Below are positions 1 to 64,000 of a DNA stretch of 64,000 nt, one piece after another; within the stretch, counting starts at the first letter, position 1; every line of letters starts with the position of its first letter. Position numbers and translations under genes: made by a program. Below the pieces are notes generated by a model. It was not told the DNA's origin and searched no databases. It saw only the letters and a list, made by a program, of their open reading frames with translations. The DNA is from Kondoa subrosea (lineage: Eukaryota). The DNA is taken from positions 682,001 through 746,000 of the forward strand of contig BCIN01000003.1 in NCBI GenBank assembly GCA_039545335.1, read 5' to 3'.

Positions 1-92
1 CCCGATAGCTCTTCGTTTCAAACAAGCATCTTGCACACATATATTTCCATTGAGCGGAATCCCTGTATACCCACGCGTATTAGTAGAGAGAG

Positions 93-3048
93 ATGGAGGA
101 TTCTATATTGGATGCTACTCTGTCAGGAGCTGCTTCCAATTTCTCAGCTGCCTTGACAGCATGGAAAGGTTCATTACTCTCCAACTTCCCTCTCCCTCGC
201 TGTAGTATGAGCTGAATGCGTTATGAGGGTAAACAGATATCAGTCTGGCTGATCTGCAGAAGAAATTGGATACTCAAGGTCCGTCTATTCCAAGTTGTAC
301 TTTCAGCATTCGAGCTGATTACAATGACTGGGGTTATGGACAGGCTTGGAGATCGTTGAGAACCAGAAAGAGAACATGATGGGTCGTAAACGTTTAGCAG
401 AACAAACCAGAGGTAGTTTAACCCTACTCCGTAATGTCGAATCAAACTCATGTCGCTCGAATAGATTTCAAAAAGATAGCAGAGGAAGAGAAAGCCAATG
501 CATTCAAAGGACTTCTCAAAGGTGACACTCTTACTCTTTCGTTTCTATACTTTGGCTAATGCGTTAAGGGATATTAGCATATCAATCGGAAATCGATTCC
601 CTTACTAAACGAAGTAAAACTGCAGAGAACGCTTTCTTGAGCGTCTACAAAGTTTTGGCGGAAGCACCTGATCCTTTTCCACTACTTGATGCAGCCGTCG
701 TATGTTCCCTCATGATTCATTTCGACTGAATTCGCATTGAATTCCATGCACGAACATACAGGATCAAACTGCTAAAGCTTCAGAAGCAAAATTATTGGAA
801 GCTGAACTCGCTAGAGAGAAAGAAGAGACTTCAAGTTTGAAACAACAATTAGCGGATGCTCAAAGTATTGAGAAAGAACGCAAGAAGCTCGCTGACAAGT
901 GCGAGAAGTTTGAGCAAAAGGTAACTTTCCAAGTCGTACCAGTCAGGATAGTGGATAGCTGAATAGAAGGGTTCAGATGGATGATATGATTGCTGAAAAA
1001 GTGGATCAGAAAGAAGCTGAACTGCATGCAACATATGATGAACGGTTACGAAATTACGAAGACAGGTGAGCAAAGCTGTATGGTACCCTATGTTTAGCTG
1101 ACGGGAAGCAATAGAGAACGAGATTTGACAAAACAAGTTTCAATGTCTCGCGATCAATTGAGAGAATTGCGAAACTCGAATGAATCTACGCATGCAAAAT
1201 TACTCGACAACAATCAAAGACAAGGTCAGTCATGTCACTCTTAATGGTAGCTGTAGCTGGAAGAGTCAAGATAGATCAGGAAACTTTGGCTAGATTGACC
1301 GAAATGGATCTGATGACGGCTGATATCGAGCGCGCAAACAGTCGAGTCCTGGAGATGGAGAGACGTAACGTCAGTCTAGCGTAGACCTGCTGAGCAATTT
1401 CGTTGACATTGACTACAGGAGAAACTTCGAGCGGAAATCGAGACTGTCCGGAACGGAAGTGAGAACGAAGCTCGGTCAGTCCATATTGGCGTCTGCCTGA
1501 TACCGTCTGACGTCAGACCTGGGTATGACAGGGCTCAGGCACTAGAAACGCAGATATCAGATCTACAAACAGAGACTGCTCGCCTGATACGAAATCTGGA
1601 AGACCAGAAATTGGAGAGCGAACGCGAACAGAAACAGGACAAGAAGACAATACAAGAACGCGAAGCAAAATTGACTGCCTTAGTGAGTGCACGATATCTT
1701 CATTTCAAAGCTTGCCTGACATCCACTTACAGACGACTGAACTGCAATCTTTGCGAGAAAGAGTAGCGCAATTCGCAGACTATGATGAGATCAAGCGAGA
1801 GCTTGACATCATGAAAGTTCGCAACATTCTTGATGACTGTGTGATATGATGCCCAAATGTTTAGCAGTTTGTCGAATTCTCTGGAACGAATCTGGATGAC
1901 GATGTCGAGGGCGACGACGACTCAACCTCGCTCTCAGAGTCTGTTGTACGGATGCCTGATCCTAATGCGGACAAGAATCAGAGCAGAGGTCGGCCGCTAG
2001 AGAATCTGCTGATGAGCAAAAATCGAAAGATCCAAGAACAGCTTACAACCATGAGAGTGAGTGGTGGAGTGTCGTTGCCTCTTCGCGAAGGGTTATGACT
2101 GTCGTGCGCTCACAGGTTGCGCATGAAGACCTTCTTACGCAGACAGATGCCATTCGAACTGAATGCGAGCAACTTCGATCGCAAGTATCGGAACAGCAAC
2201 AACTCAATGACCGGCTGGAAAACGATCTGCTCAATTTGAACAGCTCGAATGTACATAGTCAAAATCACTCTGGAGCTGTGACACCTGCACAAGGCAACGA
2301 TGCGCTCGCAGGTCTGAATATTGGCAAGAAGGAAGTTCCAGCTATTGCTGCACCTGGATTGACAAGTACAGCGGAAAGCTCGATACTGCCCATCATCACG
2401 AGTCAGCGTGATCGGTTCAGGCAACGGAACTCCGAGATAGAAGAAGTGCGTTTGCGTCGGCTTATGCGTTAAATCTTAGCTGAGTCCTTGCAGGAACTAC
2501 GGAAACAAAGTGCTACGGTTTCCGAACTTCGCAACGAGACGAAAGCTCTTCAAGCGGACAACATGAAGCTTTACGAGAAAGTGCGATATTTGCAAAGCTA
2601 CAGACAAGATGCAGGGCCGTCTACTGGCAGCAGTGCTTCGACTTCTCGCTTATATCCAGCTGCACCACCCAAAGAGAAGAATGAGGATCTAGGCAAATAT
2701 CGCAATATGTATGAACAAAGCATGAATCCCTTTGAAGCCTTTAGAGGGAGAGTAAGTCGTTGCTCGCGATATCAGGAGCGAGCTCACGTCAAATAGGAAC
2801 GCTCGACTGCTGTTCAAGCACTCAATCCAATAGAAAAGCTGTTACTTGGTCTAGCGAATATGATTCTCGGCAATCGCTATATGAGAGGTCTCTTTGTTGT
2901 GTATGCTGCGGTGCTACATCTTTTCATATTCATGACTGTCAGTATGAATTCCGTCCTATTATGATTCGCTCTCATAATTTTCGAATAGTTATGGAGTCAA
3001 ATTTCGTCAACTTCTAGGTCTCCAGTGCGGACGCAAGTGCCTCCATAA
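93..3048 (+). CDS. COY1: CASP/Coy1 Golgi coiled-coil protein with C-terminal TM anchor (multi-exon)
   Basis: N-terminus [25 protein letters not shown]; exons [69 protein letters not shown] segment [16 protein letters not shown]. These match CASP family motifs. Confidence 0.9.
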
Positions 3049-3153
3049 TTGTGTATAATGTTATACATTGATCCTGGTTGATCATTCTCATGTCATGTTA
3101 CATTTCTTGTATATGTGGGTAAAGCTGATGCGGGTATCGTCCACTTCAGTGAC

Positions 3154-6100
3154 TTAGCTTTTGACCTTCAGCGCTTCAATCACAGAACATCCAGCCTCCA
3201 CAAACTCCTCTAGACAATCCTCTAAGTTGCTCGACCGATAATCAAGTTTGTTGCCAGTAAATGCCAGACCATCGAAATGCAGATCGCGCAGTATCCTGAG
3301 CTTCTCTTCGTCAACTTTGAGCGGTACCTCGAACTGTACCTGTGAGAACTGGTGAGTGTGCGGACTACACACCGATAGATAAAGCGCACAGAAGGAGAGG
3401 TCAAAGCATGATCTTGCATAGTCTTGACCGAAATAACAGCTTCAGCTATTTGAGCCAAGTCTGAAAGGATATCGACAGTCTTGATCAGCAAGAGTGGACA
3501 GTCTGCCGCATTTGACGTAGTCTGATCAATGTATTCCACATGCCGCCAAAGGATTCGCCGGGAATGAAGTTGCTGTTCCACCGATACAAACAGAGTACGT
3601 TGTAAGCAATACGAATGTAATCTCGCGATCTGCTCCGGTTCTATTGCGAGACTACAGGACGATCAGCACATAGAGCCTAAAGGCCCGGAATGGCGTACCT
3701 TTGCTCAACAGGCAGACCCAGTCTAGCATGATTTATTTGACCAAGGTTCTTGATTGATAGCAATTGTTTGGCTGCTTCTATCACCGGCTGGACTTGCAAA
3801 AGATAGAAAGTGAGATTCGCTTCGCCGATCGAGACCATAAATAGATGATTGCCTTGACCGTCGAGGTGAAAGTAGAGAGGGTAGCGACCGATAGGTAAAC
3901 GAGCTTGGTCTGCAACATACTCAATAAGTCTTGATTAAGAAAACCCACAGGGCGGCCTACCTTGCGAGCGCAGCAACGGTCTCCGATGACTTTCCAAGCC
4001 TACTGCAACAGCTTTCCCTTCTATCTCATCCGCAATCATCTGAAGCGCACATTAGATTTTGATCCATTTGTCCAACGCATACCACTCACCAAAGACCTGA
4101 GCTTCAGGAAATAGCTTGTGTAATCACTACGAGTATTATTGAGCTCTTGGGCAGCTTGCAGGATCTTTCCTCCAACGTGCGTCGAGGTTGACTCAGTAGC
4201 AAAGAGCTTCAGTGAGCCCGTCTTCTCATCTATCTGAAGCTTGATGTAGTGTAGTGCATGGACGTGCACCAACAGATGACATGGACCGTCTGACACAGCA
4301 TTGCATCAAGTAGTGGTCAGTATTCGAAGTCATTGACCTACTCTGAGGTTGAATGATCTCCTGGTGCAGTATAGATGTAGCTAATTGAGAGCGAATCGAT
4401 TGCGTTATACTTCGACAATGCTTGTGTATACAAGCAAGGAACTGTTCTTCAAAAGTAGAGTCGATCATAGACTGTAAAGCAGCCATTAGCGCTTTTTTGT
4501 TGGAGGACTGCTTGGCCTGTTACCATTTCAGCATCTTGCGAAGATACTTCTAGATCTTCGGGCTGCCATTGCATTATCAGTTGCTTTGATTGACTAGTCG
4601 TATCGGCTTCTTCCAGACTGAGCGATTGCAAGATTGCAAGCGCGCCTTTGGCTTTAGCACAAGTTTGTATCGCAATCTTGATCTTCGAGCCGTTACTTGC
4701 AGGCACGGTAGATCCAGGGACAGCGGGCTTCTTAGTTCGAGGATTACTAACAGAGGAATCAGCATACGAGAATATATACTGAACGCTACATTCACAGCCA
4801 ATATTGCACTTCAAACGATTTTCGATCTCTTGCCATAGTGATAGCAAGATTCGATGACCAACCGCTCGATCGACCGAGTTTGAGTGCCTGTGAAAACGAA
4901 TTGGTGAGTAGAGCCTGGTGCCACAACACGGTTAAGCTCACCTGAGAATACAAACTTTCTATCTGGAGATTAATCGAAGTATCGCCTTTCTCAAAGCGTC
5001 AGCTTACATGTAGATATACAAGGGACTTCATACACTTACGAAGGAAGTTGAACACTCTGACAAGCGGATCTTTTGCCAATTTGTCCTTATTCATATGTTG
5101 TTCAGGTATTCGACCAGGTTGTGTTGCTTCATCGGCCAACAGCTCATTACCCATTGCTATCAATCGATCATGTAAAGGTCCTTCAACTTTGAATTGAGTA
5201 GAATCATCTTTCGACTTCTGCGATGCTGGGCTGAAGAGGAAAGCGATATCGAGTAAATGCCAAGCATCAGTAATTTCACCTCCGAGTACAGTGAAAGTCG
5301 CTTGGAATTGATTCTTGACCGTGAAGATCACTCGACCGTTTGCTGAACAGAATATAAAGAGTCAGACAAAGTATATTGTTGATTAGTATGGAACTGACCT
5401 ATTGTATAGCTTCTTATCCCATTTGGCAGACGATCCGATACTGCTAGTCTATAGCGAATAGCTTCGTTCGCTTCATGCAGGATATCGAGCACTTCAGCGT
5501 CCGGTACTTTCTCGGGCGCGGCAAACGTCGATTTAATGATTGCTGGTAGACGTTGGTAATTACCGGTTGTAAGTAGATCGAAAGCTGTAGGTAAGTCGTA
5601 ATTGGGAATGCTGGGGGAAGATGTCAAAGGTAATATTAGGTTAGCTTGAAGAGAAACCTCTACCTTGCTTGCTGAAGAGATTTATGATGCGCATCCAGGA
5701 CTTCCATTGACGAAGAAAGCTGGAAATTCTGCGTTTCCAGAAAAGTGATAATATTCTATGCTCTCCCAAGTCAGCACACTAGGCAAACTTTCAGCAAGCA
5801 TTCGTCTGACCATGCATTTCTGCAAAGCAGCTGAACTTCTTGACCAGCGAGCAATGACGGCCAAGCGAATGAGTCGTTTCCCAACAGTCGCAACATATTC
5901 GAGTATCAAACGTTTGCGCTCGAGATCCGAAGCAGACGGCAATCTAATGCACGAGAAGATGGGCACAAAGGAACAGAAAGACAGGTAAGCAGACCAACAC
6001 TTCAGCTAAGATTTGTAGATCAGAGAAAGCCTGTCCAGCTATGCGTTCAACGAGTACACCGAGCGGTACAAGATTGTGCTGAATGTTTGGCAAATCATCG

Positions 6101-6189
6101 TCCAAGGCGGGTGCCTCTTCTGGCTGAATGAATTCCTGTTTTGGCTCGTGGTATCCGTTGCTGGTCGAGCCATTGATGCCATTGGCCAT
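3154..6189 (-). CDS. MED14: Mediator subunit 14 (Rgr1), multi-exon
   Basis: NLVPLGVLVERIAGQAFSDL, ERKRLILEY...RLIRLAVIARWS and IPNYDLPTAFDLLTTGNYQRLP are typical of the Med14 N-terminal domain. ATG at 6189; 3' end approximate. Confidence 0.88.
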
Positions 6190-8144
6190 GAGACGGTCGA
6201 GCAGATGCAAGAGCAAGCTATATTATTTTCGTCGCAAGGTTGTAGACGAACCAATACCTCGATTATATCCAGCCCTGTATACACCGTGGAACTACTCTCT
6301 GCAAGCTTATATGCTCAAATCACCTGAATTCGCTGCCTTCCGAAGTGGAATCATGTTTTCTGTCAAATTTGTTGTTGAGACACACAGATACCCTCAGACT
6401 GTGTCTTGTCTGCTTCCCACTGACGATGTATATTCGCTATGTCGCATGCGCTTTGCTAGCCTCGATCAAGATCACATTGCATTCATGTCTCGGGTCGCCA
6501 AATTCACCTCCATTGGGCAAGCAGACTCTGATCTCTATGCGTGCACATCTTCCTGTGGAACAGATTAGTCAGTGCCCGATTGTATGTGTTGTCGTTCGAC
6601 GCGACTTAGTCTTCGACGCGACACTTTCACCACAACCACCGAAGTCCTCATGTAGTTATCATTACGATCAAGCTTCTCCTACCTTTTTCCATTTCTTGCA
6701 CTGCCTTCTAGTCTCACTACCAATGAAGCAAATCAATCACGACATCGCTGCTTGTATTCTCGCTTGTTTAGCAGCGGATCATCCAGCAGAGGCTAAATCC
6801 ACTTTGTACCAAGCATGTCTAGTCAACAAGATCTGGTATCTCTTAGCTCGACCTCTTATCTACCGTCGAATCGCAATCACTCATCAACCNAAGCGATTCT
6901 TCGAGAANATNAAGNNCTCNACANNTNNNTGTCANNTATTNCAAGAACTCGATTTCAGTAATATGGGCCTCTGTCCNCTACACTGTGGGCATACTTGGCA
7001 TGACTTGGTCGAAATATTGCCTCTCTGCCCAAATCTGAAGACGATTAAGTTTGGTGCTTTGTCGGGATATCACGCAGCTAGACTGCTGTGCAATTTGGCT
7101 CGCTACAATCCTGGCGTAAAAGATAGTGAGTTTCCGGGGACGACTTGATCAGCAGCAGCAGCATATTGAAGCTGCTGTTAAGTTTCGTTTGAACTGTTGT
7201 GCCCATCTGGTTTGATGGGTTATCAAAGAGTATGTTTTCTTTGCTCGATTCGTAGCACATCTTGACCCACTACTTCTAGCGCTGGGAATGGGTTGATTTC
7301 AATGAGTGAGTAAACCCTTCGTATCTCTGACAGTAGCCGAATTGATTTCTGTTGCCAGTCTTCAACCTCATCTGCACAATTGGCCAAATGTCGAGCTTCT
7401 CGACTTGGACATTCACATCAACAGTTCTCCTTCACCTCGCTATCAACCAGAAGGCTCGAAATTGACCAAGCTCGTTCTCGCTTAACCTCGCTTGGAACGC
7501 GATACTCTAGCAATGCTGTCACCATTCACCTCTCTTTCTGATCTTCGAATCTATCAACCTCATACTATCCTAGAGCCTCACGAGATCGTATCTTCCCTAG
7601 CTCATGCACCTCGGATCACATCGTTAACACTACATCTGGCACCAAGTCCAGCAAGCCAAATCACTCACGCGCTAGAGCTACTTCCAATGCTCACTTCGGG
7701 TGCTAGAGCATGTGAGCTTCTTAAGCTTTGTGCTTCACTGGAATATGTTGCTCATTGTTCAATTCATTACCGAACAGGTATAGAAATGAGGAAAGCTTTC
7801 AAGACATTATGGATTGCTTGTCCTACGGTGAAGAAATTGGAAATATGTGCTGCTATGATTGATGTTGAGGATTTATTGGTTGGTTTACCACTTCGTATTA
7901 CGCATCTCTCTGTTGGTCATTTTGGTGCGACTCAATCTGAAGCTGTCATGTAAGCTTAAGTCTTCTTTCTCTGTCTGTTCTCGTAAGCTTATGCTAGATC
8001 TATAGGAGAGGTATCGAGGTGTTGAAGAAACAAAGAGGATTAGGGTTGAAGAGGTTCAAGCTACATTTGAGGCATAGCTGGTCTGAAAACGAAGTGGAGA
8101 TGGTCAACTCAGCCTTTGCAAATTTAGGAGTGATATGCTGTCAT
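6074..8144. repeat. Direct repeat copy A (~2.07 kb): MED14 5' end, intergenic promoter and F-box-like gene
   Basis: Near-identical to 16038-18109 by direct comparison, including shared N positions. Confidence 0.95.
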
Positions 8145-8168
8145 CATGATGGGATACTACCACAATGA
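6723..8168 (+). pseudogene. F-box/LRR-like gene, disrupted copy
   Basis: F-box-like N-terminus (INHDIAACILACL...LYQACLVNKIWYLLARPLIYRRI). In-frame TAA at 7483-7485 where copy B has AAA (17448-17450). Last intron donor and last exon are missing because homology ends at ~8144. Confidence 0.75.
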
Positions 8169-8398
8169 GCAGCAGGCACGAAGCCTATAGCGATGCAGAC
8201 CATATGCCGGATCTTGTCAACCAAGAACCGTGACCTCAGCAAAACAAATACCTTCAAAGGGCTCTCTAATAGCCTCCGATAGATACCTTAAGAGCTTTCA
8301 GTCTACATAGCTTAGGTTAGGTTAGTCTTGAGTGGCTAGCAGATTAGCTCCGAAGCTGAATCCGGGGCATGACCAGATTTGCAAGTCTTGGCTTTAGC

Positions 8399-9051
8399 AT
8401 GGCCAGTACCTATTCGTACAATTCCAGGAGGGACCTGTATACTCTCCACGGTGCAAGAGATGCCAAAATCAAGGGGAAGCATTTGCGTATGCAACTGAAA
8501 GAAATGAGTGTGTTTGTCAACAATTGCCAGAGCAATTGTCGTATGTCGGGTGACTGGGGACCTATGAGAACATTTAGTATGTCGGAGGTAAGAGGTCTCT
8601 CATTTGCATTCTAGAAGGCTAATTTGTCGTTAGATGCGAGCATTGCACAGTATTTGATCTGGCTTGACAACTTGCAACTCCTTACTCAACTTTTGAATCT
8701 AGGAATCCTGGTCTGGATGGAAACATCTGAGTCTGTCAAGAGGGTATGCTCAATATCCTTAGATCCGCAACGCAATGCTAAATAGATTCCCACCCAGCAA
8801 CCTATACGCTTTGCCAACTCTAACAGAAATCATCTTCTATCTTTCATCGGCAAGCAGTACACTATGTCCCAGCTTATCTCGAGATTTGGTTGTGAGGATC
8901 CGAAACAGCTCGAATTCTCAAAAGTTTCGTTCTCAAGTGATGAGCAACATGGGTCAGTCGACCTTTGACGAAGCATCAGCTCTCTAACGTTTGTTACAGA
9001 GAAAATGAGGAGCCGCCTCCTGCTTATAAGGAGTGTCTTTTCAGTGTTTAG
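8399..9051 (+). CDS. Orphan spliced gene ending in a PPPAY (PPxY) motif
   Basis: Canonical GT-AG introns join YLIWLDNLQLL...SVKR | IPTQQPIRF...SDEQHG | ENEEPPPAYKECLFSV*. Start and 5' exons are uncertain. Confidence 0.45.
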
Positions 9052-9151
9052 TCTTGTGTTTGGGTAGATCTAGTTCGTTTGCAAATTTGCCATGAAATAT
9101 TTTGTAGCACTTGTATTTCTATGGTCTTAAGAACAACCAAGCACCAACATA

Positions 9152-10026
9152 ATGATTTCCTCGGTATTGGCTACAGTTTCAAATTTGAGGAGAAAGCCTA
9201 AACGAGATGAAGAAGGAGGTAAATATAGACTGACAAAGCAGAAGTTGCATATTGATTGTGTCGCAAGCTGCGTCGAGACCTACTACAGCTCCACCTTCAC
9301 CCATTATCCAGCTTGAGACTATTCGTCCTGCTTTCACTGGACTGCTTTTGCTCAAAACGGAAGAGATCCTAGATAACATCACTGAAAGGGTCGCAACAGA
9401 AGGAGAAGTGAAAGATCTGCTGGCAATGGTCAAGGAGGCTCAAACCGATGACGCTATCAGAACATACCTTGTCGATAATGTCGAGAAATCTTGGCTTCGC
9501 TTCTGGAGATCAGGAAAGGGAGAGAATGAAATCTTGGTTTACAGGGACGGAATGAAAGGATTGCAGAGAATGGTTGAAGAAGAAAACGAAGAGCAGATGC
9601 GATCATTTTTGGACGATAAGCAATACAAGGATGTTAGGAAATGGTCTACCGCTCTTGAATCTATCTGTGAGTGCATGCATTAGGCGTTGATTCCATTTGC
9701 CGACAGTGCGCTCAGATGAGAAAGAAGAAGAAGCTCGCAAGGAAAAGGCCGCAAGAAAAGACCGCAATAGCAAATCCGACAGCAACAAAATCAGCCTCTG
9801 CAATCTCCTCATCTTCGTCGGTATCGCCATTGCTGGTTACATTTTCATGCACACACAGAATACACTGAACAGAAAACAACAGAAAGAGATTGCTATGGGA
9901 AATTGGTATCAGCAATGTCTAGCTCAAGCATTACAGGCGGCGGCAATCAGAGGTGATAAGAATGCTAGTACGCATATGGGTGCAGATGAATGCGCCATGT
10001 ATAGAAACAATCCAACCGTTTCCTGA
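9152..10026 (+). CDS. Orphan protein: helical/charged region, one TM helix, short Cys-containing C-terminal tail
   Basis: Three exons join in frame (MISSVLATVSNLRRKPKRDEEG | AASRPTT...ALESI | ...KISLCNLLIFVGIAIAGYIFMH...PTVS*). No family recognised. Confidence 0.6.
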
Positions 10027-10079
10027 AAACTTCTAAATGCATAGTATATACAGCCGCTCTCAAAGGCCTTTGATCTCCT

Positions 10080-13000
10080 TCTAGAAACCAATTACCTTGC
10101 TAGCAAATCTACTGCCAACGGATATAGCATCAATACATGATCGGACAACTGTGCAGAGCGTGAGTGGTCATTCAGCAATATTTCGAAGTTGCGTACAAAC
10201 GAATCCTCGAATCCAGAAAAGCCTCGGAGCTTTTCTGTCACAATCGATGTCCAAGCTGCAATGTTTCTCGCCTGAATTTCGCCATCCAGCGCAATGTAGT
10301 TCGATATGGTTGGGAAGCTCAGCCTAGTTGCTCAGAAGATAAGTTTTGATAAAAGCGCAGCGCAATGCATGTCTGCTCACGGTGTAAAAGCATCGACTGT
10401 TTCGCTCCTCTTATCGGTATGTTCTGGCCGTTGATCAGAGAGCATCCGTAGCAGTACATTGACTAGCGTCGCTGCACTGCTAGACTCTTGCTTGAGTAGA
10501 TTAGGAAGCTGTTTCATGAAGCCTTAATGACAAAGTGATCAGATGAATACCAATTTGAATGGAATTATTGACGTACCAACTTTCCACAGAGCCATACGCA
10601 GCTCCTTGTCCGCGTTGAACTTCTTCGCAAACTGGTAGCCTTCATCGAGAACCGCCATAAGCTTCAATAGATCTGCTGGTGGTATTGTTGTGTAGACTTC
10701 CTCGTTTTGCAACAACTCGTGAGCCGTCTCGATCAGGAGGAGCTGCAGTACGCATTTGACTATAATTTGACGAAAGACCTTCTTGCGATCTGGTATCGGT
10801 TTGGAAGCCAAACGCTCGCTGTTCTGTCGTGGGCGTATTGGGATCCAGTGGCACTGGTGCTATAAAGCTAGGTTGCGCTATTTGTAGGCGTCAGCTCAGT
10901 CTACATTGACAGTGACAAATAACTTACATTGCTCTACATTTTCCGCATCACTTGCTGTTAGAGGCATGCGTAGACGCTCGTCGAAGAGCTGATTAGCTGT
11001 TGTTGTATGAAATAGAGTTATAAAGGTTGAGACAATTTTCTCCCACAAGCTGGGACTGAGCTTCTTGACATTCTTCTCCAGAAGCTGTTGCAGACATGAT
11101 GTGCCTATTCTGGCCAGTGTATCGTTCTCTGCATCGACTATTAGTATGGATCCTAGAATTGTGACATCTAATATACCTTGGCAGATGCATTCGCACAACA
11201 GATCCAGCAGTTTGTCTAGCATTCTCGCCAATACATCGAAGTAGTGAGTGAAAAGATCGATAAGGTTGCGCAGAGCTTGAATCATGGTTGTGGACAGCCA
11301 GACGCTCATGTCTTCGTGTGTGCTGAATCTTGAAACATCCGACCGTGATCTTAGGACGGCAAATATAGGGAAAAGGACTTCTTTGCAAACCGAATCCCAG
11401 AAGTAAGCTGGGAAAGAGCGACCATGTACTTTGAGAGTTTCAAAAAGGTAATCCAGGGCTCTGAAGAGCTCATCAGCCATTTGTATTTTGCACAAACCAT
11501 GTAGTCACTGACCTCTTTCGTACTTCTAGGTCTTCACCATTCATGATAATGTCATAGAAGCCAAAAAGTACAGGGAACCAGTATTTGATCCTGAACGCAA
11601 GGTTAATTTAGAGGCCAGCTGGAACAATCTCGACTTACATAGGATCGTCAACAGGTTGGGTGTCAACTTTAGCTACTTGAAGGTTCGGCTGACTTAGTGG
11701 ACATTCAGGACATGCCAGCATTTGCGGTATGAGACCTTTGAGCATCTCAATAGCATGCAAACTGATTTTTTGNNNNNNNNNNNNNNNNNNNNNNNNNNNN
11801 NNNNNNNNNNNNNNNNNNNNNNNNNNNNNNNNNNNNNNNNNNNNNNNNNNNNNNNNNNNNNNNNNNNNNNNNNNNNNNNNNNNNNNNNNNNNNNNNNNNN
11901 NNNNNNNNNNNNNNNNNNNNNNNNNNNNNNNNNNNNNNNNNNNNNNNNNNNNNNNNNNNNNNNNNNNNNNNNNNNNNNNNNNNNNNNNNNNNNNNNNNNN
12001 NNNNNNNNNNNNNNNNNNNNNNNNNNNNNNNNNNNNNNNNNNNNNNNNNNNNNNNNNNNNNNNNNNNNNNNNNNNNNNNNNNNNNNNNNNNNNNNNNNNN
12101 NNNNNNNNNNNNNNNNNNNNNNNNNNNNNNNNNNNNNNNNNNNNNNNNNNNNNNNNNNNNNNNNNNNNNNNNNNNNNNNNNNNNNNNNNNNNNNNNNNNN
12201 NNNNNNNNNNNNNNNNNNNNNNNNNNNACAGCAGACCTGATTGAAGTGTTCTCCCAAGATTGCCCAGATGTTTGACCATTCCAAACGAATACGGTTCATG
12301 TTGTAGTAGGAAATCTCGACCAATTTTTGCAAACAGAATGTTCTTGGCTGCTCTGTCAATCCGGATGACCGAATTTCTTCCCACGAAACATCCGCAAGCG
12401 CTCGTACGAAATCGACAATCGCGGTCTAAACATCATTAGCTTGAATAATTTAGTCTTAGCTATAAAGCTCACTCCAGAAAGACTATGACTGGTTGAAAAG
12501 ATGCGATCGGCAGCTATTGTAATTTGCGTTGACCGTGTTTCGTTGGCAACTTCATCGGTCGGTCTGCTCATTGTGCTCGCTCGTCTGCCACTGCCTTTCC
12601 GAGGACCTTGACCGCTGTAAAGTCATGTATCAGCGCGATAGGTAGTCTGGAATCTGGACCTACGGCCGCCTTGTCAGGTCAGCTCCAGACTTTGCATCAG
12701 CCCCGGATGAGATCAATTGGAACCGTTCAAGTTGGCTGACACATGTCATGACTTCGCGCCAAGACGTCTTCAAGTAGTTTCCGTCGGCGATAGCTACCTC
12801 GAGCATAGTCTTGATAGCTTCTACATTCTTTGTCCGCATCTCGCCAAAGTTGTTGTGGAAGGTGAATTTGGCAAGAGTGGTGACGAAAGCATTTCTTTCG
12901 AGCTCGAGATCAAAGAGACATACAATCTTGATTGCTTGCTTGAATCCTTCGAGACTAAGGTTGACCATCTCAATATCTTCCGAATCTTGCAGAGGGCCAG

Positions 13001-16000
13001 AAATTCCTGCAAGAATCGGCATCCAAGCAATAGCAAACATAGGTATGACATGTTCTATCGATGAAGCAGCAAAGAATTGCTCTGTCGATCGAGCTGCTGC
13101 TCCTCTTCTTTGACCGCGCAACATGGTTCGGAACAAAGCTTCTGTCTTCGATGCCATACCCTCTGATTCAAGAACGTATGCTTCGCGTTGTAAATCACGA
13201 CCGACTCCAGCTAGAGCGCCAGCAATGCCTGTTGTTGGTTGTATTCCGGTCAGATCTATTTCATCCTTCATCCGAATCTCGGAAGCAACGATTTCGTCAA
13301 AGATACCGGTGAGCATTTCTTCCAACACATCCTGACCATCGTTGATACCTCGATTGTTTTTTATGAATTCAGCTTTAGACATGCGATTTTTGACCTGAGG
13401 ACTGTGCTGATCTGTATTCAGCATAATAGTAGAGTAAGAGAGAATATAGGCGGTATCTGATAGAATTGATCAGACTATGGCACATAATCGCAAGACCAAA
13501 CATACCTGCGTTGACGAAAACCGTAGGGTTGCCGCCAATATACCGGTCGGCAAACTTCAGCATGAAGCGATCGATCTTTTACGATTCGCCAGGTAGACGG
13601 AAAGATTGTAAGAAAGTACGGAGAGCATCAGTGAAGCGGGTGTTGGTGAAATCCATCATATCGACGAAAGCATGCATGGTCGCTACGTTCTCGTCATCCC
13701 TGTCATACGAGCATCAAATGAGACCAGCCAACGACGACATGCGAATGATTGTGCCTACCCTTCTCCTAGGTATTCACCGATCATGGCCTTATTCAGACCA
13801 TCAGCTTGCAATAGGAAACGAGCGACATCTTTTGGTTCAGCAGATCGAATGAAGCCATGTTCGATAAGGAATTTAACACCCTGATCGAAAAACATGAAAT
13901 TTCCGAGCGAAGTGCTTCAGCCGTACTCACCTTTTTCGGCTTGAAGTTGAACTTCTTTATTCCTTCAAGTAAAGTAGTCTTTCGCTGTTTAGCATTCTCA
14001 AACCGACTGGGATCATCGCCAATATCAGGAGTAGCAGTTCCACTGTTTCCATTAGCAGCATGATGTAAATCGGTCTCGCTTGAACTGAATCGTCTATCTT
14101 CGCTGAATCGATTCATATCGTCTGCTGGTAAGGCTAGGGCAGCAGAGAGTTCCGTTGTAGATCCACTAGTAGGCAAAGAACCTTTTCCAGCCCAGCTGAC
14201 CAAAGAACGTAAGGTGAAAACAAGCGCTTCTAGTGATTGTCGCTTGAGTCTCGTTTCATATGGCATGTTGCCGTAGACGTGCGTTTCAGCTGTCCAGGAA
14301 GAAAGATTGGCGGGATTTGGAGAGTTTGGAGCAGGTGGAGCAGTAGCGAAAGATCCAGCTGAAGGAGGTGCTGTAATCAAGTCATTGCCTGGATGTACAG
14401 AAGGAATAGTTGAAGTCGTGTAGTGAGTTGTAACGGTACGAGAGACGATATTAATCAACCTTTCGTAAACGTTCTCAAGAGAACTTCGATCGCAATCATA
14501 GTTGATGTAGATTTCGACCAAAGCTTGGGGATCATGACACAGCCGAGACATGACTGCGAGTAGAATGGATTGGTGTTTGACTGTTGAGCTCTTGATTTCA
14601 AGGATAGGTAGGAAGATTTCATTGAGCAGGACTTCAATTTCCTTCTGTTGATGTCAATATCATTAACTATCAGTGCCGAAATAAAGAAAGCAAGTCGTCT
14701 ACTGACTTTCAGCTTATTCCGCATTCCGCTGAGTACACGCCAGAAGATCTCGCAACTCAATTCAAAAACGTTGATGACTGGACTAAGACCATTTCTGCTC
14801 AAGCTGAGACATAGATATTGCTTGATGGCGACAATGAAAGGCGTCTGTTCTTCTCCCGAAGCGAAATGGATGATGACAGTTGGATCGACGAAAAGAGGCA
14901 TATAATTATGAAGGATAGTAAGAATGAGATGGAGTGAGAGTAATTCGGATCGCATAGCGTGAGAAGATCGCGTTCTGATTCACTTCCAAGAGGCTTCATG
15001 GATAGCTTGCATAGTGCTCGGAAGACGAGGAAAGCATCTTTGACATGCAGATCTTGAGTACTCATCGATGCCAAGTTTTTGCGATCCGGTAAGTTTTCAA
15101 AATCGTTCTTCTTCTCAAACGTTTGCCTATAGCGCTTCGTTAGCAGGTTTCAAAGTCTGTCCGAGGACTTACCTTTGCAAGGTAATCTTTTCCGTCAAAG
15201 CTGTACCATTCACTGTACCGTTCACAGCAGGAATCTCTTCTTCTGCCTTGTCGACTTTATCAGCTTCTTTTTCTTTTTGAACCTCTTCGGCGTCTTCTTG
15301 ATCTGGTCGAACGGTTTCCGTGCTTCCTCTTGCTTTGTCTTCTTGTTCAGCAGTACCTTTCTCCTCCTCTCCTTCAGAGCTTTACCCTCTACTTTTACTT
15401 CATCCACTCCGTCAGCCTTCTGTGTTGTAGTAGCAGGCAAAGGAGCGACTTTATTGTTCAACCCAAATCTACCAACAACAGCTCCCACAATTTGACCCAA
15501 AGCACCTTGAGTGACCATCTGATTTTGTTGACCTTTAGAGAGTAGAAAGACGTTATAGACTGTTCTGACTGCTTTGAGTAAACTAGATTGATGTACTGGT
15601 ACGGTAGAACTGAGTATGAGTGATAGTAGAGCAGATAAGATATGTAAGTTGACTGCATCTGGACCAGTTTGTTTTGGTATTGAAGTCATTGAACTTGATT
15701 GCGAATCAGAACTGGAAGAGGAAGAGGAAGTATCGATAAAACAGTTGCAAATGGTAGAAACTACTTCTTCTGCTAATTCTGGATCTGAAGTATTGAACAC
15801 TGCTGCAGAAGCTGATGCGATGGATGATCTTCTACTACTACTACTTGTTTCGTTAAGATCTTCAGTTGAGGTTGAAGGAGTTGGTCCGGTTTGTTGTGAA
15901 GCGAAACCAGCATGAGAAACTAGTTTGCCTATACAATCCAATGCAGCGATAATCATGGGGTATGAACGAGTTTCGCATGCTAGTTTTAATGGCGTGAGGT

Positions 16001-16036
16001 TTTAACCGTGGATCCAAAGAAGTAGGGTTTGGTGAT
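10080..16036 (-). pseudogene. SEC7: Inverted, 5'- and 3'-truncated SEC7 copy with introns retained
   Basis: Collinear with 51727-57712. Lesions: +1 nt near 16000, -1 nt near 15370, 4-nt deletion near 14965, CAA>TAA at 13579-13581 in the Sec7 [12 protein letters not shown] motif. Final exon absent. Confidence 0.92.
11773..12228. other. Assembly gap (run of N) inside the SEC7 copy
   Basis: Flanks map to ~55527 and ~56021 of the intact SEC7, so the gap length is roughly as expected. Confidence 0.98.
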
Positions 16037-16037
16037 C

Positions 16038-18109
16038 TTGTGCTGAATGTTTGGTAAATCATCGTCCAAGGCGGCTGCCTTTTCTGGCTGAATGAGAATC
16101 TGTTTCGGCTCGTGGTATCCGTTGCTTGTCGAGCCATTGATCCCATTGGCCAGGAGACCAAGATGAGACGGTCGAGCACAAGCAAGAGCAAGCTATATTT
16201 TCGTCGCAAGGTTGTAGACGAACCAATACCTCGATTATATCCAGCCCCGTATACACCGTGGAACAACTCTCTGCAAGCTTATATGCTCAAAATCACCTGA
16301 ATTCGCTGCCTTCCGAAGCGGAATCATGTTTTCTGTCAAATTTGTTGTTGAGACACACAGATACCCTCAGACTGTGTCTTGTCTGCTTCCCACTGACGAT
16401 GTATATTCGCTATGTCGCATGCGCTTTGCTAGCCTCGATCAAGATCACATTGCATTCATGTCTCGGGTCGCCAAATTCACCTCCATTGGGCAAGCAGACT
16501 CTGATCTCTATGCGTGCACATCTTCCTGTGGAACAGATTAGTCAGTGCCCGATTGTATGTGTTGTCGTTCGACGCGACTTAATCTCCGACGCGACACTTT
16601 CACCACAACCACCGAAGTCCTCATGTAGTTATCATTACGATCAAGCTTCTCCTACCTTTTTCCATTTCTTGCACTGCCTTCTAGTCTCACTGCCGATGAA
16701 GCAAATTAATCACGACATCGCTGCTTGTATTCTCGCTTGTTTAGCAGCGGATCATCCAGCAGAGGCTAAATCCACTTTGTACCAAGCATGTCTAGTCAAC
16801 AAGATCTGGTATCTCTTAGCTCGACCTCTTATCTACCGTCGAATCGCAATCACTCATCAACCNAAGCGATTCTTCGAGAANATNAAGNNCTCNACANNTN
16901 NNTGTCANNTATTNCAAGAACTCGATTTCAGTAATATGGGCCTCTGTCCTCTACACTGTGGGCATACTTGGCATGACTTGGTCGAAATATTGCCTCTCTG
17001 CCCAAATCTGAAGACGATTAAGTTTGGTGCTTTGTCGGGATATCACGCAGCTAGACTGCTGTGCACTTTGGCTCGCTATAATCCTGGCGTGAAAGATAGT
17101 GAGTTTTAAATCGACTCAAGAAATAGCAGACTGAAGCTTCTGTTAAGTTTCGTTTGAACTGTTGTGCCCATCTGGTTTGATGGGTTATCAAAGAGTATGC
17201 TTTCTTTGCTTGATTTGTGGCACATTTTGACCCACTACGTCTAGCGCTGGGAATGGGTTGATTTCAATGAGTAAGTGAAGCCTTCGTATCTCTGACAGTA
17301 GCCGAATTGATTTCTGTTGCCAGTCTTCAACCTCATCTGCACAATTGGCCAAACGTCGAGCTCCTCGACTTGGACATTCACATCAACAGTTCTCCTTCAC
17401 CTCGCTATCAACCGGAAGGCTCGAAATTGACCAAGCTCGTTCTCGCTAAACCTCGCTTGCAATCCGATACTCTAGCAATGCTGTCACCATTCAGCTCTCT
17501 TTCTGATCTTCGAATCTATCAACCTCACACTATTCTAGAGCCTCACGAGATCGTATCTTCCCTAGCTCATGCACCTAGGATCACATCGTTAACACTACAT
17601 CTGGCACCAAGTCCAGCAAGCCAAATCACTCACGCGCTAGAGCTACTTCCAATGCTCACTTCGGGTGCTAGAGCATGTGAGCTTCTTAAGCTTTGTGCTT
17701 CACTGGAATATGTTGCTCATTGTTCAATTCATTACCGAACAGGTATAGAAATGAGGAAAGCTTTCAAGACATTATGGATTGCTTGTCCTGCGGTGAAGAA
17801 ATTGGAAATATGTGCTGCTATGATTGATGTTGAGGATTTATTGGTTGGTTTACCACTTCGTATTACGCATCTCTCTGTTGGTCATTTTGGTGCGACTCAA
17901 TCTGAAGCTGTCATGTAAGCTTAAGTCTTCTTTCTCTGTCTGTTCTCTTAAGCTGATACCAGATATATAGGAGAGGCATCGAGGTATTGAAGAAACAAAG
18001 AGGATTAGGGTTGAAGAGGTTCAAGTTACATGTGAGGCATAGCTGGTCTGAAGACGAAGTGGAGATGGTCAACTCAGCCTTTGCGAATCTAGGAGTTGTG
18101 AGCTGTCAT
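16038..18109. repeat. Direct repeat copy B
   Basis: Matches 6074-8144; the MED14 fragment (16038-16170) is degenerate and has lost its ATG. Confidence 0.95.
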
Positions 18110-18230
18110 TTTTCACTTGCCAGCATATCGCGAAACCTTGACGCGTTCTTTTATACAACAGGCGTTCGTTTGGGAAGGACGAAGAAAAGTCGATATGCCG
18201 TATATCGAGCGTTGCTGTGGGTCTGCTTAG
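16696..18230 (+). CDS. F-box/LRR-like protein, apparently intact copy
   Basis: Same F-box-like N-terminus and LxxLxL repeats as copy A, no stop at 17448, and a final exon AFVWEGRRKVDMPYIERCCGSA*. Confidence 0.75.
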
Positions 18231-18300
18231 AAGTCCTTTGCATATGAAATTACGCGAGTTTTCGCTTATTGTACAACTCAATTTCCTCGAGCTCTTCAAG

Positions 18301-21300
18301 CTACGTCTCTTTTAAACGTGCATTAATGGCCTCGACGGTCTTCGCGGCATCGCCAAACAACATCCGCGAGTTTGTGTAACCAAACATTGGGTTAGGCACT
18401 TCAGCATAGCCGCTCGACATGCCTCTCTTCATGATAATGACTCGTTCAGACTTCCAAGCTGCTAGTACGGGCATTCCCGCTATAGGAGAGCCAGGTTCTA
18501 GGGCAATCGGGTTCTGTAATGAGTCAGTACACAGCAAGTAAAGCCCTTCGTTCCACTTACACAGGTATCGTTTCTGTCAGATACCTTGAGCACGAGATAC
18601 TGCAAAGTAGATGGATAGCTTACGCTCCAATAACCAAAGTTACGTTGGTTTCCGCAAAATCATCATTGATCTCGTCTGTCGATAAAATCAGCGACAATTC
18701 AGGCAAAAGCTGTAGACCTACCCATCTCTAGAACAATATCATACGGAACAGATGCCTACTTTTATCGTTAGCTTTTGAGCCGACAATCCGGCAAGATCTG
18801 GCTCACCTCTGCCAAAAGGACATTCAGCTGGCCTGGCATGCGACCAGCTACTGGATGTACACCAAAGCGAACTTCGACACCTCTTGCTCGCAGTGTTGAG
18901 ACCATCTGCGCTACTTGGTGCTGTGCTTTAGCTACCGCCATTCCGTAGCCAGGAACTATGAACGGATTAGAGAGTTCAGGACTGGAATAAGGTGAGAACA
19001 GACTGATGATGACCTTGCTTGCGTTGAGTAATTCATCTACGGTCTCCTCTACGGTGGTCTTTGTTATGTCACCGATTGTAGTCGAGCTAGAAGATGAAGA
19101 GCTGGCAGCCGGGATGCTACCAAAGAGAACATTCCCTGTAGAGGATATTAGACAGCTAAACAAGGAGTTGAAGCGCGACTTACATATCGATCGGTTCATC
19201 GCTTTGCACATAATGTGAGATAAGATAGATCCACTGGCCGCTATCAGTGCTCCAACACTATGTTACGTCAGCTATACTTCTTGGTATACTTCTTGGCAAA
19301 CAGAAAGGGAAACTTGCCCGGTCAGAAGACTATTATCCAGCATAAGACCTTCAGCAGCCAACGCCAAACCACTATAGGCATTGAGCACCTAAGAAGCGCA
19401 TTAGCGAGAGATTTGTGGAAGGTCCATACGACATACAGTGATAACCACAGCTGGGGACTTGCATTAGCTAGAGTCGCTGGTTTGCAAAGCAAAGAACTCA
19501 ACGCGTATCAGCTGAACCAATTGCAGATGTTGTAGTAACACCTTGAATACACGAAAGAGCGGAGTTTGCCAGCAAACATCCCACTGCAACACCAGGAGAA
19601 GCTGCCCCGACCGAAAGGAAGTAAGCTCCAAATCCAACATTTGACGCCAGCAAGCTTGATTCGACTAATTTTCGACCAGGAAGAACGATAGGTTTAGAGC
19701 GCATTTTTCCGGCTAGCTTGAGAAAAGCGACGAGTGACCCAGTGAAGGTCAGACCACCAACGAATATACCCAGATAAGCCATTGCCCCATGTAGAGGTGT
19801 AATGTGTTCAAGATCACTTAAGACGGATGCTATACTGATCAAGATTGCTGCCAAACCAACTGTAGAGTGGAAGAGGGCTACCGTTTGTGGAAGCTGTATG
19901 GGTGAGACCTTTCTAGCGATGACCGTTCCAATTAGTGCTGCTCCGGTTGTGATCCAAGCAAATTGACTAAGAGCCGCAAAGTTTGTCGCAGCCAAAGTCG
20001 AAAGAATACCAATGGCAACACCTAGCATACCGAAGATGTTTCCAAGTCGTGCTGTCGACTGCGCTGCCAACCCTGAAAGCGAGCCAATGCATAGCAAAGT
20101 GGCAGTCAAGTAACCAGCTTGAACCAGACCGGAACCGCTAGCGTTCAGAGCGAGCAAAAAGCCTGCACCGAATAGTGCCGCGGGTATAGCCCATAAGTAG
20201 CTGTACTCAGGAGGATCTGTCGCCCGTCGAAACACTGCACAAGACTTAGCAGGTTCTCAAGCATAAAGCTGATCGGCATACGATCAAGCATTTTCTTCGA
20301 TACCGTGAAGCCACCAAATACATTCACTTGAGCCAAAAACACAGCAAACGCAGCCAAACTTTGCGGAACCGTTTGAGGCATTAATCCACCTCCAAGCAAG
20401 AGCATTCCAGCTGTTCCTACTAAACCAGATAGAGCATTCGTAACCGACATCAAAGGCGAGTGAAGTGCTGGCGTGACTCCATGTACGGTATTGTAACCAA
20501 TCAAAGAAGCGAGCGAAAAGGTCGACAAGCTTCCCATGAAAGGTGCTGAGGTAGAGCTTCCAATCGCAAGAGCTGATCCCAAACCGGCGCTGACGGTTGC
20601 TACTTCTGTAGTAACTTTCTGCCAAGGTGTAATAGTTTTGGCTTCCTCTTTGACCAGTGAAGGAGGAGGTACAGCGACCGATGCTTGTGGAGCGGCGGTA
20701 GCTGACGCAGAAAGCGCCGGCCAGAGCAAGTTGCCAGATTGCAAGATGATGGACTTACGGATGACCTCGTCTTCCAGATCAACATTGAACGACGAGTCTT
20801 TACCGATCGAAAGTAGGAACTTGGTCACGTTGTTGGAGTATAGAGTAGATGATTGAGTAGGTAGTCGAGAAGGTAGATCTGTGTAGCCAATGATGGAAAC
20901 ACCATGACGCGTAATCAGCTTGCCAGGTTCAGTCAGCACGCAATTGCCTCCGTTCTCAGCAGCCAAATCGATAACTACACTTCCTGGTCGCATAGCTCGA
21001 ATCATTTCTTCGGTAATCAGCTTGGGCGCCGGTTTGCCTGGGATTAGAGCCTGTCAAAATGATCAGCAACACATCGGAGAGATGAAGAAGGAAGAAACAC
21101 ACAGTAGTAACGATAATATCGACTTCTTTAGCTTGTGCAAGGAACAAAGCCATTTCCGCCTCAATAAACTCTTTAGACATTTCTTTCGCATATCCGCCCG
21201 ATCCATCTCCAGCTTCTTTGATATCGACAGTCAAGAATTCTGCACCAAGAGATTGAATCTGCTCTTCTACTGCTGCGCGAGTATCGAAACCTCTGACGAT

Positions 21301-22070
21301 GGCGCCTGCTCGTTTGGCTGTCGCGATTGCTGATAGACCAGCTACTCCTCCACCAATGACCAAGACTTTCCTGTGTGCGAACAAGCTCGGTCAATTATGA
21401 CGAACGTACTGACTGAGTGGTGCACATACGAGGGAGGAACTTTGCCAGCAGCCGTAACTTGACCACCAAGAAACCTTCCATACACATTACTGGCTTCCAA
21501 GACAGCTTTATAACCAGCTATATTCGCCATGCTGCTTAAAGCATCAAAGACTTGGGCTCTTGAGATACGAGGAATACAATCCATTGCAAACGCCGTGATT
21601 TTACTCTGTTGCATCGCTTTAACCAATTCTGGATTGATAGCTGGTTGAACAAAGGAAATCAATGTCGAATCCGGACGGAGGTGTTTAAGTTCCGTAGCCG
21701 CATCAAGGGATAATTGTGGTGCTCGTACTTTCAAGACTATGTCTGATCGTGAGAGAACATCTTCTTGTGGTACCACAGAGGCTCCGACAGCTGTATATGC
21801 TTCATCGGGGAAAGAAGCTTCAAGTCCAGAATTGCGACCAATTAGAACTTGTTTGAAGCCTTTCTTCAGTAATAAAGCTGCATTAGACGGTGTAATTGCT
21901 ACTCTTCGTTCACCAGGGTAGGTCTCGCGTGGACAGCCAACAATGAGCTCAGAGTAAGGTCGACCAGCAGAAGAAGCTGCTTCGCGTAATGAAACCGCGC
22001 TGCTACTGAAGAGTCGCTTTTGACATGGCGCTAATTGCCTAAGAGCTTGTAGCAGCTGATGGTTGCCCAT
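18301..22070 (-). CDS. NNT: Mitochondrial proton-translocating NAD(P) transhydrogenase (dI-dII-dIII fusion)
   Basis: Presequence-like N-terminus; [102 protein letters not shown]. Confidence 0.96.
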
Positions 22071-22231
22071 TGCCCAAGCGGCAGACAAGAGGACTTGCGG
22101 GGTAGGGTAGCTGAGCAACCGTCTTGTTTTTCTTGCGCTTCCTCCTCGTCTTCCGCGAACCATCTCTTCACTCAGTACTGCCACACACTCACCGCAGCAG
22201 CGACGTGTAGACTGAGACTGTCATAGCAGAA

Positions 22232-25152
22232 ATGGTGACCACGCGCAAGACTACTAAGAAACCCAAGAAAGCTATCGTGGAAGAAGATGATCCAGCAATG
22301 GACGTAGACGACAATGGCAGCGATTTCGAAGCTCCTACTGGTGCTGAGAAGACCAAGCAAGGTGCCCAAGCTGGCTCGGACGATGATAGTGTTCCCGCAG
22401 AGAGACCTGAGAAGCCTATTAAAGCAAAGAAAGCCAAGATTGCACCCGGTACTACAAAAATCAAGCCTACCAAAGCAGTTGTCAGTCGTTCGAAGATCCT
22501 AGGTCGATTGGGCCGTGTTCAGGACTTGTCTGTCGGTGAGCTCCTTTCATCTTCAGGCTGAGGAAAGCAGCTAATAGCCCAATGTAGAGGTGCTCTTTGA
22601 GGTGTGATAAGCTGTCTCTTTCGCAATGCCTTCTTCTCATTTCTGTTTTCCTCCTTTTTCCTCGATCAGATTCTAGGCAATCTCTTACCGCTTGACCTTT
22701 TGAGATTGTCAAGAGCTACAAAGTGGTTCCGCTCGGTTCTACTCAATCCTGTATCCGGTCCTGCTTTATGGGAGTCGGCCCTTGCCAGTCAGTATTCACC
22801 AACCGTATGCAGCTACAATCCTGATATACCTTTCTTTTCATTAGATGTCCCTCATCCGCGTGCGTTCCGCCTTCATCAAATAGCTCAACGGTCTGACTTC
22901 TTGATGCGCAGCTCCTGAACATCCTGAGGATGTTTCTCTTCCGTAAGTTGCGTCCATTCGCATTAAGCAATATACCGAATTTCTTTCCCTAGTGCTTGGA
23001 TGGCTTTAGTATTCGATAAGAACTGCTCCAACTGTGCCAGTAAAGTGGTTCAGAAAGCTGACTTCTGGTACATCTGCATCTCTATTCTCGGGCGGATCAA
23101 GCTGATAGATCTGGCGACAAAGGCTTCGTCAACGACTTTGCAACCCCTGCGCAAAAGCTAACATCGTTCGTACTAACGAAGATCTTGTCAAAGACAAATT
23201 ACCTGCTCGCAAACGTTTCGCAATGAAGATGATTCAGACTTCTTTAGGTGGACATCTCACTACGCACAAGTACGCTTTCTACCCAGACGAAGGAGGGTCG
23301 CTTTTAACTGACGAATGATAGTTACGCTCACTTGACTGGTCGTTATCGCATGTATAATTCAGTAATGGACAAACGTCAATTTCTTGCTGCTTACGATATG
23401 TTGCAAGATTACGACTACGATGCTGTATTAGCAAGAGAACGTGAGAAGAAAGAGAAAGAGAAGAACAAAGTTCATGATATGCTCATCAACTACGACAGCG
23501 ATGATCCAATGATCTTGAATGATTTTGTTTCGACTTATTACTTCGGTGGTGCTAGCAAAGCTGAACGTGAATACGAAGAAGCTTACATGAAAGATCACGA
23601 GGAAGTCAAGAAATTGGTGGAGATGCGTCAAAAATTGAGGAATGATGCTGAAGCTGAAGGTGCCACTACGCACATTCGTCGTTGCTACATCTGGGCTGCA
23701 GAAGAGAAGGACAACAAAGCTGGTGAGTTATGCTTTCAGGTTATCCAGATCTAGACACGATAAAGGCTTGCACAGCTACGAAACAAGATATCTTGGCTCA
23801 ACGTAAAAAAGAGTAAGCGGCCAATGAACTCCATATCTGCTTGCATTGATGTGTCCATCAGTATTATGGCGAAACTAAAGGAGGAAGGAGAGGATATCGA
23901 CACTCTTCCCGCTGATTTCTACGAGCAGTAAGTCCAGTGCAGGAAGAGAAGCTGGAGACATATTAAAGCAGTTTACAGTCAGGGCTTTAAGAGCGATCGA
24001 CCATTGACCAACACCATTTGGAAGACTCTTAAGGTCTGGCGTTCCGCTTCCTTCCTCTATTTGGTCTGAACTGTCACGTTATAGCCCAAATTACAATACA
24101 CCATCTCTGTTCTCCGCAAACGAGATCAGACCGAAGCTTCCTTTGCTCATTTCAAAGACAAGTTGTGGGCGGACTTCAAAGCCAGCGATCAATGGTCCAA
24201 GGATATTGTTGATGTTCATCCAGCTGACGTCTACGACTTCTCTGCTTTCATTCCTCTCTTCAATCGCGACATTGACGAAAAGCCGACCGACGAAGATTGG
24301 GCTAAAGCAATGGAAACTCTACCTAAAGCAATTGAGAAGTTCAGAGCAAATGTTCGAGCTGAAGTTATCAAGCTTGTACCAGCTAAAATGGTCAAACAAC
24401 AAGCTGAGGTCCCATTACTTGTACGATACTGGCTTCTCAGATTTCATTTCTCGGCTCATGATTTCGCTTGTCATAGGAACGTGCTGACGTCGTCTTCATC
24501 TACAAATTGTCTGAAGAGGAAGAAAACGGTCCTGGAAAAGGTCGTCGCCGTTGGGATCACTCATACAGCATGGCGCAACTGACCAGGTGAGTTACATAAC
24601 GAAATCGACTGTTCACTTCACCGATATAATCACTTTCCAGACCTGGATACACCTTCAAGGATCTCTTCTCTCATACATCTATGCGTAGCCCATTTGATCC
24701 TCAGTGTCGTACTTTGGAGGGAGTTCCGAAATGGCGCGGTGTCAAGCAATTCTCCTTTGACCAGGACTACTCCGATCTGCTCGTTAAAGTATTGAAGATG
24801 GCTGAACTCGATCCTTTGACTGCTACTTCAGACAAAATCAAGGCTGCTGGTGATCGCTGGATGACCACGATCCACAGTAGCTACAAGAACTTTCAGGCAT
24901 TTGATGCTATCGTAAGTCTTCCAGAAATCACATGGATACAGAATTGACTTCATATGCTCTCAGCGACATAGTCCTGAGTTGAGCTACCGGATCGGGAACA
25001 TCAGCTACGTCTCAGAAGCGGAACAGACCAAAGTCAAGGAAGAGATGGCTGCAAACAATGCCTCTGTTTCACATTATGGGCTGGGCAACTTGTTTGGTTA
25101 CGACAGCGATGAAGACATGGGCTTCATGGGTTACATGCATGATTACTTTTAG
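22232..25152 (+). CDS. F-box domain protein, basidiomycete-type (multi-exon)
   Basis: Basic/acidic N-terminus, then the F-box LSVEVLFE|ILGNLLPLDLLRLSRATKWFRSVLL...LWESA, followed by CxxC pairs (CSNC, CNPC). Confidence 0.75.
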
Positions 25153-25335
25153 GGAGTATCGCAAACATTAACAATGCATTGTACATAGCAGCACTCAGGC
25201 TAGCCTTCACATCGATGTCGAGCAGTTGCGGACCAGATTCCCTAGAGGAGTCGAAGGCCGTACCGTGAATTGTCACTTACTAACTGTATTCGCAAGATAT
25301 CGTCATCACACAACCATCCTCCAGCTTCCAAACCA

Positions 25336-26198
25336 ATGGAATATCGGCAAGCTACAGCTGAGGACGATGTGGAGCGCATGACAGAAGTGATCAATCAGGT
25401 ATAGGTTGTCGCAATGGGTCCGAAGATCAGAATGCTGAAAATACACAACAGGCATTTGTCAACGCCGGAGGCTATCTAGAAGAAGTGCTTCCTCTGCAAT
25501 ATTCTCTTTTTGCTTTGTCCAACCTTTCGCATGCTTGATCGACAGCTCACTCGCGACATCATGAACGGGAAGCGTGTACAGGTCGATGATCTTCGTAGTA
25601 CTCTAGAAGATCCGAAACGGTATGCTCTCGACGACGTTGAATTCGTATGATGAAATCATGAGTTGAGAAGATCAGAAGAAGAACCTTTCTTCATCTGTAT
25701 TGACAATAACAATTATATCATCGGAGCCGTGCAATGCTTATTCACCTCCGTGCCTTCTCGCTGTTTACTCAAGCTTCTGGCTGTTGATCCGTCCGTTCAA
25801 TCGAAAGGGGTCGGCAAGAAGTTGACTCTGGTTGCAATGCAATACATGGCAAAGCGCTGGCATTGCAATGAATGCGAAATAGAAGTACTGGAGAGAAGAC
25901 CGGAAGTGGTACAATGGTGAATCTCGTACTCTGGCTGTTGGATGGACGCCGGATTGCTGATTAGGCAATAGGTATGAGAGCCGTTTAGGCTTCAAACTTG
26001 TAGAAGGTACGATCAGGTGCTTACTTCTATCTCTACGTATGACTGACTGCATGGTAGGATCGGAAGGCAGAAGACTTGTCGGTCAGTAACGCTCATAGCG
26101 CAGAAGCTGATGCTGATGAAAGACTTCAAGATTGGCCAGAAAGGCTGAAAGGAACAGCGCCGGATGTGTATCTTGACATCATGCGCGTTGCGATATGA
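25336..26198 (+). CDS. GNAT-family N-acetyltransferase (paralog 1)
   Basis: MEYRQATAEDDVERMTEVINQ; acetyl-CoA motif A LLAVDPSVQSKGVGKKL; C-terminus DWPERLKGTAPDVYLDIMRVAI*. Confidence 0.85.
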
Positions 26199-26417
26199 CA
26201 TACGAGACACTATAGAACAGAAATGTAGCGAAATATGTAGATTGAAGATTATATTGTGTCGACAAAAGTGAGACAATAGATCTCAAAAAGATAGATCTGC
26301 AACAAATGTGAAAGGAGATAGCATCGTCGAGAGCGCCAGCATATTAGCCCCATTTTGAGCAAACATCGGGAATGCATCTTGTGCTCAAGCAAGCAGTCCT
26401 CGACCTTCAGTCTCAAC

Positions 26418-27275
26418 ATGGATGTAGAAATCAGACAAGCAACCGTAGAGGATGACACTGAGCGGCTGGCGCAAGTCATCAACAAGGCAAGAGTCGCTCC
26501 TTTAGTCGAAGAGGTTAGAACTGAAACTTTCTGAACTTAGGCGTACAGAGGAGTCGGTAAGCATTATCAAATGCCTTATAGGTCACGACTCAGATCTCGC
26601 CAGGCGGATGGACCTCAGAAGTAAGCCTGCCCAGCTCATCCAGCCGCGAAATCTGCTGACTAAGCGGTCGTCAGGTTGATCATGTTCTTGGTCAGTAACT
26701 GCAGCTCGTTCCCTGATTGTTGGCTCATGAAAGTTGCAGGAGATCGTATGCCGGTCGCGGAAGTGCGGCGGATTTTAGCAGACGAGGAGAGGTAAGGACT
26801 CAGGCTGGCGACCTGTTCAGCCCTTCTTCTCGGCTGACCTGCACTCTCGACAACAGACAGAAGAACCAACCAGTCTTCGTCGCACTTCAGTCGGGAAGAA
26901 TCATCGGTTGCGTGCAGTGCGAATTGATCACCAAGCAGACCCCTCGCGGCCTCTTGGGCTTATTCGCAGTAGATCCTACACTACAATCAAAAGGGTTGGG
27001 AACGAAGCTTGTTCGCTTCGCAATGAATTTCATGTCAACAGAATGGAAATGTACCGAATGCGAAATCTGGGTTTTGCAGCAGAGGGATACTCTTCTTGAC
27101 TGGTATAGGAATCGCTTCGGTTTCAAGCAAGTCGAAGGTCCAGAAGGAATGAAGCCTTTCGGTCTGGTCTCTCGAATGTTCATTCTTGCTGTATCTGAAT
27201 ATGAGTTTAGTATGGCCCGAGTTGCTCAAATCGCAAGAGCCAAATAATTTCCTTGTTCTACGAGTACCGATATGA
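26418..27275 (+). CDS. GNAT-family N-acetyltransferase (paralog 2)
   Basis: MDVEIRQATVEDDTERLAQVINK; LFAVDPTLQSKGLGTKL; LLDWYRNRFGF; C-terminus VWPELLKSQEPNNFLVLRVPI*. Confidence 0.85.
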
Positions 27276-27358
27276 CAGAAACAGACGACCGTGAGAATGT
27301 AATACTAGAATTGCATTGCAATCACCAAAAAATAACAATAAATTACTCGCTCCCCCGT

Positions 27359-30335
27359 TCACATCTTTCTGGCCAACCACAGACTGGCATACATATTGAC
27401 CGAATCTATCGGTTTGCTTGTTTGAACGGAGCGAATCTGACTGAATTTAAGCAAACTACCATTGAATGGCTTCAGCAACAGAGAACTCACTTGCAAGGGC
27501 TCGACTCTAAAGCCAGCTTCAACAAACAGTTCACCATACCAAGGGTTCATGGCAGCAGATCTCCAGAACACTCTTCCTCCTTTCTTTAGAGCGCGATGCA
27601 TTGCCTTGATGGCTTGGGTGAGCTCACAAGGAGGTGCGAAACTTTCGGTTTTCTTGGGTGCTGTCGCGCCTCTTGTTGGAGGGAACCAGTCCATGCTAAT
27701 CTTTGCGTAAGCTAGGCGTCCGAAGCAGCAAAAAGAGGACGCACTGATCCATAGCCACGAAGACTGACAGAGATTGTGGTTCGAGACGGAGCAAGACATT
27801 GATAATCGAGTCGGTATGTATACGGATCGAGTCGATAATGCGTCCGTTGTCCGATCTCAGAGTCTCGTAGCCTTGTCGTGTCAAGTATAGCGGACAATTT
27901 TCTTGCGAGTATTTGCGTTGCAGGCAGAGGTAGTAGTGATGATTTTGCTTTTTGAGATGCATAGTGTTTGCTACAGGGTCCAGAGTATCGACAGCGTATT
28001 GACCAGCTGAAGCTAAGATAAGCATATTAGCGAGCTGGGATGCCCAATGAAGGAACGCCTTACTTTCAGCCTGAAACATTCGCATCTGGGTCCTAGGAAC
28101 GCCTAAACCTTGCCAGAGGAAGATACTGCTGTCCAATCAGCGTTTTTCTCTTGCTTTCGAATCTCACATACGGATTGTTGCACACCAGCTTCAACAGCGG
28201 ACCAAGTAAAACCGGCCGGAGCTTGTTTTGCCAGATAGCGCGCTGATTCTCCAATGTAGGTGCATTACAGAATTGATCAGTAGCCTTCTCTAAGCCATGC
28301 AGCTTGAGCAGGCAGTGGACGGCACGCAAAGCTGCTCCAGAATAACCAAGACTGTAGAAGGATTTCTCGAAAGCTGTTTCATTCGCTCGCCAATATTGAT
28401 ACTGAGAAGCGTCAGTCTTACTACTACTATTAAGAGGAGTGTTTAAAGCTTCTTACCGCATGAGATGTCAAATGTGCTGAAAGCTTGGAATCGAGCAATT
28501 GCCTGAAGTTAGGATGCTTGCCTTCGCCGAACATCATCCAATAGTCTTCATATGGCAAAGCCAGAGCTGCAGCGATCTTTAATTCCATGATGTGACCTTG
28601 GCTGTAAACGAAGAAATGAATTAAAGCCTGACTCTGTCAGAGCGAGACCAACTGAGGATTCATGTCAACGCAATTGACTGTCGAAGCATCAGAATAGATA
28701 CAGCATACATGAGAGCGGACATACTGCGCTTAGGTTTAGCAGCAATAGCATAATGCAAGGCATTGCACCCAGCCGATGTAATGACGAGCATAGAATCCTC
28801 TGTGGTAATATTGAACAGCTCAATATCTGTGGCAGGATCTTCCCACACGTATCCATATATCCAGGTTCTGCATAAGTAAGGGAATATCCATGGGCACTGC
28901 AGAGTCCAACTAACCTGAACTCTTTGTGCACATCCTGGTCAACATAAGGCACGCGTAGAGCCCCGGTGTTGTAGTGAAAGGCTGTCAGAGGAGATTGAAG
29001 CTTCTCGTATGTGAAAGATACTGCGTCTTGAGGTTCATAAGTCGGCAGATCACCGTCGAGCGAGTAGGCCGGGATGAGGTCAGGAGATCTTTCAGGAGTA
29101 ATAATGGGAGAAGATAATGCGCTGATGCTGTTTCCTGAGTCGACTTCGAATGCTTGCACGGTTTTCGATACATTGCGCCCAGCTTTACATCCAAGCCTAT
29201 GGGTTTACATTCTTCATCAGCTATAGTCCTATCCACGAGGTAAGAGCTCACCAGACATAGTAGGGAATAGATACAAGATATGGAACCATCGACTTGTTTC
29301 GACCATTGTATGACTTGAGCGTTCCAAACTTCCACTCTAGAATTTGACGACGAGCGGGTGACAGGTCGATGTTGTCGAGTTCAAACCTACTTCTTTGTTA
29401 AATTTGTAGATCTTACAGCGAATGTTTTGCGTACCAGTGCAACCAGAAGATTCTAGAGATCCATGAAGAATGTCTTGATTGAGAGCCAACGCTCTGGTCG
29501 TAGACACCATTGCTAGCTGACACCGAGAAGTCGACTACTCCAATTATGCCATGCATGGCAAGAGCTTTCTCCAGCCTATCGACAGTACCTGCTTCTCGCT
29601 TCAGCAAATGGTTCAGCAAAATTCCTTTGAACACACCTAGCCAGTTTGGGATCATGGAGAAAGAATAGGACATGGTTATCAGATCTGCTTTCTGAGGTCG
29701 GCCATCTCTTCCAGCTGGCATTTCGAATGTTGCTGCATCTTGACATATGTAGACGATATTCTTCCAACCGAGTTTGGCGAACCGCTGGCGTGCCACTTCT
29801 AACAATGGCCTTTGCATCCGTCAGCTTGAATCGATGCATTAGTCAACACCCAGCTCACTCGCAGAAATCGACCAAGTAGATGACTTCAAAGTCCTCAACT
29901 TTCATATAGCTCGTCAACATTGTTTCGATGTTCCAGCCTGTGTAGTATCACTCAACAGACGAAATACCAAGGAAGACATGTACGAACCTGTTCCACCTCC
30001 TATCTCTACCCAAACTAGTTTCTGACCAGGTTTCTTTGCTCTTTCTTTCTCCAAAGCAGCAGCAGATAAAGTCAACATTGTTCGTCTGCCCTTGAGTAAT
30101 CTTTCTCTTGTAGCATCATATACTGCCACTCGAATCAGCTAGTCTATTTCTGTCCACGTCAAGACGTACCAGATGCTTGAGCTTTATAGAACCCATCCAA
30201 GCGTTCTTGCTGGTTGACAGTCTTGCCCAAAGGTTTGATGAAACAGCAATAAGCAAAGATCAGAAGCGCCTTGATCGGCTTAAGGATTGGCCAATCAGTT
30301 AGCCAATCAATCAACGCAATTAATTGGGTAAGCAT
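27359..30335 (-). CDS. BTA1: Betaine lipid (DGTS) synthase, fused BtaB methyltransferase and BtaA domains
   Basis: QERLDGFYKAQA, YDATRERLLKGR, WVEIGGGTG, ITMSYSFSMIP, WEDP...MLVITSAGCNALHY, MDWF, GGRVFWRSAA, DSVNMYASLW. Confidence 0.92.
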
Positions 30336-30374
30336 TTTCTTCGAAAGCGTATTGTTTGAGTATGAGGAAAGTTT

Positions 30375-30476
30375 GAACGTGTTTGGAGGGTCGTTCGCGC
30401 GCTTCAATTGTCCAGGCGAAAGCAGGACATTAGCTTTGTTCTTAGCAAACACGTTCCGAAGCTTTGCAAGAACGTG
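30375..30476. promoter_or_regulatory. Three CACGTT/AACGTG (Pho4/NUC-1-type) motifs upstream of BTA1
   Basis: AACGTG 30376-30381, CACGTT 30450-30455, AACGTG 30471-30476. The first two lie in an 11-bp perfect inverted pair. Confidence 0.5.
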
Positions 30477-31120
30477 ATAAACATTTGATCAACAAAGAGA
30501 GAGGCTTTCGCGCAGTATCGCATGGGAAGCAGGACGTCCAGAAGAGCTAGTAGGTGACCCTGCGAAGTATATTGCATGAGCAGACGCGTAATGGACTTGT
30601 TTTTGGAGTTGAGTTAAATTCCATCGGTAAGAGAAGAGTAGCATTTGTGCTTCAGCCAGATCGCATCAACACGCACAGCGTCTTGTCAAGAACCGATTGC
30701 AAGAGTTCGTCATGAAGATACTAAGCTGTCGCCAAGCTCACCGACATATCGGAAGGAGCAATGAGAGGACAAAGACTTGATTCGAACGCAAGATAGAGTT
30801 ACAGATAGCAAGGAATGACGGTACAGGGGATGTGAGCGGCAAAGCAGCAAAGCAGAATGAAAAAGCAACTCATTCCGTTTCACAGTGCATTCAAGATTGA
30901 TCGCTCGCAATTCCTAATGAATCGGCTGCTCAGATGCATATTGTAGCTTCTGCTGCGCTTGCTTTAGAGTCCTGTTTGCGAGTTTCACGATCCACTTGCT
31001 TTCGGTAATTTGGCTGTTCGAGTTGTACCTAAACCTCCAGCTTTCCTTGTGCTTTGCTGCTCTCAGTAACGCTTCATCAGTTCTGCACAGCTGTGTTAGA
31101 CAGTTCGCAGGCGCTCGATC

Positions 31121-32249
31121 ATGGCAGAACCCCCTTTCCGCCAATCTCTCATTGTGCGCTTTACATCCACAATATTTCATCGCTCTAAAGTGATAAGTGA
31201 AAGTCAGGCGCTTTCGCTGGTTTAGCAGTCGATCTTCTTTTCTTTCCTTTGGATACTATCAAAACTCGATTACAGACTCAAGAGGGTTTCATACGGTCTG
31301 GCGGATTCAAAGGGATCTACAAAGGTTTAGGTTCTGTGGTGGTTGGATCAGCTCCTGGAGGTACATATACATATTCACGATGTCGAAAAGTGAGATCTTA
31401 GCTGAATGATGAAGGGTAGCGGCATTGTTCTTCAGCTCGTATGAAGCGCTTAAAACTCAATTACCGTTATGGACTGGAGGAAAGCTGTCAGATCCAGTGA
31501 TACATATGATAGCGGCTAGCGGAGGAGAAGTAGTGAGTTCATCGTGTCTGTTGCGAATCATTTGACATTGAGGAATTTGATGTTCAGGCAGCTTGTCTTA
31601 TCCGAGTACCGACAGAAGTAGTCAAGCAACGGACGCAGACATCTTCCTACGGTCAACAAACGTCGTCTATAGGTGCTTTACGACGAGTGATAGCCGAAGC
31701 TGGTCCATCTGGTCTGTATCGAGGTTATCTGAGCACAGTAGCTCGCGAAGTCAGTCTGCCCCTCCCTCTTTGTGAAGACATACCGTCTAATCTCCAATCA
31801 GATTCCTTTCTGCTGCATTCAATTCCCTCTGTACGAATATCTCAAAACCCTTCTTGCTTTACATCGATCACCATCAGGTCAAGTTGATCAATTACCAGCT
31901 TGGCCAGATGCAGCTCTATGTGGATCAATAGCTGGATCTTTCTCTGCTGGTGTAACTACACCTTTAGATGTAGCTAAAACCCGAATTATGTTATCCAAGA
32001 AATCTGAACTGCAAGGTTATCCAAAGATCTTGCCTACTTTATCAAGAGTTTACGTCGAAGAGGGAATGAGTGCGCTGTTTCGAGGAGTAGTACCAAGGGT
32101 GCTTTGGATTGGTTTGGGTGGTAGTGTGTTCTTAGGTTAGTCTTATGCACTTGCTTGTATTTCTCTATTTGATTTGAACTGCAGGGACATATGAATTCTT
32201 CAAGAGCTCGTTAGCGGATAAGTCTGTAATAGCGGAAGAAGTGAAATAG
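31121..32249 (+). CDS. PET8: Mitochondrial S-adenosylmethionine carrier (SLC25A26/Sam5)
   Basis: [79 protein letters not shown]. Confidence 0.9.
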
Positions 32250-32377
32250 CATGACTCAACTGTCGCTCAATATATGAGTCGTGACTTCTACAAACAACCA
32301 AAAGTTTAGACATTATATCCGCCTACTTGCGTTGCGTTGGATTATATTCCAGGATACGGATATCTTTGAGCAGAAGC

Positions 32378-35300
32378 ATGAGTAGCAAAGGAGCTTTTCC
32401 TTCGCATGACTTGGCTGCGAATTTCCAATTTGCTCGAGAAGAGGAAGTCGTCTTGCAGTGTGCGTTCGCAGATTAGCTGCTATCTGTCTTTACGAAAGAT
32501 TGAGCCGATTGACCACGTACAGATTGGAGGGATATAGACGCTTTCCAAGAATCACTCAAGCAATCAAAAGATCGCAAACCTTTCTCTTTCTACGTATGTG
32601 CTCGTCTCAGCTAGCTCTATCGAGTGCTTTGTTGACATGGGTTCATACAGGATGGACCGCCCTTCGCTACTGGTCTTCCGCATTACGGGCATTTGCTGTG
32701 AGTTTGGAAATCCACAGCTTGAGCAAGACTCATGAGTGGGTTTCTATTAATCACAGCATGGGGACAGTCAAGGTAGCTTTAACTCAACTTAGCGCCGTAT
32801 AATTGCTCAATACAATTTCAGGACGTCGTGACTCGATTCGCTCATTCAAATGGATACTATGTCGAACGTCGTTTTGGCTGGGATACACATGGCTTACCAG
32901 TCGAGAGAGAAATCGACAAGAAGCTAGGCATCACTTCAAGAAAAGACGTAATGGATCTAGGCATTGATCGTTACAATGCTGAATGTCGAGCCATTGTTAT
33001 GCGTTACTCTTCCGAATGGCGATCTACTGTTGAACGAATGGGTCGATGGATCGATTTCGACAACGATTACAAAACTCTCAATGTGTCATTCATGGAATCC
33101 GTTTGGTGGGTGTTTAAGCAATTATGGGAAAAGGGAGCAGTTTATCAAGGGTTGAGAGTTATGCCTTATTCAACTGCTTTGATGACTCCTCTTTCCAATT
33201 TCGAAGCTGGTTCGACTTATCAAGATGTTGATGATCCAGCTGTAACAGTTGCTTTTGAATTACTTGACGAACCTGGCGCTTCTCTTTTGGCCTGGACAAC
33301 AACACCATGGACTTTACCATCAAATCTTGCTCTTTGCGTTCATCCTGAATTCACCTACCAGAAAATTCACGACATAGAAAAAGATAGAGTCTTTTACCTG
33401 CATGAGAAACTTCTTTCTACACTATACAAAGATCCAAAGAAAGCCAAATTCAAGAAGCTGAGCACTATCAAGGGCAAAGAAATGGAAGGCTGGAAATACA
33501 AGCCAATGTTCCCCTTCTTTTACGAAAAGGTCAGTGATTGCTTCGATTCTTCTCTTGTGAAGTTTATGAATGTGATGCCTGACAGTACAAGGACAACTGC
33601 TTCCGCGTTCTCTGCGACGGTTATGTGAAAGACGACAGCGGAACGGGTATTGTTCATCAAGCCCCTGCTTTTGGTGATGACGATCACCGTATCGCTATCA
33701 GAGAAGGCATTGTAAGGAAAGACGAAATGCCACCTATGCCGCTGGACGAACAGGGGAGGTATACTGATGAAGTCGGAGATTTGAAAGGCATGTATGTCAA
33801 GGTAGGCGTGTTGGATTTTCAGCTAGTGAAACAGCTGTGAAGACCTCGCAATTCCTACAGGACGCAGATAAAGTCATCATGAAGCGATTGAAAGAGTCTG
33901 GACACCTTATTGTGCAATCTACATTGAAGCACGCCTATCCTTTCTGCTGGAGGTATGCATTTTTCGAATGATAAAGGTCGAAAACTGATTATATTTCAGA
34001 TCCAACACGCCTCTCATTAATCGAGCTATTCAAGTTTGGTTCGTTTCCGTAGAACCTATCAAAGATCAGCTCATCGCAAACAACAAAGAAACAAGATGGT
34101 AAGCATTCTTTTCTCCTTATACAGACATAGCTTATTCGCGATAACAGGGTACCACAAGAAGTCGGAGACCGTCGTTTCCAAAGCTGGCTCGCCAACGCAA
34201 GAGACTGGAACGTCTCACGAAATCGATACTGGGGCACACCGCTACCTATCTGGAAATCAGATGATGGAGAAGAAATGGTCTGCGTTGGATCAGTAGAAGA
34301 ACTAAATGAGCTTGCCGGATGTGGTATACTGAAAGATCTGCATCGTGAAAGTGTTGACGGAATCACTATTCCTAGCAAAAAGGGTAAAGGAAGACTCAAG
34401 CGAGTTGATGAAGTGTTCGACTGCTGGTTCGAATCTGGAAGGTGCGCAAGGAGGGAGAATGCTCAGCTTTCAGCTGATTTCTTGGCCCTTTTCTGAGTAC
34501 AGTATGCCTTATGCCCAAAATCATTACCCTTTCGAAAACAAAGCAGCGCAAGAAGCTTCTTTCCCTGCCGATTTCATCTCAGAAGCTATGGATCAGACTC
34601 GAGGCTGGTTCTACACTTTACTGGTACTAGCAACACACCTCTTCCAAACTGCGCCATGGAAGAACTTGATTGTCTGTGGTCTGGTGCTAGCAGAGTGCGT
34701 AGGAAGGCACTGAAATTAGACTATGCTGATTCGGCGATCCTTCTGCGCACAGAGACGGCAAGAAGATGTCTAAGTCGCTAAAGAATTATCCTGATCCAAA
34801 TCTTGTGATGAATCAATACGGTGCTGATGCTCTTCGGTGCGCAAAGAGCAGCCTGCTTTAGTCGTGTTCTAATGCGGATGCTCGCTCGTCACAGACTTTT
34901 CCTAATCAATTCTCCCGTGGTCCGAGGTGATAACCTGCGCTTCCGAGAGGCAGGCGTCAAAGAAGTCATCAGTCGAGTTCTTCTTCCTTGGCTCAACTCC
35001 TTCCGCTTCTTCCTCGGCTCTGTTGCATTGCTGAAGAAAGAATCGAACATCGACTTCACTTATGATGGAACAGCAGCTCAATCAACAAATGTTATGGACC
35101 GATGGCTGCTTGCGAGGTGTCAGAGTTTGATTCAACATGTTGGTGAAGAAATGTCAGGTGAGCTGTCAAGGATGCTTCTGCTATAGATAAAAGCTGATCT
35201 CGTCAACAACTCACAGCATACCGGTTATATACTGTTGTGCCCCGACTTCTCGATTTAGTAGAAGAGCTCACGAATTGGTATGTTCGATTCAACAGAAGGC

Positions 35301-36449
35301 GGCTGAAGGCAGAAAGCGGACCAGAAGATGCTGTAGTCGCTTTGACCTGTCTTTTCGAAGCGCTTTTGACCTTGTGCCGAACACTAGTAAGCTATGCATC
35401 TATTACAATGTGTGTGTCCCTCTGACGCTTTTTTAGTCCTCTTTCACTCCTTTCCTTTCCGAACACATCTATCAATCTCTTCGATCTTTCTTCAACGATC
35501 CTGCTAAACTTGGTCTCGGTGAAGATGTACGATCTATCCATTTCTTACCTTTCCCTACCGTCCGTCAAGAATACTTCGACCCAGTCATCGAAAGACAAGT
35601 GTTGCGCATGCAGACCGTCATCCAACTAGCGCGAGTCATTCGAGATCGCAAAACTTTGCCTTTGAAGGTCCGTGATGATTCCACTTTAGTACTGTATATG
35701 TGCTAACATGGGCATATCGTGGACAGACCCCTCTGAAAGAAATTATTGTGCATCACTCCTCCCAAGAATATTTAGACGATATCAAATCCCTTTCCCGATA
35801 CATAGAAGAAGAAATCAACGTCCGGGAAATCATTTGTACATTGGATGAAAAGCGTTGTGGTGTGAAATGGCGCTTGGAAGCTGATTTCGCTGTTTTGGGC
35901 AAGAAGCTTCGGAAAGATTTAGTCAAAGTCAAGAAAGGCTTGACAGACGTTACTTCGGATCAAGCCAAAGACTTCAACCAAACTGGCAAAATTACTGTTA
36001 GCGGAGTAGAATTAGTTAAAGAGGATTTAACAGCGAAACTTTTTGTGGAAGATATTCCTTCTGCTGATGGTGGATCAAGTTACGAAAGCAATGCGGATGG
36101 CGATGTGGTCATTTTGATGGATTGTTTGGTTCGACCTGAATACATTGATGAAGCTTTAGCAAGAGAGTTTGCGAACAAAGTACAAAAAGCAAGAAAAGAA
36201 GCTCGCTTACAAGCAACGGATGATGTGGATGTCTACATTCGCACGGAGAATGCTGAAGGAAGGGACCTCGTCGATCGATTGCTAAAAGGTCAACAAGCAG
36301 AAACCATCATGCGCGTTTTGAAGAAATTACCTTTCGATCGTTCGCAATTACCCGAAGGAACAGCACCATTCTGGGAATCGCCTGAGGACAGTCCATTAGA
36401 AGTTGGCGATCAGAATCTCTTCTTGACACTAGTGAAGCTTTCCGCATAG
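32378..36449 (+). CDS. ILS1: Cytosolic isoleucyl-tRNA synthetase
   Basis: [14 protein letters not shown] (HIGH motif), [49 protein letters not shown]. Confidence 0.97.
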
Positions 36450-36506
36450 AGGTAGTACAATTTACACAAGATGAAAATGCGATGCTAGATTAGTAATACA
36501 AACTTT

Positions 36507-37465
36507 TTACTTTGACCCAAAACCAGAGAAGCCCATCATTGCTTGCATTTGCTGTTCTTCTTCAGTCAGAGGAGCTACTTCCTGCTCTTGCGCTTTCTTT
36601 AATGCTTTTGTTTCTTTTTGTTTCTGCTTCCGCGCTTGTTTCTCTTCTTCCTCGGTTGCTTTGATTTCTTTGAGCCTTTCAGCAAAGTCGTATTCTTTCT
36701 TTTCTACTGCTGCTTTTGATTGTTCTCGTAGCATTGCAATCTTAGCTCGTACTTGGTCCAAAGTAGATTTCGCTACACGAGTCGTTTGACCCAATTTCTT
36801 CAGATCTATACGGTTCAACATCAGCATGAAACCATAAACAATATTTCAGATTGAAAAACGCACGACTTCTTCCGTTCAAATGATCCAAATACGATTGAGA
36901 ATCTTTATGGTTCTTGGAACAAATGTCGCAGAAATAACCACCAGCACCTTTACCTCTTCCACCAGAAACGACAATAATCTTGTTCAAATTCTTATCTAAC
37001 TCCAAAGACCCTTCACGGGCCTTTGCTTTCTCTTTAGGTTTAGGTAAATCATCATCTTGCTTTTTCCTAGGTGGTTTCTTGCCTGTCCAAAGCTTGTGAG
37101 CAATGGATAGATTAGAAGTACATATTGAAGAGGGTATACCTTTCCGTTTAGCTTGTTCGGCTTCCTGTGCATGTTCACGAGCTTCTCTGTCCTAATTCCA
37201 ATTGGTGAGCCAGAAATCCAGGATAACTCGAGTGTATAGTCCTGACCTTCTCCCTTGCTTTCTCTTGATATTCCGCTACATCCCATGTCCGTCTGTCCCA
37301 AAGAAAGCCCATGAGATTATGGCACAACCATCATCCAGAATTCAGATTTACCGAAAGTTAGCACCAGAGGACTGTGAGACTCAAGTCAGCTTAGAGCGGA
37401 TGTGAGATGTAGTGAAGGCTCGCTGCTTTAGTACCGTATGAGCCTACCTTCTCATCGCCTGCCAT
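36507..37465 (-). CDS. SNU23: U4/U6.U5 tri-snRNP zinc-finger protein (Snu23/ZMAT2)
   Basis: NFRRTWD; matrin zinc finger GYFCDICSKNHKDSQSYLDHLNG; C-terminus MQAMMGFSGFGSK. Confidence 0.9.
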
Positions 37466-37506
37466 TTGGACTTGGTTGATCAAGAACGACCGACTGAGTA
37501 TTTGTT

Positions 37507-39121
37507 ATGGCCAGAGTTATCTTAGGTTCGCCTTCTTCAAGCTCATTACAGCAGCAACATGTCTTATTAGAGCTGGGATTGGGACGAACAGTTACTGGAG
37601 GTGAGCCAGATAGGAGTGGAAAGAGTAAAGCGAGTTATTCATGACGGATGCAATGAATACACAGCAACTGGAAAGCAAGGCGGATCAGTAATCAATGCAC
37701 TGGTTGCAGCAAACAAGAATGTAACACAACAGAAGTATACTATTCTTGCTTTAACGAGGAACAAAGACAGTAAAGCTGCTCAAGCTTTAACTAATTTACC
37801 CAATGGTGCTCTCCATTCCCCCCCCTTTTGCGGAGCATGCTAGAAGGTACTGATTTTGTTCGGAATGGTGTGACAGTGCAACTGGTTCAAGGTAATCTGG
37901 ACGATCCCGATGCTATCTTCAAGCAGACTGGTCACGTAGATGGAGTCTTCAGCGTTCAAACTGTATGTCATCGTCTAATCACGAAGATGAGCTGTTGAGA
38001 TATCATTTAGTTTAACGGAACTGGTCAAACTGTAGCAACAGAAGAGAAGCAAGGCAAAGTAAACTGCCTTCACTCTCCATTTACTTCGCTATCTAACCAA
38101 ACGTGAATCGTGTAGGCACTAGCAGACTCAGCAGGAAAATATGGTGTTAATCAATTCGTCTATTCCTCAGTAGACAGAGGAGGAAAAGACTGGGCTACCG
38201 ATGTCCCACATTTCGCTAGCAAAGCTCATATAGAAGAATACATCAAGAATACTCAATTATCTTGGACGTGCGTGGATACGATAGAGCCGTCAGTATTTAT
38301 TGATATCCTTTGTCGCGATCTGCACAGATTCTTAAGACCTGTTTGCTTCATGGAAAAGTAAGGCGATTGCGATACTGCTGCACAGTCAGCTAAATCCTGC
38401 GCTCGTTTTTACAGTATGACACGTAAGCCTGCTCGGAGATCTGAAGTTTCACTTCTGATTCACCACGGGACGGCCTACAGCTGATTTCGCAGGCAAGTGA
38501 GTGAATACGCAAAGTTCATCTCAAGAAGTATTTCTGATGATGATAATGATAAAAACAGAATGTTTGGCGCTACCTGGGCTTCCTGGCTGGGATCCAATCA
38601 ACGTCTTCAACTCATTTCAGCAGCCGATATTGGGCTCTTTGCACTTTTAGCTTTTGAGAATCCAGAAGAATGGAAGAACAAAGCTATCTCCATCGCAGGA
38701 GATGAGAAGACGCTCAATGATGTGGATTTCATCTTTATGAAACAGTTTGGTTATGCTATGCCTAGAGCTTTTGGTTGGATGGGTTCTGCTTTTACTAGTT
38801 ATGATAAAGATATGGGCGTGAGTTCTTGCTTCCCTGGGCTGATGTGATTGGAACGAAAAGGACTGATGTGTGATCATTTGTGGGAAACAGAAAATGTTCA
38901 TGTTTATGAGAGATATTGGGTTCAGAGCGGATTTGAAGGAATGTCGGAGTGAGTCGTGCTAGAGCTCTTGTCGCGTAGTGATGAGGCTGAGATGCCTCTA
39001 GGACTTGTGTACAATCTCAAGGATACTGAACAATGGCTGGACAAGAGCAAGCTCTGGGTTAGTGTGTCGTTTTAGAGTTAGCGCACACGCTGACTGAATT
39101 GATTAGCATCCATATATCTAA
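37507..39121 (+). CDS. NmrA-like atypical SDR / NAD(P)-binding protein with microexons
   Basis: Spliced MARVILVTGATGKQGGSVI, ILALTRN, FVYSSVDRGG, VPHFASKAHIE, LRPVCFMEN, DIGLFALLAFENPEEW. Confidence 0.88.
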
Positions 39122-39239
39122 TACCGGACCTGGACTGAACATTTCTTCTTGGTTTCTTCTCGCATTGATGGTTCCCTCTGACGCAATTATGTACTTGTAT
39201 ATACTAGCTTTGCAATTTCATGTCTCGCATCTCATGTAC

Positions 39240-41185
39240 ATGCACACATAACAAGCTATACTCTATCAAGCCCTGTTTGTGATGTCTGCGAAAGGGCTAT
39301 CCTGGACCACAAATCCGATCGCATCTTCCTCCTTTTCAATGTCCATTTTATCTCCTTTGTCATTCCTATGAGCATGGCATCAGAAGTACAGATGCTTGGA
39401 TAAACTTACCTCCTGATGTGTCAACATCTGTCTTGGTGAAAACGTGTAGCTGAAGGGGTGCTGCTTTGCTAGGCGCGAAACTCCGCTGATGGCTTGATTC
39501 GTTATGGGAAGAAGCTTGACTTTCTGTCATCAAGTCAGAACAAAGCGACAATTAGAATGAAGAGCACACTCACTAAAGTAATCTCGAGCGACGAAAGTCC
39601 GTACAAGCAGAAATACTGCCGCTACGAAACACCCAGCACCGTTAATGAATAAGGGGACTAAAGTATCCCTTGTATAATTGGGTGCGATTTTGCCTCCGTT
39701 AATATAGGCGACGTAGATCCAGTTGTGTACAGAGCTCGTGATAACCCTGATATCGAAGAAGTTCAATGCGGTCATTGATATGAGGACAGGACAATACTGA
39801 CCATGCGCAAGAATAGATCATGAAGACGACTAGAAGCTTCTCGAGTAGTACTAGACTACCAGCTGCTGCTTCTAATCTCGTCTTTCGAGACTTGTCAAGC
39901 GAAAGATAGACAATGATTGAGGCGGGTACGAAGAGCAGAACCTTCATCAAAGGATATCAGACAAAGCGACGACGAGTGCATGATGCAATCACCTGAATGG
40001 ATAGTTCTGCTGTAGTCTGTTGTAATGATTCAGTATTGAAGAATGGAGTTGCCAATTGACTTACCAAATAAGTGCATCTGACGATCATTTGCGAAGCGAC
40101 ATGAATGTCATCAGACTATAGACTGTCAGAGCGATGCTGGACAACAGAGCCGGACTTGCTTACCCAGCGTTCGAAGAGGGACGCAAAATCTGGCGTTTCT
40201 GTTGCATTGGCATTGACCAGATCCAAGAGCTGTCCAGTCAAGCTTAATGCTATCGTAATTTTCAGTCCAAATGTAGTGTCTGCTTATCTCAATGCCCTAC
40301 CGACGTTGTATCGACGATTTCTGTTGATTTCTAGACTTAGCGATGCCACGAATCAGCAGGAAGATATGTACTCACGCTATCAGTGCCTACAAGCAAATCT
40401 TAGTCGTTCTCGATGTCAAATTTAAGATGTAAAGCTCACCATGACTAGAGATGCGATAAATAGACCGATCGGCAGGACATATACGCAAGTATGATAGACT
40501 ACAGAGGACGGCATGATCCATTGACTGCTATTCGTGCTGCGGCGACGGCCAGAAATTTGTACAGACGAGACAAGAACGCTTCTCAGACAAGTCAAACCTG
40601 GCATAACGGTAGAGGGAAGACAACTCACGATGCAAATGTAAACCATTGAGCGACGTAAAGGAATAGGAACGGTATCAACGTCATGAATAGCATATGTCTG
40701 GGCATCACAAAAGGTTAGAAAAGCTATGACGAACTCATGACGAGCTCACTTTTGGTTGCCGTTTGCATAGTAATCGTTCTTCGCGCGCCAGAAAGCTGCA
40801 ACTCCAGATAGAACGGCATATATACCAGCCAAGGGTACTGTAAACCGACTCAATCATCGAACAATTCCCAGCAAAACATATCGAACTTACACCAAAGCAG
40901 CATGCTATTAGGCTGAATATAGCTAGAACCCTGATCTACGCGCGCAGATCAGTCCTGATTGACAATGTCGATATGGCTTGACAAACCTCGAGTTACTCTG
41001 AATACCCAAAGCTGTTTGCTTGACCATTTGGAGTAGCACTCGTTGATCAGGGTAGCTGCATAGCAGCAAGCAGTAAGTATATTGAAAGCGCCAAGTGCGA
41101 GTAGCTCGATGCGATAGTGTGCTGCAATTTGAGGATGTAACAAGGCTTCGAATGTAGATTTGTAAAGTGCAGTATCGTAAGACAT
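39240..41185 (-). CDS. Hypothetical multi-pass membrane protein (multi-exon)
   Basis: Several hydrophobic exons (LLALGAFNILTACCYAA, VYVLPIGLFIASLVM, VLLFVPASIIVYL, PLFINGAGCFVAAVFLL) with GT-AG introns. 3' end uncertain. Confidence 0.6.
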
Positions 41186-41721
41186 GATAGCACTAAGGGA
41201 AGGGAATTGGAAAGGAAGCGAAAGGAAAGGCACAGATAAGGAGATGTTTTCAGCCCCATGACGGTCAAATTGCGGGCGTAAATTGCAGATCGTAAGTTGA
41301 TTGCCTGTCTTTCTAGAATTTAGAAAGCCTCAGATTAGACCTCCGAGCTTTGACAACTCCGGAGAGTATAACAGGAAGACTTGTGAAAATCACTAGGCCT
41401 GAAGTCAGGCGATCGAACGCCTCCGAATTTGATTGCACAAGAAAGAGACGAAGGGCACAGAAACGTCAGAGGAAACAGCTAATTATCGAAATCTGGGAGT
41501 ATTGTGAACGGTCCCGTACGGCACAGCGTACTGTACTACGTGGCCAAGCTGATGACGAAAAAACAACACACAGCAGCACACCAAAATCAACGAGACTTTG
41601 TCCATATCTAGCGACTTGAACGGTCAGCTGGGCCAGATCGAAGGTATTCTGATAAGTCGCAGAGTATTGCAATACCGGAAGCTCTTTGGATCTGCTTCCT
41701 TGGAGCAAACTTGGCTGCATC

Positions 41722-42634
41722 ATGACAACATTCGTTTACAAGAAGCTGGATGCTTTGGTTCCCAACGAATCGCCGAAGGAAGAGCTAGAATTGGATCTAT
41801 ATGGCAGGTCTAGCGAGAAGAGTAAAGGCAGAACGCTGGTATATATTCAGTAGGTTGAAATTATCGAAGGTGCGACACATCGAAAGCTGAATATGGAGCT
41901 CGCAGCGGTGGAGCATGGCGAGATGGTGTGCCGCAATCTTATTGTGTGTCTTTGAAAAGCTGAAGCAAGCAATCAGGCGACAAAACTGAGCATGCTTCAA
42001 CTCTGTTGCGAGGGCAAGTCACTCTTTGACGACCTAGCTTCTGATGCTCACTCTGCCTGGCAGTCTCACTCGAAGCAAGAATGCTCTACCTGTTGTATCA
42101 CTCAATTATCGACTATCGAAACTATCTTCTTCTGGCGAACCTCTCGTCAGGCATCCCACGCACCAAGAAGATATTCTCGATGCGCTACTATATCTCCTCT
42201 CTGACAAATCTCCTTGTCCAACTACGAGCATTACCTTGATCGGTCATTCCTGCGGTGCATTCCTTGCCTGTTCAATCGCTTCACATCCCTCGCTCAAGGG
42301 AGCAGTCAAAGCTCTGATAGGACTTGATGGCATCTACAATCTTTCCTACCTCTTAGAAGAATATCCAGATTATGCTGTCTTCGTACACCAAGCTTTCGGA
42401 GAAGACCAATCCACTTGGCCTGTTCTTGATCCGAAGAGCTTAAGAGATATACCTGTTCTGTTAGCACATAGTAAAGAAGATGAGTTGCTCAGCTTGAAGC
42501 AGGTCAGAGAGTTCTATGCTCGTCTCGGCGAAAGGGAAGTAGATACGGTTCTGGATATAAATACGCTTCGCGGGAATCATGATGAGCTGCTGGATCGAGA
42601 GGAAGTGAGATGGTTGATATTGGAGGGCTTCTAG
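41722..42634 (+). CDS. BNA7: Kynurenine formamidase-like alpha/beta hydrolase
   Basis: Spliced LVYIH|GGAWRD oxyanion motif, VVSLNYRLS, GHSCG nucleophile elbow, DGIYNL, HSKEDEL, GNHDE. Confidence 0.8.
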
Positions 42635-43085
42635 GAGAACAAGGCTGCGCGGTCTCAACTTAGATGACTGGCACTTCAGAGTCTAGTCAGAGACAATGTG
42701 AGCTACACAGAGTTTCCCCTTCCAATAGGTGTTGACACACGAGAAAGTGCTCTGCTAGTATACAGTATGCCTCAAGCGTAGTCGCGGTGCACGCAAATAC
42801 TCATCAGATAGCCTTGTGATATGGTCTAAGCTTGGACCAGAGATCAGCTGTTTAGGGCAGAAGGAGAATGGCATGCGACTATATTCGCTCTTCCAAGAGA
42901 TGAGAGGCCTCTCGCATTGAATCCGTATTATCCTTCGATCCATCCATCCATGCAACACGTACGAATGATCATCACCACGGCTTGACCTGTTAGTCCTGTT
43001 TCAACCACTTCGAGTTTTGCCGAGCGTGCTTGTAGCCGTCCCGCACTCAAGTCGGAGCTGCTTCTGGTCAGCGTCAACTGTTCAA

Positions 43086-44699
43086 ATGCCTCTCCCGGAC
43101 GAGATCCTACTGAACATCTTCGGTAACATAAAACGCAAGCCAGATGACTATTACATCCGAGATATGGCTTGGATGTCCGAAACCTGTTGTGAGCAGTCTT
43201 ATGGGGCTCAGGTGCTTCAATACTGAAGCCTGGAATCAGCACAATTCCATGCTATACTTCTTCCTCTACTTTACCACACGATCTCAGCCAAACAGGTCGA
43301 GTCGCAAGCATTCCAAAGAACAGTCAAGGACAAGACAGGTCTCGCTCTTCTGGTTCGCAATGTTACTTGGGAAGTTCAGCTGTCAGTGCTGGAGAAGGAG
43401 GATGAAGAAGACCTATGGTTGAACGAATATTCGCCTCGTGAATATAGGGACTATTGCAAACCAATACTAGAAGCGCTCGCGGTGTGCTCCAATATTACTC
43501 ATTTCGAACTCAAGCTTCAAACAATATTCTGTCCATCACGCGGAACGTGCAAAGATTGGGAATCCTTCCGGGATTTCCACTACCAAATCTGCCTCTCTTG
43601 CAACATCTGCGCGACTTCACTTTAGAAACAGACGGAGATCATGCTATGATTGGTCAAGACGAGTGGCAATTCGTGGAAAGGCTCGCCAAGCCTGGCCTTT
43701 TAGCAGACTTGCGTCTGCGAGAGTGTTCCTTCCGCAAGATGGCTAGCGTTTCGGGATTCGTCGAGATTGCTAGTATCACAGCTCTCCATTTGGACCATCC
43801 GATGGCAGACGAATCTTCAGACGAGAGTATATGCGACTTTATGCAACTAGTGCCAAATCTCAAGCGATTCACTCTGGACAGATCTTTCGATCCCATACCA
43901 GCTTCGTACATGCTCAACACTATTCTAAATACTGAAAAGTGGTCCAATATCACACACCTGGCTTTTTCAGGCATCGCGCTGGAACGCTTTGAGGACATCT
44001 CCTTCAATTCTCTGAATCTCATGTTTCCTGCTTGCGAAGATTTGACGCTGACAATACATCAAAGTTTTACTTGACGAAGATGACAGTGATGTCGTTCATA
44101 AAACATTCGCCAGCCATCAGCGTCTTCTGACGACTTTCTTCCCTCCCGAAGGCGGTGCAAGTATATTAAGACGATTCAAGCTTGCAAACTTCCTAGACCA
44201 TTCTCCAACATTTTCTGCACCTCACGATACACCTAGCAACCTCTTGTCTATCTTCAGCTCGAAAGCTTTTTTCCCTTCACTGGAATTATGCTGTCTCGGA
44301 AATCGGCCTGATTTCTTCTTGATTTCCACGGAACCAAGGATCGAAGTCCATGCAGGTCTGACGTGGTCACATCGACGAACAGAGTTTTTGGATCGACTTA
44401 AGCAGGATCTGGTCTTACTTTCTTCCACCTCTTCACCAGAAATGATAATTCAACTTGAGCTCTGGATGAATCCCTCTTTCTCTTCAGACGACATTGATGT
44501 ACTGCGGACTAGAGGAGGCATAGTAAATTGGCAAGAGATTGAGCATTTTCCTCGATGGGTGTCGTCGGACTGGGAGAGAGATATGACTGAGCGATGGGGT
44601 CCAGTTGATCAAGCGCTATCGCCGGAGATAAAAAATAGGCAGGTAAACGAGGAAGATGAGTCAGGAGAAGACGAGTCCGAAGAGTACGAAGAAAATTGA
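43086..44699 (+). pseudogene. F-box/LRR-like gene with two frameshifts
   Basis: MPLPDEILLNIF F-box start. Similarity to the paralog at 58661-60107 (CSNITH/CPFITH, FPLP, FPACEDL/FPNCEDL, PSNLL/PSDLL) switches frame near 43525 and near 44055. Confidence 0.65.
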
Positions 44700-45225
44700 T
44701 TTGAATCGAGTTCAGATGGCGAAATTGGGCTAGGAGGGGAATTTGGTTGTGACTATGCTGTACTGCTATAGGATTCTGTTCGCGAATCGGAATGTTACCC
44801 GAGACTTGAGCTACCTTGCGAAAAACATGCATTAAGGCTTCTTCACTAATTACCAGGCTGAGCGAAAGGTTCGCGTTTGCTCTCGATGATCTGCTTGATA
44901 TAGCTAACGGACTTCATACAGCTCAACCAGCTGGCATGAATACACTTTAGACCCTTGTCTTCGGCATGAAAATTCAGCAAATGCTTTCGCAGTCTCAGAA
45001 CCAATATAAATCCGCTATTAATCACTCTGACGGACCTGTATGATTACCAAGGCCTCGGAGTTTCATATGTCAGGATACATTTCATCATTTACTCTGCAAT
45101 GAAATCTTCTCGCACTTTGATTTTTGACTTGTGTTCTCCCTCTTTAACAGCAGCTTGACAGGACAGAGTCGAATCAGACGAATAGAGCTAATACTAAGTC
45201 CCCCAAACAAAATGACAATATGAGA

Positions 45226-47193
45226 TTATGCGACCCTGACTTCCAACCTCTGCTCTTCTTCGCTTTTTACCGAAACACTCTCTTGCAACCTCTTGAGCCT
45301 ATCCGCGAGAGTGTCTTGTACCTGGCTCTCCTGCATCACATCCCTAGCGGCTTGTTTCTTCTCCAGCAATTCCTTCTTTCTTGCAGCCCTCAAACGATCC
45401 GCCCTTGAATTGAGCTGCGTGACCAATTTCTTCCTAATGAATCGTTCAGTCTGTTCACAAGCTGCTACAGATCTAGCTGTCGTTCGTAGATGGACCGAAA
45501 GTGAAAAGAAAGCAGGATGAGCTTTACTTTCTTTGACCAAGATTTCATTCTGTTGCCCTTGAGGTATCAAAGTGTACAGATGTTCTTGGTGTTGATTGAG
45601 TTGTTTCAAATGTAAACGTAATCGAGTGAGGAGGGATTGCATAGTAGGAATATCGGTTTCTAAGCTTTTGTGCAGATACCAGAGTATGCGAGGCGTTACT
45701 GAGATTTGTGGAATTCTGGCTTGAGACAGCGGTTCGTTCCAATCCATCAGATGTTTGATATCAGATTCCAAGCGTAAATTGCATAATCGAGCGATCTCCA
45801 TTGTTTGAGTGACATAATGTAACAGAACGGATGGAGAGCTATTGATGACAGCTGAGCGACAGATGAGGGAAAGAGATTGCGTGTTGAGAGTATCGACATT
45901 GTATCGAGCTACTTCTGACGAAAGTTTGCGATTGTGTTTCTTTAACCTCGAAGCGACATCAACATTGACTTTGGCTATCGAATTCTTCAATCGAAAGTTC
46001 CAAGCGCTAGCAAGGCGTTTTTGAAGATCACTCAGTTGACTTGGATTTCGACCAGGAGTATAAGGTATGCGAACGCAAGTTTCGAATGTTGCCAGCATCA
46101 ACGATAACTCATTTCTTTGATGCAGAGCCAGAAGAATGGTATTGAAGACATGCCGCGTTATAGTGTAAGGTTTAGTTTGTTGTTCTTCTGCTTCAGCTAT
46201 TATTTCGACCGGATCAAATTCAGCTGGCAGATTGAGGTCCAAGTTGTAATGCTGATCAACAACAGCTTGAAATGACTTTGGTCTTCCAGCTTCTTTGACG
46301 ATTCTCAAACCCCAACTCATAGCCGTTTCCGAATGTATTCCTAATTCCGCCATTTCCCGCATCAACTCAGCTGCTTGAGGTACCATATCACCTTGTTCTG
46401 CTCTCATTTTGCCAGTTTGTTTGGTTTGCCATTCAGATAAAGTTTGTAACATTTTCACATACGCATGTTCTTTTTTCGCTGACCCAGCAAGCGGAACCAA
46501 ATCTTCTTTTCTCATAATATTCCAAACTCGAATCACACCAGGTAAATAACCCATGCTTGAAAAACAATTGATCATTCTCAAACAATCGCTAACTCCAGGT
46601 TTCATTCCTCTTTTCTTTTTCAGATTCAGTAGGAAAGCAAAACGTTGCCATTGATCTTCACCTATTTTAGGAGGTAATTGTATTTTGAGTTTCTTGTAAC
46701 TCTTTGCAGGTGGTATTAAGCGTTGGAGGTTAGAGGATAGATGATGATCTTGCAATAGATGTACTTCGTTGCGTTTATCTAATTCGAGTAGAAGAGCCCA
46801 ACATAGATCAGGCGAATTCAAGGTGTCTTCCCTCAATCGACGAAGCACTTCTTCAGTTGTCAAAAGGGATAATTCTTGCTCTAGTCTCTTTGGTAGAGCT
46901 TTCGGGAAAGCAGAAGGCGGAGGTGTAGTGATAGAAGAGGAAGAAGAAGAAGACAATGTGGGATGTGAGAACCAACTTCGCCATACAGAGCGTAAGGAAG
47001 TCAAGTAACTTTCAGGTCTTGCTGTTTCCACAATATTGCTCGTACTCGCTTGAGGTTCATTAGGAGGTGTTGGCGCATCTATCGAAGTAGATGCGAGCCG
47101 TCTGCATGCAGGACAGTAGGATGTGCTGGCTTTAGGTTGTCTTGTAGAAATTTTTGATGAACGCAAGAGCGGTCTTAGAGGAACGCTTGCCAT
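45226..47193 (-). CDS. Mitochondrial PPR-like protein (Aep2/ATP13-like), single exon
   Basis: 655-aa intronless ORF with an Arg/Ser-rich presequence and PPR-like helices (CLRMINCFSSMGYLPGVIRVWNIM; HVFNTILLALHQRNELSLMLATFE). Confidence 0.65.
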   Translation of the reverse strand: MASVPLRPLLRSSKISTRQPKASTSYCPACRRLASTSIDAPTPPNEPQASTSNIVETARPESYLTSLRSVWRSWFSHPTLSSSSSSSITTPPPSAFPKALPKRLEQELSLLTTEEVLRRLREDTLNSPDLCWALLLELDKRNEVHLLQDHHLSSNLQRLIPPAKSYKKLKIQLPPKIGEDQWQRFAFLLNLKKKRGMKPGVSDCLRMINCFSSMGYLPGVIRVWNIMRKEDLVPLAGSAKKEHAYVKMLQTLSEWQTKQTGKMRAEQGDMVPQAAELMREMAELGIHSETAMSWGLRIVKEAGRPKSFQAVVDQHYNLDLNLPAEFDPVEIIAEAEEQQTKPYTITRHVFNTILLALHQRNELSLMLATFETCVRIPYTPGRNPSQLSDLQKRLASAWNFRLKNSIAKVNVDVASRLKKHNRKLSSEVARYNVDTLNTQSLSLICRSAVINSSPSVLLHYVTQTMEIARLCNLRLESDIKHLMDWNEPLSQARIPQISVTPRILWYLHKSLETDIPTMQSLLTRLRLHLKQLNQHQEHLYTLIPQGQQNEILVKESKAHPAFFSLSVHLRTTARSVAACEQTERFIRKKLVTQLNSRADRLRAARKKELLEKKQAARDVMQESQVQDTLADRLKRLQESVSVKSEEEQRLEVRVA

Positions 47194-47734
47194 GCTAGAG
47201 AAAGGCTATGAGCCTATGTAGTAGGCAGCTGACTCTCTCACTCACGGCGAAGATTAACGAGCTGGATGTATGAAGTCAACAGACACTCAACTTATTTATG
47301 CACGATTAAGGAAAGCGCTACATTTGCATGCGTGTTACATGATAGCATTGTAATGAATGCATTCTATAGCGCCTAACGATCCCGTTTGTCCGCCGCGTAT
47401 CTGTGAAGGCAATCCACGAAACTTCGGACGCTTCCCATTTATACGGCAGTCAGCTCTTGCACCACAATCGACCTTTGCAACAACCCAGAAGAAAAGACGG
47501 GTAAAGAAGCCAAAGAATGAAGATCAGTACGAGCGTTTCTTTGATCTTGGTCACTCAAGTGTGACGAGCGTGTGAGAGTTTCTTAAGCAGAGTGTGCTCG
47601 AGATGGACTGTCTCGTCAATTTCTAGAGACCTTTTGTTCAATGAGCTGAACAGACACGGCAAGGCAGGGAACGAAGCCAAGTTGGGGATGAAGCAGAATG
47701 GAACAGAAGATGTGAAATCGGGCGAAAGGTTACT

Positions 47735-48371
47735 TCAACCAGCTGGAGTTGCTATTGCATTGATACACCGATCAAAAGCCTTGCTCTTGATAGCGGGCGG
47801 TGCTATTGCTGGATTATCGCTCAAAGGTGGTGAAAAGGGATTGCAGATGTAAGAGATGTAAGCATTGTGAATAGCTCGAAAGATCTGTGCAGAGTTCCCT
47901 ATCTTCAGCAAGTATTTCCTGCAAAGAACCAGAACACGCACAGTCTGCACATCGTGATCTCGTATTGACACATCTGCCAAAGCAAGAACCAGGACAATCT
48001 TCACTCTAGTATTTGTCTGGAAGCCGTAGCTACAACATAACCTATCAGAGCTTGACCCACGCATCTGCAATGTGAGACTTACACTGCATAGTCTTCTAGC
48101 GTATAGAGCAAACCCAGGTAGCCTTCTTGTGATTTAATGCCCGCTAGTTCTGTCAGCCAAATGCTCCACGCAAATCAGCCTCATGCTGAAACGCAATAGC
48201 TCTGGTCTGACCTCTCTCATCGAAATAATCTAAACTGGTATGCGCGACAGTGTGCCATTTCAAGTCTTGCTCTACTGCAGATCTCGCAGTAGCCGTCGAG
48301 TAGCCTCTGACCCAAAGCGGAGTGTTCTGCTTGCTTATCAAGGCGATAGAAAGGATTCGGATGGTCGACAT
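47735..48371 (-). CDS. TRAPPC2L: Sedlin-family TRAPP subunit (TRAPPC2L/Tca17)
   Basis: IALISKQNTPL, HTSLDYFDER, YLGLLYTLEDYAVYGFQTNTRVKIVL, IFRAIHNAYISYICNPF. Confidence 0.88.
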
Positions 48372-48392
48372 GTAACGACCTCTGTCCACAGG

Positions 48393-48803
48393 ATGATTTT
48401 GGGTGTAGGGGTGGATGTGCTGCATTTACCGAGGTTGAAGCGCTTAGTGGATCGCTACGGGATACAAAGGCTTGCTGCTAGAATCATGCATGAGCAAGAA
48501 CGGAGGGCAATGTCAGGCGCGAGTGATATAGAATGGATGTCTCGATTAACTCTCAGGTTCGCCAGAATATACAGTTCAGCGACGTAGCTCATCCAAGAGT
48601 ACAGCTGGACTGCAAAAGAAGCTGCCTATAAAGCTTTGTACCCTCAATATAAGCTGAACTGGAAAGATTTGACAATCCTGAAAGACAAGAAACCTTACCT
48701 TTACTGTCATCAGCCCATCAAGCTGCATCTCAGCGTCAGTCACGATAACGACATGATGACCGCTTTCGTGATAGCAGAAAAAGAAGAAACCAAGGGAAAG
48801 TGA
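48393..48803 (+). CDS. PPT2: AcpS-type 4'-phosphopantetheinyl transferase (mitochondrial holo-ACP synthase)
   Basis: MILGVGVDVLHLPRL, R|WTAKEAAYKAL, HLSVSHD; one intron. Confidence 0.88.
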
Positions 48804-48883
48804 AAACACAAAAGTCATCAATGCACATGCGGAAACCCCAATACAGCCAATCCATCGCTCCTACTGAAAGAAATCTTTAAGCC

Positions 48884-50881
48884 TTAGTCTTCTTCTTCTT
48901 CTCCTTCTTGGCTTTCTTGGAAGAAGGTTCAGCTGGATCAGCAATCGCTTCCGCTGCTGTAGGCTCCGCAATAGCTTCTGCATCTCGCTTCTTCTTATCC
49001 TTTTTAGCTTTCTTGGACGTTGTCTTGGCTGGATCGACATCCATTACATCAACAGGTGGTGCAGCAGAAAGTGGTGCGGAGGGAGTGTCAGCAACAGCAG
49101 GATCCTGTAACGATCAATGGATCAGCAGGCTGCCGCGCACTCTGAATGTAAAGCAACACGCACATCTTCACCAGCTAAAGCTTTCTTTGACTTCTTCTTT
49201 TTGATCTTTTTCCCATCCTCTTTGATTTCTTGAGCAGCTTCATCAATCTCCTCCAAGACCTCGCTCTTCCTCTTCTTATCTTTCTTACTCTTCTTTTTTG
49301 GTGATACATCCTTTTCCTCTTCTTCATCGTCTTCAGCATTCGCATCACCCATCTCTACTTCAATCGTTCGCAGCTGTTCTAAAACTCTCGCCATAGCTGT
49401 AGAGTTCTTGGTCGGCGCTGCTCCTGTTTCGTAGAAAGCTAGACGTTCTTCAACTTGACCTTTGAGTGCGTCTCCGTATTTAGTGGAAGGTGCGTCTGTG
49501 TGCAAAAACAGATGTCTTAAGTTTGTGTACCAAACAACAGACAACCGCTGGTGCACACCTGAAAAGCAATCGATCCTTGATGCGATGGAACACTTGTTGG
49601 CTAAGAATCTTGATATCCGACCTTTGTTCTTTTGACCTGCTCTTCCAATGAAAGTACTCTGTGCATTCCAAGAACTGCACATCAGTCAAAGACTGAAAGC
49701 AGGTCTCTTCGAACGCACATGATAGATCAGACCATATTTCGGTGTGTTTCCTTTCGTCTTTAGTGCCCTGAACAAAGCTTTCTCCGCACCCAAAATCTGA
49801 ACCGTACTTGCTGGATATTTGGATAAATTGGTCAAACTTCCAGCATGAGAAATCAACCTCGCTGCTACTGTATCTCCGATGAGCGCTCCAAGATTAGGTG
49901 CAACCAAAGTCATTTTCTCGTTCAAATAGATTTGTAAAGATTTTCGGTAAGCGAAAAGATTGATGACTCTTGTTGCGAAATTGGAAATATTGATGAGATC
50001 AATTGGGGAGATATCGGTTCCCATACTTGTTTTAGCAGCTTCGAAAACGCTTCCAGCTCGACTTTCATCGCCTTCCAAAACTTCTGCAATTTTATGTAAC
50101 AATTCTTCTTTTTCTGGATCCATTGTAGAAGAAGAAGGACCGAAAGAAACTAGTTTTGATTTATCGCCTACGAGTTTGACAACTTGAGCATATTGATAAT
50201 TGTCTGGAACGATTTTGACCAATTCTGGGAAATGCCATCCATACCATTCTCTAACTCTCATTGCAAAAGTGTTTACGTCTTTATCCATTTGATCCAATAG
50301 AGCGATTGCTTGAATAATCATATTGTCTGAACGGTTGACGTTGAACTTGACTTTAGCTCTGGAATAGGCATGACCTAAACCTAGTTGAGAAGCAATCACA
50401 TCTCCAGTAGTTAAATTTGGTAAGAGTTTTTCAGCATGCAATCGTAAACCACGAATGAGTTCTAGTGTTCTTTCTGAAGTATCGCAATCGATTCCTAAGG
50501 CTGCTTTGATAGAACCTGCTAAACCTCTTTCGGAGACACCAAGAATGACTTGATTCTTCTTGCTTGGTAAGTTTTGTTCTAGCATAGATTGAAGATAGTC
50601 ATTCATTACGCCTGTTGTTTGACTTATCAGCCCAGGCTTTCTTGCATATACGGCATGGGGAGAAAGGACTGACCCTCCGAAACATCGTTAGCGTTCTCTA
50701 AAGCTTGAGCAGCATCTTGGAAAGGTAAGAAAGTGACCAAGTGCATCATTTTGGAGAAGCGAGTCAGATCTTTAATGGTGTCTTGCACGTCTTTGCTCTT
50801 TTGACCAATTTCATCGTGCATAGTTGAAGTGAACAAGGCATAGCCTGTTGCTGATTCCAGCAACACATGAGTCGCTGTCAT
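48884..50881 (-). CDS. NOP56: Box C/D snoRNP protein Nop56
   Basis: [87 protein letters not shown]-rich tail. Confidence 0.96.
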
Positions 50882-51139
50882 TCTGTGCGGGCGCTAGTCT
50901 TGGGACGGTCCCTTGTTTGGCGTGAGGTAAGAAGGTAAGGGAGTTTGGCAATTTTCTTTCGCTTCAACTTGGAACAAACACGTGACACATAATTTCAGTT
51001 TGTAGGAAATACTTGCGCGTTTCGGAGGGAAGGTTTCCAACTCTCTCCCTTCACCTCACACCACAATACCCTGCCAACTGCAAAGTGTGATATCCAGCGC
51101 GTGTCTGATCAGCGCTCGGACGATTCAAAGGGGCCAAGA

Positions 51140-54100
51140 ATGAGCTCTCAAAATGGTCAGGTCGAGCTGTCCGAGGATATCGAGCAACCTACACCAACAG
51201 AAGAGGGTCCTTTATCCACCTCATCTGGTAGTGCTGCTGTACCAGAGATCATAGTCAACGGGCAGGAAGATAAAGCGGTAGCAGTTCCAGAGAATCAAGA
51301 CGTGAAAGACTTACCGCCTTTACCACAATCTCCTGCTGTGCCTACATCTAATGCAGCAGATAAGAGCTTGCCAGTTGAGAAGCCCAAGTTGAATCGCGCA
51401 GAAACGGACGTGCCTTTCGAATCTGTTTCTTTGGACGAATCAAGAGGCAGTACACCTCAACATGAGCCATCTACTGTAAGCCCAGCACCAGCAAGGCCGC
51501 AGAAGGGTATCCCTTCTTTACCTCCATCACCTGCTACCTCTTCTTCAAGACCCCGCTCAGATACTGCTTCTACAAGTCGCACAAGTATAACGGACGGATC
51601 TAGACCAGCTCCTCTACTTTCTGGTGTTCTCATCATCGCATCATTGGAGAATATATTGAGCTCTAAAGAAGCCAAGAAAAATGTACCATTGAAAGAAGCT
51701 ACTACTAAAGCTTTGGATGCACTCAAATCGCCAAACCCTACTTCTCTGGATCCACGGTTAATCTTTACGCCATTGAAATTGGCATGCGAAACTCGTTCAT
51801 ACCCTATGATTATCGCTGCATTGGATTGTATAGGCAAACTAGTTTCTCATGCTGGTTTCGCTTCACAACAAACCGGACCAACTCCCTCGACCTCAACTGA
51901 AGATCTGAACGAAACGAATAGTAGTAGTAGAAGATCATCTATCGCATCAGCTTCTGCAGCAGTGTTCAATACTTCTGATCCAGAATTAGCAGAAGAAGTA
52001 GTTTCTACCATTTGCAATTGTTTTATCGATACTTCCTCTTCCTCTTCCAGTTCTGATTCGCAATCAAGTTCAATGACTTCAATACCAAAACAAAGCGGTC
52101 CAGATGCAGTCAACTTACATATCCTATCTGCTCTATTATCACTCATACTCAGTTCTACCGTACCAGTACATCAATCTAGTTTACTCAAAGCAGTCAGAAC
52201 AGTCTATAACGTCTTCCTACTTTCTAAAGGTCAACAAAATCAAATGGTAGCTCAAGGTGCTTTAGGTCAAATTGTGGGAGCTGTTTTTGGTAGAGTTGGG
52301 TTGAACAACAAAGTCGCTCCTTTGCCTGCTACTACAACAAAGAAGGCTGATGGAATGGACGAAGTAAAAGTAGAGGAGAAAGGTCCGGATGAGAAGGAGG
52401 AGAAAGGTACTGCTGAACAAGAAGACAAAGCAAGAGGAAGTACGGAAACTGTTCGACCGGATCAAGAGGTCATTGAAGATGTCGAGAAAGAAGCTGAGAA
52501 GGTCGAGAAAGCAGAAGAAGAGACACCTGCAGTGAACGGTACAGTAGATGGTACAGCTTCGACGGAAAAGATTACCTTGTAAGTCTCCCTCGGTCATACT
52601 TAGAAATCTGCTAACGAAGCGCTATAGGCAAACGTTTGAGAAGAAGAACGATTTTGAAAACTTACCGGATCGCGAAAACTTGGCATCAATGAGTACTCAA
52701 GATCTGCATGTCAAAGATGCTTTCCTCGTCTTCCGAGCGCTATGCAAGCTATCCATGAAACCTCTCGGAAGCGAATCGGAACGAGATCTTCGTTCTCACG
52801 CTATGCGATCCAAATTACTCTCACTCCATCTCATTCTTACTATTCTTCATAATTATATGCCTCTTTTCGTCGATCCCACTGTCATCATCCATTCCGCTTC
52901 AAGAGAAGAACAAACACCTTTCATTGTCGCCATCAAGCAGTATTTATGTCTCAGCTTGAGCAGAAATGGTTTAAGCCCGGTCATCAATGTTTTCGAATTG
53001 AGTTGCGAGATCTTCTGGCGTGTACTCAGCGGAATGCGGAACAAGCTGAAAGTTAGTGGACGCCTTGCTTTTTAGTTCAGTACTGATAGCCATTGATACT
53101 GACATCAACAGAAGGAAATTGAAGTCCTGCTCAATGAAATCTTCCTACCTATCCTTGAAATGAAGAGCTCAACAGTCAAACAGAAATCCATTCTACTCGC
53201 AGTCATGTCTCGGCTGTGTCATGATCCCCAAGCTTTGGTCGAAATCTACATCAACTATGATTGCGATCGAAGTTCTCTTGACAACGTTTACGAAAGGTTG
53301 ATTAATATCGTCTCTCGTANCGNNACAACNCACTANACGACTTCAACNATTCCTTCTGTACATCCAGGCAATGACTTGATTACAGCACCTCCTTCAGCTG
53401 GNTCNTTCGCTACTGCTCCACCNGCTCCAAACTCTCCAAATCCCGCCAATCTTTCTTCCTGGACAGCTGAAACGCACGTCTACGGCAACATGCCATATGA
53501 AACGAGACTCAAGCGACAATCACTAGAAGCGCTTGTTTTCACCTTACGTTCTTTAGTCAGCTGGGCTGGAAAAGGTTCTTTGCCTACCAGTGGATCTACA
53601 ACGGAACTCTCTGCTGCCCTAGCCTTACCAGCAGACGATATGAATCGATTCAGCGAAGATCGACGATTCAGTTCAAGCGAGACCGATTTACATCATGCTG
53701 CTAATGGGAACAGTGGAACTGCGACTCCTGATATTGGTGATGATCCCAGTCGGTTTGAGAATGCTAAACAGCGAAAGACTACTTTGCTTGAAGGAATAAA
53801 GAAGTTCAACTTCAAGCCGAAAAAGGTGAGTTTGGCTGAAGCAGTTCGCTCGGAAATTTCATGCGTGTCGATCAGGGTGTCAAATTTCTTATCGAACATG
53901 GCTTTATTCGATCTGCTGAACCAAAAGATGTTGCTCGTTTCCTATTGCAAGCTGATGGTCTGAACAAGGCTATGATCGGTGAATACCTAGGAGAAGGGTA
54001 GGCACAGTCATTTCGCATTTTGTGGTGGCTGGTCTCATTTCATGCTCGTATGACAGGGATGACGAGAACGTAGCGACCATGCATGCTTTCGTCGATATGA

Positions 54101-57100
54101 TGGATTTCACCAACACCCGCTTCACTGATGCTCTTCGTACTTTCTTACAATCGTTCCGTCTACCTGGGGAATCGCAAAAGATTGATCGCTTCATGCTGAA
54201 ATTTGCCGACCGGTATATTGGCGGCAATCCTACGGTTTTCGTCAACGCAGGTATGTTTGGTCTTGCGATTATTTACCATAGTCTGATCGGTTCCATCAGA
54301 TACCGCCTATATTCTCTCCTACTCTACTATTATGCTGAATACAGATCAGCATAGTCCTCAGGTCAAAAATCGCATGTCTAAAGCTGAATTCATAAAGAAC
54401 AATCGAGGCATCAACGATGGTCAGGATGTGCCGGAAGAAGTGCTCACCGGTATCTTCGACGAAATCGTTGCTTCCGAGATTCGGATGAAGGATGAAATAG
54501 ATCTGACCGGAATACAACCAACAACAGGCATTGCTGGCGCTCTAGCTGGAGTTGGTCGTGATTTGCAACGAGAAGCATACGTCCTGGAATCAGAGGGTAT
54601 GGCATCCAAAACAGAAGCTTTGTTCCGAACCATGTTGCGCGGCCAAAGAAGAGGAGCTGCAGCGCGACCAACAGAGCAATTCTTTGCTGCTTCGTCGATA
54701 GAACATGTCAGACCTATGTTTGCAATTGCTTGGATGCCAATTCTTGCAGGAATTTCTGGTCCTCTGCAAGATTCAGAAGATATCGAGATGGTCAACCTAA
54801 GTCTCGAAGGATTCAAGCAAGCAATCAAGATTGTATGTCTCTTTGATCTCGAGCTGGAAAGAAATGCTTTCGTCACCACACTTGCCAAATTTACTTTCCT
54901 GAACAACTTTGGTGAGATGCGGACAAAGAATGTAGAAGCTATCAAGACTATGCTCGAAGTGGCTATCGTCGACGGAAACTACTTGAAGACGTCTTGGCGC
55001 GAAGTCATGACATGTGTCAGCCAACTTGAACGGTTCCAATTGTTCTCATCCGGGGCTGATGCAAAGTCTGGAGCTGACCTGACAAGGCGGCCGTAGGTCC
55101 AAATTTCAGACTACGTATCGCGCTGATACATGGCTTTGCAGCGGGCAAGGTCCTCGTAAAGGCAGTGGCAGACGAGCGAGCACAATGAGCAGACCGACCG
55201 ATGAAGTCGCCAACGAAACGCGGTCAACGCAAATTACAATAGCTGCCGATCGCATCTTTTCAACCAGTCATAGTCTATCAGGAGTGAGTTTTATGGGAGA
55301 CTAGAGTATTCAAGCTAATGACTTTCAGACTGCGATTGTCGATTTCGTTCGAGCGCTGGCGGACGTATCATGGGAGGAAATTCGGTCATCTGGATTGACA
55401 GAGCAGCCAAGAACCTTCTGTCTGCAGAAACTGGTCGAGATTTCCTACTACAACATGAACCGTATTCGTTTGGAATGGTCAAACATCTGGGCAATCTTGG
55501 GAGAACACTTCAATCAGGTCTGCTGTCACACAAATCTGAAAGTCAGCTTTTTCGCCCTCGATTCACTTCGGCAATTGGCTTCGCGCTTTTTAGAAAAGGA
55601 NGAGCTGGCCCATTTCAAGTTTCAGAAAGACTTCTTGAAGCCTTTCGAATACGCCATGATCCATAACAACAACCCAGACGTGCGAGATATGGTAGGTCTG
55701 ACTCGAGACAGCTTAGCATGTTCTCATGCGTTACCAGATTTTGCAATGCTTCCGACAAATGATCTTGGCTCGTGTGAACAATCTCAGATCTGGCTGGCGC
55801 ACGATGTTTGGTGTCTTCTCAGCGGCTTCAAAAGTCATGGCTGGTAAGTAAAGCTAACACGTGTTGTTCGCCTCTAATGCCATGACTAGAGCGAGTCGCA
55901 AGTCAAGCATTCGACATGGTGAAAGATCTCAACAGAGACTATTTCTCTCGCATAATTGTCAGCGGATCATTCGCAGACCTTGCAGTCTGTATCACCGACT
56001 TCTGCAAGATCAACAAGTATCAAAAAATCAGTTTGCATGCTATTGAGATGCTCAAAGGTCTCATACCGCAAATGCTGGCATGTCCTGAATGTCCACTAAG
56101 TCAGCCGAACCTTCAAGTAGCTGAAGTTGACACCCAACCTGTTGACGATCCTATGTAGGTCGAGATTGTTTCAGCTGGCCTCTGCATTAACCTTGGCTTT
56201 CAGGATCAAATACTGGTTCCCTGTACTTTTTGGCTTCTATGACATTATCATGAATGGTGAAGACCTAGAAGTACGAAAGAGGTCAGTGACTACATGGATT
56301 GTTCAGCCGACGAATGGCTTATTAGTTCTGCAGAGCCCTGGATTACCTCTTTGAAACCCTCAAAGTTCATGGTCGCTCTTTCCCAGCTTACTTCTGGGAT
56401 TCGGTCTGCAAAGAAGTCCTCTTCCCTATTTTTGCTGTGTTGAGATCACGGTCGGACGTTTCAAGATTCAGCACGCACGAAGACATGAGCGTCTGGCTGT
56501 CCACAACCATGATTCAAGCTCTGCGCAACCTTATCGATCTCTTCACTCACTACTTCGATGTATTGGCAAGAATGCTAGACAAACTGCTGGATCTGTTGTG
56601 CGAATGCATCTGCCAAGGTATATTAGATGTCACAGTTCTAAGATCCATCCTAATACTCGGTACAGAGAACGATACACTGGCTCGAATAGGCACGTCATGT
56701 CTGCAACAGCTTCTAGAGAAGAATGTCAAGAAACTCAGTCCCAGCTTATGGGAGAAGATTGTCTCAACCTTTATAACTTTATTCCATACAACAACAGCTA
56801 ATCAGCTCTTCGACGAGCGACTACGCATGCCTCTTACAGCAAGTGATGCGGAAAATGTAGAGCAATGCAAGTTATTTTTCACTTTCACGGTAGACAGAGC
56901 TGACGACTGCAAATAGCACAACCTAGCTTCATAGCACCGGTACCTCTAGATCCTAACACGCCAACGACGGAACAGCGAGCGTTTGGCTTTCATCCGATAC
57001 CAGATCGCAAGAAGGTCTTCCGCCAAATTATAGTCAAATGTGTGTTACAGCTCCTGCTGATCGAGACGGCACACGAGCTATTGCAAAACGAGGAAGTGTA

Positions 57101-57872
57101 CACAACAATACCACCAGCAGATCTATTAAAGCTTATGGCTGTCCTCGATGAGAGCTACCAATTCGCGAAGAAGTTCAACGCGGACAAGGAGCTCCGTATG
57201 GCCCTGTGGAAAGTTGGTAAGTTGCCGATTCCATTCAATTGATATTTGTCTGATCACTCTGTCTTTAAGGCTTCATGAAACAGCTTCCTAATTTGCTCAA
57301 GCAAGAGTCTAGCAGCGCAGCGACATTGGTCAATGTACTGCTACGGATGCTCAATGATCAACGGCCAGAACATACCGATAAGAGGAGCGAAACAGTCGAT
57401 GCTTTTACACCGTGAGCGGACATGTATTGCGCTGTGCTATTCTCAGAACTTATCTCCTGAGCAACTAGGTTGGGCTTGCAAATCATTTCGAATTATATCG
57501 CGCTGGATGGCGAGACTCAGGCGAGAAACATTGCAGCTTGGACACCGGTTGTGACAGAAGTGCTCCAAGGCTTTTCTGGATTCGAGGATTCGTTTGTACG
57601 TGTCTTCGATATATCGCTGAGTGATCTCTCACACTCTGCACAGTTATCCGATCATGTATCGATGCTATATCCGCTGGCAGTAGATTTGCTAGCAAGAGAA
57701 TTGGTGCCAGAAGTACGGGAGTCTTTAAGAGGGTAGGCAGGAGTCTTCTTCTTTGAACTCATTCTGATTGCTTGGCAGGTTGTTTTATCGCATTGGTGCT
57801 GTCAAGGGATTAATTTCTGTAGAGGATTCAGGTTCGCCAATTTCGAATGGCGCTCACGAGCCAGAGGATTAG
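51140..57872 (+). CDS. SEC7: Sec7/BIG-family Arf guanine nucleotide exchange factor (DCB-HUS-Sec7-HDS)
   Basis: [19 protein letters not shown] box [60 protein letters not shown]. Confidence 0.97.
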
Positions 57873-58064
57873 ATATGTAAATGTTTTTGTTGAGGTAGAG
57901 ATAATGACAGGTTCATTGAGCATCCGCCAGACACTGTAATTAGAGTGCATTTCGACTACTTGCTTACTTCATCGCCTTTCCAGCTGCAGTGTCTTCAATA
58001 ACAAGCAACTCTGAAGCAACTTTATGCCCTACTTCGCATTATATACAGCGGAAGAGAATAGATC

Positions 58065-58511
58065 ATGACTGTGCCGGAACCTCAAAGTCTGCAAGATATA
58101 GAGGAAAGACTTTGGGCAAGAGATATAGATAAAGAACGCGCAATAGCCAACTTTCACGCGTCAAGACGCTCCCAGAGCGATCCGCAAAGCTTTCTACGAC
58201 CTCAGCGACGCGCCAGACAAGAAGCAGAGCAAAATCGCTGCAGAAGCAATTTTGCATTGCTTCGCTTCGCGTTGCTATATACTGAAGGGTCTTTACAGAC
58301 CTGTTGGCTACTTGACGACAAGGGCTATGGGCCAGAAACAGATGAAGGAAGACTTGGCATGGGTTTCGACATGTGGTCAGAAGCGCGGGAGATCTTGACT
58401 AATGGTAAGGTATTATGTATTTGGTGTTGAATGGTGATTTTTTACACTTCATGAACAGGCTGGACTGAAAACGAGCCAAAAAGTAAGAGAAGAAGGCTGG
58501 ACGACGACTAG
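58065..58511 (+). CDS. Small hypothetical protein with C-terminal NLS-like KSKRRR
   Basis: ORF from ATG 58065 joins via a GTAAGG...CAG intron to WTENEPKSKRRRLDDD*. Confidence 0.45.
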
Positions 58512-58660
58512 AGATGTTGATTCAGTAGAAATGTAAAAGCTAGAGTAGAGCTGAGATCTGCAAAGCTTAAAATTGTGATCAGCTTTGGTGTTCGAACGGA
58601 TCTTCTGTCATCTACTTGTACTGAAGGGCGAAACAAAGTACTAGGCGACTCTTGATCAGA

Positions 58661-60107
58661 TCAATTCCAAGTCTGTACAATCCCGCTGGCTGCTATCAAC
58701 CGCTTAAACAACTTGTCTCCAGACAGATGACGAAAATAGCTGAATTCGATATGCAGCTCCTTTGAGCCGAGGGCGCTGAGCCGGGTGAGATCTTGCATAA
58801 AAACATCTTGAACTCGAGATTTCAGCGACACACTATCTGTTGAATTATCCGCCGAGCTGAGATCAAGGCATGCCTTTAAATCTTCGAGTCTACCAAGGCT
58901 GAATGCAACAGAAAGCTTGACTAAATTCGGCAATGCTCTTGATCCACACAGCACTCTCAGCAAGTCACTTGGGCACCTGTCGCCGTGTTTGAAGAGAGCT
59001 TCGTATGGAAGATTTAAGGAGAGCTTGAAGTTTTTGAGCTTCGAACAAGGAGAAGATGGATGAAAGAGGTTTGAGAGTAATCGCAAGAGGTAGCCAAACC
59101 TGGATGTAGTTTGATCAGGTCCGTATTGCGAATTTCCATCGATCGTGAACCCTAGGACCAAATCTTCACAATTTGGAAAGATGGCGCTGATAGGCACGGA
59201 GATTGCGGACCCTGCTTCTTCTAGGAGTAAATTGTCCACTTTGAGGGTAGTTATTGTAGTGCGCTTTATCACTCCAAAGATATTATCATAGGTATTCTCC
59301 CATCTCATTGGATTTTCCAGGAGATCAAGAGCAAAATGTTTGATTGAGGAGAATATCTTTAGCACTTCGTGTAACCCTTGATCACTACCAGCATCAGCTT
59401 CCGGATTGATTATTTCGATGCGATCAATAGGAGCTTGAATTTTCAGGCTGTGAAGTTCCAAGGCTTGGAAGGAGGTATCGATGAAGATCAGGCTGCAGAG
59501 CGAAGAACTTGCCAGAATTACATAACAAAGGCACACCAACTGTCGTCGAGCCTCTGATCCCAGTCATAGGGCTGAAAGCTAAAGGTTTGTAGCGTATTTA
59601 GAAAAGGCAGGGTGTTCATTTCCGCTAAGGTAGGCAAAGGAAAGTCGTTCACTGGAAGGCCGTCGACGAACCGATTATTTAAGGGCAGCGACTCTCTTAT
59701 GCATTGTATACTGAGATGGGTGATGAATGGACATTGCCGCAGCGTGGACAGGACTGGGCGGAAGCTTGCTTCGTATTCAGCTGGCAAATAGGTTCCGAGT
59801 ACGTGCGATTCTGCGTCTTCAGCTATTACCTTCAGGATCCAGGTTACTGATTGTACCAATCCTCCGTATTCTGCCTTGTCGTGCAAAGTTCCGCAAGATG
59901 CAAGACCTTGCAGTTGCGCGCCAGAGATAGATTTGTACAGGCAAGGCCGAGCAAGTGAAGAAAATAGCGCTGCGTGCAATGAGATGAGACGCAGTATAAA
60001 TACAAACCGAAGAGAAACGGACTGCAAGCCAGAGAAACGCTTGCGAGATCCTTCGAATCCTCAATTTCGCCAAAGATCACTAAAAGCAGCTCTACAGGAA
60101 GACGCAT
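58661..60107 (-). CDS. F-box/LRR-like protein (paralog of 43086-44699)
   Basis: MRLPVELLLVIFGEIEDSKDLASVSLAC|...LARPCLYKSI F-box. Frame change near 59520 is either a 44-nt GT-AG intron or a frameshift. Confidence 0.65.
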
Positions 60108-60369
60108 GTGTATAGACGCAGCTGTGCATAGATCAGAGTCAACGCTTGGACGCAACTTGTGGAACGGGAAAGCGAGAAGCAAGCTGAGAAATGGGCAACG
60201 GACACGACAGCGATACAAAGGAGAAGATCACCTACAACTTGCAGCTAAGCCTGACTGCTCCAGGAAGACCCTCGTTTCGAAAATTTGGATCCAAGCTTTT
60301 GCTTTGAACAGTGATCTGCTTTGTAATCCCCAGCTGATCCTCGCTTTGCATAGTGATCTACGTCTCACG

Positions 60370-62397
60370 ATGAACGCGACACCTCGAATTAAGTCAGAAG
60401 ACAACGCGACTGTACCACATCCTCCTTATCCAGTGGATGGTAATGGCGCTTTCAACAATTATCACTTGGCAGCAGCAGTCGTGCTAGGTCCTGCTATCTT
60501 CCTAGCCTTCATGCCTTTCTTATCCTTGACCTGGTTTTCATACAAGATCTTCTTCTTGCTGCTCGGTGTCCCTATAACTGCAGGTTACTGGCAATTCATC
60601 TCCATGTACGGTGGGAACACACGGGACAACGTCAAGATGCCCGGGAAACCTCAAAGCGATTATCTGCTCATCAAAGACCCAGAACTTAAGGAGAAGTATG
60701 CTAATAAGAAGATCCCTATGCAAATCGCCTATGATGCCTACTTTGATCAGAAATTGGATATCAAGGGAGATGTATTGACTGCTTTGGAGCATCGCCATGA
60801 TTGGGCTACGTTTCAGTTCACTCCTGAGATTTGGAAGGTGCGAGATGAGGAGCCCGGATGCTGGCTGTAGCTGAGCTTCTGGATTTTCTCTTCGTACAGT
60901 TTCTCTTTATGAACTTCTTCCCTGAAGTCATTATGCACACTCGGCAACAAGATGAAGATCAGATTCGCTCAAACTATGACCGAGGAACTGATTTCTATTC
61001 CTGGTTGGTCCAATACAGCGAATGCCTGTTACTTTAGCTCATGTAACAACTTCTACCCAAACAGGTTCCTCGGCCCTCGGATGATCTACACTTCAGGCGT
61101 AGTAAGCGACGCCAGCAAAGAAGAATCACTCGAAGAACTTCAAGATAACAAACTCGCTCTCGTCTGCCACAAACTAGACTTACAACCTTCCGATCGTTTA
61201 CTCGATATCGGATGTGGATGGGGCACTTTAGTCGCATACGCTGCCAAAAATTTTGGTTGCGATGTCACTGGTTTGACTTTGGCTCAAACGGGTGCTAAGT
61301 TTGGGAATGAGAGAATCGCGGAAAGTGGAGTCAAGGAAAGTCAAGCGAGGATCTTGTGCTTGGATTATAGAGATATGCCTAAAGAGAAGAAATTCACGAA
61401 GATTGTTTCGCTCGAAATGGCAGAGGTCAGTGCAATGATGGGAAAAAATTAGATTCAATCTGATGCTATCTGAGTTTGCTGACAGCATGTCGGTGTATTG
61501 CGGTATTCTGGGTTCCTCAAGCAAGTCTACGATCTACTGGATGATAACGGAACTTTCCTCTTCCAAGTTGCTGGTCTAAGGCCACATTGGCAGTTCGAAG
61601 ACATTGTCTGGGTTAGTTGACTATTTCACGCTCGACTGCATCTATTGATCGATGATATAGGGTCTCTTCATGAACAAGTACATTTTCCGTGAGTTGTCCG
61701 AAAGATCTAGCATAACCATGCTAATCTTTCCGCCATCGCTCACAGCTGGCGCTGACGCATCTGCTTCTCTTGGATGGGTGATCAACAAGCTGGAAGGTGT
61801 CGGTTTCGAAGTCAAAAGCATTGATGTACTCGGTGTGCATTATGCAGCTACCATATATAGGTGCGCTGGAGTCATGATCATTCAGCATGACGCTGATATT
61901 TTCGTCTGATTCATATGCACAGATGGTACAAGAACTGGTTAGCGAACAAGGACAAGATTCTGGCTAAATATGGAGAAAGATGGTTCCGTATTTGGTCTTA
62001 CTTTTTGGCTTCTTCAGTCATTACCGCTAGGTACGGGGTCAATGACATCTATCAGACTAGTACTGATTTTGGTATCATCTCTTGTACAGACAAGGAGGTT
62101 CATCTGTATTCCAGGTTCGATTACTGGTCTTGCTTGTTGAGGACAGCAGCTGACATTCTTCTCAAAGATCACACTACACAAGAACGTGAGTCTTATTGTG
62201 ACACTTTCGCTGGCCATAACTGAATTCGTTTGAACAGTTAAACGCGTATCACCGAATTCAAGGTGTACCATCACACAGCTCGATCCATATTCCCAAAAAG
62301 GAGGGCGTACAGTCAGTAATATCTCGTGCCAGGCTCGTTCATAGCTGAGGATTCTTGATATTCTGACAGGCTCGTTGGACAATCAGTGACATTGTAG
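60370..62397 (+). CDS. Sphingolipid (glucosylceramide) C9-methyltransferase, CFA-synthase family
   Basis: Two N-terminal TMs (GNGAFNNYHL...), QDEDQIRSNYDRG, FLGPRMIYTSG, LLDIGCGWGTL, KIVSLEMAEHVG, MNKYIFPGADAS. Confidence 0.9.
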
Positions 62398-62578
62398 ATT
62401 CAAAACGGATAGAAGTGAAGGCATCAGGGAAACTATAGAGGAGATTAGAGTCGCTTTCGCAAGCACAACAAAAGCATGTCTAATGCAAGCTCGAAGCGCT
62501 GAGCGTTTCGTTAAATTTCCACGACACTCTTGATCTGCTACATCCGCTACCCTTAGCTGAATACCTCTTCAAGACAGC

Positions 62579-63060
62579 ATGAATACCTGCAGAACACTTC
62601 GCTCGTTTCCTAAACAGCAATCTCTGCCCCTAGCTTGTCACAGGTCAGTGCATTCTGCAGATAAAGATGTCAAGGCATATCTTACTCGCACGATGCATAT
62701 GACAGACCTGCTTCTACTCAAGCTACTCCAATAAGACCGAACGCCGCGCCTCAACCATCGAAGCAGAAGAAGGAGCCTTCAAGGCATAGACTGGTCTACA
62801 CGGTCAGTTGATGCAGCTGAGTTCCTGCACTGCGTGCTCAATACACCATGTAGGAATTTGCTCCAGCTATCATCAGCGCTCTAGCAATAGGCAGCATTGT
62901 GTATATCGGCCTCGAATTGGCTCAGAACCGCTTAGAACTTCGGTATACCAAACAAGATTACGAAGCTCAAGTCGCTAAGCTGGAGAGTGAATTAAGTTCT
63001 GTACAATCACCTGCTACTCAATCAACATCGCAGAAGAAATCCTCTTGGTGGCCTTTCTAG
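62579..63060 (+). CDS. Small single-TM mitochondrial protein with coiled coil (Ina17-like)
   Basis: Presequence-like start; FAPAIISALAIGSIVYIGLEL TM; coiled coil YEAQVAKLESEL; ends KKSSWWPF*. Confidence 0.55.
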
Positions 63061-64000
63061 ACAGAAGACCAAACTTGCTGCAATCCGAGTATGGCACTTG
63101 CGAAGCCTGTCAATGCTCTCACAGATTCGCTGCCTCTTCTAATCTCTAACACATCGTATGCTATCAATTCAAACGATCAGAAATTAAGCGATAGAAGGTT
63201 GAATCGACAGACCAGCAAAGATCGTATCACAACCATGCATGATTCTCATCCACCAAACCCTTCTCTCCTTTGCTTTCAGCGCGATCAAATCATTCCTACA
63301 TTTCCTACTCTTCTCTTCCCCTTCTAAATCACCTTTAACAGTATTGACTTGTTCCTCCAACAAAATCCTTCGAATCGCTTTACCCTTCCTTTCCGATACT
63401 TGCAATTCTACATGACAAGAATACAATTTAGTCAAAGAAAGCAACAACCAAGTTGAATCGGAATAGAAATCCGCTCTTCTTCTCCATTGGATCAATTTCT
63501 CATTTTGGATGGGTAAAGTCAAAAGCAAAAAATAAGCATCGTCAGCCAAGGCGTTCAGATATATTAGAGTCAATTGCAAGAGGGAATTAAAGGTGAATAG
63601 TTGAGGCTTGGATGGTGGATGTAGTAAGAAGTAGATGGTTTGATAAAGGGTGTTGGCTTTCCGTGAAAGGGAGAGGAAGGAGACTAGCAGGAGAAGGTTT
63701 GGAGTACGACGACGAGAGGGAGAAGGGTTGAAGTAGATGTAAAGGCGAAGGGAGTATTGAATCGCTCGCTGGTCAAACAGTCAGGCTGGAATTCGAAGTG
63801 AAGAAGGGTTGAAAGGCTTAGCGTACAATGAGCTTTTCTCGACCTCGAGCTTGAGATAACAGCAGCTGTAAGGTTAGATCTGGGCGAGGCGTAGGTCGAG
63901 GCGTAGCTGGAACATACTGTAATGCAATTCAGATTTTATTCGTGCCGCTTTCTACACTTTGGCTCATGGACGGCTCACTGTGCTCCTTATGGACGACGGT
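63057..64000 (-). CDS. PEX11-family peroxisomal membrane protein (5' end beyond window)
   Basis: LLSQARGREKLI|RAIQYSLR resembles the Pex11 N-terminal GRDK...QY motif; LSLSRK; CDTIFA; C-terminus ALTGFASAILGLQQVW. Confidence 0.7.

Follow-up and report, generated by a model that had tools for sequence, protein, structure and literature searches.

New genes are known to originate as chimeras, which can arise by segmental or tandem duplication combined with promoter capture; jingwei and Sdic of Drosophila are the textbook cases. Replication-based complex rearrangements of the FoSTeS/MMBIR type generate duplications with inverted templated insertions. To our knowledge, fungal chimeras in which both parents, the junction and a signature of selection are found in one place are uncommon.

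The parental protein of the chimera described here belongs with the large Arf-GEFs represented by yeast Sec7. According to the available excerpts of two reports, residues 203-2009 of yeast Sec7, which lack the N-terminal region, serve as a full-length-like dimeric construct, and a dimer-interface mutant complements sec7-delta with slight temperature sensitivity (PMC4764562, PMC10927569). Excerpts of the second report place six HDS4 dimer-interface residues at positions 1975-2001 of 2009 and describe the removal of the whole HDS4 domain as inviable (PMC10927569).

The locus lies in a window of 64,000 nt of Kondoa subrosea (GCA_039545335.1, contig BCIN01000003.1, positions 682,001-746,000, forward strand), and all positions given below are those of the window (Table 1). 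As in jingwei and Sdic, the promoter and 5' end of one gene precede a piece of another, the parents are nearby, and the partner supplies 5' coding sequence. The locus differs from this type in that the leader comes from an alternative frame of the partner's first exon, in that it is fungal and now a pseudogene, and in that its transcription is putative. The copy resembles an unprocessed pseudogene in its introns, truncation, frameshifts and nonsense codon; however, its sequence is far from neutral (dN/dS 0.08, 14/14 splice sites). The direct duplication flanking an inverted insert from 36 kb off, with short imperfect microhomology at the junction, is reminiscent of FoSTeS/MMBIR. The 37-residue leader, which occupies the +1 frame of the first MED14 exon and whose translation is putative, is reminiscent of overprinting, or alternative-frame recruitment. 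The DCB, HUS, Sec7 and HDS regions of Sec7/BIG-type large Arf-GEFs are present in the copy in the same order. Compared with the yeast 203-2009 construct, the copy is additionally short of about 40 residues in the DCB region and of ~42 at the C-terminal end. The missing DCB residues and, by analogy with yeast as far as the excerpts go, the inviability upon HDS4 removal would count against a functional truncated product.

We propose, as a reading with an even chance of being correct, that a single microhomology-mediated complex duplication gave rise to a truncated SEC7 paralogue, which captured the MED14/neighbour promoter, was selected during about 90% of its existence and has been inactivated recently. 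One event would have copied in tandem a 2.07-kb unit composed of the MED14 5' end, the bidirectional promoter and gene X, with the unique 1.9-kb spacer and an inverted internal SEC7 piece of ~6 kb between the tandem copies. The SEC7 piece, without a promoter or start codon of its own, would have been placed under the duplicated promoter of MED14, where its frame matched that of an ATG within MED14 exon 1 (+1 frame). The predicted product is a truncated Sec7/BIG-type Arf-GEF with a new 37-residue leader, minus the first ~195 and the last ~42 residues; part of the HDS4 dimer interface is probably lost with the latter, as judged by pattern match and not by alignment. Since the duplication (dS about 0.2), purifying selection would have kept the expressed protein for ~90% of the time, and four frameshifts and a nonsense codon would have been acquired in its recent death. 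We infer the single event, the use of the MED14 promoter and the role of ATG 16146 as the start codon. A more specific version is held more tentatively, at somewhat below even chances: a template-switched gene for a Golgi Arf-GEF, probably monomeric, with the MED14 promoter, an overprinted leader and a first ATG exposed by the 11-nt insertion, selected for ~90% of its life. We speculate that the SEC7 frame was translated at a higher rate once this insertion had destroyed the ATG of MED14.

Table 1 Features of the chimeric locus and of its SEC7 parent, in window positions
Feature	Position	Strand	Description
Repeat copy A	6074..8144	+	continuous with intact MED14 (minus strand, below 6190)
Unique spacer, copy A to SEC7 3' break	8145..10077	.	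plus-strand ORFs 9234-9683 and 9691-10026
SEC7 copy, inverted internal fragment with introns kept	10078..16036	-	parent codons ~196-1918; cut at both ends
Assembly gap, 455 N	11773..12227	.	inside SEC7 fragment; hides parent codons ~1369-1500
+1 insertion	16003	-	TTAAAACC vs parent TTAATC; frame broken 12 codons after junction
MED14 exon 1/SEC7 codon ~196 junction	16036..16040	-	SEC7 homology from 16036-16040, MED14-side homology from 16038
Repeat copy B	16038..18109	+	first 116 nt of MED14 CDS (minus), bidirectional intergenic region, gene X (plus)
First ATG of chimeric frame	16144..16146	-	+1 frame relative to MED14, in MED14 exon 1; ORF 15862-16278 (-)
11-nt insertion splitting former MED14 ATG in copy B	16152..16162	-	from A/B alignment; inside zero-difference read contig
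Parent SEC7	51140..57872	+	18 exons, 17 introns (45-60 nt), 1956 codons, no frameshift or internal stop

The two repeat copies have decayed in complementary ways. MED14 is intact only at copy A, and the second ORF of gene X is uninterrupted only at copy B, which fits a tandem duplication with an insert. In copy A, the MED14 start is the ATG at about 6188-6190 (minus strand), the sole in-frame ATG past the upstream stop (ORF 5944-6222), and the two following minus-strand ORFs match Pfam Med14 (E 5e-8 and 2e-17). Gene X of copy A carries a TAA at 7483-7485, and its C-terminus differs after 8144; the identity of gene X is limited to weak F-box/LRR leads (Pfam E 0.17; Atlas scores 0.89-0.92). The intergenic region of copy B contains a TATA-like motif, ATATAAT, at 16234-16240, and no other ATG occurs on the minus strand between this motif and ATG 16146. 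The MED14 start region reads CGTCTCATGGCCAATGG in copy A and CGTCTCAT-CTTGGTCTCCT-GGCCAATGG in copy B, so that the splitting of the MED14 start by an 11-nt insertion, noted in the sequence-only reading, is present. The nearest candidate for a source of these 11 nt, a 14-mer with one mismatch at 59317-59330, has dissimilar flanks and is probably a chance match. The duplicated MED14/neighbour promoter unit is the only sequence in the right orientation upstream of the SEC7 fragment. By divergence, the A/B repeat and the SEC7 copy are of comparable age: copies A and B differ at 9/100 and 16/171 positions at the repeat edges and at 13/92 in an intron-like stretch, a level like that of the SEC7 introns.

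The junction unites segments of two parent genes that are both still present (Pfam Med14; Pfam on SEC7), each at most 50 kb from the chimera. The ATG at 16146-16144 on the minus strand opens a reading frame that begins MGSMARQ, with the 37-residue leader. As had been claimed from the letters of the window, this ATG is off the MED14 frame and reads across the junction into the SEC7 frame. The frame is continuous up to the +1 at 16003, and the present-day chimeric ORF stops at TGA 15862-15864. The chance of an in-frame fusion had been put at one in three; it is about two in three, because two of the three minus-strand frames are open across the junction, and by itself the in-frame fusion could be due to chance. 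In the parent copy, the leader frame is likewise open (ORF 6039-6314). Counted by eye, six of the eight changed codons alter the amino acid in the leader's own frame, with no sign of constraint, and four of eight are synonymous in the frame of MED14. Short imperfect microhomology (GAT..TTG..GTGC) is present at this junction, the one of three junctions that was compared against both parents.

Read support at the junction had been named beforehand as a check, and the junction was bridged without difference in both runs of one sample. The read evidence consists of Logan contigs from two runs (X1 and X2); their reads are possibly the assembly's own and not independent of the assembly. A 299-nt contig matches 15927-16225 in both runs (2/2) with 0 differences and 0 gaps, and spans the junction at ~16036-16040, the 11-nt insertion and the +1 at 16003. 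Its depth is 135 and 42.7 in the two runs, compared to 152 and 52.5 for the unique spacer, a single-copy contig at 8100-10221, which places the junction in the organism's DNA at single-copy depth. The -1 lesion lies inside a contig at 15339-15576 and the +1 at 10802 inside one at 10408-10956, both with zero differences and zero gaps and at a depth equal to that of the unique spacer contig. The copy-specific contigs in X1 have depths of 135-154, relative to 152 for the unique spacer; therefore, a third near-identical SEC7 copy is unlikely. The assembly is locally imperfect, with the 455-N gap, scattered N and near-identical tracts. The scattered N fall at the same places in copies A and B, read contigs enter the gap by 174 and 107 nt (loose ends at 11772 and 12228), and one X2 contig disagrees with the window at 10 positions in 14202-14656.

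The parent SEC7 contains Pfam DCB, HUS, Sec7 and HDS, and ORFs of the copy match DCB (E 1.9e-8), HUS (1.9e-16) and Sec7 (2.5e-23). The spliced alignment of the copy to the parent spans codons 196-1368 and 1501-1914, and the HDS part between them falls in the N gap. The N-terminal loss had been described as ~195 residues of mostly low complexity. The extent holds, with the 5' breakpoint at parent residue ~196 of 1956, but the first ~40 DCB residues are gone as well (position 13 of the Pfam DCB profile corresponds to residue ~168), and these residues are conserved (outgroup identity 0.44). At the other end, the last ~42 residues are absent from the copy. The break of the frame had been attributed to a +1 near 16000, which is found at 16003; the copy also has a -1 at 15369, a -4 at 14966, another +1 at 10802 and a nonsense codon in the Sec7 domain, CAA>TAA at 13581 (TAA 13579-13581, Q940*, FRLPGES*KIDR). 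The frame through the catalytic Sec7 domain is interrupted by TAA 13581, the four frameshifts break the reading frame of the copy further, and the SEC7 copy is dead at present. A second stop, TAA 10092-10094, is located near the 3' end of the copy, and an in-frame +6 at 15275-15280. The 455-N gap, the truncated 3' end and four additional disabling lesions were absent from the earlier description. Relatives of the two spacer ORFs were not detected; for ORF 9234-9683, none of 147 candidates scored, and Pfam gave no significant match.

Over 1578 codons, the copy and the parent differ with a dS of 0.206 (196.5 synonymous differences at 1090.7 sites) and a dN of 0.0165 (59.5 non-synonymous differences at 3643.3 sites), giving a dN/dS of 0.08. 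The differences are distributed 44/23/189 over the codon positions. Exons differ at 256 of 4755 positions (5.4%) and introns at 100 of 719 (13.9%), which is 2.6 times the exon level, and GT/AG is kept in 14/14 covered introns, 3 of the 17 parent introns being uncovered. A copy neutral since birth would be expected to have equal codon positions, a dN/dS near 0.5-1 and, by our own estimate, ~390 non-synonymous differences, and the observed pattern does not agree with this. Among 675 deeply conserved codons, 15 are changed in the copy (0.96% per non-synonymous site) and 82 have synonymous-only changes (18% per synonymous site); therefore, the neutral phase takes up no more than roughly one tenth of the lineage of the copy. 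Judged by its substitutions, the SEC7 fragment was strongly constrained at the protein level. The dN/dS, the codon positions and the intact splice sites suggest that, over most of its existence, the copy was translated into a useful protein.

An apparently neutral pattern is confined to the 68 codons that precede the 3' break, with 13 non-synonymous differences at 153.7 sites and a dN/dS of 0.39, compared to 0.01-0.11 in the structured domains. Since 17 outgroup SEC7s conserve this near-neutral segment (Fisher p 6e-7), its relaxation suggests that the 3' cut is old and not recent. Local pS is equally high in the constrained segments and in the relaxed C-terminal segment. Of 53 codons with amino acid changes, 24 are copy-derived, 2 parent-derived and 27 unpolarised, and against the closest relative ORF the copy- and parent-derived changes stand at 6 to 1; by this polarisation, the protein changes are mostly on the copy lineage. 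Because only two sequences are compared, the constraint is not placeable strictly after the formation of the junction, and its action after the junction would follow from the single-event argument together with the old 3' truncation. Substitutions are symmetric (C>T 67 vs T>C 63, G>A 65 vs A>G 46; 241 transitions and 115 transversions), and repeat-induced point mutation is therefore not their cause. Gene conversion wipes out synonymous and non-synonymous differences alike and therefore cannot yield a ratio of 0.08. Of the sequence-only reading, the chimeric architecture (MED14 5' end and promoter, alternative-frame leader, SEC7 in frame), with its junction in reads, stands, and the constraint on the SEC7 part supports it; the single-lesion break does not stand, and the description of the N-terminal loss was incomplete.

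The low dN/dS and the kept splice sites would be equally expected if the fragment were the relic of a full-length functional SEC7 paralogue with its own promoter, in which recent deletions of the ends made the junction and killed the gene, and the ATG is coincidental. An in-frame fusion would arise by chance in about two of three such cases, and the numerous recent lesions befit a decaying locus; the locus would then record a lineage-specific SEC7 duplication followed by loss. We regard this explanation as unlikely, although it is the foremost of the rivals. It requires at least three events instead of one, and the last 68 codons have been near-neutral for about the whole divergence time though they are conserved in the 17 outgroups. 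Remnants of the SEC7 5' or 3' end or flanks were not found near the fragment, and the complementary decay of copies A and B matches a tandem duplication with an insert. A clearly lower probability is given to an ordinary unprocessed pseudogene, duplication debris that was never expressed as protein and whose chimeric frame is open by chance. The truncation of both ends, the five disabling lesions and the unconstrained leader agree with such an origin, which is strongly disfavoured by the dN/dS over 1578 codons and the codon positions, and also by the excess of intron over exon divergence, the 14 intact splice pairs and the 15 changes in 675 conserved codons, a pattern that neither gene conversion nor repeat-induced point mutation explains.

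Low dN/dS combined with recent lesions is also what would result if the SEC7 and MED14/X segments came from a hybrid partner or an introgressed lineage, were functional there and were rearranged on arrival, and the four of eight changed MED14-fragment codons that are synonymous in the MED14 frame (by eye) point the same way. We consider such a diverged outside origin quite improbable: both parent loci lie within 50 kb, as expected of a local rearrangement, the near-neutral C-terminal segment is unexpected from a recently functional donor gene, and the 64-kb window holds no further diverged duplicate. The least probable explanation by our estimate is an assembly or library artefact, with the junction or the lesions absent from the organism. 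The 455-N gap, the N matching in A and B, the near-identical tracts and the runs from one sample would allow for it, whereas zero-difference contigs cover the junction, the 11-nt insertion, the +1, the -1 and the lesion at 10802 at spacer-like depth.

If the single-duplication reading is true, a large multi-domain SEC7 of essential type can spawn a shortened paralogue that is long kept by selection, despite the loss of its own promoter, its N-terminus and the C-terminal residues where the yeast HDS4 interface lies according to the excerpts of the yeast report (PMC10927569). The first exon of a neighbouring gene, read in an alternative frame, could then become the N-terminus of a new protein. 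A substitution test should precede any classification of a pseudogene as neutral debris, and, in the more specific version, the birth, life and death of a chimeric gene would be recorded completely in one 64-kb window.

No relative found is near enough to carry the duplication. The closest ones are ORFs of a single Logan contig of 91,632 nt, among which P0121 is 89% identical to the ORF of the copy and 91% identical to the parent, and P0001 has 73% identity.

The window belongs to a fungal scaffold, and the best named relative of its SEC7 gene is from Mixia osmundae (57% identity). Comparison of the window with itself reveals two repeat systems. Copies A (6074-8144) and B (16038-18109) of a unit containing the 5' end of MED14, a bidirectional promoter and the neighboring gene X are directly oriented and 95.5% identical (blastn). 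The parent SEC7 gene has an inverted partial copy, in which 51727-55526 corresponds to 16036-12228 (93.6%) and 56021-57713 to 11772-10078 (91.2%). The order along the window is MED14 (minus strand), copy A, a unique 1.9-kb spacer, the SEC7 fragment (minus strand), copy B, and a transhydrogenase gene; the parent SEC7 is located another 36 kb along. The two pieces of the fragment are separated by a run of 455 N (11773-12227), which is an assembly gap, since read contigs enter it by 174 and 107 nt. The flanking genes are of usual housekeeping types, according to Pfam. The spacer (8145-10077) contains plus-strand ORFs 9234-9683 and 9691-10026, the second with a hydrophobic stretch; a search for relatives and a Pfam family of these ORFs found none.

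The parent SEC7 was modeled using a custom spliced protein-to-DNA aligner guided by the Mixia protein. The gene (51140-57872) is composed of 18 exons and 17 GT-AG introns of 45-60 nt, and its 1956 codons contain no frameshift or internal stop in the spliced alignment. The lesions of the copy were identified by aligning the parent protein back onto it. The copy spans parent codons ~196 to ~1914-1918; the last exon and the tail of the penultimate exon are thus absent from it. Position 13 of the Pfam DCB profile corresponds to parent residue ~168, so the 5' cut costs ~40 DCB residues in addition to the low-complexity N-terminus. The sequence-only reading had the breakpoint remove mostly that N-terminus and keep most of the DCB region. 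The +1 insertion that it described as breaking the frame near 16000 is present at 16003, together with other frameshifts and a nonsense codon. Past the TAA at 10092-10094, a further 55 codons of this frame, reaching into the spacer, are free of stops (9924-10091, minus strand), and the protein of the copy could have ended at 9924-9926 before this TAA arose.

Neighboring genes in the window and lesions of the SEC7 copy
Feature	Position	Strand	Basis
NAD(P) transhydrogenase	18768-22220	-	Pfam
Class I tRNA synthetase	32783-36449	+	Pfam
Nop56/58-type snoRNP protein, head-to-head with parent SEC7	49122-50687	-	Pfam
+1 frameshift	16003	-	Parent-protein alignment
-1 frameshift	15369	-	Parent-protein alignment
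In-frame +6	15275-15280	-	Parent-protein alignment
-4 frameshift	14966	-	Parent-protein alignment
CAA>TAA in Sec7 domain (FRLPGES*KIDR)	13581	-	Parent-protein alignment
+1 frameshift	10802	-	Parent-protein alignment
TAA, 15 nt short of the end of clear homology	10092-10094	-	Parent-protein alignment

The SEC7 copy is unlike debris in its pattern of divergence from the parent. The two differ at 256 of 4755 exon sites (5.4%) and 100 of 719 intron sites (13.9%). Nei-Gojobori counts over 1578 gap-free codons are 196.5 synonymous differences per 1090.7 sites and 59.5 non-synonymous differences per 3643.3 sites (dS 0.206, dN 0.0165, dN/dS 0.08), and the three codon positions carry 44, 23, and 189 differences. 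We estimate that a copy neutral since its birth would have ~390 non-synonymous differences. Each of the 14 introns present in the copy retains its GT and AG; the remaining three of the 17 are in the gap or past the break. Repeat-induced point mutation was ruled out by the symmetry of the substitutions (C>T 67, T>C 63, G>A 65, A>G 46). The low dN/dS cannot come from gene conversion by the parent either, because conversion erases both classes of difference.

Among 53 codons with amino acid changes, most of the 17 outgroups have the parent state at 24 and the copy state at two, and 27 are unpolarised. The closest relative, ORF P0121, is 89% identical to the copy and 91% to the parent, and in one exon compared with it, six of seven differences are copy-derived. 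The protein changes lie mostly on the branch of the copy. The parent residue is shared by 14 or more of the 17 outgroups at 675 codons. The copy has changed 15 of these (0.96% per non-synonymous site), and the same set contains 82 synonymous-only changes (18% per synonymous site). Together, these results indicate constraint on the copy over roughly nine tenths of its branch, followed by decay over about 1% divergence, enough for the five lesions seen; the timing is indirect, as only two sequences are compared.

Selection was uneven along the copy. The dN/dS is 0.01-0.11 across all structured segments, where constraint is strong, and 0.24 in the disordered linker. The 68 codons next to the 3' break show almost no constraint (dN/dS 0.39, with 13 non-synonymous differences per 153.7 sites), and compared with the remainder of the gene this excess has a Fisher p of 6e-7. 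This segment is not inherently fast-evolving: its identity across the 17 outgroups is 0.41, higher than in either linker or in what is left of the DCB. The pattern reads as an old 3' truncation, after which the stump would have drifted once the C-terminal module was cut, with the remainder still selected. Between copies A and B, 9 of 100 positions differ beside the junction, 16 of 171 at the opposite edge, and 13 of 92 within a stretch resembling an intron, and these unconverted parts are probably similar in age to the SEC7 copy. The long intervening tracts have zero differences, and some of them have twice the depth; they look like conversion. The two copies have decayed in complementary fashion. 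MED14 is intact beside copy A only, and the second ORF of the plus-strand gene X is unbroken in copy B only (17448-17450, corresponding to TAA 7483-7485 in copy A); the gene X C-terminus in copy A diverges after 8144 (18109 in copy B). The gene X model is built from ORFs and weak F-box/LRR leads.

The minus-strand sequence is CGTCTCAT-CTTGGTCTCCT-GGCCAATGGGATCAATGGCT in copy B and CGTCTCATGGCCAATGGCATCAATGGCT in copy A, and the 11 extra bases (16152-16162) split the MED14 start in copy B, as the sequence-only reading had it. The copy A ATG is likely the MED14 start, because it is the sole in-frame ATG past the upstream stop of ORF 5944-6222, and the two ORFs that follow on this strand hit Pfam Med14 (E 5e-8 and 2e-17). 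ORF translation bears out that the ATG at 16146-16144, out of frame for MED14, reads across the junction: MGSMARQ...QTFSTR is followed by 11 residues in the SEC7 frame. SEC7 homology begins at 16036-16040 and copy A homology at 16038. Of the three minus-strand frames, two run through the junction without a stop, which replaces the earlier one-in-three prior and makes the in-frame fusion alone unremarkable. The +1 insertion (TTAAAACC compared with TTAATC) shifts the chimeric frame, and the ORF ends today at 15862-15864. The 11-nt insertion with three flanking bases recurs with one mismatch as TCTTGATCTCCTGG at 59317-59330 (minus strand; chance expectation 0.02), where the flanks lack similarity; templating from this site is possible.

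We hypothesize that a single event, the tandem duplication of a 2.07-kb unit with a templated insert (spacer and inverted SEC7), formed the locus, because the old 3' cut, the age of repeat A/B, and the complementary decay all fit. The SEC7/MED14 junction has short imperfect microhomology. Drosophila chimeric genes and template-switching rearrangements are comparable kinds. The SEC7 fragment is without its own promoter or start codon, and the sole correctly oriented upstream sequence is the duplicated MED14/X intergenic unit, which over 16246-16546 is nearly identical to copy A (three differences in 300 nt). A TATA-like ATATAAT is present in this unit at 16234-16240; between this motif and 16146 the minus strand contains no ATG. 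The fragment was nevertheless apparently selected as a protein, and we infer that the captured MED14/X promoter drove an mRNA in which, once the 11 nt had been inserted, the first AUG is that of the SEC7 frame. The MED14 AUG frame of copy B before the insertion has a stop at 15986; this AUG would have opened that frame, leaving the SEC7 frame reliant on leaky scanning. Loss of the native ATG may then, plausibly, have switched the chimeric gene on, as the sequence-only reading suggested. The features described in that reading are confirmed and its interpretation is supported in part. The locus is best described as a chimeric duplicate gene, now a pseudogene, with an unusually clear mark of past function.

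A full-length second SEC7 paralogue, trimmed later, would account for the dN/dS equally well; we consider it unlikely, since it requires additional events and old drift at the C-terminus is not among its predictions. A pseudogene that was never functional is at odds with every substitution test, which makes it improbable. Still less credit is due to a diverged outside donor, as both parents are local and the C-terminal drift does not fit.

An assembly or library artefact is the most improbable explanation, contradicted by read contigs, though contigs and assembly are not independent. In each of two DNA runs, from one sample of one study and possibly the assembly's own source, a 299-nt contig spans 15927-16225 over the junction with no differences or gaps, at depths of 135 and 42.7 compared to 152 and 52.5 for a unique spacer contig. 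The -1 at 15369 and the +1 at 10802 are likewise spanned by contigs without differences (15339-15576 and 10408-10956, respectively). The reads thus contain the junction and these lesions with single-copy coverage, which excludes a scaffolding error. The assembly is imperfect in this region: a contig of the second run disagrees with the window at 10 positions within 14202-14656, and some of the near-identical tracts may therefore be blends. The tracts 53227-53700 and 14100-14530, and both flanks of the 11773-12227 gap, have 0-2% divergence, compared to 5-14% otherwise in the duplicate, and represent either gene conversion between the inverted copies or collapsed assembly. Tracts 16347-16546 and 16747-17046 in copy B are also near-identical, and here too conversion or collapse may be the cause. 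Single N are scattered at matching relative positions of copies A and B (6890-6941, 16863-16914) in a tract otherwise 100% identical, and also in the parent SEC7 at 53320-53423 and 55601, where the copy has real letters. They look like ambiguous consensus where reads of two copies pile up.

The predicted product of the chimeric gene is a Sec7-type Arf-GEF lacking the N-terminal ~195 and last ~42 residues. Residues 203-2009 of yeast Sec7 behave as a full-length-like dimer, and dimerisation is mediated by HDS4 (PMC4764562). Six interface residues are located within 1975-2001 of 2009; an interface mutant complements sec7-delta with slight temperature sensitivity, and loss of the whole HDS4 is inviable (PMC10927569). 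By unaligned pattern matching, the region missing from the copy would include two or three of these six positions. Therefore, a monomeric SEC7 paralogue is a reasonable guess.
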